A stretch of DNA of 64,000 nucleotides from an uncultured Candidatus Saccharibacteria bacterium (GCA_964517625.1 CAZFBW010000002.1:25893-89892); one strand, 5' to 3'. Positions 1 through 64,000 are shown, numbered from the stretch's first letter. The notes: generated by a model from the letters alone, not told the origin. Numbers and translations are program-made.

Positions 1-248
1 TCGATGAGACTGATGTTCTTTTTGTACCGGTTGGAGGGGACGACACAACGCTTAACCCTTACGACGCGCACAAACTTTCCGTCGCACTTGAACCAAAGCT
101 CATCATTCCGATGGACTATACAGAAAAAACGCTTCCAATTTTCATGAAAGAAGCGGGAGAAAAAACTGCTCCAGTGGAAAAACTTACTATTAAAAAGAAA
201 GATATTGAAAACAAGCTCGGAGAAATCGTGTTATTCCACGAGATGTAA
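1..248 (+). CDS. MBL-fold metal-dependent hydrolase (UPF0173-like), C-terminal fragment truncated by window start
   Basis: Frame-3 translation ...DVLFVPVGGDDTTLNPYDAHKLSVALEPKLIIPMDY...LFHEM, stop TAA at 246-248; resembles C-termini of MBL-fold hydrolases. Confidence 0.45.
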   Translation, partial: DETDVLFVPVGGDDTTLNPYDAHKLSVALEPKLIIPMDYTEKTLPIFMKEAGEKTAPVEKLTIKKKDIENKLGEIVLFHEM

Positions 249-250
249 CA

Positions 251-580
251 ATGAAACTTTCTTTCAAAGCGTACGTTCGGTATCTTCGTAAGCAAAAAGA
301 GCATGTTCAACACGTGCATGCAATTATTTTTGCCGGAGCAATAACACTCCTTCTTGCGGTAGCAATTTTATATATTCAATACGGATACTGGCATGGCTCG
401 TATGAGCGAGCAGAGGTCGTGCAAAACGAGAATGAGACACTCATTACCGAAACCCCAAAAGAAACACTCATACGACTTTTTGGAGAAGGGAAGGAACGTT
501 TTAATCAGGCAATCTCCACACTTTCTCCACTTGAGGGAGGGGAAGTCACGTTTGATAGAAGTGCAACAACCACAAAATAA
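251..580 (+). CDS. hypothetical small membrane protein (one predicted TM helix)
   Basis: 109-aa ORF; hydrophobic stretch IIFAGAITLLLAVAILYI; no recognisable family. Confidence 0.3.
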   Translation: MKLSFKAYVRYLRKQKEHVQHVHAIIFAGAITLLLAVAILYIQYGYWHGSYERAEVVQNENETLITETPKETLIRLFGEGKERFNQAISTLSPLEGGEVTFDRSATTTK

Positions 581-614
581 GACAAAGAAAGGACTGGAAA
601 GAGTGTAGATTTTG

Positions 615-623
615 TGGTAGAAT
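615..623 (+). promoter_or_regulatory. extended -10 promoter element TGGTAGAAT upstream of gyrA
   Basis: TGnTAnAAT match ~40 nt upstream of gyrA ATG; the same motif recurs before many genes in this window. Confidence 0.4.
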
Positions 624-662
624 AGAGAGATATTGGTCGGTCAGACTATTTCATAAAAACCC

Positions 663-3152
663 ATGGCAAAAAAGAGTTCACAACCTGAAAGAAACCAAGA
701 AAATAAGGATAATTCACCAGCTAGTACTGGTTTTAAATCTGTTGATATTTCTCATGAAATGCGTGTTGCGTACTTGGACTATGCGATGAGTGTGATTACC
801 TCGCGTGCGCTTCCTGATGCTCGCGACGGCCTTAAACCAGTGCACCGCAGAATTTTGTTTGCAATGAATAAAATGGGTCTTAGTCCAGGAGCAAAGTTTC
901 GTAAATCAGCATCCATTGTTGGTGAAGTACTTGGTAAGTACCACCCACACGGAGACGCATCTGTATACGATGCCATGGTAAAGTCAGCACAAGATTTTTC
1001 ATATCGTTACCCACTTGTTTTTGGACAAGGAAACTTTGGTTCACTTGATGGTGATGGAGCAGCGGCGATGCGTTACACCGAAGCGAAAATGTCAAAAGTA
1101 TCTATGGAGATGCTTCGTGATATCGAAAAAGAAACCGTACAGATGGTGCCAAACTATGATGGTACAGAAAAAGAACCATCAGTACTTCCAACAGCTGTGC
1201 CAAACATGCTTTTAAACGGTACCCTTGGTATTGCGGTTGGTATGGCGACCAACATCCCGCCACACAACCTAACGGAAGTTGTTGATGCGACAATTCACTT
1301 GATTGATAATCCGCAAGCAACAACCGAAGATCTCTGTGAGTATGTAAAAGGACCAGACTTTCCAGTTGGTGGTGTTGCATTTGGACAATCAGATATTCGC
1401 CAGGCCTACGCAACAGGACGAGGTGGTGTGGTTACGCGAGGTGAAGCGGAAATTGTTGAAACTAAAAACGGACAATTCCAAATTATCATTACCTCAATCC
1501 CATACCGTGTTTTAAAAAGTAATTTGATTGAAAAAATTGCAGACCTTGTTCACGAAAAGAAATTGGAAGGTATCAAAGGGCTTCGTGATGAATCAACCAA
1601 AGACATTCGCGTGGTGATTGATTTGAAATCAGGCGCGCAACCGCAGAAGGTTCTTAACTATTTGTATAAACATACGGAACTTGAATCAACGTTCCACTTC
1701 AACATGGTTGCGCTTGTTGACGGTGTTCCACAAACGCTTTCCCTTAAAGGCGCAATTTCTTCATTTATTGATCACAGAAAAGAAGTTGTTCGTCGTCGTA
1801 CGGAATACGATTTAAAACGCGCGCTTGAACGCGAGCATATTTTACTCGGTCTTAAAAAAGCGCTTGATCACATTGATGAAATTATTAAAATCATCAAGAA
1901 ATCAAAAGATACTCCAGATGCTCACGCACAATTGATGAAGGCATTTAAGTTCTCCGATATTCAAGCAACGGCAATTTTGGAAATGAAATTACAGCGCTTA
2001 GCCGGCCTTGAACGAAAGAAGATTGAAGATGAACTAAAGGCGGTACAGGCTCTCATTGCCGAACTAAAGAGTATTCTTGCGTCGGTAAAGAAGATGAATG
2101 CCATTATCAAGAAAGAGCTTGAAGAGATTAGAGAAAAATACGGCGATGAACGCCGAACAAAAATCGTAAAGCATAAAGCGAAAGAATTTAATCCAGAAGA
2201 TTTGATTCCAGAAGCAGAACAGGTGCTTGTATTTACTGCTGGCGGATACGTAAAGCGAACCGACCCTTCAGAATTTAGAACACAAAAGCGCGGGGGTGTG
2301 GGTGTGGTTGATATGAACACAAAAGAAGAAGACTTTGTGGTTATGTCGCTCACCGCTTCAACACACAGCGACCTCTTGTTCTTCACCGACAAAGGAAAAG
2401 CATATCAAATCAAAATGTATGACCTTCCAGAAGGTAAGCGCGCAACACGCGGAAAATCAATCATGAATTTCCTTCAGTTAACTGATGGCGAAAAAGTGAC
2501 ATCAATACTTCCGATGCCAAAAGACATGAAAGGCAAAGTCGATGAACACATTTCACTCATGATGATTACCAAAGAAGGTACCGTGAAGAAATCAACCGCT
2601 TCAAGCTTTACTGACGTACGCCGAAACGGACTCATTGCTATTCGATTGGAAGATAAAGATGAATTGCTTGCAACACTGTTTGTGTCTCAAAATGACAGCG
2701 TGATTCTTACAACACAAAACGGTCAGTCAATTCGTTTTAATCACAATGACGTTCGCGAAATGGGACGCACCGCAGCGGGTGTGATTGGTATGAAGCTAGA
2801 TAAGGGCGATGTAATCGTGGCGGCGGATAAAATTATTGATGGAACAAAAGGCGGAGAACTTCTCATCATGACTGCAAATGGCTACGGGAAGAAGACAAAA
2901 CTTTCTGAATACAAGATTCAAAAGCGCGGTGGAAGTGGTATTAAAACAGTGAAGATTACGCCAAAAACCGGTAAGCTCATGGTCGCACGTGTTGTTACCG
3001 GAGAAATTGAGGACCTACTCGTCGTTTCAAAGGAATCACAAGTGATTCGTACAGAAATTTCTTCAATTCCAACCCTTGGACGTGATACGCAAGGCGTGCG
3101 CGTGATGAAGATGAGGGAAGGGGATTCTATCGCATCGTTTGACGTTTTGTAA
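663..3152 (+). CDS. gyrA: DNA gyrase subunit A
   Basis: 829 aa; motifs [26 protein letters not shown] and [16 protein letters not shown]; C-terminal beta-pinwheel repeats. Confidence 0.95.
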
Positions 3153-3203
3153 AAAGCTAAAAATTACCCCATCTACGTTGTTGCAACTTCATTTTCGTCT
3201 TTC

Positions 3204-3226
3204 AACGTACTTGAAGTACGTTTCAT
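3204..3226 (+). terminator. hairpin after gyrA (8-bp stem AACGTACT/AGTACGTT)
   Basis: Perfect inverted repeat followed by TCATT; first of two hairpins in the gyrA 3' intergenic region. Confidence 0.35.
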
Positions 3227-3286
3227 TCCAAAAATCCGTGGCGCCCCGTATCTGGTTCAATTTTTACCTTTTTTAAAAATTCGGAC

Positions 3287-3319
3287 CGAGGAGACGACCG
3301 CGTAGCGGTCGTCTCCTCG
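3287..3319. terminator. strong 15-bp perfect hairpin (CGAGGAGACGACCGC-gta-GCGGTCGTCTCCTCG) with no U tail on the + side
   Basis: Perfect palindrome seen directly; the T/A-rich tract lies on the upstream side, so function is ambiguous (terminator or protein-binding site). Confidence 0.35.
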
Positions 3320-3363
3320 TATCCACTAGCAACTAGCAACTATTACCTATAAACTATAGGTAT

Positions 3364-3885
3364 ATGTTTCTCACCCCAGATCATCTTGTTAAAGAACTCT
3401 ATTTGAAGCCGGGCGACAAAGTAGCCGACATTGGATGTGGAACCGGTGCGTATACAATCGCACTTTCTCGAGAAGTTGGAGAAGTTGGCCAGGTTTACGC
3501 TGTTGATGTTCATCGTGACATGCTTCATACACTTTCAAATAATTGTGCGCGGTTTAGTATTCAAAATGTGGATGTTGTCTGGGCAGATATTGAAAAGGGG
3601 ACCCCGCTTGAAAAATACAGCCTGGACGCTTGTGTGCTTTCTAATGTTTTGTTTCAACTTGAAGAGCACGGGAAAGCACTGCGCAACATTCACATGCTCT
3701 TAAAACCCGAAGGGCAGTTGCTCGTTGTTGACTGGAGCCAATCGCACGCAGGCGCCGGTCCACACCCAGCACACGTTATAAGCGAGGCGCGCGCCGAAGA
3801 GTTGGCTCAAGAAAATGGTTTTCGTATTATTAAGCGTTTGCCAGCAGGGAGTTATCATTACGCATTTATAGCACTTTCCGTGTAA
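3364..3885 (+). CDS. class I SAM-dependent methyltransferase
   Basis: Motif I VADIGCGTGAYT; 173 aa typical small MTase fold. Confidence 0.8.
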   Translation: MFLTPDHLVKELYLKPGDKVADIGCGTGAYTIALSREVGEVGQVYAVDVHRDMLHTLSNNCARFSIQNVDVVWADIEKGTPLEKYSLDACVLSNVLFQLEEHGKALRNIHMLLKPEGQLLVVDWSQSHAGAGPHPAHVISEARAEELAQENGFRIIKRLPAGSYHYAFIALSV

Positions 3886-3897
3886 ACTGTACCGTAT

Positions 3898-5202
3898 ATG
3901 AGTATCTTTAAAATCATCATTACCGCTGTCGGCATCATCGCTGCGATTTTCTCCGTTTTGATTTTTTCTGGAAAACTTTCAATAGGAACTGCGTCTAAAA
4001 CACCACAAGGAAGTATCGTTATTTGGGGGACACTACCACAGGACGAGATGAGCAATTTTTTCTATTCATACATGAGTCAGGCAAAGGGTCAGCAAGTAAC
4101 ATATCAATTCGTTAAGGAAGATCAGTTTGCTGAAGCTCTTGTGGAGGCTCTCGCAAGTGGTGTTGGACCTGACGCAATTATTGCGCCGTACCAACTTATT
4201 TTAGAACAAGAAAAAAGGGTGTATCCATTTCCACAAGCATCGTTTCCACAAAAAACATATCGCGATATGTATGTTGATGGAGCATCAATCTTTTGGACAA
4301 ATAGAGGAGCGCTTGCACTTCCTATCGCAATTGAACCAATGGTGTTGTTCTTTAACCGAACCTTGCTCGCTAAACACGGAGTGGCGCTTCCACCTGAGTA
4401 CTGGGATGAATTAAATGATATGGGTCCAAAACTCACCATTCTTACCCAACAGGGGGTGTTTACGGAAAGTGCGATTGCGCTTGGTGCATACGGTAATGTT
4501 TTGTATGCAAAAGATATTTTGACAACGATTATTGCTCAGCTTGGGCAAGCGGTTGTTGTTAAACAAACATCGCAAGACGGCAAAGATAGTTACAGTGTGA
4601 CCGCAAATGCCCCGCTTCAAGAAGGGGGGGATGTGTTACCACTTGCAACCGCCCTTCGCTTCTTTATGGAATTTTCAAATCCAACAAAAATAAAATATAC
4701 CTGGAACCAATTTTTACCAAACGCGCAGGACCAGTTCGTTGCTGAAAAATTAGCTCTCTATGTTGGTTACTATGGTGAAGCAAAAACCATGCGCGAACGA
4801 AACGGGAGAATCGATTTTGATGTGGCTGTGCTTCCACAAACACGCGGATACAACACGCTCGTGACCGGTATGAAACTCTACGGTATGGCAACACTCCTTG
4901 CTGCACGCAACAAGGAAGTTTCGTTTGCGGTTCAATCAGCGCTCGCGTCAGCTTCGTGGTCAAACGTTCTTGCTCCGACAATTGGCGCGCTTCCTCCACA
5001 GCGCGTGTATGTGCAACAACCAAATGTTCCGGAGGTGGTCAAGAAGAGTCTGCTCGTCGCTCGTGGGTGGTATGATTTGAAACCAAGAGATTCCTCTCCT
5101 TTGTTTGAGACGATGGTGCGTGATGTGACAAGTGGTCGTGTTGAGGTGTCTGAAGCAGCGAGCCAGTTTGTACAGCGCTTGCGTGCAAAGTATACTAACT
5201 AA
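3898..5202 (+). CDS. membrane-anchored extracellular solute-binding protein (SBP_bac_1-like)
   Basis: N-terminal TM/signal anchor; segments IVIWGTLPQDEM, GVGPDAIIAPYQLI and NRTLLAKHGVALPPEYWDELNDMGPKLT resemble ABC sugar-binding proteins. Confidence 0.55.
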   Translation: MSIFKIIITAVGIIAAIFSVLIFSGKLSIGTASKTPQGSIVIWGTLPQDEMSNFFYSYMSQAKGQQVTYQFVKEDQFAEALVEALASGVGPDAIIAPYQLILEQEKRVYPFPQASFPQKTYRDMYVDGASIFWTNRGALALPIAIEPMVLFFNRTLLAKHGVALPPEYWDELNDMGPKLTILTQQGVFTESAIALGAYGNVLYAKDILTTIIAQLGQAVVVKQTSQDGKDSYSVTANAPLQEGGDVLPLATALRFFMEFSNPTKIKYTWNQFLPNAQDQFVAEKLALYVGYYGEAKTMRERNGRIDFDVAVLPQTRGYNTLVTGMKLYGMATLLAARNKEVSFAVQSALASASWSNVLAPTIGALPPQRVYVQQPNVPEVVKKSLLVARGWYDLKPRDSSPLFETMVRDVTSGRVEVSEAASQFVQRLRAKYTN

Positions 5203-5204
5203 CT

Positions 5205-5918
5205 ATGAAACTTAAAGCTATAATTTTGGCATCGCTTGTTACGGTAAGTATTGGCGCTTTGTTTGCTCAAGGGCAACTATCGGGGGATGCGGTGTGTGGT
5301 GCGGGGGATAAGGCGTGTACCTTCGCAGATCTTAAGAAAATTCTTTCAAGTACATTTCTTTTTCTTCTTCAGATCGCAATTGCTTTTTTGCTTCTCATGA
5401 TTATGTATTCTGCCGCGCAAGTAATGACATCCCAAGACAAAGCGGGCGCACTTAAAGAAGCAAAGACGAGACTGTGGAACGTTCTTCTTGGTTTTTTACT
5501 CATTACTCTTGTTGCAGGCGGGGGATACCTTGCTTTCTTGTCATACTTTAATATCGAGAGTAAATTCCTAACCCCTATTACAAATCTTTTTTCGGTGAAT
5601 CTTTCTGATGTGTTGCCGTTTGCACAGGCGCACGCACAAGATGCGGAAAAGCTTCCAAATCCGCTCGGCACAACAACTAATCTTTTTGACTTTTTGGGAA
5701 TGCTCGTCTCACTCGTGATTCGATGGTTCGTGTTTCCAGTGATTATCTTTTCATGGTTATACACTGGTTTCCAATATGTCTACGCGCAGGGTAATCCCCA
5801 GAAATTGATGGAAGCACACAAATGGCTCTGGTGGACACTTATCGGAACTTTTACTATTATGTTAGCAGAGGGGTTCACTCTCGCTTTACAGGGAACCTTT
5901 AAACAATTTTTCTCATAA
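5205..5918 (+). CDS. secreted two-helix membrane protein, internally duplicated VirB2/TrbC-like (T4SS pilin-like) module
   Basis: Signal peptide MKLKAIILASLVTVSIGALFA; contains two copies of the pattern [hydrophobic helix]-[charged loop ...K..LW..L.G]-[hydrophobic helix] shared with the next three ORFs. Confidence 0.5.
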   Translation: MKLKAIILASLVTVSIGALFAQGQLSGDAVCGAGDKACTFADLKKILSSTFLFLLQIAIAFLLLMIMYSAAQVMTSQDKAGALKEAKTRLWNVLLGFLLITLVAGGGYLAFLSYFNIESKFLTPITNLFSVNLSDVLPFAQAHAQDAEKLPNPLGTTTNLFDFLGMLVSLVIRWFVFPVIIFSWLYTGFQYVYAQGNPQKLMEAHKWLWWTLIGTFTIMLAEGFTLALQGTFKQFFS

Positions 5919-5926
5919 CTATTTTT

Positions 5927-6427
5927 ATGTTCAAACATCCTTTCATCCTTAGTTTTATTCTTGCAAGTATCGGTGTACCACTACTTGTTTCTGCACAAAC
6001 AAACTTCTCTTCACTTGGAACACTCATCGGTAATTTCCGAACAAACGTTGTAGAAGCACTCGGCATGCTTGCAATTACCGCCGCGGTCGTTGCTTTCTTT
6101 TTCGGCGTTGTACAGTTTATTTGGGCTTCACGCGAGGGAAAGGATACAGAAATGACAAAAGGGAAGAATTTCATGCTCTGGGGCCTTATTGCGCTTTTCG
6201 TGATGTTTTCTGTCTGGGGTATTATCAAGTTTGCACAAAGCTTTTTTGGACCCGACATGTCAAGTACAAACATTACCATCCCATCGTTTAAATTTAATGG
6301 AAGCAGTGGACCAGGGCCAGTCGCAGGAGATAAGAAGCCCGCTGGAAGCGCTTGTGCAAATGGTAATGAGTGCCAAAGCGGTAGTTGTGTCTATATAAGC
6401 CCTGACGCTGGTAAACAATGTAATTAG
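5927..6427 (+). CDS. VirB2/TrbC-like (T4SS pilin-like) secreted protein with Cys-rich C-terminal tail
   Basis: Signal peptide then LAITAAVVAFFFGVVQFIWASREGKDTEMTKGKNFMLWGLIALFVMFSVWGII; C-terminus CANGNECQSGSCVYISPDAGKQC has 4 Cys. Confidence 0.5.
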   Translation: MFKHPFILSFILASIGVPLLVSAQTNFSSLGTLIGNFRTNVVEALGMLAITAAVVAFFFGVVQFIWASREGKDTEMTKGKNFMLWGLIALFVMFSVWGIIKFAQSFFGPDMSSTNITIPSFKFNGSSGPGPVAGDKKPAGSACANGNECQSGSCVYISPDAGKQCN

Positions 6428-6516
6428 TCAAGAAAAGCACTCTGTGGATAGAACGCCTTGATTTACTTGCTAATCTCTAGCGCTTGGATATACTTACTAG
6501 TATAGATAAAAATAAT

Positions 6517-6885
6517 ATGAAAAAGATACTTACAACGGTTTCGGGTATTGTTTCTAGCGTTGGTTTTGCGTTTGCGCAAACAGCGCCTGGCCAGGGTTTG
6601 ATTAACTTGCTTAATTTGGCACAAAATATTACTAACCGACTCATACCAATCCTCATGGGTCTCGGGGTTGCTGCTCTTTTCTTCGGTCTCGTGATGTACA
6701 TTTGGAAGGGACGCGAGGACAAAGTTGAACACGAAAAGTGGATGAAGTTTATCGGCGCTTCAATTGTTGCCATTTTCGTAATGGTTTCTATTTGGGGGCT
6801 TGTTAGATTCTTCGGAAGTATTGTTGGTGTTGATGCTGTTGGTGCTCCAAACCCAGCAAACCTCATTCCAATGCCTACTAATTAA
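6517..6885 (+). CDS. VirB2/TrbC-like (T4SS pilin-like) secreted protein
   Basis: Start moved to MKKILTT (the ORF-track ATG at 6484 lies in a promoter-like TATACTTACTAGTATAGAT); signal peptide ...AFA/QT then LIPILMGLGVAALFFGLVMYIWKGREDKVEHEKWMKFIGASIVAIFVMVSIWGLV. Confidence 0.5.
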   Translation: MKKILTTVSGIVSSVGFAFAQTAPGQGLINLLNLAQNITNRLIPILMGLGVAALFFGLVMYIWKGREDKVEHEKWMKFIGASIVAIFVMVSIWGLVRFFGSIVGVDAVGAPNPANLIPMPTN

Positions 6886-6899
6886 TCGTTGTACGTATC

Positions 6900-6933
6900 A
6901 AACAAAACAGCGCGCAAGGCGCTGTTTTGTTTT
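6900..6933 (+). terminator. rho-independent terminator (AAACAAAACAGCGC-gcaag-GCGCTGTTTTGTTTT)
   Basis: GC stem plus T tract immediately after the stop of the 6517-6885 ORF. Confidence 0.6.
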
Positions 6934-6936
6934 AGT

Positions 6937-6945
6937 GGTATACTT
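6937..6945 (+). promoter_or_regulatory. extended -10 element TGGTATACT
   Basis: Located between the terminator and the ATG at 6983. Confidence 0.4.
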
Positions 6946-6982
6946 TCGGAAAAGGTATCAACATATATTTGACCCCTATATT

Positions 6983-7300
6983 ATGAAAAAATTTTTCGTA
7001 CCATGCTGTAGTTTACTCGCTAGCACCAGTTTTGTTCTTGCTGTTACTGGTGATCAGCTCTATCAAAATGTCATGAAGACGCTTTTTGAACCGCTCATTC
7101 AGTTTGCAATCTTTCTCGCCTTTCTTTACTTTTTGTATGGCGGATTTATGTTTGTTGTTAATTTGTACAATCAAGATGCCGACAAAATGAATGCAGGCAA
7201 GAGACACTTGTTGTGGGGGACGATTGGCCTTTTCATCATGCTTTCCATTGGTGGAATTCTAAGTTTGATTAACACAACACTTGGTGGGAACTTTCAATAA
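6983..7300 (+). CDS. VirB2/TrbC-like (T4SS pilin-like) secreted protein
   Basis: Start at MKKFFVPCC (in frame with ORF-track 6800..7300, whose upstream part overlaps the previous gene and the terminator); LIQFAIFLAFLYFLYGGFMFVVNLYNQDADKMNAGKRHLLWGTIGLFIMLSIGGIL. Confidence 0.5.
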   Translation: MKKFFVPCCSLLASTSFVLAVTGDQLYQNVMKTLFEPLIQFAIFLAFLYFLYGGFMFVVNLYNQDADKMNAGKRHLLWGTIGLFIMLSIGGILSLINTTLGGNFQ

Positions 7301-7326
7301 TTCTTTGTGTTAGAATAAGACAACAT

Positions 7327-8733
7327 ATGGCTGAAACTACAACTACGGAAACAACAATGGAAAAAATTGTATCGCTTTGTAAAAGGAGGGGGTTTATTTT
7401 CCCTTCTTCTGAGATTTACGGTGGTTTTTCTGGTGTGTACGATTATGGCCACTATGGAACACTTTTGTTTAATAATGTAAAACAAGCATGGTGGAAGGCG
7501 ATGGTTCAAGAGCGTCTCGATGTTGTTGGTGTGGATACGGCAATTTTTATGCATCCAACAACATGGAAAGCCTCAGGACATGTTGATGGTTTTGATGACC
7601 CACAAATTGATTGTCGAAAATGTAAAAGCCGTTTTCGTGCAGACCACGTACTTGAAAGCTTTTCTGTTAATGCGGATAAGCAGTCGATTGAATGGATTAA
7701 CACCGAACTCGACAAACTTCGAGCCGACAAGAAGCTTGTTTGTCCAAATTGTAATAGTGCCGACCTTACGCCGGCGCGCAAGTTTTCTTTGATGGTTAAA
7801 TCAAATCTCGGATCGCCAGTTGACGAACTTTCCGAAGAAAATGTTGTATATTTGCGACCAGAGACATGTGGTGGAATTTATCTTGAATATAAAAATACTA
7901 TCGACACACTTCACCCAAAGCTTCCGTTTGGTATCGCCCAAATCGGTAAAGCATTTAGAAATGAAATTGTTGCTAAGCAATTTGTATTTAGAACACGAGA
8001 GTTTGAACAAATGGAAATGCAATATTTCCATCACCCGTCACAGACGAAAGAAATTTTTGAGAAGTGGCAAAAAGATAGATGGGCATTTTATTTAGAATAT
8101 GGAATTCCAGAAACAAAACTGCACTGGTATAAACATGAAAAACTCGCCCATTATGCTTCAGAGGCGTACGACATTGAATATAATTATGCAATGCTTGGTG
8201 GATTTAAGGAGCTCGAAGGCGTACACGCGCGAGGGGATTGGGACTTATCACAACATAGTAAGTTTTCCGGTATTGATTTGTCATATTTTGATGAAGCAAC
8301 CCGTGAACGATTCATGCCCCACATTGTAGAGACATCGGTTGGTGTTGCGCGTACTGTACTTGCATTTATTGATAGCGCGTACACGGAAGAAGAAGTGGAA
8401 GGAGAAACTCGCGTTGTACTTAAATTAGACAAGCGACTGTCTCCAGTTAAGGTGGCCATCTTACCACTTTCAAAAAAAGAAGAACTTACTAAACCAGCAA
8501 AAGATTTGTTCGCGACATTATCCAAAAAAATGTTTGTTGAATACGACGAAACACAGTCAATCGGTAAGCGCTATCGCAGGCAGGATGAAATTGGAACGCC
8601 GTATTGTGTGACCGTTGACTTTGACACGCTTACCGACAATAGGGTTACGGTGCGCGACCGCGACACTATGAAGCAAGAACGTATCGCAATTGCTGAACTT
8701 GCACACTATCTACAGGAAAAACTAGAGAAGTAA
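7327..8733 (+). CDS. glyQS: glycine--tRNA ligase (dimeric class II type)
   Basis: KRRGFIFPSSEIYGGFSGVYDYGHYG N-terminal signature; 468 aa; true start may be the internal MEKIV at 7357. Confidence 0.9.
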   Translation: MAETTTTETTMEKIVSLCKRRGFIFPSSEIYGGFSGVYDYGHYGTLLFNNVKQAWWKAMVQERLDVVGVDTAIFMHPTTWKASGHVDGFDDPQIDCRKCKSRFRADHVLESFSVNADKQSIEWINTELDKLRADKKLVCPNCNSADLTPARKFSLMVKSNLGSPVDELSEENVVYLRPETCGGIYLEYKNTIDTLHPKLPFGIAQIGKAFRNEIVAKQFVFRTREFEQMEMQYFHHPSQTKEIFEKWQKDRWAFYLEYGIPETKLHWYKHEKLAHYASEAYDIEYNYAMLGGFKELEGVHARGDWDLSQHSKFSGIDLSYFDEATRERFMPHIVETSVGVARTVLAFIDSAYTEEEVEGETRVVLKLDKRLSPVKVAILPLSKKEELTKPAKDLFATLSKKMFVEYDETQSIGKRYRRQDEIGTPYCVTVDFDTLTDNRVTVRDRDTMKQERIAIAELAHYLQEKLEK

Positions 8734-8749
8734 GAGTATACTTACTTGT

Positions 8750-9061
8750 ATGGAAGAAGGAACTGTGCAGAAAATTTCTATAAGTGAACAAGCGCAAGGC
8801 ATTTTACTTGCACATAATTTGCTCATCAATACTGACGGGTCGCTTACCTATAAAAGTATTGTTGCAACACCTTCTGTCGTTAATCCCGGCATCGATTTGA
8901 CTAAGTTAACGCAACTTGTCGTTGATGTTGTGCCCGGAAAAGAAAACACACTTTCGCTTATGTATCACCTAGCACCGATTGAATATGATTTTGAAGTAGC
9001 GATTGCTAAGAATGAACAGGGAGAGGATACGCTGTACCTGTATAACCCGCACATTGCTTAA
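8750..9061 (+). CDS. hypothetical protein
   Basis: 103-aa ORF packed tightly after glyQS; no recognisable motif. Confidence 0.35.
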   Translation: MEEGTVQKISISEQAQGILLAHNLLINTDGSLTYKSIVATPSVVNPGIDLTKLTQLVVDVVPGKENTLSLMYHLAPIEYDFEVAIAKNEQGEDTLYLYNPHIA

Positions 9062-9070
9062 CCATCGTCT

Positions 9071-9625
9071 ATGGAACACACACCAGAACAACAAGAAAAA
9101 AAACAAACGCCTCCACCAAGCGTGCTTCGGCCAGTTCGACCGTTTGTATCGCGGTTACCAGGGATGGTTGCTGTAGCGGTTGCAACAACTGTTGGAGTTG
9201 GTGTTGCGCCTGATGTAGAAGCGGGGAGTAATCGAAACAATGTGTTGGCAGGAATTGCTGGCGTGATGGCAATTAGTAATGCTATGAGTGGCGATAGAAT
9301 GGCCTCCAATCGTTTGGAAATAAAAAAGCCCGATGAATTTGTGGTTACATTTAGCAATCGTGCAGAAGATACGATGCGCAACCTACGACTTACCTACGAT
9401 ACAACGACACAGAAAATAAGCAGACCAAACGGCGAAAGAATTGCTTTTGAAAAACCAGGAAGAAAAGTTATTTCTGTGAATGTTGCTGGACTTTCTCCAA
9501 ACCAATTGCAAATAGAGTGTATATATTCTGACCAACTCGGAACATATTCTCAGAAGTCATACGCCATCGTTGATGCCTCTCAACATTTGAAGGTTTTTGA
9601 AGAGATGTCTCAACGAATTAGCTAA
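9071..9625 (+). CDS. hypothetical protein (Pro-rich N-terminus, Ala/Val-rich hydrophobic segment)
   Basis: 184-aa ORF; MVAVAVATTVGVGVAPDVEAG low-complexity hydrophobic region. Confidence 0.35.
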   Translation: MEHTPEQQEKKQTPPPSVLRPVRPFVSRLPGMVAVAVATTVGVGVAPDVEAGSNRNNVLAGIAGVMAISNAMSGDRMASNRLEIKKPDEFVVTFSNRAEDTMRNLRLTYDTTTQKISRPNGERIAFEKPGRKVISVNVAGLSPNQLQIECIYSDQLGTYSQKSYAIVDASQHLKVFEEMSQRIS

Positions 9626-9667
9626 TTAGAGACGCCATAGAAAGGGGCTTGAAAAGAAGCTTTTTTG

Positions 9668-9676
9668 TGGTATAAT
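9668..9676 (+). promoter_or_regulatory. extended -10 element TGGTATAAT only ~9 nt before the rpmG ATG (possibly leaderless mRNA)
   Basis: Consensus extended -10 seen directly; no SD between it and the ATG. Confidence 0.35.
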
Positions 9677-9685
9677 TAACAGATT

Positions 9686-9847
9686 ATGGCAAAGGCACAA
9701 GATAATCTCATTCAAATTAAGCACAAAGAGACCGGAGAGGTCTATTGGACGCGCAAGAACAAGAAAAAAGTTGCGCGCAAAATTGAGCTTAAAAAATACT
9801 CAAAGAAACTCCGAAAGCATGTGATGTTTAAGGAGACAAAGAAGTAA
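9686..9847 (+). CDS. rpmG: 50S ribosomal protein L33 (Cys-less, zinc-independent form)
   Basis: 53-aa ORF MAKAQDNLIQIKHKETGEVYWTRKNKKKVARKIELKKYSKKLRKHVMFKETKK; absent from the ORF track because <60 aa. Confidence 0.8.
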   Translation: MAKAQDNLIQIKHKETGEVYWTRKNKKKVARKIELKKYSKKLRKHVMFKETKK

Positions 9848-9851
9848 ATAA

Positions 9852-9880
9852 AAAATCTGCACATTGTTGCAGATTTTTTA
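9852..9880 (+). terminator. rho-independent terminator after rpmG
   Basis: ATCTGCA-cattgt-TGCAGAT stem flanked by A and T tracts. Confidence 0.6.
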
Positions 9881-9904
9881 CTTCTTCTGTAGAGTGTCTA
9901 TAGT

Positions 9905-10363
9905 TTGTTCTCTGTCTGGAGGTGTTACGTGACTGAAAAATCCGACAAGGTGTATCCGCTTTCTGTTTCCAATCCCGACTCTGGCCACCTAGTTTGGCAT
10001 TCAGTACTTGACGGGAAGTATCTCGTCGAGGTTGTTCGTCCTGTGGTAGTACCTGAAGAACTGAAGATTGCTGTGCCGGATGAGGCACAGTTATCTTCCT
10101 TGCTTTGGTATTGTGGAGAATTGTTCATTTTTGAAAACGCCGAGCCACACACGTTGCTTCACAGGCAAGTTGTGCATCTAGCGTATGGGGCTCAGTTTGG
10201 TCCAGATATGAGTGATGTGTCATTGTGGCAAGATCTTTGCATTGCTTTCATTGACGGCACAATCGATGAGTTTTACATCAACAATCCGGAAATGAAAGAT
10301 TTAACTGTTGAGAGCATTGTCGAAGCAAAAGCCAGCCTTCTCAAAGTACTTAAGGGTTCTTGA
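9905..10363 (+). CDS. hypothetical protein
   Basis: 152-aa soluble ORF; no motif recognised. Confidence 0.35.
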   Translation: MFSVWRCYVTEKSDKVYPLSVSNPDSGHLVWHSVLDGKYLVEVVRPVVVPEELKIAVPDEAQLSSLLWYCGELFIFENAEPHTLLHRQVVHLAYGAQFGPDMSDVSLWQDLCIAFIDGTIDEFYINNPEMKDLTVESIVEAKASLLKVLKGS

Positions 10364-10381
10364 AGAAAAAATAAATATTTC

Positions 10382-10407
10382 AAAGCCGCTAAACAAGGCG
10401 GTTTTTT
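10382..10407 (+). terminator. hairpin plus T6 after the 9905-10363 ORF
   Basis: AAAGCCGC-taaacaag-GCGGTTTTTT. Confidence 0.4.
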
Positions 10408-10433
10408 CTTTTGAGCGGGCCCACAAGGATTCG
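10402..10433 (-). repeat. direct-repeat copy of the tRNA-Trp 3' end plus 3' flank (32 nt, identical to 10558-10589)
   Basis: TTTTTTCTTTTGAGCGGGCCCACAAGGATTCG occurs twice; this copy lacks the rest of the tRNA. Confidence 0.6.
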
Positions 10434-10502
10434 CCTCTCTCTTTGGTCGAGACTTGTAATTTCAACAGCTTGAGTACAAGCTAAGAAATTATGTCGCCTT
10501 CG

Positions 10503-10519
10503 GTTCGAATCCTTGTGGA
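10503..10519 (+). repeat. inverted copy of the tRNA-Trp T-arm/acceptor segment (GGTTCGAATCCTTGTGG)
   Basis: 17-nt exact reverse-complement match to part of the tRNA-Trp gene, 53 nt downstream of the tRNA 3' end. Confidence 0.55.
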
Positions 10520-10557
10520 AAATCCGAGCAAATGAAAAAAGACGCCGAGCAAGCATC

Positions 10558-10589
10558 TTTTTTCTTTTGAGCGGGCCCACAAGGATTCG
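10558..10589 (-). repeat. second copy of the 32-nt repeat; overlaps the authentic tRNA-Trp 3' end
   Basis: Identical 32-mer as 10402-10433. Confidence 0.6.
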
Positions 10590-10642
10590 AACCTTGGTCT
10601 GCGGTTTTGGAGACCGATATACTACCACTGTACTATAGGCCC
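10572..10642 (-). tRNA. trnW: tRNA-Trp (anticodon CCA)
   Basis: Reverse complement GGGCCTATAGTACAGTGGTAGTATATCGGTCTCCAAAACCGCAGACCAAGGTTCGAATCCTTGTGGGCCCG; loop CUCCAAA; 7-bp acceptor, T-arm CAAGG/CCTTG, G73; no encoded CCA. Confidence 0.8.
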
Positions 10643-10778
10643 GTGTCGGGTTATTCTAGCATATAATTGCCGAGATTAAACGATGTTCTTGTGAGTGTTA
10701 GAATTTAATGGTAGAGTGATTTTTGTCAGCACAACACCAACACGCTGACGTTGTACTTTGTTGGAGAGGGAGGACTAT

Positions 10779-10946
10779 ATGGGAAAACCATATACGATTC
10801 CATCATATCGGGAAGACCCGGCGTTCTACGATGATTGCATTCTAAACTACATCCGAGAGCTTGCATGGCTTGAGGATCAGGTGACGCTTGCATCAACGCA
10901 GAAGCCATCTCTTTCTGATTATGATGGCGAAACACCCGAGGAGTAG
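10779..10946 (+). CDS. hypothetical small acidic protein
   Basis: 55 aa from the ATG preceded by a strong SD GGAGAGGGAGG (unusual in this window); sits next to the tRNA-Trp repeat region. Confidence 0.3.
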   Translation: MGKPYTIPSYREDPAFYDDCILNYIRELAWLEDQVTLASTQKPSLSDYDGETPEE

Positions 10947-11027
10947 TTTATCCTCACACCTGTAGCCCAACGAGCGGCGCAAACGTGTGATGTTTACACT
11001 ATGCTTAATTTTCCCTCTAGGTTACAG

Positions 11028-11054
11028 ACCCACACGATTGTGTGGGTTTTGTGT
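11028..11054 (+). terminator. hairpin CCCACAC-gatt-GTGTGGG plus T-rich tail
   Basis: Seen directly in the 215-bp intergenic region. Confidence 0.4.
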
Positions 11055-11162
11055 TTTTGTGGAGTGCATAAAGCAGGTGTCCACACCTTGTTTCATTGTA
11101 TACTGGTACAAAACGGACAATCCCGTTTTCCTATTATTCTTTATTTACAATTTTAGTATTTT

Positions 11163-11684
11163 ATGCAAAAAGTATTTATAAGTTCTGTGCTCATAGCGGG
11201 AACATTCCTGGTTGTTTCCGCAGAGGAGGGGGTTCGCCCAACGCCAATTAATGCTCCAACACAAGCAGTGAGAGCAATTAAAGCAGTTCTTGCTACGAGT
11301 ACTCGTCCAGCAATGATGCTTGAAGACGGTGTTCCACTAACTGGTGACAAGACGGTTGATGATAAAATCAAGGCGCTTGTTAAGGCAAGAAATGAAAAAT
11401 TAAAAGCGGTTCACGATGCCTTCCAAGCAGAACTTAAGACTCTCATCGGTGAAAGAAAGTTGTTGCAAGCATCAACTACCCCAGCGAAGAGGTATGAAAT
11501 GCAAGACAGGATGATGAATGCATCAGGAACACCTGTTCGTCCTCCGGTTGCATCAGGAACGCCGATGCGTTTAGAAGATAAGCGTCCGCCAGTTCAACAG
11601 GCGCCCAAAAACATATTTAGGAGATTCTTTCAATCTTTTTTGGGGGTAAATCCTCAGGAATTGCAAGCAGAAGAAGTTCGCTAG
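11163..11684 (+). CDS. hypothetical secreted protein (signal peptide, Pro-rich C-terminal half)
   Basis: MQKVFISSVLIAGTFLVVSA signal peptide; 173 aa. Confidence 0.4.
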   Translation: MQKVFISSVLIAGTFLVVSAEEGVRPTPINAPTQAVRAIKAVLATSTRPAMMLEDGVPLTGDKTVDDKIKALVKARNEKLKAVHDAFQAELKTLIGERKLLQASTTPAKRYEMQDRMMNASGTPVRPPVASGTPMRLEDKRPPVQQAPKNIFRRFFQSFLGVNPQELQAEEVR

Positions 11685-11695
11685 TTTCTTTATAA

Positions 11696-11726
11696 TAAAA
11701 AATCTCCACGTCGTGGAGGTTTTTTA
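11696..11726. terminator. bidirectional terminator (A7-CTCCAC-gtcg-GTGGAG-T6) between convergent genes
   Basis: Hairpin flanked by an A tract and a T tract. Confidence 0.6.
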
Positions 11727-11728
11727 TA

Positions 11729-12358
11729 TTAGTGAGCAAGGGTAATCGCACAAATGTTGCGGTACCCAGCTTTTTCTAAGGTATGCTGTGCTTCATTAAG
11801 TGTGGCGTGCGTTGTGGTTGTGTCGTCAACGATGATAATGCGCGTATTTTGTGGGACAGTATTTTTGGCGCGTACCGCAAAGACACCGTGTACATTTTTT
11901 TCGCGCTCACTTCTGTTTTTTATTTTTGCTTGTTGGGGAGAGGTTCGTATTTTTGCAAGTAATGTTGTGTTTACTGGAAGACTGAAAAGGTTTCCGTATG
12001 CTTGCGCGATGTGGAAAGCATGATTGTATCCGCGTGACCACAGACGAGTAGTATGCATAGGGATTGGTACCAACAGCGTGTTTGTTGTGTCGCCGATAAA
12101 CTCACGCAAATCATCACCGCATGTTTCCTGTACAAGAGGGAAAATCAAATCTTTTCGGTGGTAGTATTTTATTTGATGGAGACACTGTTTGACCCGAGTG
12201 TCCCTGTAAGAATATGTCGTGTGGATAAAAGCGGGGGTTGTTTGTATAGAGCGCGATAGATTTTTTACACAATGCGCACATAAAGATTCACCTTGTTTGT
12301 GGCACAGGTAGCACGAGGTTGGAAATATAAAGGAAAAAAGCTTTTCAAAAATCCACAT
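11729..12358 (-). CDS. comFC: ComF family protein (phosphoribosyltransferase domain, N-terminal Zn finger)
   Basis: CYLCHKQGESLCAHCV zinc-ribbon; C-terminal PRTase motif IIIVDDTTTTHATL. Confidence 0.75.
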   Translation of the reverse strand: MWIFEKLFSFIFPTSCYLCHKQGESLCAHCVKNLSRSIQTTPAFIHTTYSYRDTRVKQCLHQIKYYHRKDLIFPLVQETCGDDLREFIGDTTNTLLVPIPMHTTRLWSRGYNHAFHIAQAYGNLFSLPVNTTLLAKIRTSPQQAKIKNRSEREKNVHGVFAVRAKNTVPQNTRIIIVDDTTTTHATLNEAQHTLEKAGYRNICAITLAH

Positions 12359-12409
12359 ATCACAAAGTATAGGGCTAAAAATATGAGAAACACAGTGTAT
12401 ACTTAGGGT

Positions 12410-13492
12410 ATGTTACTTTCTTTTAATAAAAGAGGCATTACTGATGCGATTGGACTTGATATTGGAACATCCTCTATCAAGGTTGTTCAGCTAAAACTTG
12501 AACGAGAAAGTATTGTCTTGGAAACGTATGGCGAGGTCGCTCTTGGTCCGTACGCTGGGCTTGCGATTGGGCAGGCAACGCAACTAGGCGATGAAAAACT
12601 TTTGGAAGCAATTGCTGATTTGTTTAAGGAAGCAAAAGTTACTTCAAGGAATGCAACACTTTCTATTGATTCTTCCGGTGTGTTCGTTTCGGTGGTGCGT
12701 GTACCAAAGGTGGCTGATGCGGAATTAAAAACCATGATGCCACTCGAGGCGAAAAAATTTATTCCAATTCCACTCTCGGAAGTGCAAGTTGACTGGTGGC
12801 ATGTTCCGCCGGGACCTGCTGAAAAAGCGTTAGGGGATGATGTGAATATAAAAAATATGGACATGGTTTTGGCGGCGGTGAAAAATGATATTTTGGAAAT
12901 GTATAACCGTGTTGTGACCAAGCTTGGGTTTGTTGGTACGGAGTTTGAAATTTCTGGCTTTAGTCTTATACGAAGCGTGGTTCCAAAATCAGACGGGCTC
13001 ATGTTGTGCGTGGATATTGGCGCAAACCAGACCACGATTAGCCTCATTCGGTCAAATATCGTTATTGACATGCACGTGTTAAGCAAAGGGTCTCAAGACA
13101 GTACGATTCAAATTTCTCAGTCGCTTGCCATCCCCATCGAAAGTGCGGAAGAGGTGAAGAGAACATTCGGTTACAATGGCGACGCAGCAAATCCATACCT
13201 CAAAGAAGTCATGGAACTTTCTAGTTATCCACTGTTTGGCGAGGTGGCAAGACTATCACTAATGTTTGAAAGAAAGTATAATCAGACTATAGAAGGAGTA
13301 ATCCTTGTAGGGGGAGGTGTGCGTTTACCGGGCTTTATGGATATGTACGGAAAAGTCGTACATGCACCAGGGCGTACCGGTGCACCGTTTGACCAAGTTA
13401 GAATCCCCGAGTTTTTAAATGACATGATGAAACAAGTCGGACCTTCATACGCAGTTGCCGTCGGACTTGCTCTCAAAAAACTACTCTCGTAA
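12410..13492 (+). CDS. pilM: type IV pilus assembly protein PilM (actin-like ATPase)
   Basis: GLDIGTSSIKVVQLK N-terminus; 360 aa. Confidence 0.85.
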   Translation: MLLSFNKRGITDAIGLDIGTSSIKVVQLKLERESIVLETYGEVALGPYAGLAIGQATQLGDEKLLEAIADLFKEAKVTSRNATLSIDSSGVFVSVVRVPKVADAELKTMMPLEAKKFIPIPLSEVQVDWWHVPPGPAEKALGDDVNIKNMDMVLAAVKNDILEMYNRVVTKLGFVGTEFEISGFSLIRSVVPKSDGLMLCVDIGANQTTISLIRSNIVIDMHVLSKGSQDSTIQISQSLAIPIESAEEVKRTFGYNGDAANPYLKEVMELSSYPLFGEVARLSLMFERKYNQTIEGVILVGGGVRLPGFMDMYGKVVHAPGRTGAPFDQVRIPEFLNDMMKQVGPSYAVAVGLALKKLLS

Positions 13493-13497
13493 ACCCT

Positions 13498-14226
13498 ATG
13501 GACGTATCATTTCAGCCAAAATCAACAATGCCGGAGGACGTAAAGAAGGGTCCTTCACTTGCTGAAATATTTTCAGGAATTGTGCACATGTATGTCGGTG
13601 ACAAGAAAAGCATTATTGCTATTTTTTTCACCGTCGTTATTGTTTTTGTACTTATCGGAATTGGCGGAATGATGGCACTCAACTCCTCGCTTCAAAGTGA
13701 GGTGTCTACGCTCAAAGCACAACTCGACAATAAAGACGGACAGGTCATGAAGCCGGCTGCTATTGCTGAAATCAAAGCACTTTCCGATCGTGTAAAGCTA
13801 GTTACACTCATTGTTAAAGGTCAGCCGTTTATGACGACATTCTTGAAGCTTTTGGAGTACAGTGTCGAAGATGACATTGTCTTTGAAAAAACCACGCTTG
13901 CGTTCATTAACACTCCAGGTAAGGGAGATACGTATGCTATATCAATTGATGCAAAAGCAAACAGGTACTCTGCTGTTCTTAACCAGTTCCAAACATTGCA
14001 AGAACAAGCACCATACAATAAGTTCTTTACAGAGGTACGCATGAATAACTTTGCTGTTGATAAGGAAGGAAAAATTTCTTTCAAGATAACAGGAAATGCG
14101 CTTGTTGCTGGTCCAAATCTCACCCCAGAGGAGGTGGAAAAAGAATTGCTTAAGGTTCTCTCTGTTGGTGAGTTGCCAACGAGCGGAGATAGTGGCACAC
14201 CAGTTCCACCAACTACACCACAATAA
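13498..14226 (+). CDS. pilN: PilN-like pilus assembly protein (single TM, coiled coil)
   Basis: N-terminal TM IIAIFFTVVIVFVLIGIGGMMAL then coiled coil; position after pilM. Confidence 0.55.
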   Translation: MDVSFQPKSTMPEDVKKGPSLAEIFSGIVHMYVGDKKSIIAIFFTVVIVFVLIGIGGMMALNSSLQSEVSTLKAQLDNKDGQVMKPAAIAEIKALSDRVKLVTLIVKGQPFMTTFLKLLEYSVEDDIVFEKTTLAFINTPGKGDTYAISIDAKANRYSAVLNQFQTLQEQAPYNKFFTEVRMNNFAVDKEGKISFKITGNALVAGPNLTPEEVEKELLKVLSVGELPTSGDSGTPVPPTTPQ

Positions 14227-14228
14227 CT

Positions 14229-14792
14229 ATGTCACCAAAATATTTCATTATCCTCCTCATCCTGCTCGCTGTGGTCTTGGTGCACCAGGTATTTATGCCT
14301 CTTTATTCTGGCAACGGTTCGACACTCTATCAGCCAGCAAAAGGGTATGTACAACTCAAACAAGAGCGTGCGAGTTATACAAGTTCTCTTAGCGAGGCGG
14401 ACAAGGTTATCGCTCAAGCAAATGAATTAAAGAAAAAATATGAAGGAGTCGACAAGGCAAATGTCGAACTTCTCAAGGCAATGGTTCCAGATAGTATTAA
14501 TGAAGTTAAGCTTCATAGTGAAATAGCCTCTATTTTGACGGCGTCAGGATTTTCTTCCGAAAAACTTTCAATCACTAAAAAGGGTGCATCATTAATACCA
14601 GGTATCGGGGTGTATCTCGTTTCTATTTCGTTGGAAGATTCTTCATATGAACGATTGAAAACTATTCTCAACACCCTCGAACGTAGCCGAAGAATTCTTT
14701 CAATAAAAAGTATTAGTGTAACCCCGGCTGCAAAGGTCGGAGAAATTTACAAGTTTGAATTAGGAATTGAAACGTTTTACATCATGAAGTAA
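14229..14792 (+). CDS. pilO: PilO-like pilus assembly protein
   Basis: Single N-terminal TM, coiled coil, C-terminal domain; position after pilN. Confidence 0.55.
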   Translation: MSPKYFIILLILLAVVLVHQVFMPLYSGNGSTLYQPAKGYVQLKQERASYTSSLSEADKVIAQANELKKKYEGVDKANVELLKAMVPDSINEVKLHSEIASILTASGFSSEKLSITKKGASLIPGIGVYLVSISLEDSSYERLKTILNTLERSRRILSIKSISVTPAAKVGEIYKFELGIETFYIMK

Positions 14793-14813
14793 ATAGTTTC
14801 TTTATACACCACC

Positions 14814-15152
14814 ATGCCACCAACCACTCCTACACCAACTACACCGAAGAACAACACCAGTAAACTGGTCATTGAGATTGTCGCAGGACTTCTTGTTCTT
14901 GTTGTCGGGTATTTTGGGTACACAATGTTTTCTGATAGTTCTGCTTCTACGCAAGCGGTATCTAATGTACAACTTGGTAAAAATTTATCTAGCTTTGCAA
15001 AAGAAAGCAAAGGAATTAGTTTAGACTTCTCAATTCTCGAAACAGCGTATGTTAAAAGTCTCGAAGACCACACACAAATCTTTACGTATTCAACAAGACG
15101 CGGTCGTTTAGATCCGTTCTTGCCTTATGATTCTACTAGACCTATTCGTTAG
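14814..15152 (+). CDS. hypothetical single-TM protein in pilus locus (possible PilP-like)
   Basis: Pro/Thr-rich N-terminus, TM LVIEIVAGLLVLVVGYFGY; overlaps the pilB start by 26 nt. Confidence 0.35.
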   Translation: MPPTTPTPTTPKNNTSKLVIEIVAGLLVLVVGYFGYTMFSDSSASTQAVSNVQLGKNLSSFAKESKGISLDFSILETAYVKSLEDHTQIFTYSTRRGRLDPFLPYDSTRPIR

Positions 15153-16866
15153 CCAGAATAAGCTCACCGATCTTGAGGCAAAAGAAATCGAAGCAGACCT
15201 TCACGACCACGAAGGGACAGTAATCGATGATTTGCTCAAGGCGAAAAATATAACTGATGATGATATTCTTCAGGTTCGTTCGGTGTTGTATGGCTTACCT
15301 ATTTTTTCTGGGAAAATTTCACAAGATGTATCGCTCACAAAATATTTAAATAAACAACAGTCTCGTCAGTTGATGGCACTTCCGCTTTCGATGGATGACA
15401 AGATGCTCTCCGTTGGTATTGTTGATCCAGAGTACGCGCACGTTCTCGACAGTCTTCAATTTTTGTTTGGACCATCACACCAGGCGTATAAGTTGTATCT
15501 CATTAGTTATCAGGTGTATAAAGACACGCTTGGTATTAAAGGGAAACAAGAAAGTCTTGCCGAACAAGTTGACGAAGAGGGGGATCAGTTGAGTTATGTT
15601 GCCAAAGAAGGGGACATCAACAAAAAACAACAGGAAGAGGAAGACGTTGACTTGTCCTCCGTCAACCCGGACCTTGACCAGGAGCTTACTAAGATGCAGG
15701 CGCCGGAGATTTTCAGCACCATGCTTCGTTATGCGATTGATAACGGTGCCAGCGACATCCACATTGAACACGTGGGGACGGCGGTGCGTGCGCGTATTCG
15801 TATTGACGGTGTACTCGATACCGCAACTACGCTTCCTGCAAAGCACCACTCTTCACTTCTTGCTCGTATTAAAATTCTTTCCGGTATGAAGCTTGATGAA
15901 AAACGAAAACCGCAAGACGGACGTTTTAGTACAAAAATCGGTGAACGCGCTATCGACTACCGTGTGTCGACATTCCCTGGGTATTACGGAGAAAAGGTGG
16001 TAATCCGTATTTTGGACAGTTATCGAGGTGTGCGTGATATTAAGACTATTGGACTTACGGAATCAAATATGGCTGCGATTAATGAAGCGCTCGGTGTTTC
16101 ATATGGTATCATTCTCATTTCTGGCCCGACCGGTTCTGGTAAAACAACCACACTGTATTCAATGTTAAACGAAGTAGACCGTGACCATCAAAACGTGGTT
16201 TCTCTCGAAGACCCGATCGAATATAACATGCCTTCTATGAACCAGTCTCAAGTGTTTCCAGAAATTGGATACACGTTTGCTTCAGGTCTTCGTTCTATCT
16301 TGCGTCAGGACCCGGATGTAATTATGGTGGGAGAAATTCGTGACGTCGAAACCGCAGAGCTCGCCATTCAAGCGGCGCTTACCGGTCACTTGGTGTTCTC
16401 TACCATCCACACCAACACGGCAATTGGTGTTATCACGCGTTTGCTCGACATGGGTATTGAACCGTATCTTATTGCGCCAACCATCAAACTCGCCATGGGT
16501 CAGCGTTTGGCGCGTACTATTGTGGAAGGGTGTGCTAAGCCAATGAACATGACTGCTGGACTAAAAACAATGATAGATAATCAGTTTAAAGATTTGCCGA
16601 TGACATATAAATCAAAGTTACCGCTCGATAAGCCGTTCCATGAAGCAGTTGCGTCCGAAAAGAGTCCGACAGGGATTAAAGGCCGTATGCCGGTATTTGA
16701 AGTGCTTACTTTTACTGAAGAAATTCAGGAAGCGGTAACACTCAGAAAAAGTGAAGACGAAATCTGGAAACTGGCTCGTGCCCAAGGGTACATGACGCTC
16801 AAGGAGGACGCAATCATTAAATGCATTGAAGGAAGAATTCCGTTCATTGAACTTGCGGCACTTTAA
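15127..16866 (+). CDS. pilB: type IV pilus assembly ATPase PilB (GspE family)
   Basis: Walker A GPTGSGKTTT, His-box, GSPII_E N-terminal domain; 579 aa. Confidence 0.9.
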   Translation: MILLDLFVSQNKLTDLEAKEIEADLHDHEGTVIDDLLKAKNITDDDILQVRSVLYGLPIFSGKISQDVSLTKYLNKQQSRQLMALPLSMDDKMLSVGIVDPEYAHVLDSLQFLFGPSHQAYKLYLISYQVYKDTLGIKGKQESLAEQVDEEGDQLSYVAKEGDINKKQQEEEDVDLSSVNPDLDQELTKMQAPEIFSTMLRYAIDNGASDIHIEHVGTAVRARIRIDGVLDTATTLPAKHHSSLLARIKILSGMKLDEKRKPQDGRFSTKIGERAIDYRVSTFPGYYGEKVVIRILDSYRGVRDIKTIGLTESNMAAINEALGVSYGIILISGPTGSGKTTTLYSMLNEVDRDHQNVVSLEDPIEYNMPSMNQSQVFPEIGYTFASGLRSILRQDPDVIMVGEIRDVETAELAIQAALTGHLVFSTIHTNTAIGVITRLLDMGIEPYLIAPTIKLAMGQRLARTIVEGCAKPMNMTAGLKTMIDNQFKDLPMTYKSKLPLDKPFHEAVASEKSPTGIKGRMPVFEVLTFTEEIQEAVTLRKSEDEIWKLARAQGYMTLKEDAIIKCIEGRIPFIELAAL

Positions 16867-16926
16867 GGCCTGGATAGACAAAGTTATTCAATTGCTCTCT
16901 TTGTATACACTGATATACTTCTTATT

Positions 16927-17985
16927 ATGAACTACGACGTAGAATTAAACGACATCATTATGACGCTTGTGAAGGAAAGCGGATCAGATGTCCATTTTAC
17001 TGTGGGAGCTTTTCCGACACTTCGTATTAATGGCGAACTTGTTCCACTTACAAGAAAAACAGAACTTGTCCCAGAAGATACAGTTGGATTTTTGCGTTCA
17101 ATGGTAAGTGAAAAGAAATTTACTGACTTTGTTGTTAAACAAGAACTCGACTTTTCATATGATCACGCAGGGGAATATCGTTTGCGAGGGAATGCCTCGT
17201 TCCAAAAAGGATTTATTTCTATTGCCCTTCGTTATGTGCCGAAAGTAAAGAATTTACAGGAACTTAATTTACCACCACAAATTTCTGAAATGGCGCGCAA
17301 AAAGCAAGGATTTTTCCTCGTGGTTGGTCCAGTTGGTCAAGGAAAGTCAACAACACTTGCTGCGATGATTTCTATGATTAACCAAGAATCAAAGCGCCAT
17401 ATTGTTACGATTGAAGATCCAATTGAATACCGCTTTGATCAAGATAAATCGCTTATTGAGCAACGCGAAGTCGGTATTGATACGGAAAGTTTTGGTACGG
17501 CACTTCGGCAAATTTTCCGCCAAGACATGGACGTGATTATGATTGGGGAAATGCGCGACAAAGAAACAATTAGTATCGCCGTGACCGCTGCGGAAACAGG
17601 ACACTTAGTTTTGTCGACACTTCACACCAACTCTGCAGCGCAAACTGTTGATCGTATTATCGATTCATTCCCAGCAGAACAGCAGGGGCAAATCAGAACC
17701 CAGCTCGCAGCATCACTTCTCGGAATTTTTTCTCAACGCCTGCTTCCAAGAATTTCTGGTGGTATGATTCCCGCGTATGAACTTCTTATCAATAATTCCG
17801 CAGTCGCAAACCTTATTCGTGAAGGAAGGACGCAGGAAATCGACGTGGTTATTGAAACAGGAACCGATCAGGGCATGATTGATTTCGATAGACATCTAGC
17901 AGAACTTGTTCGTAGGGGGGAAATTTTGAAAGACACCGCTCGTGCACACGCACGCAGACTAAACTTGTTCGATAGAATAATTTAA
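16927..17985 (+). CDS. pilT: twitching motility (retraction) ATPase PilT
   Basis: Walker A GPVGQGKSTT; 352 aa; PilT-type C-terminus. Confidence 0.9.
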   Translation: MNYDVELNDIIMTLVKESGSDVHFTVGAFPTLRINGELVPLTRKTELVPEDTVGFLRSMVSEKKFTDFVVKQELDFSYDHAGEYRLRGNASFQKGFISIALRYVPKVKNLQELNLPPQISEMARKKQGFFLVVGPVGQGKSTTLAAMISMINQESKRHIVTIEDPIEYRFDQDKSLIEQREVGIDTESFGTALRQIFRQDMDVIMIGEMRDKETISIAVTAAETGHLVLSTLHTNSAAQTVDRIIDSFPAEQQGQIRTQLAASLLGIFSQRLLPRISGGMIPAYELLINNSAVANLIREGRTQEIDVVIETGTDQGMIDFDRHLAELVRRGEILKDTARAHARRLNLFDRII

Positions 17986-17993
17986 ATTCCAGT

Positions 17994-19238
17994 ATGCTTT
18001 TCCACTACACCGCACTTGCAAAAGATAATACCCGTCAAGAGGGTGATATTGAGGCACTTTCTAAAGATGCTGCGGTGACAGAATTGCAGGCTCGTTCATT
18101 TTCTGTTTTAGCAATTGAAGAGAAAGAAGCTGGAGGGTTTGACATGAATGAAATAAGTAAGTTGTTTAAGCCGAAAATCAAAACAAAAGAGATCGTAATC
18201 TTTTCACGTCAGGTGGCAACCCTCTTTGAAGCGGGTGTGCCCGCACTTAAAAGTTTTAGATTACTTGCCTCGGAACACGAAAATCCGACATTTAAGGAGC
18301 AGTTGGTTGGCGTATCTGATGATATTGAGGCCGGAACATCGCTTTCGCAGGCGCTTCATAAACGACCAGAGATTTTCTCACCATTTTTCGTAAACATGGT
18401 GAAGTCTGGTGAAGAAAGTGGAAAATTAAATGACGTTTTCCTTTTCTTGGCAGATTACATGGACCGCGAATATGAATTGCGTCAAAAGACGAAGAAAGCA
18501 CTTACCTATCCGATATTCGTTGTCGGTACCTTTTTTGTAATTATGAGTGTTATGTTCATTTTCGTTATTCCAAAAATGACAGCACTTTTCCTAGAACAGG
18601 GTGCCGATCTTCCAACGGTGACTAAAATTGTGATTGCAATTTCCAACTTTTTTGTTGATTATGCAATTATTATCTTTCCGGGTATCATTGTCGGACTATT
18701 TTTCTTTAATCGCTGGACCAAAACCGAAGAAGGGGCTTTTAAGTTCGATAAATTTAAGATTGAGGCTCCGGTTATTAAGAACCTTACACAAAAAACTTTC
18801 TTGGCCCGCTTTGCGGACAACATGAATACGATGCTCACGAGTGGTATTCCAATTGTGCGTGCTATTGAAATTACTGCAGACGTTGTGGAAAACGCATACT
18901 ATCGCGACATGATGCTTCGTGTTGCTGGAAAGGTGCAGACGGGTACAACCTTTTCCAAGGCCCTTGCTGATGAAGATAACTTGCCAAACATTTTGATACA
19001 AATGGTGCGTATTGGTGAAGAAACTGGAGAATTAGGGTATATTTTGAAAAACTTGGCAGTGTTTTATAAACGTGAAGTGGAAAATGCAATCGACGGTATT
19101 ATCGGTCTTATTGAACCAGCCATGATTGTAGGTCTTGGTGTTGCGGTGGCAATTCTCGTTTCGGCAGTACTCCTTCCAATGTACAGTTTGTCAGACTCAA
19201 TTGCGCAGATTGACGTTATTCTCACCTTGTTTGTCTAA
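17994..19238 (+). CDS. pilC: type IV pilus platform protein PilC (GspF family)
   Basis: Two repeats of GspF domain; 414 aa; polytopic. Confidence 0.85.
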   Translation: MLFHYTALAKDNTRQEGDIEALSKDAAVTELQARSFSVLAIEEKEAGGFDMNEISKLFKPKIKTKEIVIFSRQVATLFEAGVPALKSFRLLASEHENPTFKEQLVGVSDDIEAGTSLSQALHKRPEIFSPFFVNMVKSGEESGKLNDVFLFLADYMDREYELRQKTKKALTYPIFVVGTFFVIMSVMFIFVIPKMTALFLEQGADLPTVTKIVIAISNFFVDYAIIIFPGIIVGLFFFNRWTKTEEGAFKFDKFKIEAPVIKNLTQKTFLARFADNMNTMLTSGIPIVRAIEITADVVENAYYRDMMLRVAGKVQTGTTFSKALADEDNLPNILIQMVRIGEETGELGYILKNLAVFYKREVENAIDGIIGLIEPAMIVGLGVAVAILVSAVLLPMYSLSDSIAQIDVILTLFV

Positions 19239-19362
19239 AAATAGGAAAATAGGCAAAATATGGTTTTTTGAGATATCCACATATTTAGCCTTTATTTATT
19301 GCGGTTAGGTTTGGTGGGGGGTATACTTATAAGTATCTATTTACAAGATAGAATAAAAAATT

Positions 19363-20070
19363 ATGACACACACACTTACAAAACGAGGGTTTAAGGGCTT
19401 TACGCTTATCGAACTTCTCGTGGTTATTGCAATTATCGGTTTGCTTTCAACAATTATTGCGGCTCCTATTCAGAATGCCCGCAAGAAAGCTCGTGACTCA
19501 AAGAAAATCGCCGAAATTAAGGCAGTTCAGTTGGCTCTCGACCAGTATGCTGAAGCAAATGCAGGTCAGTATCCTTACGGCCTTGCTTACTTGGCTCCTA
19601 CATACATGCCGATTCTTCCATCGTTTGGTTCAACAACAATCGTTACAGTAGCTGATCGTGATAAGTTTGCATATACACCATATGCATCAGGTGGAGCTGG
19701 TCTTCTTGATAACAACAGATTTGCGTATCACTTGGGTGCTCACCTCGAAAACTTCTCACAAGGTCTTGATAATGACCGTGACTGTGTAGGTGCTGACAGA
19801 AGTTCTACATACGTTATTACTGCCGGAACGGGTACATGTGCGTTCTTCCCTTCACCAGTTGCTAACATTGATGGTTTGTACTCAGCTAGTACAAGCCCAA
19901 GTGCAAACAACTATCAGGCAGGTATGATTCTTCAGGTTGCTTATACTGGTAACATTGGTACTCCAGTATCAAACGCTGGTACTCAGTATGACTTCGATGG
20001 TTCAGATGGTGACATCACTCGTTGTGACGCAACATCAGACTGTATCTTCGACGTTAACTCTCAGCAGTAA
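19363..20070 (+). CDS. pilA: type IV (major) pilin with class III signal peptide
   Basis: KRGFKG/FTLIELLVVIAIIGLL prepilin cleavage-methylation motif with Glu5; C-terminal Cys pair RCDATSDC. Confidence 0.8.
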   Translation: MTHTLTKRGFKGFTLIELLVVIAIIGLLSTIIAAPIQNARKKARDSKKIAEIKAVQLALDQYAEANAGQYPYGLAYLAPTYMPILPSFGSTTIVTVADRDKFAYTPYASGGAGLLDNNRFAYHLGAHLENFSQGLDNDRDCVGADRSSTYVITAGTGTCAFFPSPVANIDGLYSASTSPSANNYQAGMILQVAYTGNIGTPVSNAGTQYDFDGSDGDITRCDATSDCIFDVNSQQ

Positions 20071-20084
20071 TCTACGTTAGTTAC

Positions 20085-20873
20085 GTGCTTGCTCTCCTAT
20101 CGTTTTTCTACGGCGCTTCTCTTGGAAGTTTTACCCAGGTTCTTGTAACCAGGCTCCATGTTGCGTCCGTGATGAATGGTAGAAGTAAGTGTCTATCGTG
20201 TGGGGAATCACTCAAATGGTTTGATTTGATTCCCATTCTTTCCTATCTTGTTTTACGCGGGAAATGTCGGACATGCAAAAACAGCTTCGGAATAGAGCAT
20301 CTCGTTATTGAGATTCTCTTCGGGGCTGTTTTTCTTTTCATTTACCGCGGAGTTTTGGCAGGTCAAGGGGTTACGCTTGATTCGTTTCTTTGGCTGGTGT
20401 ACTACACTATTCTTTGTATTAGTCTTGGTGCAATTACTCTGTACGACATTCGTCATAAAGTTGTTCCTAGTATTTTCTTCATCATCTTCTTAATTCTTTC
20501 GCTTATCACTATGGTAATGCGGTTTATTGTAGAAGGGGATTCGTATGCGTTCTTTGCACCACTTCTCGTCGCTTTTCCGTTTATTCTTGCGTTTATTGTC
20601 ACAAAGGGTAAAGCGCTTGGGTTTGGGGATATCTTGATGTACATGGCCGTTGGTGCATTCTTCGGTCTCGAGCAAGGATTAACCGTTCTCTTCCTGTCTG
20701 TGTGGATTGGCGGGGTGGTGGCACTTGTTCTTCACCTCAAAAATAGCAAAGTATACGGCATGAAAGCAGCCCTTCCCTTTGTGCCGTTTATTACACTTGC
20801 ATTTTTCATTGTTCTATTCACAGACATTGACATTCTATCCCTCGGTCGCACGCTTTCTGAATGGTATCATTAA
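20085..20873 (+). CDS. pilD: prepilin peptidase (A24 family)
   Basis: CLSCGESLKWFDLIPILSYLVLRGKCRTC zinc-binding tetracysteine; polytopic; catalytic Asp region. Confidence 0.85.
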   Translation: MLALLSFFYGASLGSFTQVLVTRLHVASVMNGRSKCLSCGESLKWFDLIPILSYLVLRGKCRTCKNSFGIEHLVIEILFGAVFLFIYRGVLAGQGVTLDSFLWLVYYTILCISLGAITLYDIRHKVVPSIFFIIFLILSLITMVMRFIVEGDSYAFFAPLLVAFPFILAFIVTKGKALGFGDILMYMAVGAFFGLEQGLTVLFLSVWIGGVVALVLHLKNSKVYGMKAALPFVPFITLAFFIVLFTDIDILSLGRTLSEWYH

Positions 20874-20876
20874 AGA

Positions 20877-21578
20877 ATGGTGAAACGTTTTTTCTCTGTG
20901 AAGGTAAAAGCTGGATTTACGGTGATTGAGCTTTTGGTGAGCCTGGGCATCATGATTACCATTATGACAACGGTGCTTGGTAACTACCCAGAGTCAAATA
21001 TTCGCGTTAATCTCGCCATGCTTGCCCATACGATTACACTTGCTCTGCGTGAGACACAAATCAGAGGCACAGCAATTGACTCAAGCGACCTCTCCGTTGG
21101 TGGGTATGGACTCTTTTTTGATAAAGCCACGTCTACGCAATTTGTTCTCTTTAAGGATTTTGCAACCGTTGCTGGTCCGAATGGTTTAGATGTTGGGGAT
21201 GGGGTGTATTCAATGATTTTTGGTTCTGATGAAACAGAATCAATCACAACATTTCCGTACAAATTTAAGGTGGGGAAGTTGTGTGTCGGTACAGGATATC
21301 CATTTACCGGGACAAACAATGGTTCATGTGACACTGATAACACGGCAAGTATGCCAACCATTAATACGGTAACAATTGCTTTTGTGCGACCAAGTCCACA
21401 ACCAATCATTACCATTAATCAAGACGATGCTCTTAATAAAAGAGACAGCATCTCAAATGGAATTTCTGGGGCCTGCATAGAGGTGACGTCTGAGAGTCCA
21501 AACAGGGAAGCGTATGTTCGCTCGGCGCAGGTGTATACGTCGGGAAGAATCGTGGCTTCAAAAGTTGGATGCCAATAA
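20877..21578 (+). CDS. minor pilin / pseudopilin (prepilin-type N-terminal domain)
   Basis: KAG/FTVIELLVSLGIM motif. Confidence 0.7.
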   Translation: MVKRFFSVKVKAGFTVIELLVSLGIMITIMTTVLGNYPESNIRVNLAMLAHTITLALRETQIRGTAIDSSDLSVGGYGLFFDKATSTQFVLFKDFATVAGPNGLDVGDGVYSMIFGSDETESITTFPYKFKVGKLCVGTGYPFTGTNNGSCDTDNTASMPTINTVTIAFVRPSPQPIITINQDDALNKRDSISNGISGACIEVTSESPNREAYVRSAQVYTSGRIVASKVGCQ

Positions 21579-22288
21579 CAACCATGAAACAAAAATCTTT
21601 TTTTACAAACAGTATACAGACGAAAGGGTTTACTCTCGTAGAGATGCTTGTTTCTTCTGCAATTTTTGCATCACTTGTGGTTATGGCAACAGGGGCTTTG
21701 TTTTCTGCGCAATCACTTAACACCAAAGTTCAGCAAACACAGATTATTTTAGATGGAGTTAATTTAAGTATGGAAACAATGATTCGTGATATTCGTTATG
21801 GATACAATTATCATTGCGCACAAACTTTTTCTACATCGTCTCCACCAGCCAATTTTGACCTTCGTCGAAGCTGTGGACTTGAAATTGATGGTTCTAATCC
21901 AACAGCGTTTGCAGGCAAGGCTTTAATTTTTCATCCCGTAGGTATTGCTGATGATACGGCGCGAGTTGCTTATTTTATTAAAACATCAGGAAGTAATTCT
22001 TCAATTCAAAAGGCGACATGTAATCCAAATCCACCTGGGCCTTGTGTGTGGGATGATGAGGTTGCACAAATAACAGGGGACGATGCTTATATCGACAACC
22101 TTTCTTTCTTTGTTGTTGGAGCAAATTCATCAATTGGTTCAGATGGTACAAATTTTGGGAACACAGCAGACGATATGCAACCACTTGTGACAGTTCTTTC
22201 TGGAGGAAAAACAAAACCAAGCGATGCGACACTGCCGGTTCCCTTCCATGTCCAGTATTCGTCTGTTTCGCGAAGCATTGATAATTAA
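21569..22288 (+). CDS. minor pilin / pseudopilin
   Basis: TKG/FTLVEMLVSSAIFASL motif. Confidence 0.7.
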   Translation: MPITTMKQKSFFTNSIQTKGFTLVEMLVSSAIFASLVVMATGALFSAQSLNTKVQQTQIILDGVNLSMETMIRDIRYGYNYHCAQTFSTSSPPANFDLRRSCGLEIDGSNPTAFAGKALIFHPVGIADDTARVAYFIKTSGSNSSIQKATCNPNPPGPCVWDDEVAQITGDDAYIDNLSFFVVGANSSIGSDGTNFGNTADDMQPLVTVLSGGKTKPSDATLPVPFHVQYSSVSRSIDN

Positions 22289-22291
22289 CAT

Positions 22292-23047
22292 ATGAAAACA
22301 AAGTTTCCATCATTTTTAAAACCAAGACGAGCCTTCACCCTTATTGAAACACTGCTTGCAACGCTTGTAATTTCTATGGTGATTTTAGGACCGCTTACGG
22401 TATCTATTACATCGTCATCGTATGCAAAAGATACCAAAAAGGTGATTACAGCAAGCTATCTTGCTCATGAGGGTCTTGAACTCATTCGTTTTAAGCGTGA
22501 CAGCGCTTTCGTTGAGTGTCAGAGTGGTCAGGCTACCTGCGTACCGATTTCATTTACAGCGTCATCTATGGAGAATACACAACAGGCGTCGTGGAGAATT
22601 TTTAAGGAGCGTTTTAGAACAGCCGTTAATGGAAATGGTGTGCAACCATCATGTTTTACCGATGACGATCCGGAAGGGTGTGCTTTTGATGTGTATGGTG
22701 TTACCCAAACCGGGTCAGGAATTGCAAACAGGTATGTTGCTGCAGATGACAGGTGTTCATCCATGTACACAGACAACAGGTTGGATCAACCATCTGGATA
22801 CGATGTCACAGGGATGGGGGTTACGGATAGGGTGTATGTATGTAAGGAAAACGGTTTACCATATGACTACTCTGACACAGGGTTTGCACGTGTCATTAAA
22901 TTAACACCAGTTTCTCTCTCCTATGGTGATGATTATCAAAAAATGTATGAAGATGATGTTCGTGTTGAGTCGGCGGTGACATATACTCGCGTACATGGCA
23001 TCAAACGTACCGTACGTGCTGTTGATTATTTGCACGCTCGCCCATAA
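22292..23047 (+). CDS. minor pilin / pseudopilin
   Basis: RRA/FTLIETLLATLVISMV motif. Confidence 0.65.
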   Translation: MKTKFPSFLKPRRAFTLIETLLATLVISMVILGPLTVSITSSSYAKDTKKVITASYLAHEGLELIRFKRDSAFVECQSGQATCVPISFTASSMENTQQASWRIFKERFRTAVNGNGVQPSCFTDDDPEGCAFDVYGVTQTGSGIANRYVAADDRCSSMYTDNRLDQPSGYDVTGMGVTDRVYVCKENGLPYDYSDTGFARVIKLTPVSLSYGDDYQKMYEDDVRVESAVTYTRVHGIKRTVRAVDYLHARP

Positions 23048-23050
23048 TCT

Positions 23051-23671
23051 ATGAAAACTATTTTTAAACAATTTCGTTCTGATAAAAAAGCGTTCATCAT
23101 GCCTCTTACACTTACCCTTGCTGCACTTATTTTAACTGTTGCAGGCGGAATTACGATGATTATTGGTAAAGAATTATTTTTCTCTCGCCTTACGCGCGAA
23201 AGTGCTACCGCATACTATACTGCTGACACCGCACTTGAGTGTGCAACGGTTGTTGATGAATCATACAACGGTACCGATGGCAATGGATTGTTCCAATATG
23301 ATTTGCTCAACGAAGCAACCTCCACACTTAATTACGTAAACACTATCCGTCAGGCCCAAGGTATTAGAACGCTTCTCCTAACTGATATTTTGTGTGCGTC
23401 TGTTCCAATTTTAGATTCCGATCGTTCTTCATTTACCACCACCACTACCGACAGCACAGGCTCCGCACTTCAGGACCCATATGGAAATCAAACAGTAATG
23501 TCATCATTTACGATGATGATGGATACCGGCGAGGGAACAGTTGCTTGCGCGAAGGTAACGGTTGAGAAGAGCCTAAGTTGGCGTCAGATTATTGCGCGTG
23601 GATTTAACTCTTGTAATTTCGGCACAAAAAACCTTCTTGAACGCGCGGTAATCAGCACTTCGGAGCGCTAA
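23051..23671 (+). CDS. PilX-like minor pilin
   Basis: N-terminal hydrophobic helix MPLTLTLAALILTVAGGITM without Glu5; last gene of the pilus block. Confidence 0.5.
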   Translation: MKTIFKQFRSDKKAFIMPLTLTLAALILTVAGGITMIIGKELFFSRLTRESATAYYTADTALECATVVDESYNGTDGNGLFQYDLLNEATSTLNYVNTIRQAQGIRTLLLTDILCASVPILDSDRSSFTTTTTDSTGSALQDPYGNQTVMSSFTMMMDTGEGTVACAKVTVEKSLSWRQIIARGFNSCNFGTKNLLERAVISTSER

Positions 23672-23674
23672 TAA

Positions 23675-25732
<2,058 letters not shown>

Positions 25733-25742
25733 ATAATGCGGA

Positions 25743-26159
25743 GTGGATATTGTATCAACTAACGGGAGAAAGCATTTGTCAAAACAGCAAAGCAGAAATG
25801 CCAAACCACACTTCCAACCCCGTCGCGAAGATAAAGGTAAACCAAGTAAAGGGAGAGCAAACCTTCATCTAGTTTCGAGTGAGGGTAGTTTCGAAATAAA
25901 AAAAGGTAAAGTTGCTGAGGATGAAGCAAAAGCAAGGGCAGACGGTCTTTTTAGGGATGTGCACCGAGGTTACTGTTGTATGTGTAAGGTGAAAACCGAC
26001 ACAATCTATGCCTGGGTCTTTATGTTCTGGGAAGATGGAGAAACTGAGCATTGGAGAGATAGAAGGCTTCAGCATGCTGGCGTTTGTTCTGGTGTTTGTA
26101 GTCGAGAATACGATGCTCTCGATTATAGCCAGAAAATGGTGCAGGTAAGGGGTAGGTAG
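25743..26159 (+). CDS. hypothetical basic Cys-containing protein
   Basis: 138 aa, Lys/Arg-rich N-terminus, CCMCKV...CSGVCS; followed by a terminator. Confidence 0.3.
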   Translation: MDIVSTNGRKHLSKQQSRNAKPHFQPRREDKGKPSKGRANLHLVSSEGSFEIKKGKVAEDEAKARADGLFRDVHRGYCCMCKVKTDTIYAWVFMFWEDGETEHWRDRRLQHAGVCSGVCSREYDALDYSQKMVQVRGR

Positions 26160-26173
26160 TAGCGGAAGAATTT

Positions 26174-26200
26174 AAAGGCGAGCGCAAGTGCTCGCCTTTT
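26174..26200 (+). terminator. rho-independent terminator (GGCGAGC-gcaagt-GCTCGCC-T5)
   Basis: Seen directly. Confidence 0.55.
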
Positions 26201-26220
26201 TCGTTTGGGGAGGTTGGTTA

Positions 26221-26229
26221 TGGTAGAAT
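26221..26229 (+). promoter_or_regulatory. extended -10 TGGTAGAAT 9 nt before the gatC ATG (leaderless-type arrangement)
   Basis: Seen directly. Confidence 0.4.
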
Positions 26230-26238
26230 ATCAACATT

Positions 26239-26523
26239 ATGGTATTTACTGAAAAAGATTTGGATAATTTAAGTCAGCTTGCGCGTGTAAGTGTCAGTGC
26301 TGAGGAAAAGGAAAAAATGCTTCACGACATGCAATCCATTTTGGGTTATGTAAGTGAAATCAACGCAGTATCAGGAAGCGTTGAGCGTGAAGTTCCAGAA
26401 CTTCGCAATGTGTTTCGTGATGATGTTATCACTCATGAAACAGGTTCTAATACTAAAGCAGTTTTGTCCGAAGCACCTGCAACTGAAGATGGCTTTGTAA
26501 AAGTTAATCAAGTTTTTAAATAA
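26239..26523 (+). CDS. gatC: Asp-tRNA(Asn)/Glu-tRNA(Gln) amidotransferase subunit C
   Basis: 94 aa; LSQLARVSVSAEEKEKMLHDMQSILGYV typical GatC. Confidence 0.8.
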   Translation: MVFTEKDLDNLSQLARVSVSAEEKEKMLHDMQSILGYVSEINAVSGSVEREVPELRNVFRDDVITHETGSNTKAVLSEAPATEDGFVKVNQVFK

Positions 26524-26524
26524 C

Positions 26525-27931
26525 ATGAAATCAGTTGCCGAACTCCACGATGCATTAGCAAAAGGAACGCTCACCATTGAGGAGCTTGTTCTAAGTGCCA
26601 AGAAAACGATTAAAGAAAAAGACGGCGAGATTCATGCACTTCTCGGGCTATATAGTGACGCACTTATTGGTGAACAAATTAAAAAAGCGAAAGAAATGTT
26701 TGCAAATAAAACCGCAACCACACTTACCGGTATTCCTTTTATTTTTAAAGATAATCTTCTTGTGAAAGGTGAACTTGCAACTGGGGGGTCTAAAATTCTT
26801 GAACACTACAAAGCGGTCTATGATGGCTCAGTTGTTGCAAAATTAAAAGCGGAAGGTGCGATTTTACTTGGGCGTGCAAATATGGATGAATTTGCTATGG
26901 GCTCGAGTACCGAAAATTCAGCCTATGGTGTAACTAAAAATCCTCACGATACAACACGTGTAGCAGGTGGTTCATCTGGTGGGTCTGCGGCAGCGGTGTC
27001 TGCAGGATACGTGCCAGTGTCACTTGGTTCAGACACTGGAGGCTCTATTCGCCAACCGGCGGCGTTTTGTGGTGTGGTGGGACTTAAGACCACCTACGGC
27101 GCGGTGTCACGCTCAGGCGTGATGGCCATGGGCTCATCACTTGATCAGATTGGGCCATTTGGAACGTGTGTTGATGATGTTGAAGCAGTGTTTGATGTGA
27201 TTTCATTTCACGATCCACTCGATAGCACATCACTTCCTAAAAATGCGCGAGCATACAACAAACCTGCTAAAAAAGTAATCGGTGTGCCGAGAGATTTCGT
27301 CGAACAAAAAGGCGTTGATAAAGAAGTACTTGCAAATTTTAATGAATCGCTTGAGAAGATGAAGAAAGCGGGTTACACGATTAAAGATGTTTCAGTTAAA
27401 CATATTGAGAAAGCACTTTCCGTGTACTACATTTTGATGCCGGCTGAAGTATCAAGTAACTTAGCACGCTATGACGGTATTCGCTATGGACTTTCTGTTC
27501 CTGGAGATACAAGCATTAGAGGATATTTTGAATCGCGTACGGCCGGGTTTGGTGATGAGGTGCGCAGAAGAATATTGCTCGGTACGTATGTACTTTCATC
27601 TGGGTACTACGATGCATACTACAATAAAGCAAATCTTGTAAAAGGCATGCTTGTAAAAGAATTCAATCGCGTGTTTGAAGAGGTAGATGTGATCGCAACA
27701 CCGACCACGCCAACAACATCGTTTAAGGTTGGAGAAAAATCCCATGACCCACTTTCCATGTATTTGGCAGATATCTTTACTGTGCCTGTAAACATTGTCG
27801 GCGTTCCAGCAATCTCTATTCCAACAGGTAAGGATTCTCAGAATCTTCCTTTTTCGATGCAGTTCATTGCTCCGCATAATGGAGAAAAGCTTTTGTTCAC
27901 TTACGGCAGAACACTTGAAGGGTTATACTAG
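26525..27931 (+). CDS. gatA: Asp-tRNA(Asn)/Glu-tRNA(Gln) amidotransferase subunit A (amidase signature)
   Basis: [14 protein letters not shown] amidase signature; 468 aa. Confidence 0.9.
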
Positions 27932-27936
27932 AAGGG

Positions 27937-29325
27937 ATGTATTCGCTTAATCTCGACTACCTGTTTAATCGCGTCTACGATGTACTTCTCTGGATGAAGT
28001 ATGTTTGGCTTTTTGTTTTCTTGCGAAAAAATCCGGAAGACTACTTAGCAGAGAATGTTGGTAGAGAGTGGGATGGTTTGCGCGACAGGGGATGGTTTAA
28101 CGATTATTTTGCTACAAAAGATGCCGCAGCAAGCGCAGTTTCTAATGAAACTACCTGGCAAAAAATTCTTCATTTGTTTGGTATTAAAGATAGAGACACC
28201 GATGGCGATGGTATTTCAAACATTGTTGATAGTAAGCCATACGACCCCAACAATTTGACGCAAGCGCAACTGAAAGAACGCTTTGAGCAAGATTATACAT
28301 TTGGCGATAAAGTACGCGACCTGTTTGGACTTGCTCCGAAAGATACTGATAGGGATGGCGTACCGGACAGTTATGAAAAGGCGCATGGGCTTAATCCAAA
28401 TCAAACCGATACCGATCGAGATAATTCAAGTGACGGGCAAGAATTGACTGTTGGCACTGACCCACTTAATAATGATACTGATAGAGATTTAATACTTGAT
28501 GGACGCGATGAAGCACCGCTTGATGGGAAGGTTTCTTCAATTGGACAAGATACCGATGGCGATGGGGTAAGCGACAGATTGGAAAATCTTTTGGGGACAA
28601 ATATTGAAAACAGGGATACTGACGGCGATGGCATTCCAGATGGTATGGATACGTATCCGACCGACCTCAATAACGACGGAACGTATGCGCTTCCAGATTT
28701 CGGACAAGCTCTTGATGGATTACAAACATCAATTCGCAACCCGGTACTTGCTTTTGTTTCTGATATGTTTTCGGTGATGGCAGTTATTGCGCTCTGTTTT
28801 TTTGTGGTTATCATCATGATGTGGGTGATTAAGTTTTGGAACTCACTCAATAAGTACGATGAACATTTTGTGCAAGAGGAAGAGGAAAAGCAAAAAGAAA
28901 AACCCGAAGAAAAATATGGAGGTGAACATATCGGCATTCCGGGACTTGCGGTTTCTGAAGATGTGACCTTCTCAGAGGAGATACCAGTACCACCACCATC
29001 GAATGAAGAGTTCGAAAGCCATCCACGTTGGGCAATTGTTGAAGGATATATGTCGTCAAACGTTGAAGCGTTGTGGAGAATCGGTATTATCGAGGCGGAC
29101 AACATGCTCCGTGAAGTGTTAGCAGAAAAAGGATATGCAGGAGAAGATGTCGGCGAGATGCTCATGACGGCAAAGTTTAAGACGGTGCAGTTGGCGTGGG
29201 ATGCACATTTGGTGCGGAATAAAATTGCTCACGAAGGGTCAAACTATACCTTGACCGCTCGCGAAGCGAAAAGAGTCTTTGCTCTCTATGAGTCTGTATT
29301 TTTGGAATTAGGAGCGATTCAATAA
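27937..29325 (+). CDS. membrane protein with six thrombospondin-type-3-like Ca-binding repeats (DTDGDG/DTDRDG), internal TM helix and C-terminal cytoplasmic domain
   Basis: Repeats DTDGDGISN, DTDRDGVPD, DTDRDNSSDGQE, DTDRDLILDGRDE, DTDGDGVSD, DTDGDGIPDGMD; TM AVIALCFFVVIIMMWVI; sits where gatB is normally found. Confidence 0.5.
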   Translation: MYSLNLDYLFNRVYDVLLWMKYVWLFVFLRKNPEDYLAENVGREWDGLRDRGWFNDYFATKDAAASAVSNETTWQKILHLFGIKDRDTDGDGISNIVDSKPYDPNNLTQAQLKERFEQDYTFGDKVRDLFGLAPKDTDRDGVPDSYEKAHGLNPNQTDTDRDNSSDGQELTVGTDPLNNDTDRDLILDGRDEAPLDGKVSSIGQDTDGDGVSDRLENLLGTNIENRDTDGDGIPDGMDTYPTDLNNDGTYALPDFGQALDGLQTSIRNPVLAFVSDMFSVMAVIALCFFVVIIMMWVIKFWNSLNKYDEHFVQEEEEKQKEKPEEKYGGEHIGIPGLAVSEDVTFSEEIPVPPPSNEEFESHPRWAIVEGYMSSNVEALWRIGIIEADNMLREVLAEKGYAGEDVGEMLMTAKFKTVQLAWDAHLVRNKIAHEGSNYTLTAREAKRVFALYESVFLELGAIQ

Positions 29326-29357
29326 TAAAAAGCAGTCTTGAATAATAATCTTATTTG

Positions 29358-29366
29358 TGGTATTAT
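29358..29366 (+). promoter_or_regulatory. extended -10 TGGTATTAT embedded in an 8-bp inverted repeat (ATTTGTGG...CCACAAAT) upstream of tRNA-fMet
   Basis: Seen directly. Confidence 0.4.
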
Positions 29367-29381
29367 TTGTTCCACAAATAT

Positions 29382-29452
29382 AGCGGGGTAGAGTAGAGGT
29401 AACTCACGAGGCTCATAACCTCGGGACACAGGTTCGATTCCTGTCCCCGCAA
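29382..29452 (+). tRNA. tRNA-Met (CAU), initiator-like (1:72 A-A mismatch, CCCCGCAA 3' end)
   Basis: AGCGGGGTAGAGTAGAGGTAACTCACGAGGCTCATAACCTCGGGACACAGGTTCGATTCCTGTCCCCGCAA; cloverleaf checked by hand. Confidence 0.8.
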
Positions 29453-29460
29453 CAAGCAAA

Positions 29461-29511
29461 GCTACGTGACAAAAGCTGGTTTCATCGCCCATCACGTAGC
29501 GGTGGGCGATG
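29461..29511 (+). repeat. two interleaved 9-bp inverted repeats (GCTACGTGA/TCACGTAGC and CATCGCCCA/TGGGCGATG) between two tRNA genes
   Basis: The 3' arm of the first stem forms the loop of the second; this gives a pseudoknot or mutually exclusive hairpins. Confidence 0.45.
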
Positions 29512-29543
29512 AATGGTGTACTATAATGTGTAAGTTAATAGAA

Positions 29544-29617
29544 GTCAGTGTAGCTCAGTTGGTTAGAGCGAGGGACTCATAAGCCCTAGGTCGGAGGTTC
29601 GATCCCTCCCACTGACA
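29544..29617 (+). tRNA. tRNA with CAU anticodon (elongator Met or lysidine-modified Ile2)
   Basis: GTCAGTGTAGCTCAGTTGGTTAGAGCGAGGGACTCATAAGCCCTAGGTCGGAGGTTCGATCCCTCCCACTGACA; perfect acceptor and T stems; own promoter TACTATAAT upstream. Confidence 0.75.
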
Positions 29618-29670
29618 CCCGTTTCGGCGGATTCTAGTTTTCTGCTAGAATGTGTAAGTTAGAAAAATAT

Positions 29671-29745
29671 GCAGTGGTAGCCCGAGAAGCTTGGCTTCGA
29701 AGGTGTCCGTAGCTACCAAGCGAAGGGCGCAGCTGGTTCGAAGAA
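29671..29745 (+). pseudogene. tRNA-Asp 5' fragment interrupted by a 45-nt palindromic insertion (pseudo-tRNA)
   Basis: Begins GCAGTGGTAGC (identical to tRNA-Asp nt 1-11), then a 45-nt insertion with GAAGCTTGGCTTC palindrome, then GCGCAGCTGGTTCGAAG (D-arm-like); lacks anticodon and T arms; preceded by a duplicated promoter motif AATGTGTAAGTTA. Confidence 0.3.
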
Positions 29746-29782
29746 GGGTTGTAAAAGTGAGTCGGTGTACAAAATATAATAT

Positions 29783-29856
29783 GCAGTGGTAGCTCAGCTG
29801 GTTAGAGCACCGCCCTGTCACGGCGGGGGTCGTGGGTTCAAGTCCCATTCACTGCG
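29783..29856 (+). tRNA. tRNA-Asp (GUC)
   Basis: GCAGTGGTAGCTCAGCTGGTTAGAGCACCGCCCTGTCACGGCGGGGGTCGTGGGTTCAAGTCCCATTCACTGCG; anticodon loop CUGUCAC; G73. Confidence 0.8.
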
Positions 29857-29922
29857 CATAAAGCAAAAACAATGGTTCTCGCCATTGTTTTTGCTTGTGT
29901 ATGGGTATAGTATATATACACC

Positions 29923-30453
29923 ATGCACCACGAAATTGAGCGAAAGTTTCTCGTGCAAAAAATGCCAAAATTAAGGGGCATCAAAGTTGTGCCTCAGGAA
30001 AGGTATTTTATACAGCAAGGGGAAGAGGGGATAGTTGAGGAGGGTTTTAAAAGGACGGGCAATGTTTTTCAGCATGAATTGAAGATTTCTATTGCTCCAG
30101 ATGAAAGAACACAAGAAATTATTATTATCACTAAAGAAGAATTTGAACGATTTAAGAAAAATAGTACAAAGGTTATTTATCGTGACAGTTATCTTGTTTC
30201 AGAAAAACCACGCATTTTAATAAAAAAATATAAAGGCGATTACGAAGGATTGGTGCTTGCGGAAGTTGAATTTGATTCGCATGAAGAGGCAGAAAAATTT
30301 GTCGCGCTCGATTGGATGGGCGCAGAAGTAACCGATACGCTGATAGGTAAAGACGCACACCTGGTTACTTTAAGTAGGAAAGAGTTTCAAAAAATCGTCA
30401 AAGAAGCTGAAGAAATTTTCAATTTCGACGAAACCAAAGAAAGCATTAATTAG
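29923..30453 (+). CDS. CYTH-domain protein (triphosphate tunnel metalloenzyme / CyaB-like)
   Basis: N-terminal EIERKFLV (ExExK) signature and later LAEVEF motif; 176 aa. Confidence 0.7.
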   Translation: MHHEIERKFLVQKMPKLRGIKVVPQERYFIQQGEEGIVEEGFKRTGNVFQHELKISIAPDERTQEIIIITKEEFERFKKNSTKVIYRDSYLVSEKPRILIKKYKGDYEGLVLAEVEFDSHEEAEKFVALDWMGAEVTDTLIGKDAHLVTLSRKEFQKIVKEAEEIFNFDETKESIN

Positions 30454-30505
30454 CAACCTCTATCAACAGGGGAAATACCTATTCGTGGGATATACTTAAT
30501 CTCAT

Positions 30506-31561
30506 ATGCAACCACTAAAAATAGCAATCAATGGGTTTGGGCGTATTGGGCGTGCGTTTTTAAAAGTGTCCCTATTGCGTGATGACATGGAAGTTGTCGC
30601 AGTGAACGATTTAGGAGATGTTAAGAATTTGGCGTACCTTCTTCAGTACGATACAGTGTACAAAACCTCTCCATTTGATGTTCATGCAGAAATTCATGAG
30701 GGCGGAAAGCAAGAACTTGTTATTAAAATGGGGGACAAGGAGCGACGTGTGGCCGTTGTACAGGTAAAGGATCCCACAACACTTCCATGGAAAGATTTTG
30801 GTATTGATGTTGTTGTTGAATCAACGGGACTCTTTGTTACATATGACAAAGCAAATGCACACATCATCGCAGGCGCTAAGCATGTGGTTATCTCTGCGCC
30901 CGCAAAGAAAGGCGAAGACGAGAGTATCAAGGGTGAAACAATTCTCCTTTCAGTGAATGAAGATAAATTTGGCACGTGCCAAGTAACATCGAATGCATCG
31001 TGTACGACCAATGCATCATCACCAATTATTGGAATTCTCGATGAAGCAATTGGTATTGAAAAAGCAATCTTAAACACTGTTCACTCATATACCGCTTCAC
31101 AATCAATTGTGGATGGTCCAAATAAAAAAGATTTTCGTGAAGGCAGATCAGGTGGGCAAAATATCGTACCTTCTTCTACGGGCGCGGCAATTGCTGTAAC
31201 AAAGGCATATACGCAACTTGAAGGAAAGTTTGATGGTATTTCTATTCGCGTACCAACTCCGGCTGGTTCTATTGCTGACATTACCTTTATTTCAAAGCGA
31301 CCAACAAGCGCTGAAGAAGTAAACAGTATTCTTAAAAAAGCATCTGAACGTGACAAATGGAAACATGTATTTACAGCAACTGAGGAAGAACTTGTTTCAA
31401 GCGATATTATTGGGCTTCCGTTTGCCTCTATTGCTGATTTGAAGATGACACGTGTCGTTGATGGCAACTTGGTAAAGGTAATGGCATGGTATGACAATGA
31501 AATGGGATACACTAACACCCTCGTTGAACACGTCGCCCGTGCAGGAAAAGCAATAAAATAA
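30506..31561 (+). CDS. gap: type I glyceraldehyde-3-phosphate dehydrogenase
   Basis: KIAINGFGRIGR NAD-binding motif; active-site SNASCTTN; 351 aa. Confidence 0.95.
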   Translation: MQPLKIAINGFGRIGRAFLKVSLLRDDMEVVAVNDLGDVKNLAYLLQYDTVYKTSPFDVHAEIHEGGKQELVIKMGDKERRVAVVQVKDPTTLPWKDFGIDVVVESTGLFVTYDKANAHIIAGAKHVVISAPAKKGEDESIKGETILLSVNEDKFGTCQVTSNASCTTNASSPIIGILDEAIGIEKAILNTVHSYTASQSIVDGPNKKDFREGRSGGQNIVPSSTGAAIAVTKAYTQLEGKFDGISIRVPTPAGSIADITFISKRPTSAEEVNSILKKASERDKWKHVFTATEEELVSSDIIGLPFASIADLKMTRVVDGNLVKVMAWYDNEMGYTNTLVEHVARAGKAIK

Positions 31562-31680
31562 GTAGCTTCTGCGTTACGGATCCTAGGCTCACTCGTCACT
31601 GTACATTTGGGTACAGCTCCTTGTTCGCCTTCCCGTGCCTTGAATCTTTCTTATTGTATTGCTTTTCCTAGGGGTTTTAT

Positions 31681-31689
31681 TGGTATACT
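31681..31689 (+). promoter_or_regulatory. extended -10 TGGTATACT upstream of rpiB
   Basis: Seen directly 8 nt before the ATG. Confidence 0.45.
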
Positions 31690-31696
31690 TAGACTT

Positions 31697-32170
31697 ATGA
31701 AATTATATTTAGCAACAGACCACGCAGGATTTGAATTGAAAGAAAAAATAAAGAAACATCTTGAAGAACATAAGGGAGATTTTGGTATTACTGAAATTGA
31801 AGATTGTGGAGCACATGAACACAGAGATGGTGACAATTACCCAGAATATATGGCGCTCGCTGCAAAAAAGATACAACACGACGCTCTCCATGCGCCGGCA
31901 CTCGGTATTATTTTTGGTGGGTCAGGACAAGGGGAAGCTATTGTTGCTAATCGTTTCAAGCATGTACGCGCTATTGTGTACGCTGGAGGCAACTTAGAAC
32001 TTGTAAAATTAGGTCGTGAACATAACGATGCAAATGTGCTTTCAATTGGCGCACGATTTGTCACATACGAACAGGCACATGAAGCACTCGAACTTTTTTT
32101 GAAGACATCATTTTCACACGAGGAGCGTCATGCAGAGCGCGTCATTGCGATTGATGCACTTGAACACTAA
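31697..32170 (+). CDS. rpiB: ribose-5-phosphate isomerase B (RpiB/LacAB family)
   Basis: MKLYLATDHAGFELKEKIKKHL N-terminus; start placed after the promoter rather than at ORF-track 31607. Confidence 0.85.
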   Translation: MKLYLATDHAGFELKEKIKKHLEEHKGDFGITEIEDCGAHEHRDGDNYPEYMALAAKKIQHDALHAPALGIIFGGSGQGEAIVANRFKHVRAIVYAGGNLELVKLGREHNDANVLSIGARFVTYEQAHEALELFLKTSFSHEERHAERVIAIDALEH

Positions 32171-32172
32171 AT

Positions 32173-32838
32173 ATGAGCATTATTCCTGCAATTTTGCCAC
32201 ACAGTTTTGAAGAGATGACAGAAAAACTGTCTCGCATTGAAGGGTTGACCTCACTTGTGCAAATTGATATTTGTGACGGTGTGTTTGGACTTGAAAAAAC
32301 ATGGATGCCAACAGGCGGAGAAATAATGCCCGCTGGTTTTGAATATGAATTTGATTTGATGGTGAGCGACTGGGGGACAGTGGTTGCCAATGTTGTAGCC
32401 CTTGGTGCAAAGCGCATTGTGCTTCACGTTGACCACATGGGAGATGAGGAGATCGGAAGCACAGTCTCCTCGCTTAAAGAAAAAGGAATTCTTGCCGGCA
32501 TTGCTGTTTCAAACGACATCGCCATTGAAACACATATTCACGCACTTCGTCTCGCTAAAGAAATTGATTATCAATGCTACGCACAGGTGATGGGTATCGC
32601 CCGCATCGGTGAACAAGGACAAGAGTTTGACGAAACTGCTCCAGAAAGAATTAGGGCGCTCAAAAGACAAATCGGGGACGCTGTTGTGCAAGTCGACGGT
32701 GCAATGAATCCAGAGAATGGTCCGAAAGTTGTAGAGGCTGGCGCAACATCCCTTGTTGTTGGTTCGTATCTTTTCAGTATGGGTGAAGTGGCAACGGCGT
32801 ATGGAAATATGCAATCTTTATTGCAAAGTGAAGAATAA
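32173..32838 (+). CDS. rpe: ribulose-phosphate 3-epimerase family TIM-barrel protein
   Basis: Aligns by eye to Rpe: IIPAILPHSFEEM, VQIDICDGVF (cf. HVDVMDGHF), VQVDGAMNPENGPKVVEAGATSLVVGS (cf. LEVDGGV...AGAD.FVAGSA). Confidence 0.6.
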   Translation: MSIIPAILPHSFEEMTEKLSRIEGLTSLVQIDICDGVFGLEKTWMPTGGEIMPAGFEYEFDLMVSDWGTVVANVVALGAKRIVLHVDHMGDEEIGSTVSSLKEKGILAGIAVSNDIAIETHIHALRLAKEIDYQCYAQVMGIARIGEQGQEFDETAPERIRALKRQIGDAVVQVDGAMNPENGPKVVEAGATSLVVGSYLFSMGEVATAYGNMQSLLQSEE

Positions 32839-32885
32839 CGCCTTGTTCACTATCTCCTGGTACAGATACGCTATATACTATTTAC

Positions 32886-33752
32886 ATGCACGCATTGACT
32901 GATATTGAAGTAAGAGCGCTTGAACTTCGCGCAGAAGATATTCGCGAAAGTATTATCAAGATGCTTCTTGAGGCTGGGAGTGGTCACACGGCAGGACCGC
33001 TTGGTATGACGGACGTGTTTACCTGTCTTTATTTTCGTCTTCTTAATCACAATCCTCGCCACCCAAACTGGATTCAACGTGATAGGGTGATTCTTTCTAA
33101 TGGTCATATTGCTCCAGTCTTGTACGCGACGATGGCACACGCTGGGTACTTTCCAGTCCCTGAATTAAAAACACTCCGCAAGTTTGGTACACGCTTACAA
33201 GGTCATCCGCACCGCGACGCTCTTCCGGGTCTTGAAACAACGTCCGGTCCGCTTGGGTGTGGGCTCTCGCAAGCAATCGGCATGGCGCTTATGGATAAAT
33301 TGGAAGAACACAAGCCAGATAGATATTTTTATTGTTTGATGGGAGATGGCGAGATTAATGAAGGCCAGGTATGGGAATCATTGCTTCACTTAGGAAAATA
33401 TAATTTGCATAAAATTATTTCTATTATTGATAGAAATACAATTCAAATTGATGGATATACGGAAGACGTACTACCACTTGAACCGCTGAAAGATAAGTTA
33501 GAAGCTTTCAATCTCCACGTGGTTGAAATTGATGGACACAATATGCAAGACATTGTTCGTGCGGTTGGTGTTGCAAAATCAAGCATGGATAAGCCAACGG
33601 TAATCATTGCTCACACAATTCCGGGTAAAGGGGTAGATGAATTTGAGGGCGACTATAGATGGCATGGCAAAGCGCCAAACGAAGAAGAGGCAAAGCAGGC
33701 ACTTAAAGAATTGCGAACCTTGCGTGGGAAAGTTTTACACGGAGAAGCATAA
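32886..33752 (+). CDS. transketolase, N-terminal (TPP-binding) subunit of split transketolase
   Basis: GHTAGPLGMTDVFTCLYF, GDGEINEGQVWE TPP motif; 288 aa. Confidence 0.9.
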   Translation: MHALTDIEVRALELRAEDIRESIIKMLLEAGSGHTAGPLGMTDVFTCLYFRLLNHNPRHPNWIQRDRVILSNGHIAPVLYATMAHAGYFPVPELKTLRKFGTRLQGHPHRDALPGLETTSGPLGCGLSQAIGMALMDKLEEHKPDRYFYCLMGDGEINEGQVWESLLHLGKYNLHKIISIIDRNTIQIDGYTEDVLPLEPLKDKLEAFNLHVVEIDGHNMQDIVRAVGVAKSSMDKPTVIIAHTIPGKGVDEFEGDYRWHGKAPNEEEAKQALKELRTLRGKVLHGEA

Positions 33753-33758
33753 ACAGAT

Positions 33759-34745
33759 ATGTTAAGAAAAACACTCTTTACCCCAAATGAAGAAGAAAAA
33801 GCAACACGCGAAGGTTTCGGCGAAGGTCTTGTTGTTGCTGGAAAGAAAAATGCAAACGTTGTTGCGCTGTGTGCTGATTTGACGGACAGCACTAAGATGG
33901 ATTTATTTAAGAAGGAATTTCCACTACGATTTTTTGAAATGGGAATTACCGAGCAAGCAATGTCAGGTGTGGCTTCGGGAATGGCGGCGATGGGATATAA
34001 ACCATTCATGGCGAGCTACGCTATGTTTTCTCCTGGGCGTAACTGGGAACAAATTCGTACGACTATTGCTTACAACAACCAACCAGTGACTGTTGTCGGT
34101 GCGCACGCGGGCATCTCGGTTGGGCCAGACGGTGCAACCCATCAAGCACTCGAAGATATTGCTATTATGCGCGCAATACCAAACATGAATATCCTTGTTC
34201 CGTGTGATGCTGTTGAAGCAAAAGCAATGACAGAATTTTTAGCTACGTTTGAATCTCCGGCATATCTGCGTTTAACGCGCGAAAAAACTCCAATTATTGT
34301 TTCCGATGACACACCATTTACCTTTGGCAAAGCGAGCATCCTCTATATTCCACAAAGCAAATACGGCAAACCATACATGCACAAAATAGCAATCATTGCG
34401 TGTGGTCCAATCATTTACGAAGCACTTAAAGCAGCGCACGAACTTGAAAAAGAAGGAATTGGTGCAACGGTGATTAATATGTCTACTATAAAACCACTCG
34501 ATACTGATTTTCTCTTAAGACTTTCTCGTGATGTGCAAAGCTTTGTTACTGTAGAAGAAGGACAAATGCATGGTGGATTGGGTGGTGCTGTTGCTGAATA
34601 CATGTCAGCATACAAGCCAATCAAAATTGTTTCAGTTGGGGTTAAGGACAGGTTCGGACAAAGTGGTAAGCCACAAGAGTTGTATCAAGAATATGAAATG
34701 ACATCATCTCATATTGTAGAAGCGGCGAAACAATCACTCGTATAA
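33759..34745 (+). CDS. transketolase, C-terminal (pyrimidine-binding) subunit
   Basis: FFEMGITEQAMSGVASGMA motif; 328 aa. Confidence 0.9.
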   Translation: MLRKTLFTPNEEEKATREGFGEGLVVAGKKNANVVALCADLTDSTKMDLFKKEFPLRFFEMGITEQAMSGVASGMAAMGYKPFMASYAMFSPGRNWEQIRTTIAYNNQPVTVVGAHAGISVGPDGATHQALEDIAIMRAIPNMNILVPCDAVEAKAMTEFLATFESPAYLRLTREKTPIIVSDDTPFTFGKASILYIPQSKYGKPYMHKIAIIACGPIIYEALKAAHELEKEGIGATVINMSTIKPLDTDFLLRLSRDVQSFVTVEEGQMHGGLGGAVAEYMSAYKPIKIVSVGVKDRFGQSGKPQELYQEYEMTSSHIVEAAKQSLV

Positions 34746-34778
34746 TAAAAAACCTCGCACCATGTGCGAGGTTTTTTT
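34746..34778. terminator. bidirectional terminator (A6-CCTCGCAC-catg-GTGCGAGG-T7) between convergent genes
   Basis: Seen directly. Confidence 0.6.
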
Positions 34779-34786
34779 ATTGTTTA

Positions 34787-35779
34787 CTATTCCAGTATGT
34801 TGAGTGTGTAGGTTGCTGGTGCTTTGCTTAGGTATTCTTCCAATTTTTCTTCGGTGAGCAATCCTTCTTGTGCGCCGACATGTTGAACTACATTCATACT
34901 GTTAATCGGTGCACGAACAATTGCATACGCTGGGTCGAATCCTCGCGCAAGGAAGGAAACAAAGGTAGAAAAGAACGCATCCCCAGCACCCGTTCGTTCA
35001 AATGGAGGCTTTTCGTCAGGATAAATTGGCATATTGAAGTAGGTGCCATTATTTTTCATATATGAGCCGTTGTGACCATCGGTGATGATAACGATTTTTG
35101 GGCCCCATGTTTCTAACATGTCGAGCAATTTTTTAATATCGTGCTCTTCTGTTTCAAGCAACCCTTGTGATTCCTCTTTGTTCATACACACAACTTCGGT
35201 TTTTTTGTAGAGGTCAGCAATTTCTTTCTTGAACCCAAGCTGAAATGTTCCTGGTTGGAATGCAAGTTTTACTTCAGGGTGTGACTCCAGGTATTTAATG
35301 AGTTCGTGGTGCATCGGAAGGGTGTGTTTACCTAACGATGAGAGGTAAACCCACTTTGGTGTACCTAAATCAGGAAGCACCGGCGTAAATTCTTCGTGTT
35401 TGATGAGAATTGTTCTGTCATCGCCGTACCAGAGCACATAGTGGTAGTTCGTACGCTTACCGTCTTCTAGTTGGATAAATTTCGTCGCAACTTTTTCTGC
35501 TTCCAATTTATCGAGACACTCTTTTCCGTGCTTGTCGTTGCCAAGGTAGGTAAGAAGGGCAGCTGAAAGTCCAAGACGAGACGCAGAAACTGCGGCATTT
35601 GCACTGTTTCCAACGGCTGGAAGCACAACCACACTATCGTAAGGAACTTTTGCTCCATACGGAATACAGAGTTCTGCACCGTGAGCTGTTTCTTGCACAT
35701 GACCAACAGAAACTCTAATAAAAGCATCAATGACAGTGTCGCCAATTGCGACAAAGTCAAAATTTTGTTGTGTATCCAT
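34787..35779 (-). CDS. PfkB-family carbohydrate kinase (ribokinase-like)
   Basis: C-terminal TGAGDAF motif; N-terminal GG-like sugar-binding region; 330 aa. Confidence 0.8.
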   Translation of the reverse strand: MDTQQNFDFVAIGDTVIDAFIRVSVGHVQETAHGAELCIPYGAKVPYDSVVVLPAVGNSANAAVSASRLGLSAALLTYLGNDKHGKECLDKLEAEKVATKFIQLEDGKRTNYHYVLWYGDDRTILIKHEEFTPVLPDLGTPKWVYLSSLGKHTLPMHHELIKYLESHPEVKLAFQPGTFQLGFKKEIADLYKKTEVVCMNKEESQGLLETEEHDIKKLLDMLETWGPKIVIITDGHNGSYMKNNGTYFNMPIYPDEKPPFERTGAGDAFFSTFVSFLARGFDPAYAIVRAPINSMNVVQHVGAQEGLLTEEKLEEYLSKAPATYTLNILE

Positions 35780-35823
35780 ATGTTCTTTAGTCTATCATCG
35801 TAAGTGCGATATACTATGTTGAT

Positions 35824-36714
35824 ATGAAGACATTAACCCCCCAATCAAACCATTATCTCGACACTGTTCTTGCTTATAAGGCAGAAGGAAAAGCAATTGC
35901 ACATTTTAATATTTCTAATCTTGATCAATTGCGCGCAATTTGTGATGTGGCGCAAGAACTAAAACAACCAGTAATTATAGGGGCAAGCGAAGGAGAGCGA
36001 AGCTATATGGGGGTAGCGATGGTCAGGAAAATGGTTGATGAAATGAATCAAGAATACGACGTGCCAATATTTTTAAACGCTGACCACACATACACCTTTG
36101 AAAAAGTAAAAGAGGTGGTTGAGCTTGGCTATGACAGCGTGATAATCGATGGAGCAAAGCTTCCGTATGAAGAAAATGTTGCACTTGTAAAACAGTGTGT
36201 TGATTTTGTACGTGACTATGAAGCAAAAACCGGTAAACGCGTACTTACGGAAGCAGAGCTTGGATACATTGGACAGTCGTCATCGCTTAATAGCGCTCTT
36301 CCAGAAGGGGTGACAGAAGAAAACTTAACGACAGTGGAACAAGCAAAAGACTTTGTTCTTCGTACGGGTATCGATATGTTTGCTCCAGCAATTGGTAACG
36401 TCCATGGAATGTTGATTGATGCGGAAGAACCGAAATTGCATATCGACAGACTCAAAGAAATAAGCGCAGTCATTGATGTACCTCTCGTACTTCATGGTGC
36501 TTCTGGAAATACCGATGAAGATTTGATGGCGTCAATTGATGCGGGAATTTCTATTGTGCATATTAATACTGAAATCAGAAAAGCATTCCGTGATGGTGAA
36601 ATGAACTACTTGGCGGAACACCCAAATGAAGTTGCACCGTATAAGTTTGGCAAAGAAGGACAGGAAGAAATGAAAAAAGTGGTGAAGGCGAAAATGGAGT
36701 TATATATGAAATAA
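35824..36714 (+). CDS. fba: class II fructose-bisphosphate aldolase family protein
   Basis: 296 aa; FbaA/tagatose-bisphosphate aldolase family pattern (HFNISNLDQ, LHGASG). Confidence 0.85.
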   Translation: MKTLTPQSNHYLDTVLAYKAEGKAIAHFNISNLDQLRAICDVAQELKQPVIIGASEGERSYMGVAMVRKMVDEMNQEYDVPIFLNADHTYTFEKVKEVVELGYDSVIIDGAKLPYEENVALVKQCVDFVRDYEAKTGKRVLTEAELGYIGQSSSLNSALPEGVTEENLTTVEQAKDFVLRTGIDMFAPAIGNVHGMLIDAEEPKLHIDRLKEISAVIDVPLVLHGASGNTDEDLMASIDAGISIVHINTEIRKAFRDGEMNYLAEHPNEVAPYKFGKEGQEEMKKVVKAKMELYMK

Positions 36715-36718
36715 AACC

Positions 36719-37102
36719 ATGACAACACTTTTTACAAAAATCATACAGGGAGAAATTCCATCATATAAAGTGTATGAAGACGATGTAGTATTTGCATTTT
36801 TGGACATTAACCCAATGCAAAAGGGACACACACTTGTTGTGCCGAAAGTAGAAATTGACCAATTGATTGATCTGGACGAAAAAACGTTTGATAGGTATAT
36901 GCATCGTGTGCGCTATGTTGCGCAAATTCTGCGCGCAAAGACAAATTGCAAGCGAGTCTGTATGGTGGTTGAAGGGTATGCGATTCCACACGCACATGTA
37001 CATCTCATCCCAACAAACTCTGCAGACGAATTCGATAAGAAACATGTTCATCCTGCAACAAAAGAAGAACTTGAAGAAATGCATAAGCTTCTTACCACAT
37101 AA
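36719..37102 (+). CDS. HIT-family (histidine triad) protein
   Basis: HAHVHLIP histidine triad. Confidence 0.85.
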   Translation: MTTLFTKIIQGEIPSYKVYEDDVVFAFLDINPMQKGHTLVVPKVEIDQLIDLDEKTFDRYMHRVRYVAQILRAKTNCKRVCMVVEGYAIPHAHVHLIPTNSADEFDKKHVHPATKEELEEMHKLLTT

Positions 37103-37362
37103 TGCGCTCCTTTACTGATAACGTATACGCTGTTGTAAAAAAGATTAAGAAGGGAAAAACGCTTACTTATAAACAAGTGGCTGATTTGGCAGGGAATCCG
37201 AAAGCGTGCCGGGCAGTAGGAAATATTTTGAATAAGAATTACGATAAAAAGATCCCGTGTCACAGGGTTATTCGAAGTGACGGACGTCCTGGCGGGTACA
37301 ATCGGGGAGAAAAATTAAAGATAAGGCGCCTCAAACAAGAAGGTGCTACACTTATAGTATGA
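37102..37362 (+). CDS. MGMT-family DNA-binding domain protein (alkyltransferase-like)
   Basis: PCHRVI active-site-like motif; 86 aa. Confidence 0.7.
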   Translation: MRSFTDNVYAVVKKIKKGKTLTYKQVADLAGNPKACRAVGNILNKNYDKKIPCHRVIRSDGRPGGYNRGEKLKIRRLKQEGATLIV

Positions 37363-37700
37363 TTTGGCACATTATTCTTCGTATCGTCGCAATTTTAGTT
37401 GCAAGCTACATTACCCACGTCGGCGTACCACTTGTTGTTTCTATGAACACGCTCTGGATTGCTTTCTTGGTATCAATAGTGCTTGCAATTATTAACCACA
37501 CCATTAAACCGCTTCTCCACATTATTCTCATACCAATTCACTTTTTAACACTTGGACTTTCTTCATTTTTAGTCAACGGCGCGATGATTGTACTTGCGAG
37601 CTATTTAGTTCCTGGATTTATTATTCCAAGTATTATCATGGGAATTTGGTTTTCTTTTGTCTTGGCGGTTATCAATTGGTTACTCCATATTTTTGAATAA
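37359..37700 (+). CDS. phage-holin-4_2 / DUF360 family membrane protein
   Basis: 113 aa, four TM helices, pattern VLAIINHTIKPLLHIILIPIHFLTLGL. Confidence 0.55.
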   Translation: MIWHIILRIVAILVASYITHVGVPLVVSMNTLWIAFLVSIVLAIINHTIKPLLHIILIPIHFLTLGLSSFLVNGAMIVLASYLVPGFIIPSIIMGIWFSFVLAVINWLLHIFE

Positions 37701-37745
37701 ACCACTCCTATAAGGGTATTTTTAGTTTTTGCTATTATCTGTTGC

Positions 37746-38888
37746 GTGGTAAAATGGGTGTGTATGTCACTAATACTAGGAATTTTGGGCGGACTTGTTG
37801 GGATTATTATTATCGGAGGAATTATCGCCTTAGGGTACAGCGCTGTGTCTGGAAACCAAGGCAACAATCTTATGGAAAATAAAATAAAAGCACTTGATGT
37901 ATTCGTATACTTGGGTATTTTTATTACCCTTGTTGTTTCGGTAACAAATCTTTTACAAATTATATTTGCAGCAGTTAATCGTAAATTTGTCGATTTGCTT
38001 GACTACCAAGGAGTGATGGATGTTTACAATAGTGATGTTCGTTTTGCAATCGCATCGCTTGTCGTGGTGTATCCAATTTACGTCGGTCTCTCATGGTTTG
38101 TTGCGAAAGATATCGTCAAGAATCCTTACAAGCGTGATTTGAAGATTCGTAAAATCATGATTTATGTGGCACTCTTTGTCACGCTTTGTACACTTGTCGG
38201 AACGCTCGTTTCTATTATTTATACCTATTTAGGTGGCGAGCTCTCTGTTCGCTTTGGGTTAAAAGCGGTTGCGGTATTTGCAGTAGCGCTTACGGTGTTT
38301 GGATACTATTTGTTTTCACTTCGTCGCGATTATGCACAAAAAACATATATTCCGCACATATTTACTATTGGTGTAACACTCGCAGTTGTGGTTTCACTGG
38401 TGTGGAGTATTTCAATTGTTGGTACGCCAGGAGAAATGCGTATGAAGCGAATAGACAATACCCGTCTCTCGGATATTTCTCGTCTTCAACAAGAAGTTTT
38501 CAACCACTTCCAGGGAGCAGACAAACTTCCAGCCAATCTCGCAGAATTAAATGATGCTTTTCAAGGGTACTCTGTTCCTGTAGACCCGGTCACGAAAGAA
38601 AATTATGTTTACAGAGTAGTGGAGCAACCAGTAATGCGAATGAATTATACGACCAACAAAAAAGAGATGGCAACTAATGCTGTATTTGAATTGTGTGCAA
38701 CGTTTGACACCAAACGCGCAGTTGATTCTCGTGGAATGCAGATTGTCGGTAAGGGTGGAGCAACAGATGTTATGTATTCTGTAGCAAATTACTACAACGA
38801 ATATGACCAGTCACCATTTTGGAACCACGAAGCGGGAGAGACATGCTTTAAGCGTATTATCACTCCGGATATGTACTACGGTCGCTAG
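37746..38888 (+). CDS. hypothetical polytopic membrane protein with C-terminal extracytoplasmic domain
   Basis: ~6 predicted TM helices in the first 230 aa, soluble C-terminal 150 aa. Confidence 0.4.
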   Translation: MVKWVCMSLILGILGGLVGIIIIGGIIALGYSAVSGNQGNNLMENKIKALDVFVYLGIFITLVVSVTNLLQIIFAAVNRKFVDLLDYQGVMDVYNSDVRFAIASLVVVYPIYVGLSWFVAKDIVKNPYKRDLKIRKIMIYVALFVTLCTLVGTLVSIIYTYLGGELSVRFGLKAVAVFAVALTVFGYYLFSLRRDYAQKTYIPHIFTIGVTLAVVVSLVWSISIVGTPGEMRMKRIDNTRLSDISRLQQEVFNHFQGADKLPANLAELNDAFQGYSVPVDPVTKENYVYRVVEQPVMRMNYTTNKKEMATNAVFELCATFDTKRAVDSRGMQIVGKGGATDVMYSVANYYNEYDQSPFWNHEAGETCFKRIITPDMYYGR

Positions 38889-39065
38889 ATAGCCAAAATC
38901 ACTTCATCTACTTTGTTGCCACATCAAACTTGTCAGTCGCCGTACATGTAAGTACGTCTTCTTCCAAGTTTTCGTGGCGTCTCGTATCTGAAGCAATTTT
39001 GGCCATCTAGGGAGACACACTCTCTCGACGGGGGGCTGTTTTTCACGTATTATTAATAGACAATT

Positions 39066-41489
39066 ATGAGCATGTACGATTTCAAGACAATTGAAGAATA
39101 TTGGCAGAAAAAGTGGGGTGAACAGCAAACCTACAAAACAGGTGAAGATACGTCTAAAGAAAAAATGTATGTGCTCGGCATGTTTCCATACCCCTCAGGT
39201 GAGGGGCTTCATGTGGGCCATGCACGAATCTTTACGGCTAGCGATATCTACGCGCGCAAAAAGCGAATGGAAGGATACAATGTTTTGTTTCCAACAGGAT
39301 GGGATGCATTTGGACTTCCCGCAGAACAGTTCGCGATAAAAAACAAAATTCATCCACGTATTTCAACAGATAACAATGTAAACAACTTCAGACGTCAGAT
39401 GAAGATGCTTGGGCTTTCGTATGATTTTAATCGCGAAGTGGATACTACTGACCCCGCATACTACAAATGGACGCAGTGGATATTTTTAAAGATGCATGAG
39501 AAAGGGCTTGCCTTTGAATCGTACGACCCGATTAATTGGTGTCCATCGTGTGAGACTGGACTTGCTAACGAAGACTTGGAAGCTGGAAAATGTGAGCGCT
39601 GTGGAACAGTTGTTGAAAAAAAGAAGATGCGCCAATGGACGCTTCGTATTACTGACTATGCAGAACGATTACTTAATGATTTAGATACGCTTGATGCATG
39701 GCCGGAGTGGTTAAAAGCTCTAGAGCGTAATTGGATTGGAAAATCAGAAGGAGCAGAATTTGATTTTGAATTAGTTGATGCACCGGCGAAGAGTGTGAAG
39801 ATTTTTACAACGCGTCCAGATACCTTATTTGGTGCAACGTTTGTCGCAATTTCTGCCGAACTTGCTGATGAGTGGTTGAAAAATGGATGGGAGGCAGAAG
39901 AAGATATTCATGAGTATGTCACAAAAACGCTTGTTGAACAGAAAGAAGTTTTAGAGCACGGTGCCGAACGCGAAAAGACAGGAATATTTTCTGACATCTA
40001 TGCAATCAATCCAACCACAAAAGAAAAAATCCCTGTTTGGATTGCAAACTATGTATTAGGTGGTGTAGGAACAGGGGCGATTATGGCGGTGCCTGCACAT
40101 GACGAGCGCGATTTTGAATTTGCTTTCAAATATAACATTCCAATCAAAGAGGTTGTTGTAAGCGAGAAAAGCACATTACCAGAGAAGGCATTTGTTGGTG
40201 AAGGAACACTTATTAATTCCGAAACATTTGATGGAATGAAAAGCGAAGAAGCGAAACACAGAATCACTGAACACTTTAAAGGAACACCTGTAACACGCTA
40301 CAAGTTGCAAGATTGGGTATTTTCCCGCCAGCGCTACTGGGGTGAACCAATCCCAATGGTGCATGACGAGGACGGGAAGGTGTATCCACTTGATGAAAGT
40401 GAGCTACCGCTCACACTTCCACAGGTAGAGCATTACGCTCCCTCAGGAACTGGAGAAAGTCCGCTTGCAACGATTGCCGACTGGGTAAACGTCAAAGGCA
40501 TCATCACAGAGAAGGGGACATTTAAACAGGATGTTCATGGAAAAGTATTTAAGCGCGAGACAAATACCATGCCCCAGTGGGCGGGTTCTTCATGGTATTA
40601 TTTGCGTTTTGCGGATGCACACAATGAAAAAGAGTTGATTTCATCCCAAGCGGAACAATACTGGCAACCGGTTGATAGGTATGTGGGTGGCGCAGAACAC
40701 GCAACACGTCACCTGATTTATGCGCGCTTTTGGCATAAGTTTTTGTACGATATCGGTGTTGTTTCTCATTCCGAACCATTTCTTACCATGGAATCGGTCG
40801 GCCTTGTTCTTGGTCCTGATGGCCAAAAAATGAGTAAGCGTAGAGGAAATATTGTAAATCCAGACGATGTGGTAAATGTTTGGGGTGCAGACACCGTGCG
40901 CATGTATTCTGCGTTTATGGGTTCATTTTATGATGCAACACCATGGAACCCGGACGCAATTATCGGATGCCTTCGTTTTTTGGAAAAGGTTTGGAAGATG
41001 AAGGATTGGGTTGTTCCAGAAGAAGTTACTTCACTTGAAGCGCCACTTCACAAGACAATTAAAAAAGTTACTGACGATATTGAAACATTTAAGTTCAACA
41101 CTGCAATTTCTTCAATGATGATTTTTATAAATAATGTTGATGGTGAAAAGCGTATCGGAAAGGATGCATGGAAGGTGTTTGTAAAAATGCTTGCACCGTT
41201 TGCACCGCATGTGGCGGAGGAATTGTGGAAAGAAGCAGGCGAGAGTAATTCAGTGCACCTTTCGGTATGGCCAACATACGATTCTGCTAAAACTATAGAC
41301 AGTGAAGTAACGCTCCCGATTCAGATTAACGGTAAACTTCGCGGAACATTCGTTGCTTCTTTTGATGCAAGTGATGAGGTCATCACAGAGGCTCTCAAAA
41401 CGACCGAAACCTACCAAAAATATGTGGGGGAAGGGGTCCCGAAAAAGGTAATCATCATCAAAAATCGCCTTGTCAATGTGGTGATTTGA
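39066..41489 (+). CDS. leuS: leucine--tRNA ligase
   Basis: HVGHARIF (HIGH) and KMSKRRGN (KMSKS) motifs; 807 aa. Confidence 0.95.
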   Translation: MSMYDFKTIEEYWQKKWGEQQTYKTGEDTSKEKMYVLGMFPYPSGEGLHVGHARIFTASDIYARKKRMEGYNVLFPTGWDAFGLPAEQFAIKNKIHPRISTDNNVNNFRRQMKMLGLSYDFNREVDTTDPAYYKWTQWIFLKMHEKGLAFESYDPINWCPSCETGLANEDLEAGKCERCGTVVEKKKMRQWTLRITDYAERLLNDLDTLDAWPEWLKALERNWIGKSEGAEFDFELVDAPAKSVKIFTTRPDTLFGATFVAISAELADEWLKNGWEAEEDIHEYVTKTLVEQKEVLEHGAEREKTGIFSDIYAINPTTKEKIPVWIANYVLGGVGTGAIMAVPAHDERDFEFAFKYNIPIKEVVVSEKSTLPEKAFVGEGTLINSETFDGMKSEEAKHRITEHFKGTPVTRYKLQDWVFSRQRYWGEPIPMVHDEDGKVYPLDESELPLTLPQVEHYAPSGTGESPLATIADWVNVKGIITEKGTFKQDVHGKVFKRETNTMPQWAGSSWYYLRFADAHNEKELISSQAEQYWQPVDRYVGGAEHATRHLIYARFWHKFLYDIGVVSHSEPFLTMESVGLVLGPDGQKMSKRRGNIVNPDDVVNVWGADTVRMYSAFMGSFYDATPWNPDAIIGCLRFLEKVWKMKDWVVPEEVTSLEAPLHKTIKKVTDDIETFKFNTAISSMMIFINNVDGEKRIGKDAWKVFVKMLAPFAPHVAEELWKEAGESNSVHLSVWPTYDSAKTIDSEVTLPIQINGKLRGTFVASFDASDEVITEALKTTETYQKYVGEGVPKKVIIIKNRLVNVVI

Positions 41490-41505
41490 CGAAAATTGGT
41501 ATTTC

Positions 41506-41514
41506 TGGTAGTAT
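41506..41514 (+). promoter_or_regulatory. extended -10 TGGTAGTAT
   Basis: Lies inside ORF-track start 41496; supports the downstream ATG at 41532. Confidence 0.4.
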
Positions 41515-41531
41515 GTACCCACACTAAAAAC

Positions 41532-42560
41532 ATGCCTGGAATAACCTTTAAACCAAAAGCCATTTCGAAAAAGCTCTTGACAGCGCTTAATCCGCGTACT
41601 AAAGAGATTGTTATTAACCGTTACGGTCTAGAAAATGCTGAAAGAATGACTCTTGAAGCAATCGGTAAGACGTACGACATTACTCGTGAGCGTGTTCGTC
41701 AGATTGAAAATTTTGCCCTTACGACTATTAAGAAGTCAAAGGAGTACAAAGAACACGCCTTCATTTTCGATGAACTTAAATCCATCTTAAAAGATCTTGG
41801 TTCAGTTGTATCTGAAGAGCACCTCATGCAGACCATCTCCAAAGATCCGGTTATTCAAAACCACATCAACCTTTACCTCGCACTCGGGGAAGAATTTACA
41901 AAGCACAAGGAAGATGAGCACTTCAATGCACACTTTAGTATTGATGACAAAGTTTCAGGCCATGTTCGCGACGCTCTCCACAAACTCTACGCATCTATTA
42001 GCGAAGAGGATCTCATTAAAGAAGAAGAAATTTACGAACGCTTTGTCGGACATCTTTCAGACGCTGTTGGCGAATACAAGCAGAATAAATCAATTATTAA
42101 TCTTTACCTTGCGCTTTCAAAAGTTATTGGCAAGAACCAATTGAACGAATGGGGCAGACTTTCTTCTCCACACGTTAAAGCTCGCGGTATCAAGGATTAT
42201 GCATACCTTATTATGCGTCGCAAGGGTGAACCAATGCACTTTAAAGAAGTAGCGCTTGAAATCAATAAGACATTCGGCAAGAAAGCACATGTTGCAACCT
42301 GTCACAATGAACTCATCAAAGATTCACGCTTTGTACTTGTTGGACGCGGTATGTACGGACTTAAGGACTGGGGACACACAGGTGGCGTCGTTCGCGATGT
42401 TATCAAGCAAGTACTCAAGGAAGCAGGACGTCCGCTTTCAAAAGATGAAGTTATTAAGCGCGTACTAGGAAAGCGCATCGTTAAGCCAAACACGGTTTTG
42501 GTTAACCTCCAGAATACGAAGTTTTTCAAGAAAGTTGCTGGTGAATATACAGTCGCATAA
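41532..42560 (+). CDS. sigma-70 region-4-like HTH plus C-terminal HARE-HTH domain protein
   Basis: N-terminal TLEAIGKTYDITRERVRQIENFAL (sigma region 4.2 pattern); C-terminal PMHFKEVALEINKTFGKK...SRFVLVGRGMYGLKDW (HARE-HTH pattern as in RNAP delta). Confidence 0.5.
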   Translation: MPGITFKPKAISKKLLTALNPRTKEIVINRYGLENAERMTLEAIGKTYDITRERVRQIENFALTTIKKSKEYKEHAFIFDELKSILKDLGSVVSEEHLMQTISKDPVIQNHINLYLALGEEFTKHKEDEHFNAHFSIDDKVSGHVRDALHKLYASISEEDLIKEEEIYERFVGHLSDAVGEYKQNKSIINLYLALSKVIGKNQLNEWGRLSSPHVKARGIKDYAYLIMRRKGEPMHFKEVALEINKTFGKKAHVATCHNELIKDSRFVLVGRGMYGLKDWGHTGGVVRDVIKQVLKEAGRPLSKDEVIKRVLGKRIVKPNTVLVNLQNTKFFKKVAGEYTVA

Positions 42561-42561
42561 C

Positions 42562-42589
42562 AAAAAATCGGGGAATACCCCGATTTTTT
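42562..42589 (+). terminator. rho-independent terminator (A6-TCGGGG-aata-CCCCGA-T6)
   Basis: Seen directly. Confidence 0.6.
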
Positions 42590-42628
42590 GTTGGTACACA
42601 GTGTGCATAAGCACGCTTCGCAATTGAC

Positions 42629-42637
42629 TGGTATACT
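42629..42637 (+). promoter_or_regulatory. extended -10 TGGTATACT
   Basis: 20 nt upstream of the ATG at 42658. Confidence 0.4.
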
Positions 42638-42657
42638 AGAGGACATATATAGAGCAT

Positions 42658-44187
42658 ATGCAATTTTTAATTGATAGTATCCTCATTCTTTCATATGGCG
42701 TAGCCCTCCTTTTTCTACTTGCCTGGTCATGGCGTCTTTGGATGATGTATGTGAATCGACAGTTTATTGATAAATGGGATAAAGACTCACTTCTCTTGGA
42801 AATACGTCTTCCACGAGAAATTTTCAAATCTCCTCTTGCTGCTGAAACAGCTCTTTCATCACTTATTCAGGGGGGGTCTGTGGGTGACTGGTGGGCAAGA
42901 AATTGGTCAGGTAATCTAACTGCGTGGTCATCGCTTGAAATAGCTTCAATTGAGGGTGTGGTGCGTTTCTATATCCGTATTAATAAGAAATTTCGTCCAC
43001 TTGTTGAATCAAGTTTCTATGCTCAGTATCCAGGCATTGAAATTGTTGAAGCCGATGATTATACAAAGATGGTTCGTTATACTCACCTGAATGAAGATAT
43101 CGGACTTTTTGGTTGTTCGTTTTGGCTTGCGAAAAAATGGGGTGTAAAGGATAAGTACGGAGAACCACTTAAGAAGGGTAAGGATCCATATCAAATGCGT
43201 GCAGATTTTTTTCCAATTAAGACGTATGTTGATTATGGTCTCGACAAAGATCCGAAAGAAGAATTTAAAATGGACCCAATTACGCCGATGATTGAATTCA
43301 TGGGATCGATCGGTAAAGGTGAGTACTTTTGGTACCAAGTTCTTGTGCAAGCAGAAGGTCCTTTTGATGGTAAAAAGTTTCCAAAAATGTTCTACAACGA
43401 AGTAACGGGTGAACGACTTTCAATTTCTGACATGGTTAAACAATGGAAGGCGCAAATGAGAATTGGAAAAGTAAAAAAAGCAGGCGAGGTTGCAACTGAT
43501 AAATACGGCAACGAGGAGACAAAATCAACCGGTAAGAAGGATAGCAACGATGCGCCTATTTTAGAGGTGGTACGATATAAAAAAGATCAAATTGACACGC
43601 GAAGCGAGCTTGATTTAACTAAAGATGAACGAGACGAGATTGAATTCGTTAATAAAAAAATGGCTAAGCCACTTGTAAGAACAATTTCTAGACTTCTTTA
43701 CATTGTTGATAATAAGCGAGGGAAATTTAATCCTGGACATATTCAGACTACACTTGCGGCGATGAAGCCATTTTCTGGTGTGAATAGTTTTGCGCTTGAA
43801 ACAACTGACCCATACACCTATCCATGGCAAAAACTTGGAGATAAGCGTGTTCATTGGCGAAAGGAGGAGAAATTTAATGCCTTTGTTGAGCGCTCTGGTT
43901 TTCATCCAATTATTCCAGAAAAAAATGACAGCGAAGGAATGGATTCGCTTGATTGGTGGGAAGATGGATTCTTTTATCCGTACGAGACGAAATACCGTAT
44001 TATGTTCCGCACGCTCTACGAGACTATTTTCCATCCGTTTAGATTATATTCAAACAAGGAGATAAGTGTGCTTAATTTGGAAGAATTAGCAACACTGTGG
44101 CACCTTCCAGGTGCGGTTGCAACAACACCAACACTTCCACGTATTGATAGTACGAAAGGGGTAGCGCCAGTTAATTTGCCTCAATAA
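42658..44187 (+). CDS. hypothetical membrane-anchored protein (509 aa), conserved-looking, unknown function
   Basis: N-terminal TM ILILSYGVALLFLLAWSW; Trp/Tyr-rich soluble domain; no family recognised. Confidence 0.45.
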   Translation: MQFLIDSILILSYGVALLFLLAWSWRLWMMYVNRQFIDKWDKDSLLLEIRLPREIFKSPLAAETALSSLIQGGSVGDWWARNWSGNLTAWSSLEIASIEGVVRFYIRINKKFRPLVESSFYAQYPGIEIVEADDYTKMVRYTHLNEDIGLFGCSFWLAKKWGVKDKYGEPLKKGKDPYQMRADFFPIKTYVDYGLDKDPKEEFKMDPITPMIEFMGSIGKGEYFWYQVLVQAEGPFDGKKFPKMFYNEVTGERLSISDMVKQWKAQMRIGKVKKAGEVATDKYGNEETKSTGKKDSNDAPILEVVRYKKDQIDTRSELDLTKDERDEIEFVNKKMAKPLVRTISRLLYIVDNKRGKFNPGHIQTTLAAMKPFSGVNSFALETTDPYTYPWQKLGDKRVHWRKEEKFNAFVERSGFHPIIPEKNDSEGMDSLDWWEDGFFYPYETKYRIMFRTLYETIFHPFRLYSNKEISVLNLEELATLWHLPGAVATTPTLPRIDSTKGVAPVNLPQ

Positions 44188-44197
44188 ATTTGCATCT

Positions 44198-45106
44198 ATG
44201 GAATGGCAACATAATCGGAAATGGATAGAGTATGCAGGTGTTGGAGTGATAGCAATTTTTTTTGCATATACGCTTTCTTTAGCACGATTTGTTCCAAGCG
44301 GTTTTCCTGTGGGAACAACATTTGTGATTAATGAAAATGAATCATTGCGCGCAATTAGTAAGCGTCTTGAGAACGAACACATCATTACCTCGGCACTTCT
44401 TTTCCGCGTATGGGTTTCTCTTAATAACAGCGACAGACGTGTTCAACTTGGTGTCTACGAGTTTAACCAACCACTTGTGCTTAAAGAAGTTGTTAACCGG
44501 TTGGTGGCGCTTGGTCCAGACCAACCACTCATTAGGATGACTATTCCAGAAGGATACACAACAGAAGAAGTGATACAAACAATCACTTCCGTACTTCCCA
44601 ATCTTTCAGCTTCTATGTTACGTGAAAGCATTAAGCGCCAAGAAGCACAAGGTAAACTTTTCCCCTCCACATATTTTTTATTACCGTCTCTAACGGAGGA
44701 ACGTATCGTTAGTATGATGGTAGAAACATTTGAAGATATGTATCAAAAGAATTTCGCCAAAGAGGAAAAACCAGGTGTGCTGTTAGGCGAACAAGAAATT
44801 ATTTCACTTGCTGCGATTATTGAGGGTGAAGCAAAGACAGTCGAGGATATGAATATTGTTTCTGGCATCTTACAGAGGCGCCTTGTCATCAACATGCCTC
44901 TTCAGGTTGATGTTGCCAAGGAAACCTATAAAACTCGTGGCGTGCCAAAAGTACCAATTAACAATCCTGGTGAAAATGCATTACGTGCCGTATTTTATCC
45001 AAAGGAAACGCCATATTTGTACTACATTACAGGCAATGATGGTACAATGTATTACGCTAAAACCTTTGAAGAGCACAAACAAAACATTAGAAAGTATTTA
45101 CGATAG
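44198..45106 (+). CDS. mltG: endolytic murein transglycosylase MltG (YceG family)
   Basis: N-terminal TM, YceG-like pattern, 302 aa. Confidence 0.8.
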   Translation: MEWQHNRKWIEYAGVGVIAIFFAYTLSLARFVPSGFPVGTTFVINENESLRAISKRLENEHIITSALLFRVWVSLNNSDRRVQLGVYEFNQPLVLKEVVNRLVALGPDQPLIRMTIPEGYTTEEVIQTITSVLPNLSASMLRESIKRQEAQGKLFPSTYFLLPSLTEERIVSMMVETFEDMYQKNFAKEEKPGVLLGEQEIISLAAIIEGEAKTVEDMNIVSGILQRRLVINMPLQVDVAKETYKTRGVPKVPINNPGENALRAVFYPKETPYLYYITGNDGTMYYAKTFEEHKQNIRKYLR

Positions 45107-45115
45107 ACTTCCAGC

Positions 45116-45670
45116 ATGAAAATTCACAATCTCGCATTCGTTGACACAGAAACAACCGGAACTGATCCAAGCAAGCATGAAATTATTGAACTTGCGGTTA
45201 TTATCGCGCGCCAGGTTCCACGTGAAGGGAAGGGTCCAAAAATTGAAATTCTTGAAGAATGCGAATGGAAGATAAAACCAGAACACATTGAGAACGCTGA
45301 AGAAGAAGCACTTCGTGTTAATGGATACAATGAAGTTGATTGGATGTTTGCGGTGGACCGTAAAAAAGCAATGCAGGAGTTTGCAAAAAAAACTGAAAGT
45401 TGTACTTTTGTTTCGCACAACCTTACCTTTGACCATGCATTTATTCAAAAAGCGTTTGAAGAAACTGAAGTGGAAAGCAGAATGCACTATGCAAAGCTAG
45501 ATACGATTTCAATTGCCTTTGCTCGTCTCTATGACGCACCGCTTGCGGATAAGTTTTCTCTTCGTGCACTCTGTACCCTTCTTAAAGTGGAGAATCCAAA
45601 AGCGCACACTGCGCTCGCTGATACACGCGCACTTGTTGAAGTCTATAAAAAGATGATGGGGGCGTATTAA
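45116..45670 (+). CDS. DEDDh 3'-5' exonuclease (DnaQ-like)
   Basis: Exo I FVDTETTG, Exo II HNLTFD, Exo III HTALADTRA. Confidence 0.8.
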   Translation: MKIHNLAFVDTETTGTDPSKHEIIELAVIIARQVPREGKGPKIEILEECEWKIKPEHIENAEEEALRVNGYNEVDWMFAVDRKKAMQEFAKKTESCTFVSHNLTFDHAFIQKAFEETEVESRMHYAKLDTISIAFARLYDAPLADKFSLRALCTLLKVENPKAHTALADTRALVEVYKKMMGAY

Positions 45671-45710
45671 ACGGGTTGGTGATTTTTCTTTCGCGTGGTA
45701 GATTCTTTTT

Positions 45711-46757
45711 ATGAAGAAGAAAGTATTTGTTGGTATGTCAGGCGGAGTGGACTCATCGCTTTCGGCTGCCCTTCTTAAAGAGCTTGGGTATGATGTGACG
45801 GGAGTGTTTATTAAAGTGTGGCAACCCGATTTTATTGAATGCACCTGGAAAGAAGACAGGTTAGATGCAATGCGGGTTGCTTCGGCGCTCAATATTCCTT
45901 TCGTGACACTTGATTTGGAAAAAGAATATAAGCAAGGTGTTATTGATTATATGCTTTCTGAATACAAAGTAGGACGCACACCAAACCCTGACGTAATGTG
46001 TAACCGCGAAGTAAAATTTGGCGCATTTTGGAAGTGGGCAAAAAAAGAAGGCGCTGATTTTATTGCAACAGGACACTATGCACAAACTGATCACAAGCAC
46101 CTCCTTGCAAGTAACGACCACGACAAAGACCAGACGTATTTTCTGTGGACACTTACCGATGATGATTTGGAACACGTTTTATTTCCAATTGGCCACATGG
46201 TCAAAGACGATGTACGCAAAGAGGCAGAACTACGAGGATTGTATACGAGCGGTAAAAAGGATAGCCAAGGTTTATGTTTTGTGGGTACCGTTGATATGAA
46301 AACGCTCCTCAAAGAATATATTCCTAAACAACAAGGTGATGTGAAGAATGAACAAGGAGAAATAATCGGTGAACATGAAGGAACAATGTTTTACACTATC
46401 GGCGAGCGCCACGGATTTACTATTACCAAAAAAGGAACAGATGATGCGCCGTACTACATCATTCGAAAAGACAACAAAGAAAATGTGCTGGTTGTTTCTC
46501 ATGAGAAGCCAGAAAAGAAATTGCATAAAGAAATAAAACTCGAACATGTTAGTTGGGTACACGGTGAGCCACGTGAAGGATTTACCTATGAGGCGCGTGC
46601 GCGATATCGGGCCCCACTTGCAAAGGTTACTATTGCCAAGAAAAACGATGCTTGGTATGCAAGCGCACTTGAAGGGGAATTGGTTCCAACGCCCGGGCAA
46701 TCGCTTGTTGTGTACGATAAAGAGAAGTGCTTAGGGGGCGGAATTATTGTATACTAG
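45711..46757 (+). CDS. mnmA: tRNA 2-thiouridine(34) synthase
   Basis: PP-loop VGMSGGVDSS; 348 aa. Confidence 0.9.
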   Translation: MKKKVFVGMSGGVDSSLSAALLKELGYDVTGVFIKVWQPDFIECTWKEDRLDAMRVASALNIPFVTLDLEKEYKQGVIDYMLSEYKVGRTPNPDVMCNREVKFGAFWKWAKKEGADFIATGHYAQTDHKHLLASNDHDKDQTYFLWTLTDDDLEHVLFPIGHMVKDDVRKEAELRGLYTSGKKDSQGLCFVGTVDMKTLLKEYIPKQQGDVKNEQGEIIGEHEGTMFYTIGERHGFTITKKGTDDAPYYIIRKDNKENVLVVSHEKPEKKLHKEIKLEHVSWVHGEPREGFTYEARARYRAPLAKVTIAKKNDAWYASALEGELVPTPGQSLVVYDKEKCLGGGIIVY

Positions 46758-46777
46758 GAAAACTTTTTAATGTGCAT

Positions 46778-47671
46778 ATGGAAACAAACAATACTTTTGA
46801 AATTCTTCTGTTTTATAAATATGTTGGTATACAAGACCCACAGGCGCTCATGGAGCGTGAAAAGGCTGTTTGTAGCGTGCTTGGGCTTAAGGGGCGCATT
46901 ATTATCGCTCAGGAAGGTATTAACGGCACTCTTGAAGGAACGCCGGAGATGACGGCAAGGTACAAAGCGCACATTCTCTCTGATAAGCGTTTTAAGAACA
47001 TGGATATAAAGACAAGTGAAGGGAACGGCCTGGCCTTTCCTCGTCTTGCGGTAAAGGTAAAACCAGAAATTGTTTCAACGAAACTTCCAGAGCACATTGA
47101 TCCAACTAAAGAAACCGCAGTACACTTACCAGCACACGAACTTAAGAAGTGGTACGACGAAGGAAAAGATTTTGTGGTAATTGATATGCGCAATGATTAC
47201 GAAATTAAGAGTGGGTATTTTGATAAGACAGTGAACCCAGGACTGTATGCATCACGCGATTTGCCAAAAGCAATTGATAAGCTTCGCGTGCACAAAGATA
47301 CAACAGTGGTTACGGTTTGTACGGGAGGGGTTCGTTGTGAAAAAATGTCAGCGTATTTACTTGATCAAGGATTCAAAGATGTGTACCAACTGCACAACGG
47401 TATGCATACGTTTATGGAAAAATATCCAGGACAACATTTTAATGGAGCGTTATTTACGTTTGATAATCGCATCACCATGCACTGGGGAGGGGAAAGAAAC
47501 ATTGTTGGAAAATGCGCAGTTTGCGATACAACAACAGAAACGTATAGAAATTGCCAGAATCCGGTATGTAATGGAAAAATGCTCGTGTGTGACGGGTGTG
47601 CAGAGAATCGTAAAGAAGAAATGTTTTGCAAAGACAAAACAACGTGCGGAAAATCAGTTCAGGTAGTTTAG
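46778..47671 (+). CDS. trhO: rhodanese-domain tRNA uridine(34) hydroxylase TrhO (YceA/UPF0176 family)
   Basis: LLFYKY N-terminal pattern, rhodanese CTGGVRCE, C-terminal Cys cluster; start at METNN. Confidence 0.75.
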   Translation: METNNTFEILLFYKYVGIQDPQALMEREKAVCSVLGLKGRIIIAQEGINGTLEGTPEMTARYKAHILSDKRFKNMDIKTSEGNGLAFPRLAVKVKPEIVSTKLPEHIDPTKETAVHLPAHELKKWYDEGKDFVVIDMRNDYEIKSGYFDKTVNPGLYASRDLPKAIDKLRVHKDTTVVTVCTGGVRCEKMSAYLLDQGFKDVYQLHNGMHTFMEKYPGQHFNGALFTFDNRITMHWGGERNIVGKCAVCDTTTETYRNCQNPVCNGKMLVCDGCAENRKEEMFCKDKTTCGKSVQVV

Positions 47672-47678
47672 GAGGGTT

Positions 47679-48365
47679 TTAGTGTTGATGACCGTGGTCA
47701 CTTCCGTGTGCGTGCTTGTGCTTTAGGTGGTAGCGGATTTCAAGTGCAATAATCCACAATACAATCGCGGCTAGGGACGAAATACTTGCGATTTCAAGAG
47801 CATGGAATTCTTCGTGTGTGATTTGTTTGCCAAGCATATACATGAGTATCGCAGCAACAGGGGAACCACCTTGCGCAAGTGCGCCATAAAGAATAGTTTT
47901 TCGTACTGAAAGTCCGAGACTACGGAAAATAGCTAGTGTTCCAAGAATTTTTGGAAGTTCATGAATGACAATGCCTACGGTTGCGGCGTATCCCAAAAGC
48001 GGACTTACCAAATACGTTGCACCGATTACCGCACCATCAATGAGTGAATGAAACGCTTCACTGATGAGTATTCCTTTCGCACCCGCCTCTTCTTTTTTAT
48101 GTGTGTGTGAATGGCTCCATTTTGCCAAGATAAATACGGTGATAAGCGCAGTAACAATACCAAGAACAACTTCGCTTATACCTAATTCTTCACCATGCTC
48201 TTTGAGCGTATCAATAACCGCGTATGAAAGCAGAAAAAGCCCAAGGATCATGAAGAAGATTTTCCATCGTCCGGTAAAGAGATTACGCCTGAGCAAAAGT
48301 GCAAGGATGGCAAGTAAAGGAAGTGCAGAAGCACTTACAATCATGAGAAAAAATGAAGCTGTCAT
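47679..48365 (-). CDS. ZIP-family metal (zinc) transporter
   Basis: HELPKILG (cf. HNxPEG) motif, His-rich C-terminus HKHAHGSDHGHQH. Confidence 0.75.
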   Translation of the reverse strand: MTASFFLMIVSASALPLLAILALLLRRNLFTGRWKIFFMILGLFLLSYAVIDTLKEHGEELGISEVVLGIVTALITVFILAKWSHSHTHKKEEAGAKGILISEAFHSLIDGAVIGATYLVSPLLGYAATVGIVIHELPKILGTLAIFRSLGLSVRKTILYGALAQGGSPVAAILMYMLGKQITHEEFHALEIASISSLAAIVLWIIALEIRYHLKHKHAHGSDHGHQH

Positions 48366-48393
48366 ATATAGTACTCTAGCGCAGTATGTTCAT

Positions 48394-48411
48394 ATTTGCA
48401 AGTCATTTGCA
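48394..48411. promoter_or_regulatory. direct repeat ATTTGCA-n4-ATTTGCA in the divergent ZIP/fur promoter region (candidate Fur/Zur operator)
   Basis: Seen directly; extended -10 TGGTATGAT at 48421-48429 serves fur. Confidence 0.2.
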
Positions 48412-48443
48412 TATAGTTTTTGGTATGATAGTATGAAATACAT

Positions 48444-48872
48444 ATGGCGACATACAGCAAACAGGATATTCTGGCAATGATTAAAGAAAAAGGACTTCGC
48501 GTGACCGGACACCGTGTTGCGCTACTTTCTCTCCTTGCTCGTGTAAAACAACCCGTGACTGTGTATGAACTTGTTGATGTGCTTCGTAAAAAAGAAAATA
48601 TTGATCAAGCAACCGTGTATCGTAATTTGACCTCACTTCACGAAGCAGGACTTCTTCGTCGGCTTGATTTTAATCACGGTCATGCCCACTATGAATTGGA
48701 GACGGGTAAGGCATCGCACCAACTTGTGTGTAATTCATGCGAGACAGTAGAAAAAATAGAAGGTATTTCTGTTGATGATGCGGTGAAGAAGATGCTTAAG
48801 AAAAGTAGAAAATTTAAAAATGCGACAACGCATTCAATTGAAATTTACGGAGTATGCAAATCTTGCGCTTAA
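48444..48872 (+). CDS. Fur-family transcriptional regulator (likely Zur)
   Basis: HTH plus HGHAHYE...CNSCE...CKSC metal sites; divergent from ZIP transporter. Confidence 0.85.
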   Translation: MATYSKQDILAMIKEKGLRVTGHRVALLSLLARVKQPVTVYELVDVLRKKENIDQATVYRNLTSLHEAGLLRRLDFNHGHAHYELETGKASHQLVCNSCETVEKIEGISVDDAVKKMLKKSRKFKNATTHSIEIYGVCKSCA

Positions 48873-49972
48873 GTCTCATTAGTTTGATTGTCGCAGGCAC
48901 AGCGGTACTTGCCTATGCATCCCCAACACAACTCCTTGAGGAACAGGAGGTAACGTATCTTGTTGAAGTAACAAAAATTTTTAAACAGGAGACAAAAGAA
49001 ATTCCAAATACAAATACAAGTGCGGTGTATCAAACACTCGAGGTTAAAGTTATTAAAGGGGAACTTGCAGGGAAGACATTTACTATTACGGAAGGGGGTT
49101 TTAATGCGCGCTTAGGCGATGTGTTTTATCTTCGTTATGTAAAAACTGCCGACGGTCAGGAGTATACGTCGCTTCAGGAGCCGTATCGCTTCACGTCTCT
49201 TTTGTGGTTATTTGCTATTTTTGTTATTGCCGTGCTTGTGCTTGGTGGTAAGCATGGATTTTTGTCGCTCCTTGCGCTTGTTATTTCATTTGGCGCAGTT
49301 TTTAATATTCTTTTTCCTAAACTTTTATCAGGGGAAAATGTTGTTTTTGTTTCTGTTGCAATCGCACTTCTTTCTCTTTTTGTTGTTATGTATGTGACGC
49401 ATGGATTTACACGATTAACGACATCAGCCTTTTTGGGTTCGGCAGGCGCTGTGCTTGTGACGGTCTTTCTTGCAAAGTATGCGGTTGCTATGACATCGCT
49501 TACTGGATATGCTGATGAAGAAAGTGTGTTTCTTAATCTTGCAACTGGTGGCCGACTTGATTTCGTGGCGCTTTTAATTGGAGGGATTATTATCGGTGTG
49601 ATTGGTGTTGTGGATGATGTGACGGTAACGCAAGCTTCTGTTGTAAACGAACTTCGCTTAGCAAACACGAATCTTTCCAGAATTGATTTGTATAAAAAAG
49701 CCATCAAAGTTGGCAAAGACCATATTGGTGCAGTGGTAAATACGCTTATCTTGGCCTACACCGGTGCTTCGCTTCCGCTTGTGTTATTACTCTATACGTC
49801 TACAACGCCGGCAATTGAACTTATCAATCGTGAAGCGATTGCAACTGAAATTGTACGAAGTATTGTTGGGTCACTCGGTTTACTCATTGCAATGCCACTT
49901 ACCACGTTGATTGCGGTGTGGCTCATGTATAAAAACCCAAGCACTGATACACACGTGCACCATCACCACTAG
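48854..49972 (+). CDS. YibE/F-like polytopic membrane protein with His-rich C-terminus
   Basis: Signal/TM, soluble N-domain, ~7 TM helices, C-terminal THVHHHH; co-located with fur. Confidence 0.45.
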   Translation: MQILRLSLISLIVAGTAVLAYASPTQLLEEQEVTYLVEVTKIFKQETKEIPNTNTSAVYQTLEVKVIKGELAGKTFTITEGGFNARLGDVFYLRYVKTADGQEYTSLQEPYRFTSLLWLFAIFVIAVLVLGGKHGFLSLLALVISFGAVFNILFPKLLSGENVVFVSVAIALLSLFVVMYVTHGFTRLTTSAFLGSAGAVLVTVFLAKYAVAMTSLTGYADEESVFLNLATGGRLDFVALLIGGIIIGVIGVVDDVTVTQASVVNELRLANTNLSRIDLYKKAIKVGKDHIGAVVNTLILAYTGASLPLVLLLYTSTTPAIELINREAIATEIVRSIVGSLGLLIAMPLTTLIAVWLMYKNPSTDTHVHHHH

Positions 49973-50020
49973 AAACATTTTTATCTGAAAACAAAAGCGA
50001 ATAAAAAATAAAGAAAAGAA

Positions 50021-50050
50021 AAAAAGCCGTTGCTTGCGCAACGGCTTTTC
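50021..50050. terminator. bidirectional terminator (A5-GCCGTTGC-ttgc-GCAACGGC-T4)
   Basis: Seen directly between convergent genes. Confidence 0.6.
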
Positions 50051-50064
50051 GAATCATTCAGCTT

Positions 50065-50649
50065 TTAGGCATGAGCCGGATTCTTGCGTCCGACGTTGAG
50101 CCAGACGGCAACCGTGACCCAGTTCAGAAACAGGGCCATAATCGGTGTTATTGCATTGAACCTGAAGACAAACACTTGGTACATCTTGAGGGGGTCAAGC
50201 ATCGCGCCGGTGTTTAGTTCTTGTGCGACACGGAACAAGGCATAACCTTCGGTGAGAAGTGTCCAAGTGGTCGCAAGCGCCATGACGACATGTACAAACC
50301 AGAGTGTCCACCTGTTGTTCTGCTCACCGTACTTTTTCTTTGTGTGAGCAATCGTGTACAGGAACAGCATGATGATGGAAAGTACACTTCCAAATACAAT
50401 GAAGAGAATCACGACGAACCACATGATGGCGTCAAGTGGCGTCTCCATCTTTGGTGTACCAATGAGGCACAGACCATAGAGAATGATGTACACGAAGACC
50501 ATGGACAGCGCCAGAAATATGGCAATGCTAAGTCCATGTTGGTGACTTTCAGGGTTGTTCCTCAGGTCGCGAACGCCCAAGTAGGGGATGGTTACGAAGA
50601 GGAATATTGCTGATGTAACGAACATCGCAGTAGTTAACCAAGCATTCAT
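50065..50649 (-). CDS. hypothetical polytopic membrane protein
   Basis: Start at MNAWLTTAM; ~6 TM helices. Confidence 0.4.
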   Translation of the reverse strand: MNAWLTTAMFVTSAIFLFVTIPYLGVRDLRNNPESHQHGLSIAIFLALSMVFVYIILYGLCLIGTPKMETPLDAIMWFVVILFIVFGSVLSIIMLFLYTIAHTKKKYGEQNNRWTLWFVHVVMALATTWTLLTEGYALFRVAQELNTGAMLDPLKMYQVFVFRFNAITPIMALFLNWVTVAVWLNVGRKNPAHA

Positions 50650-50752
50650 AGGTTTTCCTTTCGGTGTTTTGGGTTTTGTTGAAAAAAGGACGAAAATTAG
50701 CCGAGTTCTATTATACACTATTTTATATGTTTTGTCAATGTGTGAAAGGTAA

Positions 50753-50786
50753 CAAAAAAACAGGCATTTCTGCCTATTTTTTACTG
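50753..50786 (-). terminator. hairpin AGGCA-tttc-TGCCT with T7 on the minus strand (terminates the dsbA-like gene)
   Basis: Seen directly. Confidence 0.5.
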
Positions 50787-50794
50787 TTCAGCAC

Positions 50795-51529
50795 TTATCG
50801 ATTAAGGGCTTCTTCGATCGCGGCCATAAACACCGGTGCTGGTTGTGCGCCGTCAATTGCTGCGACAATCTCGTATCCTTTTCGTGTCTTTGACAATATA
50901 AAGGTTGCAGGAGTTCCTTGAACACCAGCGGTTGCACCATCTTGTTGGTGTGCGTTTACTGTTGCCGCTGTTTCCATGGATGACATGCAGGCACTAAATG
51001 CTTTCGCGTCAAGGTTTGTTTTTTGTGCTATCATTGCTGTTCCATTTGCGGGAAGTTGGGTGGTTTTATTGTCATTCTTGTAATCAAAAAGATTGTTTAA
51101 GTATGCATAGTATGCGGTATCACCTCCAACTTTACCGGCACAAGAAATCGCACGTCCCTCATCAAAAGCGTGCGGGTGAATTTGGGTAAGAGGGAAGTGA
51201 CGGTAAACGAAAGCAATTTTGTCTTTGTATGTCGCTTGAATTTGTTTGATTGTTGGATGTAGGGAGACGCAGTATGGGCACTCTGTGTCAGAGTACTCAA
51301 TAACGACAACATCGCTATTTTTTTTACCATAGACATAGTCATTTTCAGAAATCATATTTCCGGCAAACATTTGCACAGGCGCACCCGTTGAACCCTTGGT
51401 GATTAACCCATACCCCATAAGTCCTCCGGAAATAATGATTGAAGCAACCACGATCGCAACAGGGGTTGTGAGCTTAATGTGTCTAATAGAATGAATAATT
51501 TTTGTTAGTGCGTGTTTGATGGTGTGCAT
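50795..51529 (-). CDS. DsbA-family thiol:disulfide oxidoreductase, membrane-anchored
   Basis: Thioredoxin CPYC active site in VVIEYSDTECPYCVSLHP; start at MHTIKH (the ORF-track upstream extension would overlap the divergent gene and promoter). Confidence 0.7.
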   Translation of the reverse strand: MHTIKHALTKIIHSIRHIKLTTPVAIVVASIIISGGLMGYGLITKGSTGAPVQMFAGNMISENDYVYGKKNSDVVVIEYSDTECPYCVSLHPTIKQIQATYKDKIAFVYRHFPLTQIHPHAFDEGRAISCAGKVGGDTAYYAYLNNLFDYKNDNKTTQLPANGTAMIAQKTNLDAKAFSACMSSMETAATVNAHQQDGATAGVQGTPATFILSKTRKGYEIVAAIDGAQPAPVFMAAIEEALNR

Positions 51530-51563
51530 GGTGGTGTATACTGAAGTATCACGAAAGTATATC

Positions 51564-52133
51564 ATGTCATTTTTGAAACCGGTACCCGCGTCAGTTCTCC
51601 ATAAATTTATCCTTAGTGGCTTTCTGGAATTTGGTCCGGTGATTATTTTTCTTACCGCATATGACCTTTTCCATATCTTTAAAGCGACAATGCTTCTCAT
51701 GATTGCAACGATTGTGACAACGGTTATTACATTTCGTTTGCAGAAACGATTGCCATATGCGGGTTTATATATTGCCTTTTTAACGCTTATGTTTGGATAT
51801 TTGACGCTTTGGCACCACAATCCTAATTTTATTCAATTGCGTGATACAGTCTATGATGCAATCAATGCAACGGTACTTATGGGGGGACTGCTTTTCAATA
51901 CGCTTTTGTTCAAACACGCATTTCATGATGTGGTGCCGATGACTGACCGTGCATGGCGCAAACTTACCTATGCTTGGGCAACGTTTTTCTTTTTGGTGGC
52001 CATTGCAAATGAGTACGTCCGACACATGTTTCCTTTTGATTATTGGATTGTTTTTAAAGCGTCGATGGCGGTTGTGACAACATTATTTGGCATCATTGTC
52101 TTTTTTGTTATATACGAAAAAAAGGAAGAGTAA
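51564..52133 (+). CDS. septation protein IspZ/YciB-family inner-membrane protein
   Basis: Start at MSFLKP; 5 TM helices; overall YciB-like layout. Confidence 0.55.
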   Translation: MSFLKPVPASVLHKFILSGFLEFGPVIIFLTAYDLFHIFKATMLLMIATIVTTVITFRLQKRLPYAGLYIAFLTLMFGYLTLWHHNPNFIQLRDTVYDAINATVLMGGLLFNTLLFKHAFHDVVPMTDRAWRKLTYAWATFFFLVAIANEYVRHMFPFDYWIVFKASMAVVTTLFGIIVFFVIYEKKEE

Positions 52134-52155
52134 ATGCAGGTGTAAAAAATAAGAA

Positions 52156-52181
52156 AAACAAAACCGGAGGGGGTCCTCCGG
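52156..52181 (-). terminator. hairpin CCGGAGG-gggt-CCTCCGG with T-rich tail on the minus strand
   Basis: Seen directly. Confidence 0.45.
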
Positions 52182-52200
52182 CAGGGGTTGGGGGTGTGTT

Positions 52201-52410
52201 TTATTTTTTGAGAAGATTGCGAATCTCGGTAACCTGTTTCAGGGCATCGAGAAACGCTTTTTCGTCTCGATTGTTTGCGACCGCCCCATTACGGAGAGCA
52301 TTTGCTCGGTCCGCGTCATGGATGAGCATTTCCTGGAAGTGAACATCTCCCAAAGATGCCTCTAGTTTTCGTTTCAGGTCTTCCGTCGTCTCTTTGACAG
52401 GAAAGTTCAT
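52201..52410 (-). CDS. hypothetical small protein (69 aa)
   Basis: Preceded on the minus strand by TTGACA-n-TATGATATACT promoter. Confidence 0.35.
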   Translation of the reverse strand: MNFPVKETTEDLKRKLEASLGDVHFQEMLIHDADRANALRNGAVANNRDEKAFLDALKQVTEIRNLLKK

Positions 52411-52524
52411 GTTCGCCTCCTTTCTGGCTTAGATGGGGCTTAAAATCAAACCTAAAAGCAAGTATATCATAAAACAATATATTTTGCAAGTTGTCAATTA
52501 AAAGCCTTAACGTAGGGGGAAACT

Positions 52525-52556
52525 AAAAAGGCACCACCTGCAGTGGGTGGTGCCTT
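52525..52556 (-). terminator. terminator GGCACCACC-loop-GGTGGTGCC with T5 on the minus strand
   Basis: Seen directly after the 52572-52913 gene. Confidence 0.55.
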
Positions 52557-52571
52557 GGATGTCGCTGTGAA

Positions 52572-52913
52572 TTAGGATTCTCCCGCTTTTTTGGGGGGCC
52601 CCATCATCTGGTAGATGGTACTGAATTGTGCTTGAAGTTCTACACGTATCGATATTTGGTCTACAGGAAGAGCGTATTTGGGAACACTTTCTTCTTTCAT
52701 TCCAATTAAGTTATATAAGCGACCACTCTCTTCGCAATTACTGCACCTGAAGACCATTACTATGGGTTTGTTTCCTCCGCGGATGACCATCCCGCATTCA
52801 ATTCCACGCGTATCTTCAAGTTTTATGCTCGGTGTCATGAAGCAATCACCGGTTTCCCATTTGATTTGTGCCATGTTATGAGCACCTCTTGGTGTGGTTG
52901 TGAACTTACACAC
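52572..52913 (-). CDS. hypothetical Cys-containing small protein (possible zinc ribbon)
   Basis: 113 aa; C..C...CSNCEE pattern. Confidence 0.35.
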   Translation of the reverse strand: MCKFTTTPRGAHNMAQIKWETGDCFMTPSIKLEDTRGIECGMVIRGGNKPIVMVFRCSNCEESGRLYNLIGMKEESVPKYALPVDQISIRVELQAQFSTIYQMMGPPKKAGES

Positions 52914-52941
52914 ATAACACTATAAGCAACAAAAGTTTTTG

Positions 52942-53733
52942 TCAATTCAAGGCCTCAATGTAGGGGGAAAGGAGAAACCCGAGAGTGATAATAGCAAGGG
53001 CGATGCGATAGTATCCAAAAACAGAAAACGAGCGCGTGCGAATATAATTTAAAAATACTTTAATGACAACAAGCGCGACAACAAAAGCGGTCACGGTACC
53101 AACAAGGAGGGGGGAGAGATTAGAAACCTGGGTGATTGTTTCAGGGTGTTTGTACATACTGTATGCAGTCGCACTTACCATTGTGGGCACCGCGAGGAGG
53201 AAGGTAAATTCTGTGAGCACGGTTCTGTCTAAACGCATGAACATTCCACCCATAATCATCGCACCTGACCTCGATACCCCAGGAATGATGGCAAGTGTTT
53301 GAAAGATACCAAGGAGAAAGGCTTCTTTATAGCCAATGTGCGAGGTGATACCCACTTCATGTGTTTTTTTCTTGTACCAGTGTTCGGCATAAAGAATGAT
53401 GATACCGCCGACAAAAAGTGTGGCAACAACGATAAATGGATTTTCCAAGAGTGTGCGGATATATTTAAAAACTAAAAGTCCAACTATACCCGTTGGAATA
53501 AATCCAATGATAAGCTTTTTAATGAGCGCGATATTTGAAAGACTTTTGAAATAAAAAGCAATAACGGCACAAATTGCTCCGACCTGGATAGCAATATCAA
53601 ATGTTGCCAAGAATGCCGATTGCTCAATGGCGAGAACTTGTTGTGTAAGGATGAGGTGGCCCGTGGAGGAAATTGGTAAAAACTCAGTAAGGCCTTCAAC
53701 GATACCGAGGATAAGCGCTTGTGTGATACTCAT
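52942..53733 (-). CDS. uppP: undecaprenyl-diphosphate phosphatase
   Basis: GLTEFLPISSTGHL N-terminal motif, PGVSRSGA motif; 263 aa. Confidence 0.9.
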   Translation of the reverse strand: MSITQALILGIVEGLTEFLPISSTGHLILTQQVLAIEQSAFLATFDIAIQVGAICAVIAFYFKSLSNIALIKKLIIGFIPTGIVGLLVFKYIRTLLENPFIVVATLFVGGIIILYAEHWYKKKTHEVGITSHIGYKEAFLLGIFQTLAIIPGVSRSGAMIMGGMFMRLDRTVLTEFTFLLAVPTMVSATAYSMYKHPETITQVSNLSPLLVGTVTAFVVALVVIKVFLNYIRTRSFSVFGYYRIALAIITLGFLLSPYIEALN

Positions 53734-53820
53734 AGGTACGATTGTAACACAAAGAGGGGTGGTTTTTCTGTTTTATTTCACAGCCATTTTTAAAAGTAGC
53801 ATGATACACTTTATACATCT

Positions 53821-56052
53821 ATGCGGTTGTCTCATATTACTATTTCTGGCTTTAAGTCGTTCGCAAAAAAGACGACAATTGATGTTACCCATCAGGTAAC
53901 TGGTGTTGTTGGTCCAAATGGGTCTGGAAAATCAAATGTGGCAGAAGCAATTCGTTTCGTACTTGGTGAGCAATCAATGAAAAGTATGCGTGGGAAGCTC
54001 GGCGCCGATTTAATTTTTAAAGGTTCGGAGCATTTGAGTCCGCTTTCTCGTGCGTCGGTAACGATGGTGATTGATAATCGCGATAAAGTTGATATCACCC
54101 ACGCAAGCCAGGAACTCGCACCGTATCTTATTTATGATCAATTGACACTTTCTCGTGTTATCTATGCTGACGGGACGAGCGATTACACACTAAATGACGC
54201 AAAGGTGCGTTTGAAAGATGTGCAAGAGCTTCTCGCGTTTGCAGGGATAGGTGGTTCGGCACACACCATCATCAATCAAGGCGAGGCCGACAAGATTCTA
54301 CTTGCATCACCCCGTGAAAGAAAAGAAGCAATTGAAGACGCGCTCGGGTTACGCGTATTTCATATTCGATTAAACGAAAGTGCGCGCAAGTTAGAAAAAG
54401 TAAAAGCGCATGTGCATGAAGTGGAATTGCTCCGCAAAGAAATTGCTCCGCACTTGCTTCACCTGAAGCGTCAGGTAGATAAACTTGAATCAAAAGAAAA
54501 AGAACGACAATTGCTTCACAAATTACTCATGGCGTATTTTGTCCGCGAGGAGCGTGAGCTTGCAATTTTGAATGAAAAAATTCGTGAGGCGGGAACGTCT
54601 CAATCACTTCTTCTTATTACAGAATCGATTCATAAAGAACTTCGTGCGCTCAAAGAAGAAAAACAAGACACATTCGGTGAATCTTCACACGAAAAACACA
54701 CACTTCAAGCTGAATTAAAGTCGCTTCATGAACGCCGAGACCAAGTGACAAAAACGCTTGGACGTCTTGAAGCAGAGAAATCATATTTGCAAAAAGAACT
54801 TGATAGAGAAGAAGCATCCGTTGATGTCATTGTTTCTCACGACGAATTTATGAAGACAAAACATGGACTTCACGAATTATTTGAAGCGCTTCACAAAGCC
54901 ATTCATGAAGGAACCATTGAACAGGTGAAAGAAGCTTTTCATCGGGCAAAAGAATCCCTCACTTCATTTTTTGATTCTCATGGAAATAGTAATCAAGGTG
55001 CGAAGAAAGAGAGTATCAAGCAAAAACTTGAAGAAACAAACGCCGAGATACAAGAATATGAGCACAAGGAAAAGGAGATGACTGGTGGTATTGTTATCTT
55101 TGAACAAAAACTAGAAGCCATTAATACAGAAGCAACGAGCGCCATTCATTCGCGTTTTGAGGAGGAGAAGAAAAAAGTTGTATTGGAAAGTAAGATTCGT
55201 GAATTGGAAAGCACAATTGCTCTTCGTAAACAGGAAGAAGGCGAGGTATCATCGCGTAAGGAGCGTTTTGATGCCCTGTTGGAAGAAGGTGCTGTGGTTG
55301 TTGGGCGCGAAGTGCTTGGATACAGAGAAGCGACACCGGAGGAAACGTATATGACGATGGAAAAGCAGGCCTTGATGAGGGCAATTGAGCGCTCAAAACT
55401 TCGTATTGAAGAAGCGGGGATTCCAAATGCGTCTGAGGTGATTTCGGAATATAAATCAACCAAAGAGCGCGAGGAATATTTAAGCAAAGAACTTGCCGAC
55501 ATTCGCCAAACGGAAACAAAGCTTCTTGAACTCATCAAAGAATTAGAGACATCGCTTGAGGAGCGATTTAGTAGTGGAATTAAACAAATCTCGGAAATCT
55601 TCACCGACTTTTTTGCTGAAGTATTTCCAAATGGAAAAGGACGTCTCATGCTTATCAATATGACGCGCACCGACGAAGACGGAAACACCATCACCGACCA
55701 AGGGGTTGATATTGATGTTAATCTCCCACACAAAAAAGTAAAAGAGATACAAATGTTCTCAGGTGGCGAACGCGCGCTCACTTCAATTGCACTTCTGTTT
55801 GCGATGTCATCGCTTACACCTCCGCCATTTATGGTGCTTGATGAAACAGATGCTCCACTTGATGAAATGAATGCACGCAAGTATGGTTCGATGTTAAGTC
55901 GGCTCGCCACAAAAAGTAAATTGCTCATCATTACACACAATCGAGAGACAATGAATCATTGTGACATGCTTTATGGAGTGACGATTGGTGTTGATGGCTC
56001 GAGCCGACTTCTTTCAATTAACTTCAAAGAAGCTGAAGGGTTTGCGAGGTAA
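53821..56052 (+). CDS. smc: SMC-family ATPase, short (743 aa) and apparently hingeless
   Basis: N-terminal ITISGFKSF...GPNGSGKSN Walker A; C-terminal ABC signature FSGGERALTSIALLFAM and Walker B MVLDETDAPLD; the middle is coiled coil with no obvious hinge. Confidence 0.7.
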   Translation: MRLSHITISGFKSFAKKTTIDVTHQVTGVVGPNGSGKSNVAEAIRFVLGEQSMKSMRGKLGADLIFKGSEHLSPLSRASVTMVIDNRDKVDITHASQELAPYLIYDQLTLSRVIYADGTSDYTLNDAKVRLKDVQELLAFAGIGGSAHTIINQGEADKILLASPRERKEAIEDALGLRVFHIRLNESARKLEKVKAHVHEVELLRKEIAPHLLHLKRQVDKLESKEKERQLLHKLLMAYFVREERELAILNEKIREAGTSQSLLLITESIHKELRALKEEKQDTFGESSHEKHTLQAELKSLHERRDQVTKTLGRLEAEKSYLQKELDREEASVDVIVSHDEFMKTKHGLHELFEALHKAIHEGTIEQVKEAFHRAKESLTSFFDSHGNSNQGAKKESIKQKLEETNAEIQEYEHKEKEMTGGIVIFEQKLEAINTEATSAIHSRFEEEKKKVVLESKIRELESTIALRKQEEGEVSSRKERFDALLEEGAVVVGREVLGYREATPEETYMTMEKQALMRAIERSKLRIEEAGIPNASEVISEYKSTKEREEYLSKELADIRQTETKLLELIKELETSLEERFSSGIKQISEIFTDFFAEVFPNGKGRLMLINMTRTDEDGNTITDQGVDIDVNLPHKKVKEIQMFSGGERALTSIALLFAMSSLTPPPFMVLDETDAPLDEMNARKYGSMLSRLATKSKLLIITHNRETMNHCDMLYGVTIGVDGSSRLLSINFKEAEGFAR

Positions 56053-56063
56053 AACAGGTTTTG

Positions 56064-56072
56064 TGGTATAGT
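56064..56072 (+). promoter_or_regulatory. extended -10 TGGTATAGT upstream of rnr
   Basis: Only 2 nt from the ORF-track ATG, so the ATG at 56081 is preferred. Confidence 0.4.
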
Positions 56073-56080
56073 AATTGGAT

Positions 56081-58021
56081 ATGCAGAGGCTTTATACAGG
56101 TGTTATCAGTTTAAATTCCAAGAAAGATGGGTATGTGCGCGTGCACGACCTTGAAAAAGAAGGGGCAATTTTCGTTGACCACAGCCACTTAAATACAGCG
56201 CTTCACCACGACTCGGTTGAGGTTGAACTTCTCGGGAAAAAGAAAAACGCTAAAGGTGAGGACGAACTCTATGGAATCATTGTACGTGTCATTGAACGAG
56301 GGAAGAAAGGGTATGCCGGCATTTTAGAAGAAGACCACGGCATGTACTTTTTGGTGCCTGATGATAGACGAATGTATACGGATATCGTCATTGACCATGA
56401 GAAACTAGACGGCGCAAAGGTTGGTGAAAAAATTATTGCATCCATCGATGATTGGAGTGATCACAAAAAGTCTCCAAGAGGAAGTGTGGTAAAAGTTTTG
56501 GGTCAGCCTGGTGAAAATAATGCAGAAATGCTTGCGTACGCGTATGAACGTGGTTTTAGTGATGAGCATAACGATGCAGTCGTTGAAGAAGCACAACAGA
56601 TAAAATTGCGTGGTATTAGCGAAGAAGAAAAAGCAGGCAGGCGCGATTTTAGAAACATTTCAACATTTACGATTGACCCAGCGGATGCAAAAGATTTTGA
56701 TGACGCAATCTCATTTAAGAAATTAGAGAACGGTCACTATGAAGTTGGTATTCATATTGCCGATGTGTCGCACTATGTGCGCCCGGGGATGCATTTGGAT
56801 GAAGAGGGAATCGCACGCGAGACTTCGGTGTACTTGGTAGACCGCTGTATCCCAATGCTTCCAGAAGTTCTCTCGAATGATTTATGTTCCTTGGTGCAAG
56901 GAGAAGATCGTCTTGTGATGAGTGCAGTGTTTGAATTGGACGACGAAGGCACAATTCACGCGGAGTGGTTTGGAAAAGCGGTGATTAACTCCCATCGCAG
57001 ATATACCTATGAAGACGCTCAAAAGGCGATTGATACGGGAAGTGGAGATTTTGCACAAGAACTTATTATTTTAAACAACATTGCGAAAAAATTAACTCAA
57101 GCACGTTTTAAAAACGGCGCACTCTCACTTGAAACTGATGAAGTTAAATTTAAATTAGATGAAAAAGGAGTTCCTGTTGATGTGTATGTGAAAGAACGCA
57201 TCGATACGAACAAGTTGATTGAAGAGTACATGCTCATGGCCAACAAACAGGTGAGTAAATTTATTACGCTAAAGCAAGAGGAGACACAAGGTGAAGGAAA
57301 TAGTATTTGTATTTACCGTGTGCACGACAAACCAGACGCTGACCGCATGCATGACCTTGATTTGTATATTCGCGGACTCGGATTTTCTGTGCGATTTATG
57401 GATGGACTCATTCCTTCGCAAGATTTGAATGATTTGTTAAAGAAAATGGGTGATAGACCAGAGAAAGCTCTTCTTCAGGTACACATCACACGTTCAATGG
57501 CGAAAGCAATATATAGTACGAGAAATATTGGCCACTATGGTTTGGCGTTTGATTATTATTCGCACTTTACATCGCCAATTCGTCGCTACCCGGATGTACT
57601 CACACACCGTTTACTTGAACGTGTGCTTAAAAAAGATTTTCCAAAAGCGGAAGAGCGCGGATGGTATGAAAGTTTGTGTATGCAGGCGTCTCGCCGAGAA
57701 AAAGAAGCGGCGGACGCTGAGCGTGGAAGTATTAAGTACAAGCAAGTGGAATATATGTCGATGCGCATTGGGCAGGAATTTGATGGCATGGTCTCCGGTG
57801 TGTCTGAATGGGGAATTTACGTTGAGGAAAAGAAAAGTAAATGCGAAGGCATGGTAAAGCTTCGTGATTTAGGGGACGACTTTTTCAACTACGATCCGCG
57901 GGGTAGTCGCGTTATCGGCGAGAGAACAGGGGTTGAGTACAAAATTGGAACACCGGTAAAAATCAAGGTAAAGCAGGCGAATTTGGATTTGCGTATTATT
58001 GATTACACACTCATTGCCTAG
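56081..58021 (+). CDS. rnr: ribonuclease R (RNB family, C-terminal S1)
   Basis: RNB motifs IDPADAKDFDDAISF and HYGLAF; cold-shock and S1 domains. Confidence 0.9.
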   Translation: MQRLYTGVISLNSKKDGYVRVHDLEKEGAIFVDHSHLNTALHHDSVEVELLGKKKNAKGEDELYGIIVRVIERGKKGYAGILEEDHGMYFLVPDDRRMYTDIVIDHEKLDGAKVGEKIIASIDDWSDHKKSPRGSVVKVLGQPGENNAEMLAYAYERGFSDEHNDAVVEEAQQIKLRGISEEEKAGRRDFRNISTFTIDPADAKDFDDAISFKKLENGHYEVGIHIADVSHYVRPGMHLDEEGIARETSVYLVDRCIPMLPEVLSNDLCSLVQGEDRLVMSAVFELDDEGTIHAEWFGKAVINSHRRYTYEDAQKAIDTGSGDFAQELIILNNIAKKLTQARFKNGALSLETDEVKFKLDEKGVPVDVYVKERIDTNKLIEEYMLMANKQVSKFITLKQEETQGEGNSICIYRVHDKPDADRMHDLDLYIRGLGFSVRFMDGLIPSQDLNDLLKKMGDRPEKALLQVHITRSMAKAIYSTRNIGHYGLAFDYYSHFTSPIRRYPDVLTHRLLERVLKKDFPKAEERGWYESLCMQASRREKEAADAERGSIKYKQVEYMSMRIGQEFDGMVSGVSEWGIYVEEKKSKCEGMVKLRDLGDDFFNYDPRGSRVIGERTGVEYKIGTPVKIKVKQANLDLRIIDYTLIA

Positions 58022-58108
58022 TTTTCACAAAATACTGTTGAAATATAGGCATACTTTCGATTGGTGAAGGACTTCCTTTTTTTATAAAAGTATGTTAGAA
58101 TTGGGGAC

Positions 58109-58411
58109 ATGTTAAAAATCAGATTACAGCGCGTAGGACGCAAAAATGACCCGCATTTCAGACTTATTTGTACTGAAAGCACTCTTAAGCCGAAAACTTC
58201 ACAGTTTGCGGAGATTCTTGGAACCTATAATGTGAAAGCTGGCCTCTTTGAAGTTAAGGCTCCACGTGTGAAGCATTGGATAAGTGTTGGTGCACAAGTT
58301 TCTCCAACGGTACACAATCTCCTCGTTACGAAAGGTGTTCTTTCGGGTAAGAAAATAAACGTTCTTCCAAAGAAGTCTCCTCAGAAGAAAGAAGAAGCGA
58401 AGAAGGCATAA
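58109..58411 (+). CDS. rpsP: 30S ribosomal protein S16
   Basis: MLKIRLQRVGRKNDPHFRLICTES. Confidence 0.9.
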   Translation: MLKIRLQRVGRKNDPHFRLICTESTLKPKTSQFAEILGTYNVKAGLFEVKAPRVKHWISVGAQVSPTVHNLLVTKGVLSGKKINVLPKKSPQKKEEAKKA

Positions 58412-58495
58412 TACCGAGGACTAGAAAAATTCTGTGCATAAGTGCAAGGTGTAGTTTTCATTTTACTGATACGATAAGAGTACACACATAATGAT

Positions 58496-58819
58496 ATGAA
58501 AGACCAAGAATTTGTTGAGTACGTGGTTAAAGCATTAGTAGATAATCCGGACAAAGTGCATGTCGATAGGCGAGTTGATGAAATGGGGGTTCTCATCACT
58601 CTTGATGTTGCAGGGGAGGATATGGGCAAAATCATCGGTCGTGATGGTGCAACTGCCAAAGCGCTCCGCACCCTCCTTCGTGTTGTGGGTATGAAGAACA
58701 ACGCGCGCGTGAATTTAAAAATAAATGAACCAGAAGGACGGGAAGCTTTTCGTCCACGTCATCAGACATATGATATGACCGATGTTGATGCAGTGATGAA
58801 TGATTTGAAGGGGATATAG
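58496..58819 (+). CDS. KH-domain RNA-binding protein (UPF0109/YlqC family)
   Basis: GKIIGRDGATAKALRTLL KH GXXG motif; follows rpsP as usual. Confidence 0.8.
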   Translation: MKDQEFVEYVVKALVDNPDKVHVDRRVDEMGVLITLDVAGEDMGKIIGRDGATAKALRTLLRVVGMKNNARVNLKINEPEGREAFRPRHQTYDMTDVDAVMNDLKGI

Positions 58820-58849
58820 GCACAGACTTTAGACAACAGATAAAAGACA

Positions 58850-58877
58850 AAAAAAGCGCGCCGTAGGCGCGCTTTTG
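58850..58877. terminator. bidirectional terminator (A5-GCGCGCC-gta-GGCGCGC-T4)
   Basis: Seen directly. Confidence 0.6.
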
Positions 58878-58879
58878 AA

Positions 58880-59266
58880 TCAAGATTGTGTTTTTTTGAA
58901 AATCGGAATGAACGGCTTCCACCCGTGTTGCAAGCGCCGTCCCTCCTCAATCAAAAACAAACAGATGATGATGTACAAGAAGGATAAGCCATACATGTGT
59001 AATATTTGTAGCAGGTGCATACCAACTAATGCGGGGGGTATTGCTAGAAATTTACTAGAAAGAGAATCAAGATTAGAACGGTTCTCTTTTACCCACTCAG
59101 GGTCTCTTAGCTTGCTTCTTAATTTAACGTAAGAGATTATAAGGTAAAGGATTATCATTCCGTCCACGATGTATTCTGTTGCGTCAAATGTGAGTGTACG
59201 TCCGTAGAAAAAACCAGCAATGAATGAAAGAACAACAAAAATATGAGTAAGGGTATCTTTCGACAT
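58880..59266 (-). CDS. hypothetical membrane protein
   Basis: 128 aa, 3-4 TM helices; antisense insertion within the rpsP...trmD block. Confidence 0.35.
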   Translation of the reverse strand: MSKDTLTHIFVVLSFIAGFFYGRTLTFDATEYIVDGMIILYLIISYVKLRSKLRDPEWVKENRSNLDSLSSKFLAIPPALVGMHLLQILHMYGLSFLYIIICLFLIEEGRRLQHGWKPFIPIFKKTQS

Positions 59267-59343
59267 CCGTCTCTCCTTAGTGAACCTTGGAAAAGGGCCG
59301 TTTTACACACTACTTATTTTTATTTGTATTGTCAATAAATGAA

Positions 59344-59369
59344 ACGTGCGCTCCAGGAGGAGCGCACGT
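59344..59369 (-). terminator. hairpin ACGTGCGCTCC-agga-GGAGCGCACGT
   Basis: 11-bp perfect stem downstream (minus strand) of the 59376-59585 gene. Confidence 0.35.
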
Positions 59370-59375
59370 GACCAA

Positions 59376-59585
59376 CTACTTGTAGAGTCTTGCTTCTGGG
59401 ACGATGAAGAAGGTGGCGACCGCGGCGATGAACACCATGCCGACGATCCAACCCCTGTCATCTTGATTTTTCGAAAACGCAAGGGCGAAGCCGATGAGTC
59501 CAACTGCACCCCACATGACACACAGCAAAATGATGATGTCACGCATACCTGTATCTCCTCGGGTAGAAATTAAAAATCCCCACAC
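59376..59585 (-). CDS. hypothetical small membrane protein
   Basis: 69 aa, two TM helices. Confidence 0.3.
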   Translation of the reverse strand: MWGFLISTRGDTGMRDIIILLCVMWGAVGLIGFALAFSKNQDDRGWIVGMVFIAAVATFFIVPEARLYK

Positions 59586-59620
59586 AAAACACGTAAGGAA
59601 CCCACTTGTTATTATATACT

Positions 59621-59629
59621 ATTTTTGGT
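59621..59629 (+). promoter_or_regulatory. extended -10 TGGTATACT upstream of trmD
   Basis: Lies inside the ORF-track N-terminal extension (59606), so the start at 59645 is preferred. Confidence 0.45.
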
Positions 59630-59644
59630 ATACTGTCAAGATAT

Positions 59645-60316
59645 ATGCGATTTCATGTGGTAACCATTTTCCCAAATATGTTCGATTCATACTTTGCTGA
59701 GTCGATTATTTCGCGCGCCATTAAAAATAAATTAATTGAAATCAAAACGTATTCGCTTCGTGAGTATACAAAGGACAAACACAGACGCGTTGACGGTAAG
59801 CCATACGGTGGAGGACCGGGCATGGTTATGTGGGTGGACCCGCTTATTCGAGTTGTGGATTCAATTCAAAAACAGTGCGCACGCAAAAAATCTGCGAAAA
59901 TAAAAGTAATTATTTTTTCTCCGGGTGGAAAACAATTTACGAACACTGTCGCAACACAGGTAGAAGAAAAGTATACGGATATTGTTTTCATTTGTGGTCG
60001 TTATGAAGGAATTGACGCGCGTGTAAAAAAGATTTTGAAAGCGGAAGAGTGGAGTATTGGTCCATATGTACTTACAGGAGGGGAATTGCCTGCGATGATT
60101 GCAATTGATGCGATATCACGTCGTGTTAAAGGAGTGCTTCATGACGAAGATTCGCTTGAGGAAAAACGTGTAGCAAGTCATGAAATGTACGCGCGCCCAG
60201 AAGTGTATGAGTACAAAGGTAAAAAATATCGTGTACCAAAAGTGCTTTTGTCTGGAAACCACAAATTGATTGAAGAGTATCGTAAAAAGAAAGAAAACAC
60301 TGTCGGGAAAAAGTAG
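59645..60316 (+). CDS. trmD: tRNA (guanine37-N1)-methyltransferase
   Basis: MRFHVVTIFPNMF N-terminus, GGGPGMVM motif. Confidence 0.9.
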   Translation: MRFHVVTIFPNMFDSYFAESIISRAIKNKLIEIKTYSLREYTKDKHRRVDGKPYGGGPGMVMWVDPLIRVVDSIQKQCARKKSAKIKVIIFSPGGKQFTNTVATQVEEKYTDIVFICGRYEGIDARVKKILKAEEWSIGPYVLTGGELPAMIAIDAISRRVKGVLHDEDSLEEKRVASHEMYARPEVYEYKGKKYRVPKVLLSGNHKLIEEYRKKKENTVGKK

Positions 60317-60318
60317 GT

Positions 60319-60531
60319 ATGTACATCAAAATAAAAGTCGTACCTGATGCGCGGGAGGAAAAAGTTGAGAAGCTAAAAGATGACGAATTTCGTATTTGGG
60401 TGAAGCTTCCAGCAGAAAATAATGTTGCGAACAACAGGGTTTTAGAGATTGTTCGTGGGATGTATCCAAACAAGGGAGTGCGCATCATAAGTGGCCATTA
60501 CAGCCCCTCAAAAATAATTTCTATCGGCTAG
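60319..60531 (+). CDS. DUF167 (YggU/UPF0235) family protein
   Basis: 70 aa, KIKVVPDAREEKVE...FRIWVKLPAENNVANN pattern. Confidence 0.65.
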   Translation: MYIKIKVVPDAREEKVEKLKDDEFRIWVKLPAENNVANNRVLEIVRGMYPNKGVRIISGHYSPSKIISIG

Positions 60532-60618
60532 CGATTACTTACCAAGACAAGGTAACCCCATATCTTTTATATAGATAAGTATAGTTATATATTGTACATA
60601 ATGTAGTATACTTACAGT

Positions 60619-61206
60619 ATGATAGAAAGAAGTATTTTAGAAGATTTATATTACAAAGAGAAAAAATCAATGAAAGAGGTTGCAGATATTTTGCAATGCT
60701 CAGTACATAAAGTTTCGTATTGGATGGGGTATCACAATTTTGGTAGGAGATCTATTTCCGAAGGGGTATATATAAAAAACAATCCATACGGAGACCCTTT
60801 TATGTTTAGGCCACCATCCACAAAAAGCGAAGCGGTTCTTTATGGTGTGGGACTTGGACTTTATTGGGGGGAGGGTACAAAGGCAAATAAACACTCTATT
60901 CGTTTGGGAAATACGGATCCAAAACTTATTAAAAAATTTGTTCTTTTTCTTGAAACTTTTTTTGCAATAAGGAAAACTGAGATGCGATTTGGTCTCCAAA
61001 TTTTTAGCACCATGTCTGGTAGGGTAGCAACAGCTTTCTGGGCTAATGAATTAGGTGTTAGTCATAAGCAGTTTATGAAAACAGTTATTACGCCGGCGCG
61101 TAATTTAGGGACATATCATAAAAAAATAAAACACGGCGTTTTAACTGTCTATTTTCATAATAAAAAAGCACGAGATATATTGGTAAAAGAGATTGAAAAA
61201 CTTTGA
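60619..61206 (+). CDS. hypothetical HTH protein; possible LAGLIDADG-like homing-endonuclease relative
   Basis: N-terminal HTH-like KEVADILQCSVHKVSYWM; central GVGLGLYWGEGTKANKHSIRL resembles a single LAGLIDADG motif (weak); AT-rich upstream region; 44 nt upstream of an intron-containing tRNA. Confidence 0.3.
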   Translation: MIERSILEDLYYKEKKSMKEVADILQCSVHKVSYWMGYHNFGRRSISEGVYIKNNPYGDPFMFRPPSTKSEAVLYGVGLGLYWGEGTKANKHSIRLGNTDPKLIKKFVLFLETFFAIRKTEMRFGLQIFSTMSGRVATAFWANELGVSHKQFMKTVITPARNLGTYHKKIKHGVLTVYFHNKKARDILVKEIEKL

Positions 61207-61249
61207 AAAATAAGATAGAATTGTAATCACTTGTTAAAGCAAGAAACAA

Positions 61250-61528
61250 GCCAATGTAGCTCAGTTGGTAGAGCACGTCCATGGTAAATCGCATAGATTT
61301 TGCCCACACAGTCAGTAATGATTTTGTGAATCCCGAATAACGGTTAATAGCCAAACATAGGCCAAGACCGTGGCAGTGAGATGGTTTTATTTCACGGCCC
61401 GAACGACTGACAAGGGTATCCATTTTGTATGGATAAAGATACAGTCTAGCCCCCACATATGTGTTTTTAATAAATTGGGGTGAAAGCGAAGGACGAGGTC
61501 ATCGGTTCAATCCCGATCATTGGCTCCA
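61250..61528 (+). tRNA. tRNA-Thr (GGU) interrupted in the anticodon loop (between nt 36 and 37) by a 203-nt intron; CCA encoded
   Basis: Exon1 GCCAATGTAGCTCAGTTGGTAGAGCACGTCCATGGT (61250-61285) plus exon2 AAGGACGAGGTCATCGGTTCAATCCCGATCATTGGCTCCA (61489-61528) join into a perfect 76-nt cloverleaf: 7-bp acceptor, CGTCC/GGACG anticodon stem, loop AUGGUAA. Confidence 0.75.
61286..61488 (+). ncRNA. group-I-like self-splicing intron within tRNA-Thr
   Basis: 5' exon ends in U and the intron ends in G (omega-G); R-like AACGACUGACAAGGG and S-like AAGAUACAGUCUAGCC give a compensatory P7 pairing GACUG/CAGUC; 3' hairpin CCCCC...GGGG; no ORF inside. Confidence 0.55.
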
Positions 61529-61627
61529 ATTTCTGTACCACATGCTTTAGTTGTTGTTTGGTTGACACCAGCTACGTATTTTTGTTAGTTTAAATGTAGA
61601 GCAATCAACCAAGAGAGGAAACTGGTT

Positions 61628-62449
61628 ATGACATCAATGCCCGTTCATTTTATCGTTGTTCGTCACGGCGAGTCCATCGGAAATGCCGCCAAGCGTCTTG
61701 AAGAAAAAGGTGATACGTCACTCATCGAACGTTTGAAAGGTACACACACTGCGCACTGGCCACTTACCAAGAAAGGGAGGGAGCAGGCGCAAAAGACGGG
61801 TGAGTATCTCAATCGTCTCATGCACGAAGGGGGCTTTCATTTCGATAGGCTGTATGTCTCGTCATATGCTCGCGCGCGACAGACCGCAGCTGCACTTGAA
61901 CTTGTACGTGCGCGATGGCGCGTGGATACGAGAATCACCGAGCGTGATTGGGGTATTCTTGATCGGATGACAGAAGAGGAACGTCACGAGAAATTCGGTG
62001 AAGACATTCGCATGCGACATGTCGAACCTTTTTTCTGGTGTCCACCACAAGGTGAATCGATGAATGCTGTTGTTCTTCGTGTTCGCGATTTCATTGATTC
62101 GGTACACCGTGCAAACATTCCGACAACCGTAGTTGTTGTTTGCCACGGTGAAGTTGCCAAGGCGTTTCGTATCAACTTCTGTCAGCTAACCCCGGAAGAG
62201 TATGCGGAAATGGAATTCTCAAAGAATCCACTCGAACGCATTCACAATTGCCAAGTGGACCACTATTCAAGAAGGGGTCCGCATGATGAACTTTCTACTC
62301 GACTTGATTGGTTGCGTGTTTGTCGTCCGTCTGAAGGGCAGGATGTGGCAATTGACTGGAAACCGATTCCAAGGCGTGAGTACACCAACCATGAGATTGC
62401 CATCATGGGCGATCGGCTCTCGCAACAATTTTCTGATATCGGTATTTAA
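61628..62449 (+). CDS. histidine phosphatase family protein (phosphoglycerate-mutase-like)
   Basis: VVRHGESIGN (RHG catalytic motif), later CHGE; 273 aa. Confidence 0.75.
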   Translation: MTSMPVHFIVVRHGESIGNAAKRLEEKGDTSLIERLKGTHTAHWPLTKKGREQAQKTGEYLNRLMHEGGFHFDRLYVSSYARARQTAAALELVRARWRVDTRITERDWGILDRMTEEERHEKFGEDIRMRHVEPFFWCPPQGESMNAVVLRVRDFIDSVHRANIPTTVVVVCHGEVAKAFRINFCQLTPEEYAEMEFSKNPLERIHNCQVDHYSRRGPHDELSTRLDWLRVCRPSEGQDVAIDWKPIPRREYTNHEIAIMGDRLSQQFSDIGI

Positions 62450-62465
62450 ATCACCTGTGAGCACA

Positions 62466-62505
62466 AACCCCGTCAAACGTTTGATCGTTTCGGGGCTTTT
62501 TCTTT
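62466..62505 (+). terminator. compound hairpin (CCCCG...CGGGG with inner AAACG/CGTTT) plus T5
   Basis: Seen directly. Confidence 0.5.
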
Positions 62506-62600
62506 TACACAAAACCGTAATTGACACCAACCTTTGTGTCGCGCAGTCTACAGAAAGAGTGTTTCATTTTTAAAGACCATTCAAAAATTAAGGAGAGGTC

Positions 62601-63062
62601 ATGAAACATATTTTCAAAACTTGTGTTCTTGCATTGTTGGCAATTGCCACACTTCCGCTGTATGGTCAGGTGTTATCAAAGAAAACGACTGCCATCATTC
62701 AATGCATGCTTGCTGACTCCTGTAAGATGCCAATCACACTTCTTTCCCCACAAGGGGGTGCGCCAACTATTATTCTCCCTGTTGCAATAAGTAATTACAA
62801 GGAGGACACTCTTGTGTTCACTAAAGGTTCATTTGCGGCGCGAGAGTACAACATTGAAGCAGGTCTTCTTTCGTTTGTCATTGATTATGATTTCGACGGC
62901 ACTATTGATGCGACACACATTATAGACACAGGAGGTAAAACACTTGCTTACTTTCCAGCAAAGTTGATGACACAGGAAGAGAGAGACGGTTTTCAGAAAT
63001 ATTTCGATATTTCTATCGGCAAAGCCCTCGGACTCATTGGTCCTGATGGAAAGCATACTTGA
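62601..63062 (+). CDS. hypothetical secreted protein, paralog of the next gene
   Basis: Signal peptide MKHIFKTCVLALLAIATLPLYG; shared motifs DYDFDGTIDA and QKYFDISI with the next ORF; strong SD AAGGAGAGG. Confidence 0.4.
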   Translation: MKHIFKTCVLALLAIATLPLYGQVLSKKTTAIIQCMLADSCKMPITLLSPQGGAPTIILPVAISNYKEDTLVFTKGSFAAREYNIEAGLLSFVIDYDFDGTIDATHIIDTGGKTLAYFPAKLMTQEERDGFQKYFDISIGKALGLIGPDGKHT

Positions 63063-63078
63063 TAAAAAGGGGAGAACG

Positions 63079-63558
63079 ATGATCACGCACAGAATCATTG
63101 CATGGTCCTTAATTGTATTGATGCCTTTCTTTTTTATTGAGGGTGTTTACGCTGGACAACCATCTCATACACAGGAAGTTATTCGTTGCATGAGAGAGGT
63201 AACTTGCGGGAGTCCGATGCGTCACATTTCTTTTGACGATGATATTCGAGGCTTTCTTCTGTATGTTTCTTCGGATGTAAAAACGAAGGATGATGTCCTG
63301 CTCATCAACAATGAGTGGCTGGCCGTGAGGAGGGTTGTTGAAAACAATGGAGAGGACACTACACTTATTCTCGACTATAACCTCGACGGCGTAATCGATG
63401 CAGCACAGTTTGCTCAAGAGAAAAATCCACTTGTTTACAGAAGAAAATCAGAAAATATGTCGAAAAAAGAAAGAGAAGAACTTCAAAATTATTTCGACAG
63501 CGTTATCACCAGGGCATACCTTATTAAGGCTCTTAGCCCAAACATTAAAAAACCTTGA
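63079..63558 (+). CDS. hypothetical secreted protein, paralog of the previous gene
   Basis: Start at MITHRII with SD AAAGGGGAG; signal-anchor then LDYNLDGVIDA and QNYFDSVI motifs. Confidence 0.4.
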   Translation: MITHRIIAWSLIVLMPFFFIEGVYAGQPSHTQEVIRCMREVTCGSPMRHISFDDDIRGFLLYVSSDVKTKDDVLLINNEWLAVRRVVENNGEDTTLILDYNLDGVIDAAQFAQEKNPLVYRRKSENMSKKEREELQNYFDSVITRAYLIKALSPNIKKP

Positions 63559-63577
63559 TGTGTAAAGATATATCACT

Positions 63578-63606
63578 ACCCGCACAGTTTTGTGCGGGTT
63601 TTTTGT
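63578..63606 (+). terminator. rho-independent terminator (ACCCGCACA-gttt-TGTGCGGGT-T6)
   Basis: Seen directly. Confidence 0.6.
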
Positions 63607-63651
63607 TTGCAAACAATGAGTACATGATATGCTAAAGAGATATTCATTTGT

Positions 63652-64000
63652 ATGCAACACGACTATAACAAAGAGGCACTAGACCTTCACAGAGAAAATC
63701 ACGGGAAAATAGAAATTGGCATTAAAGTTCCGCTTGCTAATCGCGACGACTTATCACGCGCGTATACGCCGGGAGTGGCGGAAGTTTGTCGAGAGATTGG
63801 AAAAGACAAATCACTTGCGTATGAGTACACCCTTAAAGCAAATACGGTTGCAATTGTAACTGACGGCTCGGCAATTTTAGGACTTGGAAATCTTGGTCCT
63901 GAAGCTGCGATTCCGGTTATGGAAGGAAAGGCAGCGATACTCAAAGCCTTTGCTGGTGTGGATGCGTTTCCAATTTGTTTAGACACACAAGACACAGAAG
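63652..64000 (+). CDS. NAD(P)-dependent malic enzyme, N-terminal part (3' truncated by window end)
   Basis: MQHDYNKEALDLHRENHGKIEIG...LSRAYTPGVAEVC...GNLGPEAAIPVMEGKAAILKAF; supersedes the minus-strand ORF 63699-63995. Confidence 0.8.
   Translation, partial: MQHDYNKEALDLHRENHGKIEIGIKVPLANRDDLSRAYTPGVAEVCREIGKDKSLAYEYTLKANTVAIVTDGSAILGLGNLGPEAAIPVMEGKAAILKAFAGVDAFPICLDTQDTE

Follow-up and report, generated by a model that had tools for sequence, protein, structure and literature searches.

The 64-kb stretch of DNA analyzed here (hereafter the window), from an uncultured Candidatus Saccharibacteria bacterium (GCA_964517625.1 CAZFBW010000002.1:25893-89892), carries a tandem array of four divergent PF18895 paralogs in a Patescibacterium. 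These genes are probably anciently diverged patescibacterial VirB2-like 'T4SS pilin' paralogs, belonging to an operon that is passed on vertically and whose first gene encodes an orphan solute-binding protein (SBP) anchored in the membrane. Arrays as a kind have already been published and the locus adds little to their bare existence; what it adds is a conserved SBP operon away from the motor and the age of the paralogs.

An earlier note on this DNA had described four consecutive genes encoding small secreted two-helix proteins, an account confirmed by the ORF list and by hydropathy, and had placed them directly after a membrane-anchored SBP-like protein, which corresponds to an SBP_bac_1 gene ending 2 nt upstream of paralog 1 (Table 1). 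The stop codon of the methyltransferase gene is separated from the SBP start by 12 nt, and glyS is the other neighbor of the array. All four pilin-like products are present exactly as called genes in a public protein collection, which supports the start codons of the four array genes; an alternative TTG start at 6484 is possible for paralog 3. A promoter and terminator scan of positions 3100-7500 returned sites no more common than in shuffled sequence, so operon boundaries cannot be called. When the window was searched in six frames with a profile, no pilin-like genes beyond these four came to light.

Table 1. Coordinates and Pfam matches of the array genes and of the two genes upstream of them
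Feature	Coordinates	Strand	Pfam match
Small class I SAM-dependent methyltransferase	3364..3885	+	Methyltransf_31/11/25
Membrane-anchored family-1 SBP, sugar/UgpB-like	3898..5202	+	PF01547, 45.5 bits
Pilin-like paralog 1, two-module/four-helix, 237 aa	5205..5918	+	PF18895, 29.8 bits, two stretches
Pilin-like paralog 2, 166 aa, 4-Cys C-terminal mini-domain	5927..6427	+	PF18895, 27.6 bits
Pilin-like paralog 3, 122 aa from ATG, short Pro-rich tail	6517..6885	+	PF18895, 23.3 bits
Pilin-like paralog 4, 105 aa from ATG, shortest, signal peptide and hairpin only	6983..7300	+	PF18895, 23.1 bits, sole Pfam match

Family membership of the array proteins

In a profile search against Pfam, PF18895 (T4SS_pilin) was the best family for all four proteins, scoring above its curated gathering cut-off of 26.6 bits for paralogs 1 and 2 and just below it for paralogs 3 and 4. 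The latter two are nonetheless clear paralogs of gene 2: phmmer (Z=1000) ties paralog 2 to paralog 3 (E 4e-13) and to paralog 4 (E 5e-9). Paralog 1, to which the other array members show 16-23% identity, is too diverged for pairwise detection and joins the group via the PF18895 profile and via hhalign, which matched the alignment of its orthologs to the gene-2 family with 94% probability (E 1e-7). The residue pattern that the earlier note considered common to the array agrees with the consensus of 94 homologs (...VAFFFGIVQFIW..R.G.......GK.FMLWGLIALFVMFSVWGII) and is a good fit for genes 2 and 3 and a partial one for gene 4, but gene 1 fits it poorly. The homologs of the pilin-like proteins are all from Patescibacteria/Paceibacteria.

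Among NCBIfam models, the Mbov_0395 pilin-like conjugal transfer protein (NF045849) was the best match of paralog 4 (E 6e-5, below cut-off) and was also among the matches of the other three paralogs, all scores (13-23 bits) lying far under its 40-bit cut-off. Mbov_0395 and MMCAP2_0565 of Mycoplasma ICEs are likewise small two-helix proteins and come from monoderm MPF-FATA-type systems, but they are ICE-borne, whereas the present array is chromosomal and set in a housekeeping context.

It is extremely unlikely that the four genes encode unrelated small membrane peptides (holin-like, bacteriocin or immunity proteins) or parts of the type IV pilus system located 5 kb downstream. The proteins are indeed small and hydrophobic, and a complete type IV pilus cluster occupies positions 12410-23671. 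Holin and bacteriocin families in Pfam and NCBIfam, however, yielded sub-threshold noise only (e.g. XhlA, E 0.23; Clavanin, E 0.53), no lysis, toxin or immunity genes lie near the array, and no competing family scores meaningfully, so that the clear similarity to another such family against which the pilin interpretation had originally been set did not appear. Type IV pilins are likewise disfavored, since the signals here are of the Sec type and not of class III, and the true type IV pilins at 19363, 21569 and 22292 carry N_methyl (PF07963), which has no match in any of the four proteins in the Pfam scan. Nor does the array keep its place near the type IV pilus cluster in four related loci (L002, L004, L081 and L082). 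Both readings, having no profile support and the wrong signal-peptide class, are largely refuted.

Protein architecture and comparison with VirB2/TrbC

Each protein begins with a K-rich n-region and an h-region ending in A-Q (A-V in paralog 4), which suggests Sec-type signal peptides, with cleavage sites inferred from these N-terminal features. Hydropathy profiles contain two hydrophobic peaks of ~19-25 residues per module (Kyte-Doolittle means 2.0-2.5), separated by a loop rich in K, R, E and D. The first protein had been said to contain the module twice, in agreement with its four hydrophobic helices and with the match to PF18895 in two stretches: module 1 spans aa 1-146 (5205-5642) and bears a conserved Cys pair (C31/C38), and module 2 spans aa 147-237 (5643-5915). 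An A-x-A-Q motif is kept in the linker of paralog 1 in the alignment of its orthologs, and more distant genomes encode each module in a gene of its own, the two genes lying side by side.

Paralog 2 consists of a signal peptide, a helical hairpin (aa 30-106), a Gly/Ser/Pro linker (aa 107-133) and, as noted previously, a C-terminal tail with four Cys residues (aa 134-166; nt 6326-6424), for which AlphaFold2 predicts a compact mini-domain (pLDDT ~89-90). In the same model, helices 30-70 and 73-106 form a hairpin with pLDDT ~84-91 and the linker falls below 50. The tail is hypervariable among 92 database homologs, in an alignment that also holds P3 and P4, containing between 0 and 18 Cys residues and varying in length, and P2-type ORFs of related loci reach up to ~555 aa. 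Matches of the Cys-rich tails of homologs to Dickkopf_N, EB and Dumpy were all below threshold, and no known domain was assigned to them. Among PDB sequences, the profile of the gene-2 family had no match even at E <= 10, and Foldseek comparison of the AlphaFold2 model with the PDB returned generic helical hairpins only (best E 0.047) and no pilin, a result that is uninformative for a two-helix protein.

The resemblance to VirB2/TrbC-type T4SS pilins that had been proposed for the array is supported insofar as PF18895 is the top family for all four proteins, but the link to the classical pilins comes down to architecture and weak remote similarity, PF04956 (TrbC/VirB2) matching none of the four even at E <= 1. 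When compared via hhalign with seven annotated VirB2/TrbC genes from plasmids, the gene-2 family reached 22% probability; the best result against real VirB2 was obtained for positional group P3 (paralog 3; 68% probability, E 4.8e-5, 68 columns), with lower values for P2 (15%), P4 (8.5%), P1b (3%) and the pooled set (15%). Helices and cleavage site were in the correct register in the alignments inspected. Judged by these profiles, direct similarity of the array proteins to classical VirB2 is weak. Like VirB2 (the Agrobacterium T-pilin) and TrbC (RP4), the array proteins have a long putative Sec signal with an A-Q site, two hydrophobic helices and a short basic loop, and would measure ~70-120 aa once processed. 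Unlike them, they have no PF04956 match, their loop is ~9 residues longer, their host is a monoderm, and the array is accompanied by SBP and glyS genes instead of adjacent virB1, virB3 and virB4. The real VirB2/TrbC genes lie immediately upstream of virB3 in 7/7 cases, with a lytic transglycosylase gene upstream in 6/7.

The conserved operon and its solute-binding protein

The SBP scores well above the PF01547 (SBP_bac_1) cut-off of 26 bits, its best PDB relative is the sugar ABC SBP 5u2p_A (E 7e-9), and its translation contains a single N-terminal hydrophobic segment. Its orthologs (~430 aa) are 46-83% identical, with invariant residues within this segment, and at 63% mean column identity the SBP is far better conserved than the pilins. 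No adjacent ABC permease or ATPase gene (BPD_transp, ABC_tran) was found for it in the window or in Pfam-annotated related loci. The SBP is an orphan at the locus and the conserved first gene of an SBP-pilin operon.

The gene order gyrA, methyltransferase, SBP and pilin array recurs among 66 related loci from species-representative genomes. In 59 of them, the SBP gene is the immediate upstream neighbor of the array, in most cases with the methyltransferase gene in front of it, and the gap between SBP and array has a median of 8 nt; in loci L081 and L082, the SBP gene is embedded within the array. Upstream, gyrA is found in nearly all loci and, downstream, glyS in the nearer relatives. Where uninterrupted by a contig end, arrays comprise 3-7 genes. 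Positional orthology could be followed over 60 loci, paralog 1 being the first array gene (in ~52/60), paralog 2 usually the second, paralog 3 the third or penultimate and paralog 4, typically of 84-105 aa, the last in most loci. Such positional orthologs across species imply that the copies predate speciation and have been individually maintained. This comparison indicates that the paralogs are long-standing, specialized copies and not recent variant cassettes, and a recent tandem amplification is rejected on the grounds of this positional orthology.

The same observations bear on whether the array is a cassette for antigenic or host-range variation, in which interchangeable variants of one pilin have been amplified to vary the exposed surface, as proposed for VirB2 paralogs in Bartonella and Anaplasma; the same has been suggested for Patescibacteria (Quinonero-Coronel et al. 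2025, Microb Genom; PMC12102498). The low identity to paralog 1, the variation in array size between species and the hypervariable length and Cys content of the paralog 2 tail are compatible with this published interpretation. Variability is nevertheless confined mainly to the tail of that one member and is not array-wide, every paralog has a positional ortholog across the 60 species-representative loci, the housekeeping setting after gyrA and before glyS is fixed to the extent described above, and the six-frame profile search revealed no silent or partial cassettes in the window. We therefore regard a variation cassette as improbable.

T4SS genes and the possible function of the array

Pfam scans of essentially all ORFs of at least 70 aa found no VirB4, VirD4, VirB6, TrsD, PrgI or T4CP in the 64-kb window, in line with the earlier statement that it contains no VirB4/VirD4 ATPase, and no T4SS ATPase or channel gene was found within ~10 kb of the array in related loci. 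In the latter, unassigned ORFs of at least 400 aa were screened for VirB4 by length and Walker A motif, and the larger or Walker A-bearing candidates were scanned against Pfam; these proved to be IF-2, ClpB, HsdR, Hsp70, PrkA, NrdD, aminoacyl-tRNA synthetases and the like, except for a single T4CP-like ATPase of 904 aa, encoded 2.8 kb from a singleton paralog-2-like pilin in a separate locus (L035) of the same MAG as an operon locus (L019). The earlier description of the partner machinery as unknown thus stands for the window, but VirB4 is reported in 2,417 of 3,035 (80%) Patescibacteria genomes, including one (GCA_001823925.1, listed 'Yes' for VirB4) that holds the same SBP-pilin operon (locus L059). 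A pilin gene has been located near virB4 in 1,135 of 1,948 assemblies and not near it in the remaining 813 (PMC12102498), so proximity to virB4, which is not seen for the array in the window, is not obligatory for the PF18895 family.

The array proteins are most likely subunits of a patescibacterial T4SS pilus whose motor we assume to be encoded elsewhere. This reading is supported by the PF18895 top matches, the significant paralogy, the AlphaFold2 hairpin and signal-peptide-like N-termini, the restriction of homologs to Patescibacteria, the published cases of arrays and of their essentiality, the VirB4 listed for an operon-bearing genome and the T4CP-like ATPase of another, the conservation of the operon, positional orthology and the remote, in-register similarity to real VirB2. 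It is weakened by the lack of any T4SS gene near the array, the weak similarity to proven pilins, the lack of a PDB match and the generic nature of the Foldseek matches. Under such a mechanism, the proteins would be exported via Sec and cut by signal peptidase I between the conserved A and Q (A and V in gene 4), which matches the residues at real VirB2 cleavage sites. The mature protein, for which long helices and a charged loop are predicted, would then be an alpha-helical hairpin embedded in the cytoplasmic membrane, its two ends presumably facing outward and its K/R-rich loop inward. By analogy with the family and its literature, a T4SS of the VirB4 type, with its genes at another place in the genome, may pull subunits out of this membrane pool and polymerize them into a pilus-like fiber on the cell surface. 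The conserved paralogs would have distinct roles, for instance as major and as minor or adaptor subunits, and would not be interchangeable variants; paralog 2 would expose its hypervariable, putatively disulfide-rich C-terminal module on the outside, as a plausible surface for host contact. The SBP, putatively co-transcribed, would be a conserved partner that either binds a ligand or the host or else assists in assembly. Reviews grant T4SSs of this kind only the 'potential to elaborate conjugative pili'. To our knowledge, PF18895 proteins have been shown to build a pilus in no organism, and strict SBP linkage is a feature of no described T4SS.

The linkage with the SBP could also be taken to mean that the orphan SBP and the hairpins form a membrane complex of their own, independent of any T4SS and dedicated to binding-protein-dependent uptake, sensing or adhesion, the PF18895 name being misleading in this lineage. 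Several observations fit an envelope module of this type: the SBP gene is joined to the operon in 59/66 loci with a short median gap (8 nt) and lies inside the array in L081 and L082, T4SS genes are absent within ~10 kb in related loci and an ABC permease or ATPase is absent beside the SBP, the SBP is much more conserved than the pilins and has invariant residues in its N-terminal hydrophobic segment, and the paralogs hold fixed positions across species, as expected of the subunits of a defined complex. We consider it unlikely, however, given that no two-helix hairpin is known to act as a transport permease, that the operon has no energizing component, that at least one operon-bearing genome has VirB4, and that PF18895 genes lie inside T4SS clusters and next to virB4 in other Patescibacteria (1,135/1,948 assemblies, PMC12102498; Table S3; Southlakia ML1). 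A more speculative proposal, which we hold to be doubtful, is that in Paceibacteria VirB2-like pilins were uncoupled from the T4SS cluster and became fixed, along with an orphan membrane-anchored SBP of the sugar type, in an operon that is inherited vertically throughout the class and gives rise to a distinct surface device. This device may be a pilus or filament bearing a solute- or host-glycan-binding protein and a hypervariable Cys-knot tail that captures host material, or it may be a membrane complex in which the hairpins partner the SBP without a T4SS. If true, either form would unite a binding protein and conjugative-type pilins in a functional pair that is new, with a bearing on nutrient acquisition by auxotrophic epibionts.

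Patescibacteria are obligate, metabolically minimal epibionts. In the one Patescibacteria species tested, both T4SS and pilin array are essential (PMC10633639). What the present locus shows for a lineage as large as Paceibacteria is that the pilin paralogs are ancient and individually conserved, that they are passed on at a constant place in the chromosome apart from the motor, and that an orphan, highly conserved SBP goes with them. Should the SBP belong to the pilus apparatus, it would provide a testable handle on what the system recognizes or takes from the host, be it a ligand or a surface glycan, and the hypervariable Cys-rich tail of paralog 2 is a candidate determinant of host specificity.

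Among the nearest published systems is the essential six-gene PF18895 array (SEML1_0014-0019) inside a T4SS cluster of Candidatus Southlakia epibionticum ML1, a member of Saccharimonadia (Wang et al. 2023, Cell; PMC10633639). Two proteins of that array match both PF18895 and PF04956 (Table S2 therein), from which the connection between PF18895 and VirB2 partly derives; none of the four proteins described here (0/4) matches PF04956. Each array is a tandem set of genes for small, divergent PF18895 proteins of a Patescibacterium. That of ML1, in whose associated system no relaxase has been recognized, adjoins PrgI-like and VirB6-like genes and has no SBP, whereas the present one lies more than 10 kb from any T4SS gene, is closely coupled translationally to an SBP, and counts a two-module fusion and a protein with a Cys tail among its members.

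The VirB2 clusters of Bartonella and Anaplasma phagocytophilum likewise contain several divergent, tandemly arranged pilin genes, to which a role in antigenic variation or host adaptation is ascribed (PMC12102498); unlike in those clusters, each paralog is kept here as a positional ortholog across species. The same PF18895-based survey reported 441 VirB2-like arrays of 2-11 divergent genes in 383 assemblies of Patescibacteria, most abundant in Microgenomatia and Saccharimonadia, and read them as possible variation. Locus-tag prefixes of the named homologs are absent from its supplement, and its main text mentions neither an SBP partner ('substrate-binding' occurs 0 times) nor positional orthology. 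The array described here resembles those of the survey in the PF18895 criterion, in its size range and in the low identity of its members, which averages 25% there and is 16-23% to paralog 1 here.

The pilin-like array and its family assignment

The four neighboring genes of the pilin-like array (P1 to P4, see table) encode products matching exactly four called genes of the 117,941-bp NCBI contig in the public protein collection, and the ATG starts at 6517 (P3) and 6983 (P4) were therefore favored over longer alternatives. As the earlier note had described, the array directly follows the gene for a membrane-anchored protein of solute-binding protein (SBP) type, which stops 2 nt before P1. P2 begins 8 nt after P1, P3 and P4 are set off by gaps of 89 and 97 nt, respectively, and 26 nt separate P4 from glyS. 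No promoter or terminator signals above chance emerged from a scan around the array, and a family HMM search in all six frames recovered no additional copies in the window. By hydropathy, the N-termini of P1-P4 combine a K-rich n-region with an h-region ending in A-Q (A-V in P4), followed by two hydrophobic helices with a K/R/D/E-rich loop between them, or by four helices in P1. P2 is connected by phmmer to P3 (E 4e-13) and P4 (E 5e-9); P1 lies beyond pairwise detection, and the alignment of its orthologs matched the P2 family with 94% probability (hhalign, E 1e-7). The ORF table, the hydropathy profiles and the P2-P3 and P2-P4 paralogy bear out the earlier description of four adjacent forward-strand genes for two-helix proteins with signal peptides, and the doubled module ascribed to the first protein agrees with the four helices of P1 and its two PF18895 stretches. 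The AlphaFold2 model of P2, based on 94 sequences, predicts a hairpin of two helices (residues 30-70 and 73-106; pLDDT about 84-91), disorder in the linker (residues 107-133) and a small Cys-containing C-terminal domain (pLDDT about 89-90).

Coordinates of the array, its upstream genes and other features in the window, with scores against PF18895 (cut-off 26.6 bits)
Feature	Position	Strand	Length	Remark
Small SAM-dependent methyltransferase	3364-3885			
SBP	3898-5202			
P1	5205-5918	+	237 aa	29.8 bits, two stretches (above cut-off)
P2	5927-6427	+	166 aa	27.6 bits (above cut-off)
P3	6517-6885	+	122 aa	23.3 bits (below cut-off)
P4	6983-7300	+	105 aa	23.1 bits (below cut-off)
tRNA-Trp(CCA)	10571-10642	-		
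Type IV pilus cluster	12410-23671			
PilM	12410-13492			type IV pilus cluster
PilB	15127-16866			type IV pilus cluster
PilT-like ATPase	16927-17985			type IV pilus cluster
PilC	17994-19238			type IV pilus cluster
N_methyl pilins (three)	19363-20070, 21569-22288, 22292-23047			type IV pilus cluster
Prepilin peptidase	20172-20873			type IV pilus cluster
TSP3_bac repeat protein	27937-29325		462 aa	
tRNA cluster, two tRNA-Met(CAT) and Asp(GTC)	29382-29857	+		
Pfam-blank ORF	42658-44187		509 aa	
DsbA-like protein	50795-51700	-		Thioredoxin_4/DSBA

In the HMMER comparison that the earlier note had proposed, PF18895 (T4SS_pilin, patescibacterial VirB2-like) ranked first among Pfam families for each of the four proteins, and their membership in it is established. 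None of them matched PF04956 (TrbC/VirB2) in Pfam even at E ≤ 1, and NCBIfam yielded only sub-threshold matches to the Mycoplasma ICE pilin-like NF045849 (best for P4, E 6e-5). Foldseek searches of the PDB with the P2 model returned only generic hairpins, and no PDB sequence matched the family profile. When compared by hhalign with a profile of seven annotated plasmid VirB2/TrbC genes, the P2 family obtained a probability of 22%, the pooled array members 15%, and the positional orthologs of P3, P2, P4 and P1 module 2 obtained 68% (E 4.8e-5, 68 columns), 15%, 8.5% and 3%, respectively; in the inspected alignments, the A|Q cleavage site and both helices pair in register with VirB2/TrbC. Homology to classical VirB2 is plausible, and a published bridge from PF18895 is provided by the Southlakia array, in which two members match both Pfam families (Table S2, PMC10633639).

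VirB2-like pilin arrays are already established in Patescibacteria. A survey based on PF18895 reported 441 of them, with 2-11 genes and about 25% mean identity (PMC12102498), and Southlakia ML1 harbors an essential six-gene array located within its own T4SS cluster. These published PF18895 arrays support the pilin reading of the earlier note. A complete type IV pilus cluster was identified by Pfam 5 kb downstream of the array; that P1-P4 are parts of such a pilus, or unrelated small membrane peptides, is very improbable.

A conserved SBP-pilin operon

Around three P2 homologs in relatives, the gene order was gyrA, methyltransferase, SBP, pilin array, glyS and rpmG, and the relatives keeping this order are only 43-71% identical. 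A scan of species-representative genomes yielded 66 related loci (L-numbers), all 66 from Patescibacteria, which were re-annotated with the window proteins and family HMMs. The SBP lies directly 5' of the array in 59 of the 66 loci, with a median of 8 nt from its stop to the first pilin start, and arrays uncut by a contig end contain 3-7 genes. The seven loci without an SBP directly upstream comprise four on truncated contigs and three (L035, L044, L057) from genomes in which the operon itself is present at another locus. Starting conversely from two SBP orthologs led to the same operon. The two loci reached in this way have an extra PF18895 gene between methyltransferase and SBP (L081, 9594-9953; L082, 9580-9951), so that the SBP sits inside the array, not merely ahead of it. 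The SBP orthologs (46-83% identity, 63% mean column identity) are much better conserved than the pilins and hold invariant residues in their N-terminal hydrophobic segment. The protein resembles sugar-type family-1 SBPs, and no adjoining permease or ATPase was seen. The array-SBP linkage across the class is undescribed in the literature compared ("substrate-binding" has zero occurrences in the text of PMC12102498), and it is the single lead here worth pursuing.

The methyltransferase gene is located immediately 5' of the SBP gene, as in most related loci. In the more distant clade, the gene convergent on the array end encodes a protein of 321-534 aa (L060, 6278-7882, reverse strand, with homologs in L062, L066 and L077); the L060 product has a sub-threshold match to the lysozyme-like SLT_3 (PF18896, E 9e-6), the L077 member has no Pfam match, and proteins of this type could be VirB1-like wall hydrolases.

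Positional orthology of the paralogs

The best match of each window paralog in other species' arrays occupies the same relative position: first for P1, second for P2, third or penultimate for P3 and last for P4. More distant genomes encode the P1 modules in two adjacent single-module genes, so P1 of the window amounts to a fusion of such a pair; its linker still contains an A-x-A-Q motif. The P2-type proteins have, besides a Gly/Ser/Pro linker, a C-terminal extension that is hypervariable and contains 0-18 cysteines; some species show repeated 4-Cys modules and ORFs as long as about 555 aa. Only sub-threshold matches to Dickkopf, EB and DPY modules were obtained for these tails. The positional orthology, the fused two-module pilin and the confinement of a hypervariable Cys-rich tail to one paralog are all undescribed in the literature compared. 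Arrays of this kind have been interpreted as possible cassettes of interchangeable variants (PMC12102498), an interpretation that may accommodate the variable tails and that we consider rather improbable here, since the positional orthology of the paralogs speaks against it.

The putative secretion motor and the genomic surroundings

No VirB4, VirD4/T4CP, VirB6, TrsD, PrgI or relaxase emerged when essentially all ORFs of at least 70 aa in the 64-kb window were compared with Pfam, in line with the earlier statement that it lacks a VirB4/VirD4 ATPase. Near the arrays of related loci, unassigned ORFs of at least 400 aa were screened by length and Walker A, and the larger or Walker-A-bearing ones were analyzed with Pfam; none of those tested was a VirB4, the large ORFs being IF-2, ClpB, HsdR, Hsp70, PrkA, NrdD, aaRS and similar proteins. 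VirB4 has been reported in 2,417 of 3,035 Patescibacteria genomes, with dnaA and dnaN among the top genes often found near virB4 in most classes, Paceibacteria included (PMC12102498), and the typical Paceibacteria set comprises VirB2, VirB4, TrsD and PrgI (Table S3, PMC12102498). The Zambryskibacteria genome GCA_001823925.1, listed there as "VirB4: Yes", holds operon locus L059, with no VirB4 within about 9 kb of the array. At L035, a 904-aa T4CP-like ATPase (TraG-D_C, TrwB_AAD_bind; 4650-7364) is encoded 2.8 kb upstream of a singleton P2-like pilin (10163-10861), both among housekeeping genes (adk, map) and in a MAG that also contains operon locus L019; this ATPase may be part of a dispersed T4SS in the lineage.

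The array probably encodes specialized T4SS-type pilin subunits whose motor is encoded elsewhere and with which the SBP is co-expressed. The conserved SBP linkage and the lack of a nearby VirB4 would also suit a membrane module of SBP and hairpins independent of any T4SS, which we deem unlikely. As T4SS-type subunits, the proteins would be exported by Sec and cut by signal peptidase I at A|Q, and the predicted hairpins would be pooled in the membrane, presumably N-out/C-out. Judging from the family and the literature, a VirB4-type T4SS from elsewhere in the genome would extract and polymerize them. The four paralogs would divide labor, as their positional orthology suggests, and the tail of P2 might act as an outward-facing binding element, as might the SBP co-expressed with the array.

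The array homologs mark the organism as a Paceibacteria/Nomurabacteria-type Patescibacterium, and the housekeeping genes of the window include gyrA, glyS, ligA, leuS, gatA/C, pentose-phosphate enzymes, smc and rnr. Apart from the closest relatives (L006, L015), the proximity of array and type IV pilus cluster is not conserved; L002, L004, L081 and L082 lack it. Besides the tRNAs, no other RNA family reached the Rfam gathering score in the window. The 509-aa ORF, Pfam-blank at E ≤ 0.001, is flanked by an rpoD-like sigma-factor/HARE-HTH gene and a YceG gene. The 462-aa product with repeats of the bacterial thrombospondin type 3 family (TSP3_bac) probably binds Ca and is either secreted or located at the surface, and the DsbA-like thioredoxin-fold protein could be an extracytoplasmic disulfide source for the Cys-rich tail of P2 and the Cys pair of P1.

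Follow-up and report, generated by a model that had tools for sequence, protein, structure and literature searches.

We studied the tRNA-Trp locus within a single window, by which we mean the whole 64-kb stretch of DNA that was analyzed (of Patescibacteria/Paceibacterota type, approximately 42% GC). The genes around it run in the order GlyRS, two hypothetical genes, L33 (9686-9847), a 144-aa ORF, tRNA-Trp (minus strand), a 55-aa ORF, a secreted 173-aa ORF, ComF (minus strand) and PilM. An earlier note on this DNA had described the tRNA-Trp without giving its strand; ARAGORN and Rfam both find the gene, on the minus strand. The features of the locus, in window coordinates, are:

9929-10363, plus strand: 144-aa acidic ORF between L33 and tRNA-Trp, convergent with the latter
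10382-10405: T2, a terminator hairpin common to the module described below and the convergent 144-aa ORF (terminator scan; paralogue of T1 through a 52-nt repeat at 85%)
10402-10433, minus strand: distal direct-repeat copy, consisting of X (10415-10433, the 3' strand of predicted helix P1) and a copy of the trailer (10402-10414)
10434-10501, minus strand: 68-nt interior with a P2/P3 hairpin at 10457-10491 (TAATTTC..AGCTTG-TACT-CAAGCT..GAAATTA) and a short P4
10502-10518, plus strand: X' (GGTTCGAATCCTTGTGG), antisense to the tRNA, whose positions 50-66 it copies in inverted form
10524-10574: T1, a bidirectional, terminator-like hairpin of an A-tract and a T-tract (arms 10524-10545 and 10553-10574, 82% complementary) that starts in the last tRNA bases
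10558-10589, minus strand: proximal direct-repeat copy (tRNA positions 54-72 plus 13 nt of trailer)
10571-10642, minus strand: tRNA-Trp (anticodon CCA) with no encoded CCA end (ARAGORN; Rfam tRNA, 67.2 bits)
10653-10661, minus strand: extended -10-like box TGCTAGAAT, read from the sequence, 10 nt upstream of the tRNA-Trp 5' end

We gathered 25 related loci (cited below by numbers of the form L001) via L33, the 55-aa ORF, the 144-aa ORF and the tRNA sequence, with genome and metagenome pattern scans contributing one locus each. The 55-aa ORF (10779-10946) and the secreted ORF (11163-11684), which had been suggested as possible remnants of inserted DNA, proved to be conserved core genes: both are syntenic in L001 and L005, as are ComF and PilM, and because these two loci carry neither the module nor its repeats, the ORFs are not inserted DNA. 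The 144-aa protein has no match in Pfam, PHROG or NCBIfam, and its AlphaFold model is poor (pLDDT 64) and gave no fold match. Its family, represented by three database homologues and by L023/24, occurs only between L33 and tRNA-Trp in a few Paceibacterota and has two invariant motifs (YCGEL.IF and RQVVHL). This ORF is an old neighbor of L33, kept in the window, L003, L004 and L023/24 and lost elsewhere, and its presence is uncorrelated with that of the module. The box TGCTAGAAT is probably a promoter that travels with tRNA-Trp; it was not called by a consensus promoter scan, and a tgcTAGAAT box likewise precedes tRNA-Trp in L003, L001 and L025, in either orientation of the tRNA.

Relative to L33, tRNA-Trp is co-oriented in most relatives (L003, L005, L006, L010-14 and L020-25), whereas in the window, L001/2, L004 and L007/8 the tRNA is flipped along with its promoter-like box and trailer; L001 and L005 differ by a 212-nt inverted block, and tRNA-Trp marks a synteny break among the relatives. 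The block that flips, with respect to both L33 and the 55-aa ORF, comprises the promoter-like box, tRNA-Trp and the trailer (window 10571-10700; L005 1396-1607; L001 3208-3420), and its breakpoints show only weak, T-rich inverted similarity. In L008 (30-70), an insert of approximately 35 nt separates the tRNA-Trp 5' end from the promoter-like box, with a short GCCCGT(G)TC duplication on both sides.

The 32-nt direct repeat that the earlier note had reported was recovered by a repeat search: the copies at 10402-10433 and 10558-10589 are identical, are spaced 156 bp apart, and hold tRNA positions 54-72 (T-loop C to 3' end) followed by 13 nt of the 3' trailer. At 85% identity the repeat extends to 52 nt (10382-10433 and 10538-10589). 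The inverted copy of the T-arm is also real, but its coordinates are 10502-10518 and not 10503-10519, as had been given; this 17-mer is complementary at 17 of 17 positions to the tRNA (10577-10593) and at 13 of 13 to the distal direct copy (10421-10433), and a 17-mer with at most two mismatches is expected 0.00 times by chance in the window (100 shuffles). Read in the direction of the tRNA, the order is thus tRNA, T1 (10574-10524), X' (10518-10502), the 68-nt interior (10501-10434), X and trailer (10433-10402), and T2 (10405-10382), with 124 nt and no ORF between the direct repeats; the module does not occur again in the 64 kb. Similarity to the tRNA stops abruptly, at position 54 in the sense copy and at positions 50 and 66 in the antisense copy, and neither ARAGORN nor Rfam finds a second tRNA; both results speak against a tRNA pseudogene or a decayed second tRNA-Trp.

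These parts are predicted to fold together at -39.8 kcal/mol (z score -5.6 against shuffled controls). X' and X close the fold as helix P1, in which the 13 bp of X' with X have as their alternative 17 bp of X' with the 3' half of the tRNA; when the full read-through transcript was folded, X' paired with the tRNA 3' half, which abolishes the cloverleaf and leaves a long hairpin tipped by T1. The 13 identical trailer bases fall outside P1, and the 32-of-32 identity that includes them looks like the result of recent duplication or gene conversion, not of selection for pairing. The 68-nt interior is no copy of nearby DNA. T1 was missed by the terminator scan because its T-run sits inside the stem, and the consensus promoter scan called no promoter belonging to the module itself.

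The same arrangement in related lineages

The same architecture lies behind tRNA-Trp in three other Paceibacterota lineages (L010/11, L020-22 and L025), and our sample consists of five distinct copies from four lineages, the window included. The module has no ORF and measures approximately 125-190 nt (the window copy is 10382-10574). The copies of the tRNA end lie at the following offsets from the end of the tRNA:

Window: antisense copy +53..69; sense copy +138..156
L010/L011: antisense copies +56..64 and +338..346; sense copies +142..160 and +426..436
L020-22: antisense copy +82..90; sense copy +178..193
L025: antisense copy +73..83; sense copy +174..183

Behind the tRNA of L010/L011 come T1, an antisense copy (CACAAGGAC..) and, after an interior of 70 nt, a sense copy of 19 nt (CGAGTCCTTGTGGGCCCGC), beyond which lies flanking DNA; a second copy of the module, L010-B, lies approximately 280 nt further along in L010. 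L020-22 and L025 realize the same plan with their own, differing tRNA-Trp sequences, and the antisense part in L020 and L025 directly adjoins the T1 descending arm and extends right up to the end of the tRNA. X' follows the local T-arm in every lineage (GGATTCG in the window, GGACGAG in L010, GGAGAATCGAA in L020 and GGAGGAATCGAA in L025). X likewise follows its own tRNA in the window, the first L010 copy (L010-A) and L020; in L025, X differs by one T-stem base, and X' fits the tRNA better than it fits X. The distal copy begins at the T-loop CGA in the window and both L010 copies and near it in L020 and L025, and the repeat runs into the lineage-specific trailer (for 13 nt in the window and 7 nt in L020). 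Predicted folding is comparable in L010-A (z score -5.2), L010-B (-4.3) and L020 (-4.3) and weak in L025 (-1.8). Hairpins homologous to T1 occur in L006/L013 and twice in L010, where T1 is a near-perfect palindromic hairpin (approximately 19 bp) followed by a T-run; L013 and L006 carry T1 with a collapsed copy of the module. The module is absent from L001/2, L004, L005, L012/14 and L023/24, L005 and L001/2 being the closest relatives of the window.

The orientation of the module relative to the tRNA is constant, even where the promoter-tRNA block is inverted relative to L33. Variation in tRNA orientation among relatives, and the inverted block that separates L001 from L005, could suggest that X' is the relic of an ancestral plus-oriented tRNA-Trp that has since flipped. 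We rejected this explanation as scarcely credible: L010, L020 and L025, which have the ancestral orientation, carry the antisense fragment in the same relative position, and the similarity stops abruptly on both sides of the 17-mer.

The earlier note had interpreted the duplicated tRNA end as an att-like mark and the locus as, among other possibilities, a decayed or excised insertion scar, and had named a conserved arrangement with no insertion polymorphism among related loci as the outcome that would speak against this. What we found is the conserved arrangement, which recurs in three other lineages with compensatory substitutions (described below), together with variable presence of the DNA between the repeats, so that only one half of that outcome is seen. 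The classical form of the explanation, a phage or island integrated at tRNA-Trp by a tyrosine integrase and later deleted down to its two ends, would account for the regenerated tRNA, for the displaced direct 3' fragment that starts in the T-loop, and for the synteny break at tRNA-Trp. Independent internal deletions, however, would not yield the same architecture of 125-170 nt in four lineages, and compensatory changes of base pairs would not be expected of double-stranded att arms. The neighboring ORFs are core genes, and the search for a tyrosine integrase that had been proposed revealed no remnant of one: Pfam assigned no integrase, recombinase or transposase domain to the ORFs of 150 aa or longer in the 64-kb window, all of which are housekeeping or domain-less, and no integrase or recombinase was found in the 2.5-kb flanks of the relatives. 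We therefore regard a classical scar as very improbable and have high confidence that the locus holds a conserved structured module instead; the geometry of the displaced fragment and the presence-absence variation are what survives of the att-like interpretation.

Compensatory change, gain and loss

The interior in the window is homologous to L010 3291-3392, and in its comparison with L010-B (81% identity) 26 pairs are 94% paired, with six double-sided changes (for example, TAATTTC/GAAATTA versus CGATTTC/GAAATCG, and AGCTTG/CAAGCT versus AGTCTG/CAGACT) against zero to one in slid controls. Between L020 and L025, 38 pairs are 93% paired, with four double-sided changes and four one-sided changes, all of the latter giving G.U on the tRNA-sense strand. 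Ten double-sided compensatory changes are thus seen in total, with P2 and P3 never disrupted, in what are two pairwise comparisons, because there are only five distinct copies from four lineages. The helices are kept by compensatory and G.U-preserving substitutions on the tRNA-sense strand, and this strand also folds better than the antisense strand in eight of nine units. We infer that the element is functional and folds as a single strand in the sense of the tRNA.

Identity in the module is similar to or higher than that in the L33 region (81% versus 79% for the window and L010, and 83% versus 75% for L020 and L025); the module therefore diverges no faster than its flanks, which favors long-term retention over recent transfer. 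When a covariance model was built from two of the copies, it recovered L010-A (E = 6e-7) and no further copy in the window or in the other loci, indicating that the module is not a dispersed repeat.

Several of these observations bear on whether the arrangement could be a functionless by-product of replication or repair, in which the tRNA 3' end was copied, first inverted and then direct, through fold-back or a template switch at T1, and quasipalindrome correction kept X' matched to the tRNA. Template switching at inverted repeats gives rise to rearrangements of the form duplication, inverted copy, duplication, and the module resembles these in its sense-antisense-sense order around a central terminator palindrome. 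The direct junction of the antisense copy to T1's descending arm in L020 and L025, the extension of the repeat over the trailer and part of the terminator (the 52 nt at 85%), and a comparable case elsewhere in the window, the 16-nt partial duplication at the tRNA-Asp 5' end, are also what such a process would be expected to leave. The module differs from template-switch rearrangements, however, in having a unique, covarying interior that is conserved across lineages and matches no nearby DNA, and in having the same boundaries in all four lineages; the ten double-sided changes and the flank-like divergence of the module likewise argue against neutrality, and we consider the explanation improbable.

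The module has been lost, collapsed or duplicated in single lineages by events bounded by the repeat of the tRNA end. An exact filled and empty pair is given by L010, in which the tRNA is followed by 141 nt, a 19-nt repeat and then CAAAATAAGGAG, and L013, in which CAAAATAAGGAG follows the tRNA directly. L010 further contains two tandem, paralogous copies, of which the newer lies beside the tRNA. L010/11 and L012/14 are 100% identical over 1062 nt upstream and diverge from T-loop position 57, beyond which their downstream genes are entirely different (in the L012/L014 allele the tRNA end is followed by CAAAATAAAAAAGTTTTAGCAC and a Ham1 gene), and TTCGA is where the Logan unitig L018 ends; with no upstream differences to go by, the point of divergence sets only an upper bound on the crossover. 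For the window copy there is no clean empty site, because L001 and L005 differ from the window over the whole spacer between L33 and the tRNA. We conclude that the module is gained or lost at the tRNA-end repeat, because close relatives lack it, L010 has two copies and the T-loop repeat forms its boundary.

A possible trailer RNA or recombination site

We interpret positions 10382-10574 of the window as a single copy of the conserved, structured module that a group of Paceibacterota has at the 3' end of tRNA-Trp. Our preferred reading, which we advance tentatively, is that the module specifies a 3'-trailer RNA in the sense of the tRNA. Read-through of T1 would produce this RNA, and T2 would end it; the pairings of X' with the tRNA and of X' with X would be alternative states that affect the fate of read-through tRNA-Trp precursors; and the direct repeat would be a working part of the structure, incidentally a substrate for deletion and duplication, and not the footprint of a vanished island. 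We prefer this reading because the one-sided changes are G.U only, the sense strand is favored in folding, the co-orientation with the tRNA and its promoter is fixed, and the divergence resembles that of the flanks. The presence of a terminator downstream of the module also favors it. Against it stands the dispensability of the module, which is missing from the closest relatives (L005 and L001/2) and from L012/14 and L023/24. The module may be little transcribed, because T1 resembles an efficient terminator.

Compensatory change and tolerance of G.T are also expected of a site that folds as single-stranded DNA. The module might alternatively be a miniature, non-autonomous cassette, mobile now or in the past, that enters the T-loop of tRNA-Trp by site-specific recombination, regenerates the tRNA 3' end and brings T1 with it, the hairpin of X', interior and X serving as the recombination site in single-stranded DNA and the recombinase being supplied in trans. 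We regard this as possible but doubtful. The start of the distal copy at or near the T-loop CGA in all copies, the exact boundaries of the L010 and L013 pair, the reach of the repeat into the lineage-specific trailer, and the exact identity over 32 nt, trailer bases outside P1 included, would all follow from it, as would a structure better conserved than its sequence. The split at T-loop position 57 between contigs of the same strain that are 100% identical upstream (with a unitig ending there) and the tandem L010 copies, the newer beside the tRNA, fit a recombination-driven, mobile element, with the reservation that the split bounds the crossover from above only. Less easily reconciled with a cassette are the lack of any integrase or recombinase in the 64 kb and in the 2.5-kb flanks of the relatives, the single copy per window, and the fact that copies from different genomes are no more alike than the flanking genes, which gives no hint of a recent transfer. 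Viral contigs scanned for exact matches to the repeat, the interior and the L010 junction yielded no attP, and one viral-contig match to the tRNA end was rejected as an attP, being a complete tRNA-Trp within a phage tRNA array. Neither the window nor the 25 related loci nor the viral contigs yielded a cognate autonomous element that combines an integrase with matching att sites, and we know of no precedent for a circle of 125-170 bp that carries only a terminator. The two readings, trailer RNA and integrative cassette, are not mutually exclusive.

The integron attC site and the attP(+) hairpin of CTXphi are recombination sites that fold in single-stranded DNA. The module is like them in having two inverted core copies tens of bases apart, a structure conserved beyond its sequence, the order of inverted copy, spacer and direct copy at the distal end of the insert, and newer copies placed beside the target. 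It differs in that the attC core motifs (RYYYAAC and GTTRRRY), a dif-like site, an IntI-like ORF and phage genes are all absent, its stem consists of tRNA sequence (CCACAAGGATTCG/CGAATCCTTGTGG), its target is the tRNA T-arm, and its 'cargo' is a terminator only. The sRNA sponge 3'ETS-leuZ of Escherichia coli is an example of a functional tRNA 3' trailer; the module is similarly non-coding, directly 3' of a tRNA and co-oriented with it, and possibly released by tRNA processing, and it differs in being separated from the tRNA by a terminator and in containing both sense and antisense copies of the tRNA. With permissive thresholds, Rfam 15 scored nothing but the tRNA in the window and six loci, apart from a spurious match to a miRNA hairpin at E <= 1.

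Partial tRNA duplications are routinely taken as integrase footprints and used to delimit genomic islands. Automatic island callers would misread this locus, because the tRNA-duplication signature here belongs to a tiny, conserved, covarying module with no genes. Islands and prophages integrated at tRNA genes, with att duplication by a tyrosine integrase, have been catalogued by Islander (PMC4383910). The module shares with these an intact, regenerated tRNA, a displaced direct 3' fragment that runs from a tRNA loop past the 3' end, and a synteny break; it differs in having 124 nt between its repeats and no integrase, cargo or attP partner, in holding an internal antisense copy of the core, and in having an interior that is structurally constrained and as old as the flanking genes. 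CIMEs are cis-mobilizable, att-flanked stretches of DNA that lack recombination genes (PMC5704250). The module resembles them in being ORF-less, in its att-like direct repeats beside a tRNA, and in its tandem accretion in L010, whereas a CIME is what remains, on the kilobase scale, of an ICE or IME whose integrase is known, and the module is approximately 0.15 kb long, has a conserved fold and has no cognate element that we could find. A literature search found this general att and CIME framework and no counterpart of the module. What is known, then, is the signature of a regenerated tRNA with a displaced fragment; what is new is a gene-less module of approximately 0.15 kb whose fold is closed by copies of the tRNA and which belongs to no Rfam family.

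If the module acts as RNA, it would be a new family of tRNA-linked non-coding RNA in Patescibacteria, with an antisense copy of its own tRNA inside it; should it act as DNA, no smaller cassette that targets a tRNA would be known, and the module would add to the examples of recombination sites in folded single-stranded DNA. Either way, tRNA-Trp is a hot spot of small-scale rearrangement in these reduced genomes, through inversion of the tRNA block and through gain, loss and duplication of the module.

Other structured units near tRNA genes

Further small units were seen near tRNA genes in the window and its relatives. Upstream of tRNA-Asp there is an exact 16-nt direct repeat (AATATGCAGTGGTAGC, window 29666-29681 and 29778-29793, plus strand), consisting of the first 11 nt of the tRNA with five upstream bases; its copies are 112 nt apart, and between them lie a short antisense piece (AGCTACC), a stretch resembling a D-arm and another promoter-like box. 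The arrangement is the 5'-end mirror image of that at tRNA-Trp. The same upstream unit contains a 20-mer (CGAGAAGCTTGGCTTCGAAG, window 29683-29702) that forms a small hairpin flanked by tandem G.A, and CGAGAAGCTTGGCTTCGAAG is identical to part of a hairpin unit, H2, found at tRNA-Trp in relatives (L020 3121-3138; L010 3190-3207; L005 at approximately 1600-1690).

The H1/H2 hairpin units stand directly behind tRNA-Trp in L005 (1532-1700), L010 (3115-3235), L013 (2042-2110), L020 (2944-3230) and L001 (3197-3286, reverse); they are absent from the window and have no Rfam match. Their closing stem is TATTTTTGC...GCAAAAATA, in which GCAAAAATA repeats the last GC of the tRNA with the A-rich trailer, so that sense and antisense pieces are combined as in the module. 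The inner stem, whose loop is G-TAAT-C, shows compensatory substitutions (GCAACCG/CGGTTGC against GCAATCG/CGATTGC). A leader peptide with a Trp codon in the H1 unit was rejected, inspection by eye showing that TGG is not conserved. The sequence shared between the tRNA-Asp and H2 units suggests that small structured units found at different tRNA genes belong to one family. It is also conceivable, although we consider it rather unlikely, that there is an undescribed class of structured, tRNA-attached elements in Patescibacteria, each with a multi-hairpin fold closed by an antisense and a sense copy of its host tRNA's end, that switch between pairing with themselves and pairing with the tRNA. They would act as regulatory or quality-control trailer RNAs, or as self-folding recombination sites through which gene-less cassettes of 0.15 kb enter tRNA T-loops while encoding no recombinase; the tRNA-Asp and H1/H2 units would then be members of the same system as the module.

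Between the L33 terminator and tRNA-Trp, a region of approximately 150-190 nt in L013 (1810-1967), L012 (1560-1703) and L006 (298-480, reverse) has long-range closing stems (GTTGGAGG...CCCTCCAAC and GTCGGAGGGGA...TTTCCTTCGAC). This region, which is not present in the window and has no Rfam match, may be a structured RNA upstream of tRNA-Trp. Elsewhere in the window (61250-61528, plus strand), a tRNA with an ambiguous anticodon is split by an insert of approximately 200 nt in its anticodon loop, the 5' part being GCCAATGTAGCTCAGTTGGTAGAGCACGTCC.. (61250 to approximately 61282) and the 3' part ..GGACGAGGTCATCGGTTCAATCCCGATCATTGGCTCCA (approximately 61486 to 61528, with CCA encoded). ARAGORN does not report this gene, and Rfam gives a sub-threshold tRNA match only, with no intron family; the insert may be a new or divergent tRNA intron.

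Follow-up and report, generated by a model that had tools for sequence, protein, structure and literature searches.

The window analysed here is a stretch of 64,000 nucleotides from an uncultured Candidatus Saccharibacteria bacterium, in which a gene of 342 codons lies among housekeeping neighbours. The gene order is leuS, the gene studied here, a gene for a 509-aa protein, YceG/MltG, an RNase-T-type exonuclease and MnmA. The features discussed below are as follows (positions are counted from the first nucleotide of the window).

41486..41514, plus strand: promoter, identified from sequence, a consensus scan and conservation upstream of orthologues.
41532..42560, plus strand: coding sequence of a 342-aa protein with a sigma-70 region 4 and four predicted winged helices, stop codon counted.
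41553..41753, plus strand: domain 1 (aa 8-74), sigma-70 region 4 (4.1 and 4.2) of group-1/2 type; TRERVRQIE is its -35 recognition helix.
41754..41942, plus strand: domain 2 (aa 75-137), predicted divergent acidic winged helix; AlphaFold2 (AF2) secondary structure H-E-H-H-E-E, aligned by hhalign to domain 3.
41943..42167, plus strand: domain 3 (aa 138-212), predicted divergent winged helix; AF2 model, aligned by hhalign to domain 5.
42177..42380, plus strand: domain 4 (aa 216-283), a HARE-HTH winged helix of canonical form, from Pfam.
42384..42557, plus strand: domain 5 (aa 285-342), predicted C-terminal basic HARE-like winged helix; AF2, hhalign and a weak HARE-HTH match.
42561..42595, no strand assigned: intrinsic terminator hairpin, A6-TCGGGG-AATA-CCCCGA-T6, directly 3′ of the stop codon.
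42658..44187, plus strand: conserved downstream gene and candidate partner; its 509-aa product belongs to the DUF8128 family, is membrane-anchored and has a fold like the N-terminal domain of VirB4.

The ORF begins with ATG at 41532 and ends with TAA at 42558-42560, and an identical 342-aa protein is already held by NCBI (P0001, 100%). A mechanical ORF list gives an alternative, longer ORF that starts with TTG at 41496. This codon falls within the promoter. Orthologues in the databases have 342 aa and the N-terminus MPGITFKP, in line with the ATG at 41532.

The promoter comprises a -35 hexamer TTGACG (41486-41491), a 17-bp spacer and a -10 hexamer TAGTAT (41509-41514), the latter extended to TGgTAGTAT by a TG at 41506-41507. 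Promoter-like matches in the region are not in excess of expectation (4 observed, 3.7 expected from shuffles), and the credibility of the site comes from its conservation in relatives and not from the frequency of consensus matches. The pattern TTGAC-17-TAG(T/A)AT is kept in non-coding DNA 5′ of the orthologues at loci L001-L011, L051 and L053, with variable surrounding bases. At the other end of the gene, RNA folding gives the hairpin a stability of -23 kcal/mol (z = -6.59), which was equalled by 0 of 200 shuffles. A consensus terminator scanner reported none at 42561-42595, since the T-run pairs with the A-run and so becomes part of the stem. The hairpin is symmetric and could thus potentially act in both directions. 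An extended -10 promoter and a terminator belonging to this gene had been proposed by an earlier, sequence-only reading of the locus, and both are borne out by these data. Having both, the gene is a self-contained transcription unit.

Domain architecture and predicted fold

Pfam places Sigma70_r4 (PF04545) at aa 16-68 (E 1.1e-13, with 50.9 bits where the gathering cut-off is 24.1) and HARE-HTH (PF05066), modelled as a winged helix, at aa 220-280 (E 4.4e-12, with 46.7 bits where the cut-off is 25.9). These are the two domains, one N-terminal and one C-terminal, that the sequence-only reading had named, and the profile searches recovered both rather than a known family in their place. Searches of the PDB by sequence, with the single protein or with a 72-member profile, found only region 4 of group-1/2 sigma factors (RpoD/SigA/RpoS), in the case of the profile with an E of about 1e-20 over 70-75 residues. 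Neither Pfam nor NCBIfam matched sigma region 2 (Sigma70_r2) or region 3 in the 342-aa protein, and no RNA polymerase alpha-CTD was detected in it with Pfam. Matches in NCBIfam were to the region-4 ends of RpoD, RpoS and MzaA, together with a model of RNA polymerase delta that scored below its cut-off.

By E-value, MzaA of the MZA anti-phage system is the best match in both NCBIfam and PADLOC. The match covers the region-4 segment only (58 of 726 profile positions, 648-705) and scores 62 bits where 800 are required; no other MZA genes lie nearby. Being partial and far under the cut-off, it was rejected as an identification. Likewise, we do not regard the protein as a component of a defence system, given that PADLOC matches only this part of MzaA and finds no match to the neighbouring gene.

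AlphaFold2, given 72 diverse members of the family, yields an exceptionally confident model (mean pLDDT 97.0, pTM 0.88) with five HTH-type units, of which residues 75-342 make up four winged helices. When sub-alignments were compared with hhalign, domain 2 was related to domain 3 (P 86.5%, E 4.6e-6), domain 3 to domain 5 (P 93.1%, E 3.2e-7) and domain 4 to domain 5 (P 88.5%, E 2.7e-6); no link of the winged-helix domains to sigma-4 was found by this method. Searched against Pfam in isolation, domain 2 has no match, domain 3 has nothing significant (the best being HTH_48, E 0.19) and domain 5 has a weak HARE-HTH match (E 0.0037). The nature of domains 2 and 3 is therefore taken from AF2 and hhalign and not from Pfam. 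The roughly 200 aa between the two Pfam domains had been called uncharacterised. This holds as far as Pfam is concerned, yet AF2 and hhalign place two more winged helices there. As modelled, the protein is a sigma-4 domain followed by four HARE-type winged helices in tandem, and in our favoured account the four pack together as a single rigid body. Overall the protein is basic (pI 9.4), with sigma-4, domain 4 and domain 5 basic and domains 2 and 3 acidic; the folded winged helix at aa 286-342 has a pI of 10.35. Domain 4 and region 4.2 are its most conserved parts.

The RNA polymerase delta subunit (RpoE) of Bacillota offers one comparison. The delta model (TIGR04567, RNAP_delt_lowGC) scores 37.0 bits against the protein, below the cut-off of 42. 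Moreover, delta consists of a HARE-HTH and an acidic disordered tail, whereas the C-terminus here is folded and basic, and with four extra domains the protein is about twice the size of delta. Aravind and Iyer reportedly noted in 2012 that HARE-HTH occurs in bacterial proteins combining features of the RNA polymerase alpha subunit and of sigma. The present protein would share with those a HARE-HTH and a sigma-derived HTH; no alpha-CTD was detected in it.

The sigma-4 domain and the -35 element

The sigma-4 domain was aligned to region 4 of E. coli sigma-70 across 72 family members (alignment A1) of 32-58% identity to the query, with the -35 contacts as reported by Campbell et al. 2002 and from well-known specificity mutants. 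Residues equivalent to R562, T572, L573, R584, E585, R586, R588 and Q589 are invariant in 72/72 members. The equivalent of T583 is T in 71 of the 72 and that of R554 is R or K, while conservation is lost at the position of K593, which contacts activators and the backbone. Judged by sequence, the invariant pattern is characteristic of primary-type sigma factors, and it argues that the domain would still recognise a TTGACA-like hexamer. The family provides a case in which the module that primary sigma factors use to read the -35 element is kept fully intact outside a sigma factor.

Set beside the sigma-70 family as a whole, the protein shares the region 4 HTH and its -35-reading residues (the equivalents of R584, E585, R586, R588 and Q589). 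However, it lacks regions 1.2, 2 and 3, and so has no core-binding or -10 melting module. Region 4 is N-terminal here and C-terminal in sigma, four winged helices follow it, and the K593 equivalent is lost as a conserved residue. Without a core-binding and -10 melting module the protein cannot act as a sigma factor, in agreement with the sequence-only reading, which held that this is not a standard one.

One family member bears directly on the idea that the protein is nevertheless a sigma factor, or the half of a split sigma that gives region 4 in trans to a sigma without it. P0266 (766 aa, found on two contigs; locus L060) is a continuous ORF containing sigma regions 2, 3 and 4 and a complete copy of the family protein, and that copy carries a second region 4 of its own beside that of the fused sigma. 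With the sigma part of P0266 we retrieved further sigma factors from Patescibacteria/Paceibacterota (P0465, P0472 and P0495), all of which have r1.1, r1.2, r2, r3 and r4. The retrieved sigma factors thus have a region 4 already, which speaks against the supply of a missing one. Only the primary-type region 4 speaks for a sigma or split-sigma role; regions 2 and 3 are missing and the remaining domains are winged helices. We consider such a role scarcely credible and already effectively refuted.

Distribution and conservation of the family

At least 8000 homologues share words with the protein in a word-indexed search. The best 120 of these are 80-100% identical to it, all carry both Pfam domains and 115 are exactly 342 aa long; the named sources among the best 120 are Patescibacteria, Paceibacterota, Parcubacteria and Nomurabacteria. 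The names given to homologues in databases are ‘HARE-type protein’ and ‘sigma factor-like helix-turn-helix DNA-binding protein’. An exhaustive search of 50%-identity representatives returned 557 clusters at E<=1e-30, nearly all of them full length (330-400 aa). Moreover, when one genome per GTDB species was scanned with patterns from the single sequence, 59 loci were found, all in Patescibacteria-type MAGs except for two on short contigs that are probably mis-binned. With the same five-domain layout and full-length collinear similarity, the protein belongs to an unnamed Patescibacterial family that, as found, is essentially confined to Patescibacteria/CPR. The locus had been read as possibly encoding a CPR-specific transcription or DNA-binding factor. 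The distribution upholds the first part of that description, and a role as transcription factor stays conjectural. Within the window, tblastn returned the gene itself only, and neither a paralogue nor rpoD was found.

Viral sequences contribute little to the family. Among 2.9 M viral contigs only three matches resemble the full-length protein (37%, 27% and 23% identity), the remainder being phage sigma region 4. On this basis, and given the housekeeping context, we reject a phage or mobile origin.

Compared over related loci, the protein exceeds LeuS in mean conservation by 15 identity points, its DUF8128 neighbour by 24 and YceG by 22; MnmA and the RNase-T-like exonuclease are conserved to the same degree. 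It thus ranks among the best-conserved proteins of its neighbourhood. At one locus (L002), for example, LeuS is 49% identical and the sigma-4/winged-helix protein 83%. Patescibacteria (CPR) account for a large share of bacterial diversity, and most conserved proteins there have no known role. A large CPR-confined family that is more conserved than an aminoacyl-tRNA synthetase very likely has a central one.

It is possible, although we would not call it probable, that this role is that of a general transcription factor associated with RNA polymerase. The sigma-4 domain would dock on the beta-flap tip and/or read -35 elements, the delta-like HARE-HTH would contact RNA polymerase or upstream DNA, and initiation would be modulated genome-wide. 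The protein would then be a delta-like factor, a sigma-competitor or a -35 co-reader, and its adjacency to DUF8128, described below, would represent frozen synteny. Such synteny is not implausible in CPR, as leuS and yceG-mnmA stay adjacent within sub-clades. A polymerase-associated factor better accounts for the extreme conservation, which exceeds that of LeuS and resembles core machinery, for the delta-like HARE-HTH and for a primary-sigma-type region 4 that matches RpoD/SigA/RpoS at E of about 1e-20 with its -35 contacts invariant. It would also account for the complete sigma fused in frame to a family member on the two contigs of L060, and for L225 (59% GC), where ParB, a 455-aa sigma-70-type gene, a family member and an ECF-like sigma fragment follow in that order. 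The strong, conserved sigma-A-type promoter and the terminator of the gene point the same way. However, sigma linkage is seen in these 2 loci only and the protein has no delta-like acidic tail. Moreover, these bacteria have a complete RpoD with its own region 4, so that a second flap-binding sigma-4 must compete with it. Were the protein nonetheless bound to polymerase, the basal transcription apparatus of CPR bacteria would have a component specific to them.

Genomic context: DUF8128 and an orphan ATPase

The 509-aa protein encoded downstream in the window has no match in Pfam, but is a relative of DUF8128 over its full length (BLASTP E 3e-36 and 8e-26). In three distant family members (33-35% identity) the gene lies in the order SecD, SecF, gene, DUF8128 (PF26449), followed by a TrwB_AAD_bind/DUF87/TraG-D_C ATPase that has weak NCBIfam matches to TraD, VirD4 and CedD. 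The ATPase half of this arrangement is absent from the window. To count linkage, 80 diverse metagenomic loci were fetched with the family alignment and 144 loci in all were scored with home-made HMMs; the counts refer to the 121 loci with >=700 bp downstream, which span 30-100% identity. The next gene on the same strand is DUF8128 in 93/121 loci and a single ORF fusing DUF8128 and the ATPase in a further 12 (105/121 together). In 5 loci DUF8128 or the fusion is 1.3-3.3 kb away and in 11 neither is present. In the fused ORFs (880-1167 aa) the DUF8128 part covers about aa 5-380 and the ATPase part about aa 380-900, from which we take the two to be one functional unit. The gap between the gene and DUF8128 has a median of 90 bp and is <=60 bp in 36 of 120 loci. 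The other flanks vary: LeuS, SecDF, TopA or BipA may lie upstream, and YceG or the ATPase may follow DUF8128. Loci without DUF8128 have TopA, GyrB, UvrA or ParB as neighbours. No relaxase, oriT or other T4SS genes were found nearby, the context being one of chromosomal housekeeping genes.

A 2025 survey reported 5,713 VirD4-like coupling-protein (T4CP) genes in 2,918 genomes of Patescibacteria, just 148 of the genes being near virB4 and relaxases being rare; its authors suggested that the coupling-protein genes have been exapted, derived the Patescibacterial T4SS from monoderm conjugative elements and mentioned no sigma or HTH partner (PMC12102498). The pairing described here, with a VirB4-NTD-like protein and a VirD4-like ATPase, is a first concrete partner lead for these orphan genes.

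We tentatively favour, at somewhat less than even odds, a reading in which the protein is a multi-HTH, sequence-specific DNA-binding partner, recruitment subunit or regulator of the orphan secretion-type ATPase. Here we infer DNA binding, the motif that is recognised and the physical or regulatory link to the ATPase. The sigma-4 head would recognise a hexamer like TTGAC(A), with further contacts to flanking DNA and/or to protein coming from the winged helices. The protein would cooperate with the machine encoded downstream, that is the membrane-anchored VirB4-NTD-like DUF8128 and the TraD/VirD4-like P-loop ATPase, as its DNA-recognition or recruitment subunit, and may control its expression as well. 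Consistent with this, DUF8128 or the fusion remains the next gene in 105/121 loci while the genes upstream and further downstream change, often at a short distance (<=60 bp in 36/120), and the survey finds thousands of VirD4-like genes far from virB4 and without relaxases (PMC12102498). The protein itself fits as well, having Sigma70_r4 and HARE-HTH above their cut-offs, a five-HTH fold with repeats at P 86-93%, invariant equivalents of the -35 contacts in 72 members and a basic charge (pI 9.4).

There are known precedents for such a division of labour. TraM and TrwA serve the coupling proteins TraD and TrwB, the gamma domain of FtsK reads KOPS and the wHTH of Streptomyces TraB reads clt repeats. 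The likeness would be one of function only, namely an HTH or wHTH module linked to a membrane-associated P-loop ATPase. The protein has no sequence relationship to TraM, TrwA or FtsK-gamma, and its setting is chromosomal, without relaxase, oriT or T4SS genes.

Several observations count against the DNA-recognition partner. Conservation far above that of DUF8128 (+24) and LeuS (+15) would be less expected of a dedicated accessory subunit than of a core factor in information processing. Within the window, the gene is uncoupled from DUF8128 by a strong terminator and by a separate promoter, and the ATPase half is missing; moreover, the partner is not nearby in 11/121 loci. CPR genomes keep long synteny of unrelated genes (LeuS, YceG, MnmA), and adjacency is therefore weaker evidence than usual. 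Lastly, the strict sigma-70 -35 residues, the L060 fusion and the sigma-flanked copy in L225 point to promoters and RNA polymerase. However, a general role with RNA polymerase leaves unexplained why DUF8128/ATPase lies downstream in about 87-91% of the 121 loci when other neighbours change. Given this near-invariable module downstream, we rate a role tied to the machine no lower than a general one in transcription.

The same gene order could reflect regulation alone. The protein would then activate or repress the DUF8128-ATPase operon and take no physical part in the machine; it may have come with a conjugation module of monoderm type that was later domesticated. In favour of this, the survey above traces the Patescibacterial T4SS to monoderm conjugative elements. 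Elements of this kind carry small sigma-region-4-like regulators, such as Orf7 of Tn916. Moreover, every domain is of HTH type and in many loci the regulator would come first, with the structural genes on the same strand at short gaps. Against this, five DNA-binding-type domains without a sensor domain would be atypical for a local regulator, and conservation above LeuS and far above the target genes would not be expected. In the lineage of the window the ATPase has moved away, and yet the protein is still 80-90% identical. No conserved operator-like repeat was found upstream of the gene in 135 loci. An inverted repeat at the promoter, GTCAA-N9-TTGAC, was considered as an autoregulatory site and rejected, as it occurs in only 5/135 loci and its left half lies within the coding end of leuS. 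We therefore hold a purely regulatory role to be quite unlikely.

A protein with multiple HTH domains might also organise the chromosome by binding at many sites, as a nucleoid-associated protein independent of both RNA polymerase and the ATPase. This would suit a basic multi-HTH protein of very high conservation, and where DUF8128 is absent the neighbours include TopA, GyrB, UvrA and ParB; the family member at L225 has an extra C-terminal DnaA domain-IV HTH. However, such contexts are few and consist of ordinary housekeeping genes. TTGAC-containing hexamers are depleted in the window, and TTGACA is rarer there than a dinucleotide model predicts (24 observed, 61 +/- 8 expected). As a binding signature this is weak, because under an order-4 Markov model the depletion is largely gone (rank 68, z -1.6). 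The linkage to DUF8128 would also be left unexplained, and we regard a nucleoid role as very unlikely.

The DNA-recognition partner, to return to the favoured reading, can be put in a more specific form, in which a detached sigma -35 head within a five-HTH adaptor directs an orphan VirB4/VirD4-type ATPase, anchored in the membrane, to promoter-like TTGACA hexamers. In this full form we consider it unlikely, though worth stating for what it would imply. If the protein is indeed an adaptor, it would belong to a new chromosomal, relaxase-independent machine for handling DNA, in uptake, export or chromosome processing, that employs sequence recognition of the transcription type. The coupling-protein genes called ‘exapted’, of which Patescibacteria have thousands, could be accounted for in this way.

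Both Pfam domains and the domain-named database entries were already known, and the family is an uncharacterised one built from known modules. In the literature searched, no paper dealt with the family, with its architecture of four winged helices or its conservation, or with the linkage to DUF8128 and the ATPase. To our knowledge, there is no earlier description of the HARE-type repeat in four copies, of the CPR distribution or of the DUF8128/ATPase link. The sequence-only reading had passed over the fifth HTH domain after the HARE-HTH, the high conservation and the VirB4/VirD4-like ATPase module downstream. One further fusion was seen among the family members, in which the protein is joined to SecF (P0166); this simply reflects the adjacency of SecF.

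Sigma-linked members of the family

Two loci on other contigs place homologues of the 342-aa protein beside sigma factors or fused to one:

L060, 6001-8301: fusion of a complete sigma factor (r2, r3, r4), in frame, to a full family copy
L225, 1052-4198: family member amid sigma genes

The L225 member has a DnaA domain-IV HTH as an additional domain. It is flanked on one side by a gene of sigma-70 type and on the other by an ECF-like sigma fragment, and ParB lies upstream; the GC content of its source organism is 59%. Close family members also lie on two short contigs, L030 and L057, labelled Chitinophagales and Pseudomonadales, and many of the family-carrying TPA assemblies bear the label 'uncultured Candidatus Saccharibacteria'. 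These three labels probably stem from mis-binning or from generic names, and not from a true spread beyond Paceibacteria-type CPR.

Signals between the 342-aa protein gene and the DUF8128 gene

Two elements occupy the interval downstream of the 342-aa protein gene:

42561-42595: terminator hairpin, a perfectly symmetric A6-stem-loop-stem-T6, 3′ of the 342-aa protein gene
42595-42660: putative promoter, TTGACT + 16 bp + TATATA, 5′ of the DUF8128 gene

Judged from its symmetry, the hairpin could terminate transcription in both directions. Hairpins of this A6/T6 type are overlooked by a consensus terminator scanner because the stem absorbs the T-run. The TTGACT-16-TATATA arrangement before the DUF8128 gene failed the promoter scanner's rule, which demands a T at position 6. 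Only about 6 nt separate TATATA from the DUF8128 ATG, a spacing which hints that the transcript may be leaderless or have a very short leader.

Hexamer usage in the window

The window as a whole holds 24 copies of TTGACA, where dinucleotide shuffles predict 61 +/- 8; this places TTGACA 6th in depletion among 2080 hexamers, and counts are low for every TTGAC-containing hexamer. With an order-4 Markov model as background, TTGACA is only modestly depleted (rank 68). Avoidance of spurious -35-like sites could account for it. Also among the most depleted hexamers of the window are GATC-containing words (ATGATC, AGATCA, CGATCA), TTCGAA and AATT-containing words. This pattern suggests restriction-site avoidance in this lineage, directed at GATC- and TTCGAA-specific systems.

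Other genes of the window

Three further genes were annotated:

15127-16866 (+): PilB/GspE-type T2SSE ATPase
27937-29325 (+): 462-aa protein with bacterial thrombospondin type-3 (TSP3) repeats
37746-38888 (+): DUF5671 protein

The ATPase, typical for CPR genomes, fits the presence of a cluster for type IV pili or competence within the window. The TSP3-repeat protein is possibly a surface or adhesion protein. The DUF5671 gene is conserved in position, since 17 related loci likewise have it two genes upstream, ahead of leuS; its product is a further conserved CPR protein without assigned function.

What the first reader, a model, noticed from the sequence alone, without database searches (positions are those of the whole stretch)
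60619..61528. Possible free-standing HTH/LAGLIDADG-like endonuclease gene immediately upstream of the intron-containing tRNA
The 195-aa ORF at 60619-61206 lies in an AT-rich patch 44 nt upstream of the tRNA-Thr intron locus. It has an N-terminal HTH-like segment and a central segment (GVGLGLYWGEGTKANKHSIRL) that loosely resembles a single LAGLIDADG motif followed by the usual beta-strand and Lys. Homing endonucleases frequently accompany group I introns. A free-standing one beside the intron would suggest a mobile intron/HEG unit. The motif assignment is weak.
Basis: inference. Interest (0 to 1): 0.55.

Follow-up and report, generated by a model that had tools for sequence, protein, structure and literature searches.

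The report
Mobile LAGLIDADG-like gene beside tRNA-Thr
The ORF is a real gene for a helix-turn-helix plus LAGLIDADG-fold protein, most likely a free-standing homing endonuclease, carried on a 709-base cassette that the closest relatives lack and belonging to a large unannotated family whose members always sit at the 5' edge of a particular tRNA gene.

Summary

The family is unannotated: over 1,000 90%-identity clusters and 427 species genomes, all Patescibacteria. In 79 of 79 informative genomes it lies directly 5' of tRNA-Thr(GGT), and in 34 of 73 it uses the tRNA's U8-A9-G10 as its stop codon. Divergent paralogs sit in the same position before tRNA-Trp, Tyr, Thr(TGT), Gln and Met. Phage relatives lie inside tRNA clusters.

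Two closest relatives with the same synteny lack the gene. One has an uninterrupted tRNA-Thr 74/74 identical to the window's spliced exons. The window therefore carries two insertions: a 709-nt cassette (60534-61242) and the 203-nt group I intron. Decayed gene remnants occur elsewhere.

Gene and intron are enriched together but separable: 28 of 79 genes have no intron and 53 of 100 introns have no gene.

Best reading: a selfish free-standing homing endonuclease aimed at the tRNA-Thr locus. Nuclease activity and target site are untested.

The parts
60534..61242 (+). 709-nt cassette present in the window but absent from the two closest relatives. It replaces their ~39-nt DUF167-to-tRNA spacer.
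   Evidence: blastn homology to L221 and L222 stops at 60532/60533 and resumes at 61243/61248. No terminal inverted repeats or target-site duplication.
60619..61206 (+). ORF of 195 aa: HTH plus single LAGLIDADG-like domain protein, a candidate free-standing homing endonuclease.
60619..60783 (+). N-terminal helix-turn-helix DNA-binding module (residues 1-55; helices 4-13, 18-24, 29-38, 46-54).
60814..61203 (+). LAGLIDADG-like core (residues 66-195): H69-85, E93-98, H101-115, E123-128, inserted H134-145, E174-180, H182-194.
60850..60882 (+). Motif GLGLYWGEGTK (residues 78-88). E85 (60871-60873) lies at the C-terminal end of helix 1 and is the candidate metal-binding catalytic residue. K88 follows it.
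   Evidence: W83, G84, E85 and G86 are invariant in 82 of 82 species-level proteins and conserved in all paralog and phage subfamilies. A weak hhalign match places it on I-DmoI GLYVAEGDK.
60910..60921 (+). Second conserved motif NTDP (residues 98-101) at the beta2/alpha2 junction.
   Evidence: N98 is invariant and D100 is present in 77 of 82. N(S/T)DP is conserved across the superfamily.
60566..60593 (+). Promoter-like site upstream of the ORF (9 of 12 matches).
   Evidence: a consensus match only
61193..61221 (+). Best promoter-like site (TTGAAA-17-TAGAAT, 10 of 12). It overlaps the last codons of the ORF, ~28 nt before the tRNA, and probably replaces the relatives' own tRNA promoter.
   Evidence: The relatives' spacer carries TTTTTTGCTATAAT instead.
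61250..61285 (+). tRNA-Thr(GGT) 5' exon (tRNA positions 1-36).
   Evidence: Identical to the L221 uninterrupted tRNA.
61286..61488 (+). 203-nt ORF-less divergent group I intron inserted at tRNA position 36/37.
   Evidence: Covariation in P1, P2, P5, P6, P8 and P9, invariant P4 and P7, and U.G at the 5' splice site in 48 of 48. This intron type is described in PMC13011429.
61489..61528 (+). tRNA-Thr(GGT) 3' exon, including the encoded CCA.

Best explanation
The ORF encodes a free-standing, single-domain LAGLIDADG-type homing endonuclease fused to an N-terminal HTH DNA-binding module. It sits on a 709-nt selfish cassette that has inserted at the 5' edge of the tRNA-Thr(GGT) gene. Shown: the fold, the invariant acidic residue at the end of the LAGLIDADG helix, the strict linkage to tRNA-Thr(GGT), the empty sites in the closest relatives, the decayed copies elsewhere, and the paralogs and phage relatives that also sit beside tRNA genes. 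Inferred: the protein dimerises and cuts cassette-less alleles in or beside the tRNA-Thr gene, and repair from a cassette-bearing copy then copies the gene in. The ORF-less group I intron 80 nt downstream would be carried along by co-conversion, or would benefit from the same break. The gene later decays while the self-splicing intron can persist. Placing the ORF in the tRNA leader, often with its stop codon inside the tRNA, keeps the tRNA expressed and so limits the cost to the host.
For: 2. Motif: E85, G84, G86, W83 and N98 are invariant in 82 of 82 proteins and kept in every paralog and phage subfamily. The phage relative L214 scores LAGLIDADG_3 E=8e-4. The HTH matches the DNA-binding module of phage endonuclease families.
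3. Site specificity: 79 of 79 informative species genomes have the gene directly 5' of tRNA-Thr(GGT) although the upstream neighbours differ.
4. Paralogs lie directly 5' of Trp, Tyr, Thr(TGT), Gln and Met tRNAs, and phage relatives lie inside tRNA clusters.
5. Mobility: L221 and L222 (TrmD 85% and 94% identical, same synteny) lack the cassette. L221 also lacks the intron, and its tRNA is 74/74 identical to the window's spliced exons. L218 and L219 are also empty.
6. Decay: L153 has lost the core, and seven loci keep only the last 20-31 codons.
7. Faster divergence than neighbouring genes: 57-64% identity against 76-86%.
8. Intron enrichment: 51 of 79 gene-bearing loci have the intron, against 3 of 95 complete Patescibacteria genomes in PMC13011429.
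Against: No nuclease activity, dimerisation or target site has been tested. Pfam LAGLIDADG_3 is below the cut-off (14.3 and 20.1 bits against 22.5). Foldseek found no significant match in the PDB or BFVD, and sequence searches of the PDB found nothing. The protein tree partly follows taxonomy, for example the Peribacteria and Saccharimonadales clusters. The family is under strong purifying selection, which also fits long vertical retention for a host function. The gene co-resides with intron-less tRNA alleles whose anticodon arm matches the intron-bearing ones (L059, L045, L013, L031, L055), so immunity to self-cleavage is unexplained if the cut is in the anticodon loop. Protein and intron distances are uncorrelated (r=0.05, p=0.20).
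Confidence: 0.6

Rival explanations
1. Collaborative homing in the strict sense. The enzyme cuts intron-less tRNA-Thr(GGT) alleles at the intron insertion site in the anticodon loop. The intron splits that site and so protects the carrier genome. Gene and intron then move together as one unit.
For: The gene lies 80 nt from the insertion site of an ORF-less intron. The anticodon arm CGTCC-ATGGTAA-GGACG is an inverted repeat, which suits a homodimeric single-domain enzyme (inference). The intron is strongly enriched next to the gene. 46 of 47 intron-bearing alleles share CC..GG at positions 30-31/39-40, against 5 of 26 intron-less alleles. The closest relative lacks both the gene and the intron.
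Against: 28 of 79 genes sit beside an intron-less tRNA. Five or six of these have the same CC..GG arm, and L059 has the exact exon context of the commonest intron-bearing allele. 53 of 100 intron-bearing loci lack an intact gene. There is no protein-intron co-phylogeny. Paralogs beside Trp, Tyr, Gln and Met tRNAs mostly have no intron. The CC..GG pattern can also be explained by P10/anticodon-stem constraints of the ribozyme and by lineage effects.
Confidence: 0.2
2. A domesticated LAGLIDADG protein, analogous to WhiA. It would be a sequence-specific DNA-binding factor that no longer cuts DNA and acts in cis on its tRNA gene, for example on its promoter. The host would retain it rather than the gene spreading selfishly.
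Against: The closest relatives do without it at an otherwise identical locus. Copies decay by deletion of the core. The acidic residue that WhiA and maturases typically lose (established knowledge) is invariant here across all subfamilies. Relatives occur in phage tRNA clusters. The gene diverges faster than neighbouring housekeeping genes.
Confidence: 0.2
3. A free-standing maturase that binds the divergent group I intron RNA and helps it fold and splice.
For: LAGLIDADG proteins can act as maturases (established knowledge). The gene is enriched beside the intron-bearing tRNA. The intron is a divergent, compact group I form (PMC13011429).
Against: 35% of family members, and most paralogs, sit beside intron-less tRNAs with all invariant residues intact. 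About half of the introns have no intact gene nearby. Known maturases are intron-encoded.
Confidence: 0.05

Closest known systems
Single-domain LAGLIDADG homing endonucleases (I-CreI, I-CeuI, I-MsoI; CPR rRNA-intron enzyme I-ShaI, PMC11270868) and I-DmoI
   Same: The alpha-beta-beta-alpha-beta-beta-alpha core, with one LAGLIDADG-type helix ending in an acidic residue followed by Gly. Size fits a homodimeric enzyme. Single-domain LAGLIDADG enzymes are known to be active homodimers in CPR bacteria.
   Different: This gene is free-standing rather than intron- or intein-encoded. It has an extra N-terminal HTH and an extra helix between beta3 and beta4. The sequence is too divergent for Pfam LAGLIDADG_1/2/3 or PDB sequence searches. 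It is linked to tRNA genes rather than rRNA genes.
Phage T4 SegB, a free-standing GIY-YIG homing endonuclease in the tRNA gene cluster (PMC2330249)
   Same: A free-standing endonuclease gene lodged among tRNA genes. Its recognition site includes a conserved tRNA motif, and it drives inheritance of itself and the neighbouring tRNA genes. The phage relatives of this family also sit in tRNA clusters.
   Different: The catalytic family differs (GIY-YIG against LAGLIDADG-like). SegB is a phage gene, whereas this is a cellular chromosome. Here each subfamily is fixed to the 5' edge of one specific tRNA gene, often sharing its stop codon with the tRNA.
Collaborative or trans homing: F-CphI with the cyanophage psbA intron (PMC6083498), and T4 mobE with I-TevIII (PMC2790892)
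   Same: A free-standing endonuclease gene next to a gene that carries an ORF-less (or defunct-ORF) group I intron, with the possibility that one break mobilises both.
   Different: Here the gene and the intron are frequently found apart and show no co-phylogeny. The cleavage site is unknown. The host gene is a chromosomal tRNA of Patescibacteria.
WhiA (DUF199), a domesticated LAGLIDADG plus HTH transcription factor
   Different: WhiA has two degenerate LAGLIDADG domains, a C-terminal HTH and no catalytic acidic residues, and it is a conserved housekeeping gene (established knowledge). This protein has one domain, an N-terminal HTH and an invariant Glu, and it is patchy in distribution with empty sites and decayed copies.

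Membership tests
LAGLIDADG homing endonuclease fold | alpha-beta-beta-alpha-beta-beta-alpha core domain | tested here: met
LAGLIDADG homing endonuclease fold | LAGLIDADG helix ending in a conserved acidic residue (metal ligand) followed by Gly | tested here: met
   GLGLYWGEG occupies the C-terminal end of helix 69-85. E85 and G86 are invariant in 82 of 82 proteins and in all subfamilies.
LAGLIDADG homing endonuclease fold | Match to a curated LAGLIDADG profile (Pfam LAGLIDADG_1/2/3) above the gathering score | tested here: not met
   LAGLIDADG_3 scores 14.3 bits (E=0.049) for the window protein and 20.1 bits (E=8e-4) for the phage relative L214. The cut-off is 22.5. PDB profile search found nothing.
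LAGLIDADG homing endonuclease fold | Site-specific double-strand DNA cleavage leaving 4-nt 3' overhangs; homodimer for single-domain enzymes | not testable with these tools
   This needs purified protein and substrates. A dimer model could not be submitted.
Homing endonuclease gene as a selfish mobile element | Always found at one specific site in a conserved host gene or locus | tested here: met
   79 of 79 informative loci lie directly 5' of tRNA-Thr(GGT). Paralogs lie 5' of other specific tRNAs.
Homing endonuclease gene as a selfish mobile element | Presence/absence polymorphism at the same locus among close relatives (empty target sites) | tested here: met
   L221, L222, L218 and L219 are empty. 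The cassette boundaries are 60534 and 61242.
Homing endonuclease gene as a selfish mobile element | Degenerate or deleted copies (gain, decay and loss cycle) | tested here: met
   L153 has its core deleted. L209, L156, L107, L175, L198, L095 and L141 keep only C-terminal remnants, at E 4e-10 to 5e-3 against 0.056 in shuffled controls.
Homing endonuclease gene as a selfish mobile element | Horizontal spread (gene tree incongruent with host tree) | tested here: inconclusive
   The NJ tree partly follows taxonomy. The protein diverges faster than its neighbours. No host marker tree was available.
Collaborative homing (free-standing HEG plus ORF-less intron) | The endonuclease cuts the intron-less allele at the intron insertion site, and the intron confers immunity | not testable with these tools
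   Indirect evidence is mixed. The intron is enriched next to the gene (51 of 79 against 3 of 95), but 28 of 79 genes sit beside intron-less tRNAs, some with an identical exon context.
Collaborative homing (free-standing HEG plus ORF-less intron) | Gene and intron inherited or moved as one unit | tested here: not met
   53 of 100 intron-bearing loci lack an intact gene. Mantel protein against intron gives r=0.05, p=0.20 (a weak test).
Group I intron (for the adjacent insert) | P1 with U.G at the 5' splice site, a P3-P9 core with the P7/P3/P8 arrangement, and a terminal G | tested here: met
   U.G in 48 of 48. Covariation in P1, P2, P5, P6, P8 and P9. P4 and P7 are invariant, and the intron ends in G. 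Rfam RF00028 does not detect it, as reported in PMC13011429. Self-splicing was not tested.
IS or transposon cassette | Terminal inverted repeats, target-site duplication, or a transposase fold | tested here: not met
   No terminal repeats or duplication at 60534/61242. The fold is LAGLIDADG-like.

The most novel reading that the evidence does not exclude
These proteins are not merely selfish endonucleases but a Patescibacteria-wide (and phage-borne) system of tRNA-gene-specific factors. Each is translated from the leader of its own tRNA, with its stop codon inside the tRNA (U8-A9-G10), so that RNase P processing and translation of the same transcript compete. The factors would act on tRNA genes for the cell or the phage, for example through directed gene conversion or repair of tRNA loci, or in host-phage conflict over tRNA genes. 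They would also be the hidden engine that spreads ORF-less group I introns among bacterial tRNA genes.
Probability: 0.12. Interest if true: 0.85.

Novelty: new variant of a known kind. Interest (0 to 1): 0.62.

Why it matters
Three reasons.

1. It gives a fold and a likely function to a large family that public records list as 'hypothetical protein'. The family has over 1,000 clusters, 427 species genomes, and several paralogous subfamilies.

2. It shows a genomic rule I did not find described in the papers I could search. Each subfamily sits at the 5' edge of one specific tRNA gene and often ends on the tRNA's own UAG. This would be a new way for a homing-endonuclease gene to lodge harmlessly in a cellular chromosome.

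3. It bears on how ORF-less group I introns in bacterial tRNA genes move. A 2026 survey concluded that Patescibacteria tRNA introns mostly lack endonuclease genes and so have limited mobility (PMC13011429). A free-standing endonuclease 27-80 nt from the tRNA-Thr intron site is a concrete candidate driver, and it can be tested because a natural empty allele (L221) is in hand.

If active, these enzymes would also be compact, new-specificity meganucleases that recognise tRNA-gene sequences.

Tried and rejected
- **hhalign to I-CreI.** No usable alignment.
- **D100N as a marker of inactivated enzymes beside cleavable intron-less tRNAs.** Rejected: 5 proteins carry it, 3 of them beside intron-bearing tRNAs.
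- **Gene remnant at the L219 and L218 empty sites.** None found. There is only a ~50-nt nucleotide similarity over the tRNA promoter region, treated as tentative.
- **Transposon or integrative-element origin.** Rejected: no terminal repeats, the flanks are housekeeping genes, and the gene lies at the tRNA 5' side rather than the 3' side.
- **Superfamily size from the representative library.** The counts are inflated by unrelated long proteins with tandem HTH modules, so only the E<=1e-30 figure (134 clusters) is quoted, with that caveat.
- **Castelle et al. 2018 (ref 10 of PMC13011429).** Could not be read.

Full report
**1. The observation.** The ORF at 60619-61206 (+) exists and encodes 195 aa. 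The quoted segment GVGLGLYWGEGTKANKHSIRL is residues 76-96. Forty-three nucleotides after the stop codon a split tRNA-Thr(GGT) begins. Its 5' exon is 61250-61285, a 203-nt insert follows at 61286-61488 between tRNA positions 36 and 37, and the 3' exon is 61489-61528. Default ARAGORN and Rfam both miss this tRNA and intron. The ORF region has about 35% GC against 38-51% in the flanks. The ORF is a real gene: 1,069 homologous 90%-identity clusters were found at 52-66% identity, nearly all unnamed and without Pfam domains. The few that carry names are from Patescibacteria, and one JGI record calls its copy 'intein/homing endonuclease'. A 51-sequence alignment has 35 invariant columns, including GxGxGLYWGEGxK and LGNTDP. 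The conserved N-terminus shows that the public 178-aa gene call (P0001) starts 17 codons too late.

**2. What the protein is.** Pfam gives only sub-threshold hints: several HTH families at residues 3-35, and LAGLIDADG_3 at residues 80-118 (E=0.049, 14.3 bits against a cut-off of 22.5). An AlphaFold2 model built on the alignment is confident (pLDDT 89.6, pTM 0.75). It shows a small N-terminal helical HTH bundle (residues 4-54) followed by H69-85, E93-98, H101-115, E123-128, an extra helix 134-145, E174-180 and H182-194.

- Foldseek found nothing significant in the PDB.
- The motif GLYWGEG ends helix 1, so E85 sits where LAGLIDADG enzymes carry their metal-binding Asp or Glu.
- W83, G84, E85, G86 and N98 are invariant in 82 of 82 species-level proteins. 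They are kept in every divergent subfamily, including the phage ones.
- The HTH matches the DNA-binding module of two phage 'HNH endonuclease' PHROG families at E about 1e-5. Phage relatives pass Pfam's HTH_23 and HTH_38 cut-offs, and one reaches LAGLIDADG_3 E=8e-4.

The family is too divergent to count as a member of any curated LAGLIDADG profile.

**3. Linkage to the tRNA.** I fetched 80 species-representative genome loci out of 427 that encode a relative. They span Saccharimonadales, Peribacteria, Paceibacterota, Moraniibacteriota, Doudna-, Magasanik-, Kaiser- and Adlerbacteria and others.

- In all 79 informative loci the gene lies directly upstream of, and co-oriented with, tRNA-Thr(GGT), although the genes further upstream differ.
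- In 34 of 73 automatically scored loci the ORF ends exactly on the tRNA's U8-A9-G10, read as TAG. In 40 of 73 the ORF overlaps the tRNA.
- 51 loci carry the 179-229-nt insert at position 36/37 and 28 have an uninterrupted tRNA.
- ARAGORN mislabels many of the split tRNAs as Arg(GCG) or His(GTG), as reported in PMC13011429.

The constant partner of the gene is the tRNA gene. The intron is a variable extra.

**4. The intron.** In 48 distinct introns, RNAalifold recovers P1 (exon GGU paired with an internal guide), with U.G at the splice site in 48 of 48 and covarying extension pairs. It also recovers P2, P4/P5, P6, P7 enclosing P8, and P9. There are many double compensatory changes, P4 and P7 are invariant, a CCC/GGG P3 is present, and the intron ends in G. 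This agrees with the 'divergent group I intron' of tRNA-Thr(GGU) 36/37 that Nakagawa et al. 2026 describe. They found it in 3 of 95 complete Patescibacteria genomes and noted that RF00028 misses it. That paper infers limited mobility because tRNA introns mostly lack endonuclease genes, and it does not mention an adjacent free-standing gene. I found no paper in the library that does.

**5. Gene and intron are associated but separable.** A metagenome scan with a conserved intron-core pattern returned 120 loci.

- Of the 100 loci with enough upstream sequence, 47 have the gene and 53 do not.
- The intron is still far commoner beside the gene (51 of 79) than in Patescibacteria generally (3 of 95).
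- 46 of 47 intron-bearing alleles share CC..GG at tRNA positions 30-31/39-40, against 5 of 26 intron-less alleles beside the gene. That could reflect a homing-site requirement or co-conversion. It could equally reflect ribozyme (P10/anticodon-stem) constraints and lineage effects.
- On an NJ protein tree the intron state changes 17 times (shuffled mean 23.3, minimum 17). Peribacteria and Saccharimonadales form coherent clusters.
- Protein and intron distances are uncorrelated (Mantel r=0.05, p=0.20). Protein and mature tRNA distances correlate modestly (r=0.27, p=0.002). This test is weak because the peripheral intron helices align poorly.

**6. Evidence that the gene is mobile and dispensable.**

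- The window genome's closest relatives were found through TrmD. L222 (TrmD 94% aa, flank DNA 85% nt) and L221 (TrmD 85% aa, flank DNA about 76% nt) have the same S16-KH-TrmD-DUF167 synteny.
- In both, the DUF167 stop is followed by a spacer of about 39-47 nt with an extended -10 promoter (TTTTTTGCTATAAT) and then tRNA-Thr(GGT), with no gene.
- L221's tRNA is uninterrupted and 74/74 identical to the window's spliced exons.
- Homology to the window stops at 60533 and resumes at 61243. The window therefore carries two insertions relative to its nearest kin: a 709-nt cassette (60534-61242) holding the ORF, and the 203-nt intron.
- The cassette has no terminal repeats or target duplication. It carries its own promoter-like sites, the best of which (TTGAAA-17-TAGAAT, 61193-61221) overlaps the ORF's last codons.
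- Two further relatives (L218, L219) are also empty. L001 has both gene and intron, and L010 has the gene without the intron.
- The protein is 57-64% identical between these genomes, while RNase R, S16, KH and TrmD are 76-86% identical.
- Among the 'gene-less' intron-bearing loci, one has an intact inverted copy (L164). L153 keeps only the first 40 and last 27 residues, so its catalytic core is deleted. Seven others keep only the last 20-31 codons against the tRNA (E 4e-10 to 5e-3; best shuffled control 0.056). These surviving codons coincide with the tRNA promoter region in the window, which may explain why they persist.

**7. A wider superfamily at tRNA genes.** I scanned all ORFs in the held sequence with the family HMM. 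It finds divergent paralogs (HMM scores 41-123 bits). Each one in a Patescibacteria contig lies directly upstream of, and co-oriented with, a tRNA:

| tRNA | Loci | Offset to tRNA start |
|---|---|---|
| Trp(CCA) | eight loci | four at -9 |
| Tyr(GTA) | four loci | -37 to +5 |
| Thr(TGT) | two loci | +2 |
| Gln(TTG) | one locus | +43 |
| Met(CAT) | one locus | -20 |

Five contigs carry two family members, each before its own tRNA. One Tyr-type paralog (L165) precedes a tRNA-Tyr that itself carries a classical group I intron at position 35/36. Other Tyr-type paralogs precede intron-less tRNA-Tyr. Seven relatives on 100-500 kb viral contigs (27-32% identity over the longer matches) lie inside or beside tRNA clusters. 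The window has only the one copy. A profile search of 1.84 billion representatives finds 134 clusters at E<=1e-30. Larger counts are inflated by long proteins with 5-14 tandem copies of the HTH module alone.

**8. Interpretation.** The best-supported reading is a free-standing LAGLIDADG-type homing endonuclease gene aimed at the tRNA-Thr(GGT) locus. It belongs to a family whose subfamilies each target one tRNA gene.

- Shown: the fold, the conserved acidic residue, site-specific placement, empty sites in the nearest relatives, decay products, faster divergence than the neighbours, and phage relatives in tRNA clusters.
- Inferred: dimerisation, DNA cleavage, the position of the cut, and repair-mediated copying.

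Two variants remain open. In strict collaborative homing, the cut is at the intron site and the intron protects the carrier. This fits the intron enrichment and the joint absence of gene and intron in L221. It is contradicted by the many genes beside intron-less, apparently identical target arms, and by the mostly intron-less paralog loci. The alternative is more general: the recognition site spans the tRNA 5' edge and is destroyed by the cassette itself, and the intron hitch-hikes by co-conversion, as in T4 mobE/I-TevIII trans homing.

A domesticated WhiA-like DNA-binding role cannot be excluded, given the strong purifying selection and the partly taxonomy-following tree. It fits poorly with the empty sites, the decay and the invariant Glu. 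A maturase role is unlikely.

**9. Comparison and novelty.** The protein works like known single-domain LAGLIDADG enzymes, including the CPR rRNA-intron enzyme I-ShaI, an active homodimer (PMC11270868). Its life-style resembles T4 SegB, a free-standing GIY-YIG enzyme in a tRNA cluster that recognises a tRNA T-psi-C motif (PMC2330249). It fails the curated-profile test for the LAGLIDADG families. The following features are not described in the literature I could search:

- the HTH-first architecture;
- the fixed position at the 5' edge of specific chromosomal tRNA genes, with a stop codon shared with the tRNA;
- the subfamily-to-tRNA correspondence;
- the link to ORF-less tRNA introns.

I rate it a new variant of a known kind, with interest 0.62. 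The natural empty allele (L221) makes the central claim directly testable.

Noticed in passing
L019, L050, L073, L090, L128, L115, L145, L185, L206, L208, L198, L109, L142, L107 (coordinates): Divergent paralogs of the protein sit directly upstream of, and co-oriented with, tRNA-Trp(CCA), Tyr(GTA), Thr(TGT), Gln(TTG) and Met(CAT). Several end on the tRNA's own UAG (offset -9). Some contigs carry two family members, each before its own tRNA.
   Followed up: partly
L165:766-1036: A Tyr-subfamily paralog ends 7 nt before a tRNA-Tyr(GTA) that carries a classical group I intron at position 35/36. ARAGORN mislabels it Ser(tga). This is a second gene-plus-intron-tRNA pairing, on the same contig as an intron-bearing tRNA-Thr(GGT).
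   Followed up: partly
L211-L216 (viral contigs of 100-500 kb), match at about 3001-3400 in each: Phage-borne relatives lie inside or beside tRNA gene clusters. They share 27-32% identity over the longer matches and the same LYWGEG and NSDP motifs. L215 sits in a 12-tRNA array just after tRNA-Thr(GGT).
   Followed up: partly
P0252, P0254, P0260, P0274, P0275 and many others: Long proteins of 400-820 aa contain 5-14 tandem copies of just the N-terminal HTH module (residues ~3-50) of this family. Their function and context are unknown.
   Followed up: no
L219:4560-4605: About 120 nt downstream of the intron-less tRNA-Thr(GGT) (4382-4455), its 3' end (GATTCTGATTATCGGCTCAAAA) is repeated. This looks like the scar or attachment-site duplicate of an integrative element.
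   Followed up: no
L055 and L072 (around 3088-3160): In these two genomes the homolog's reading frame has no stop at U8-A9-G10 and runs through most or all of the intron-less tRNA-Thr gene before terminating.
   Followed up: no
L164:3849-4433: An intact family member lies next to the intron-bearing tRNA-Thr but in inverted orientation. It is the only such case seen.
   Followed up: no
window:61073-61160: An imperfect inverted repeat with arms of ~27 nt (61073-61095 and 61134-61160, 87-92% complementary) lies inside the 3' part of the ORF. I did not check whether it is conserved or functional.
   Followed up: no
window:60619-60669: The public gene call for this ORF (P0001, 178 aa) starts at Met18. 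The conserved residues L7, Y11 and S17 show that the true start is the ATG at 60619.
   Followed up: yes
window:61204-61249: The spacer between the ORF and the tRNA gives a weak RAGATH-30 match (20.7 bits against a gathering score of 59.5, E=0.11) because of a small hairpin (CACTTGTTAAAGCAAG). I judged it to be chance.
   Followed up: partly
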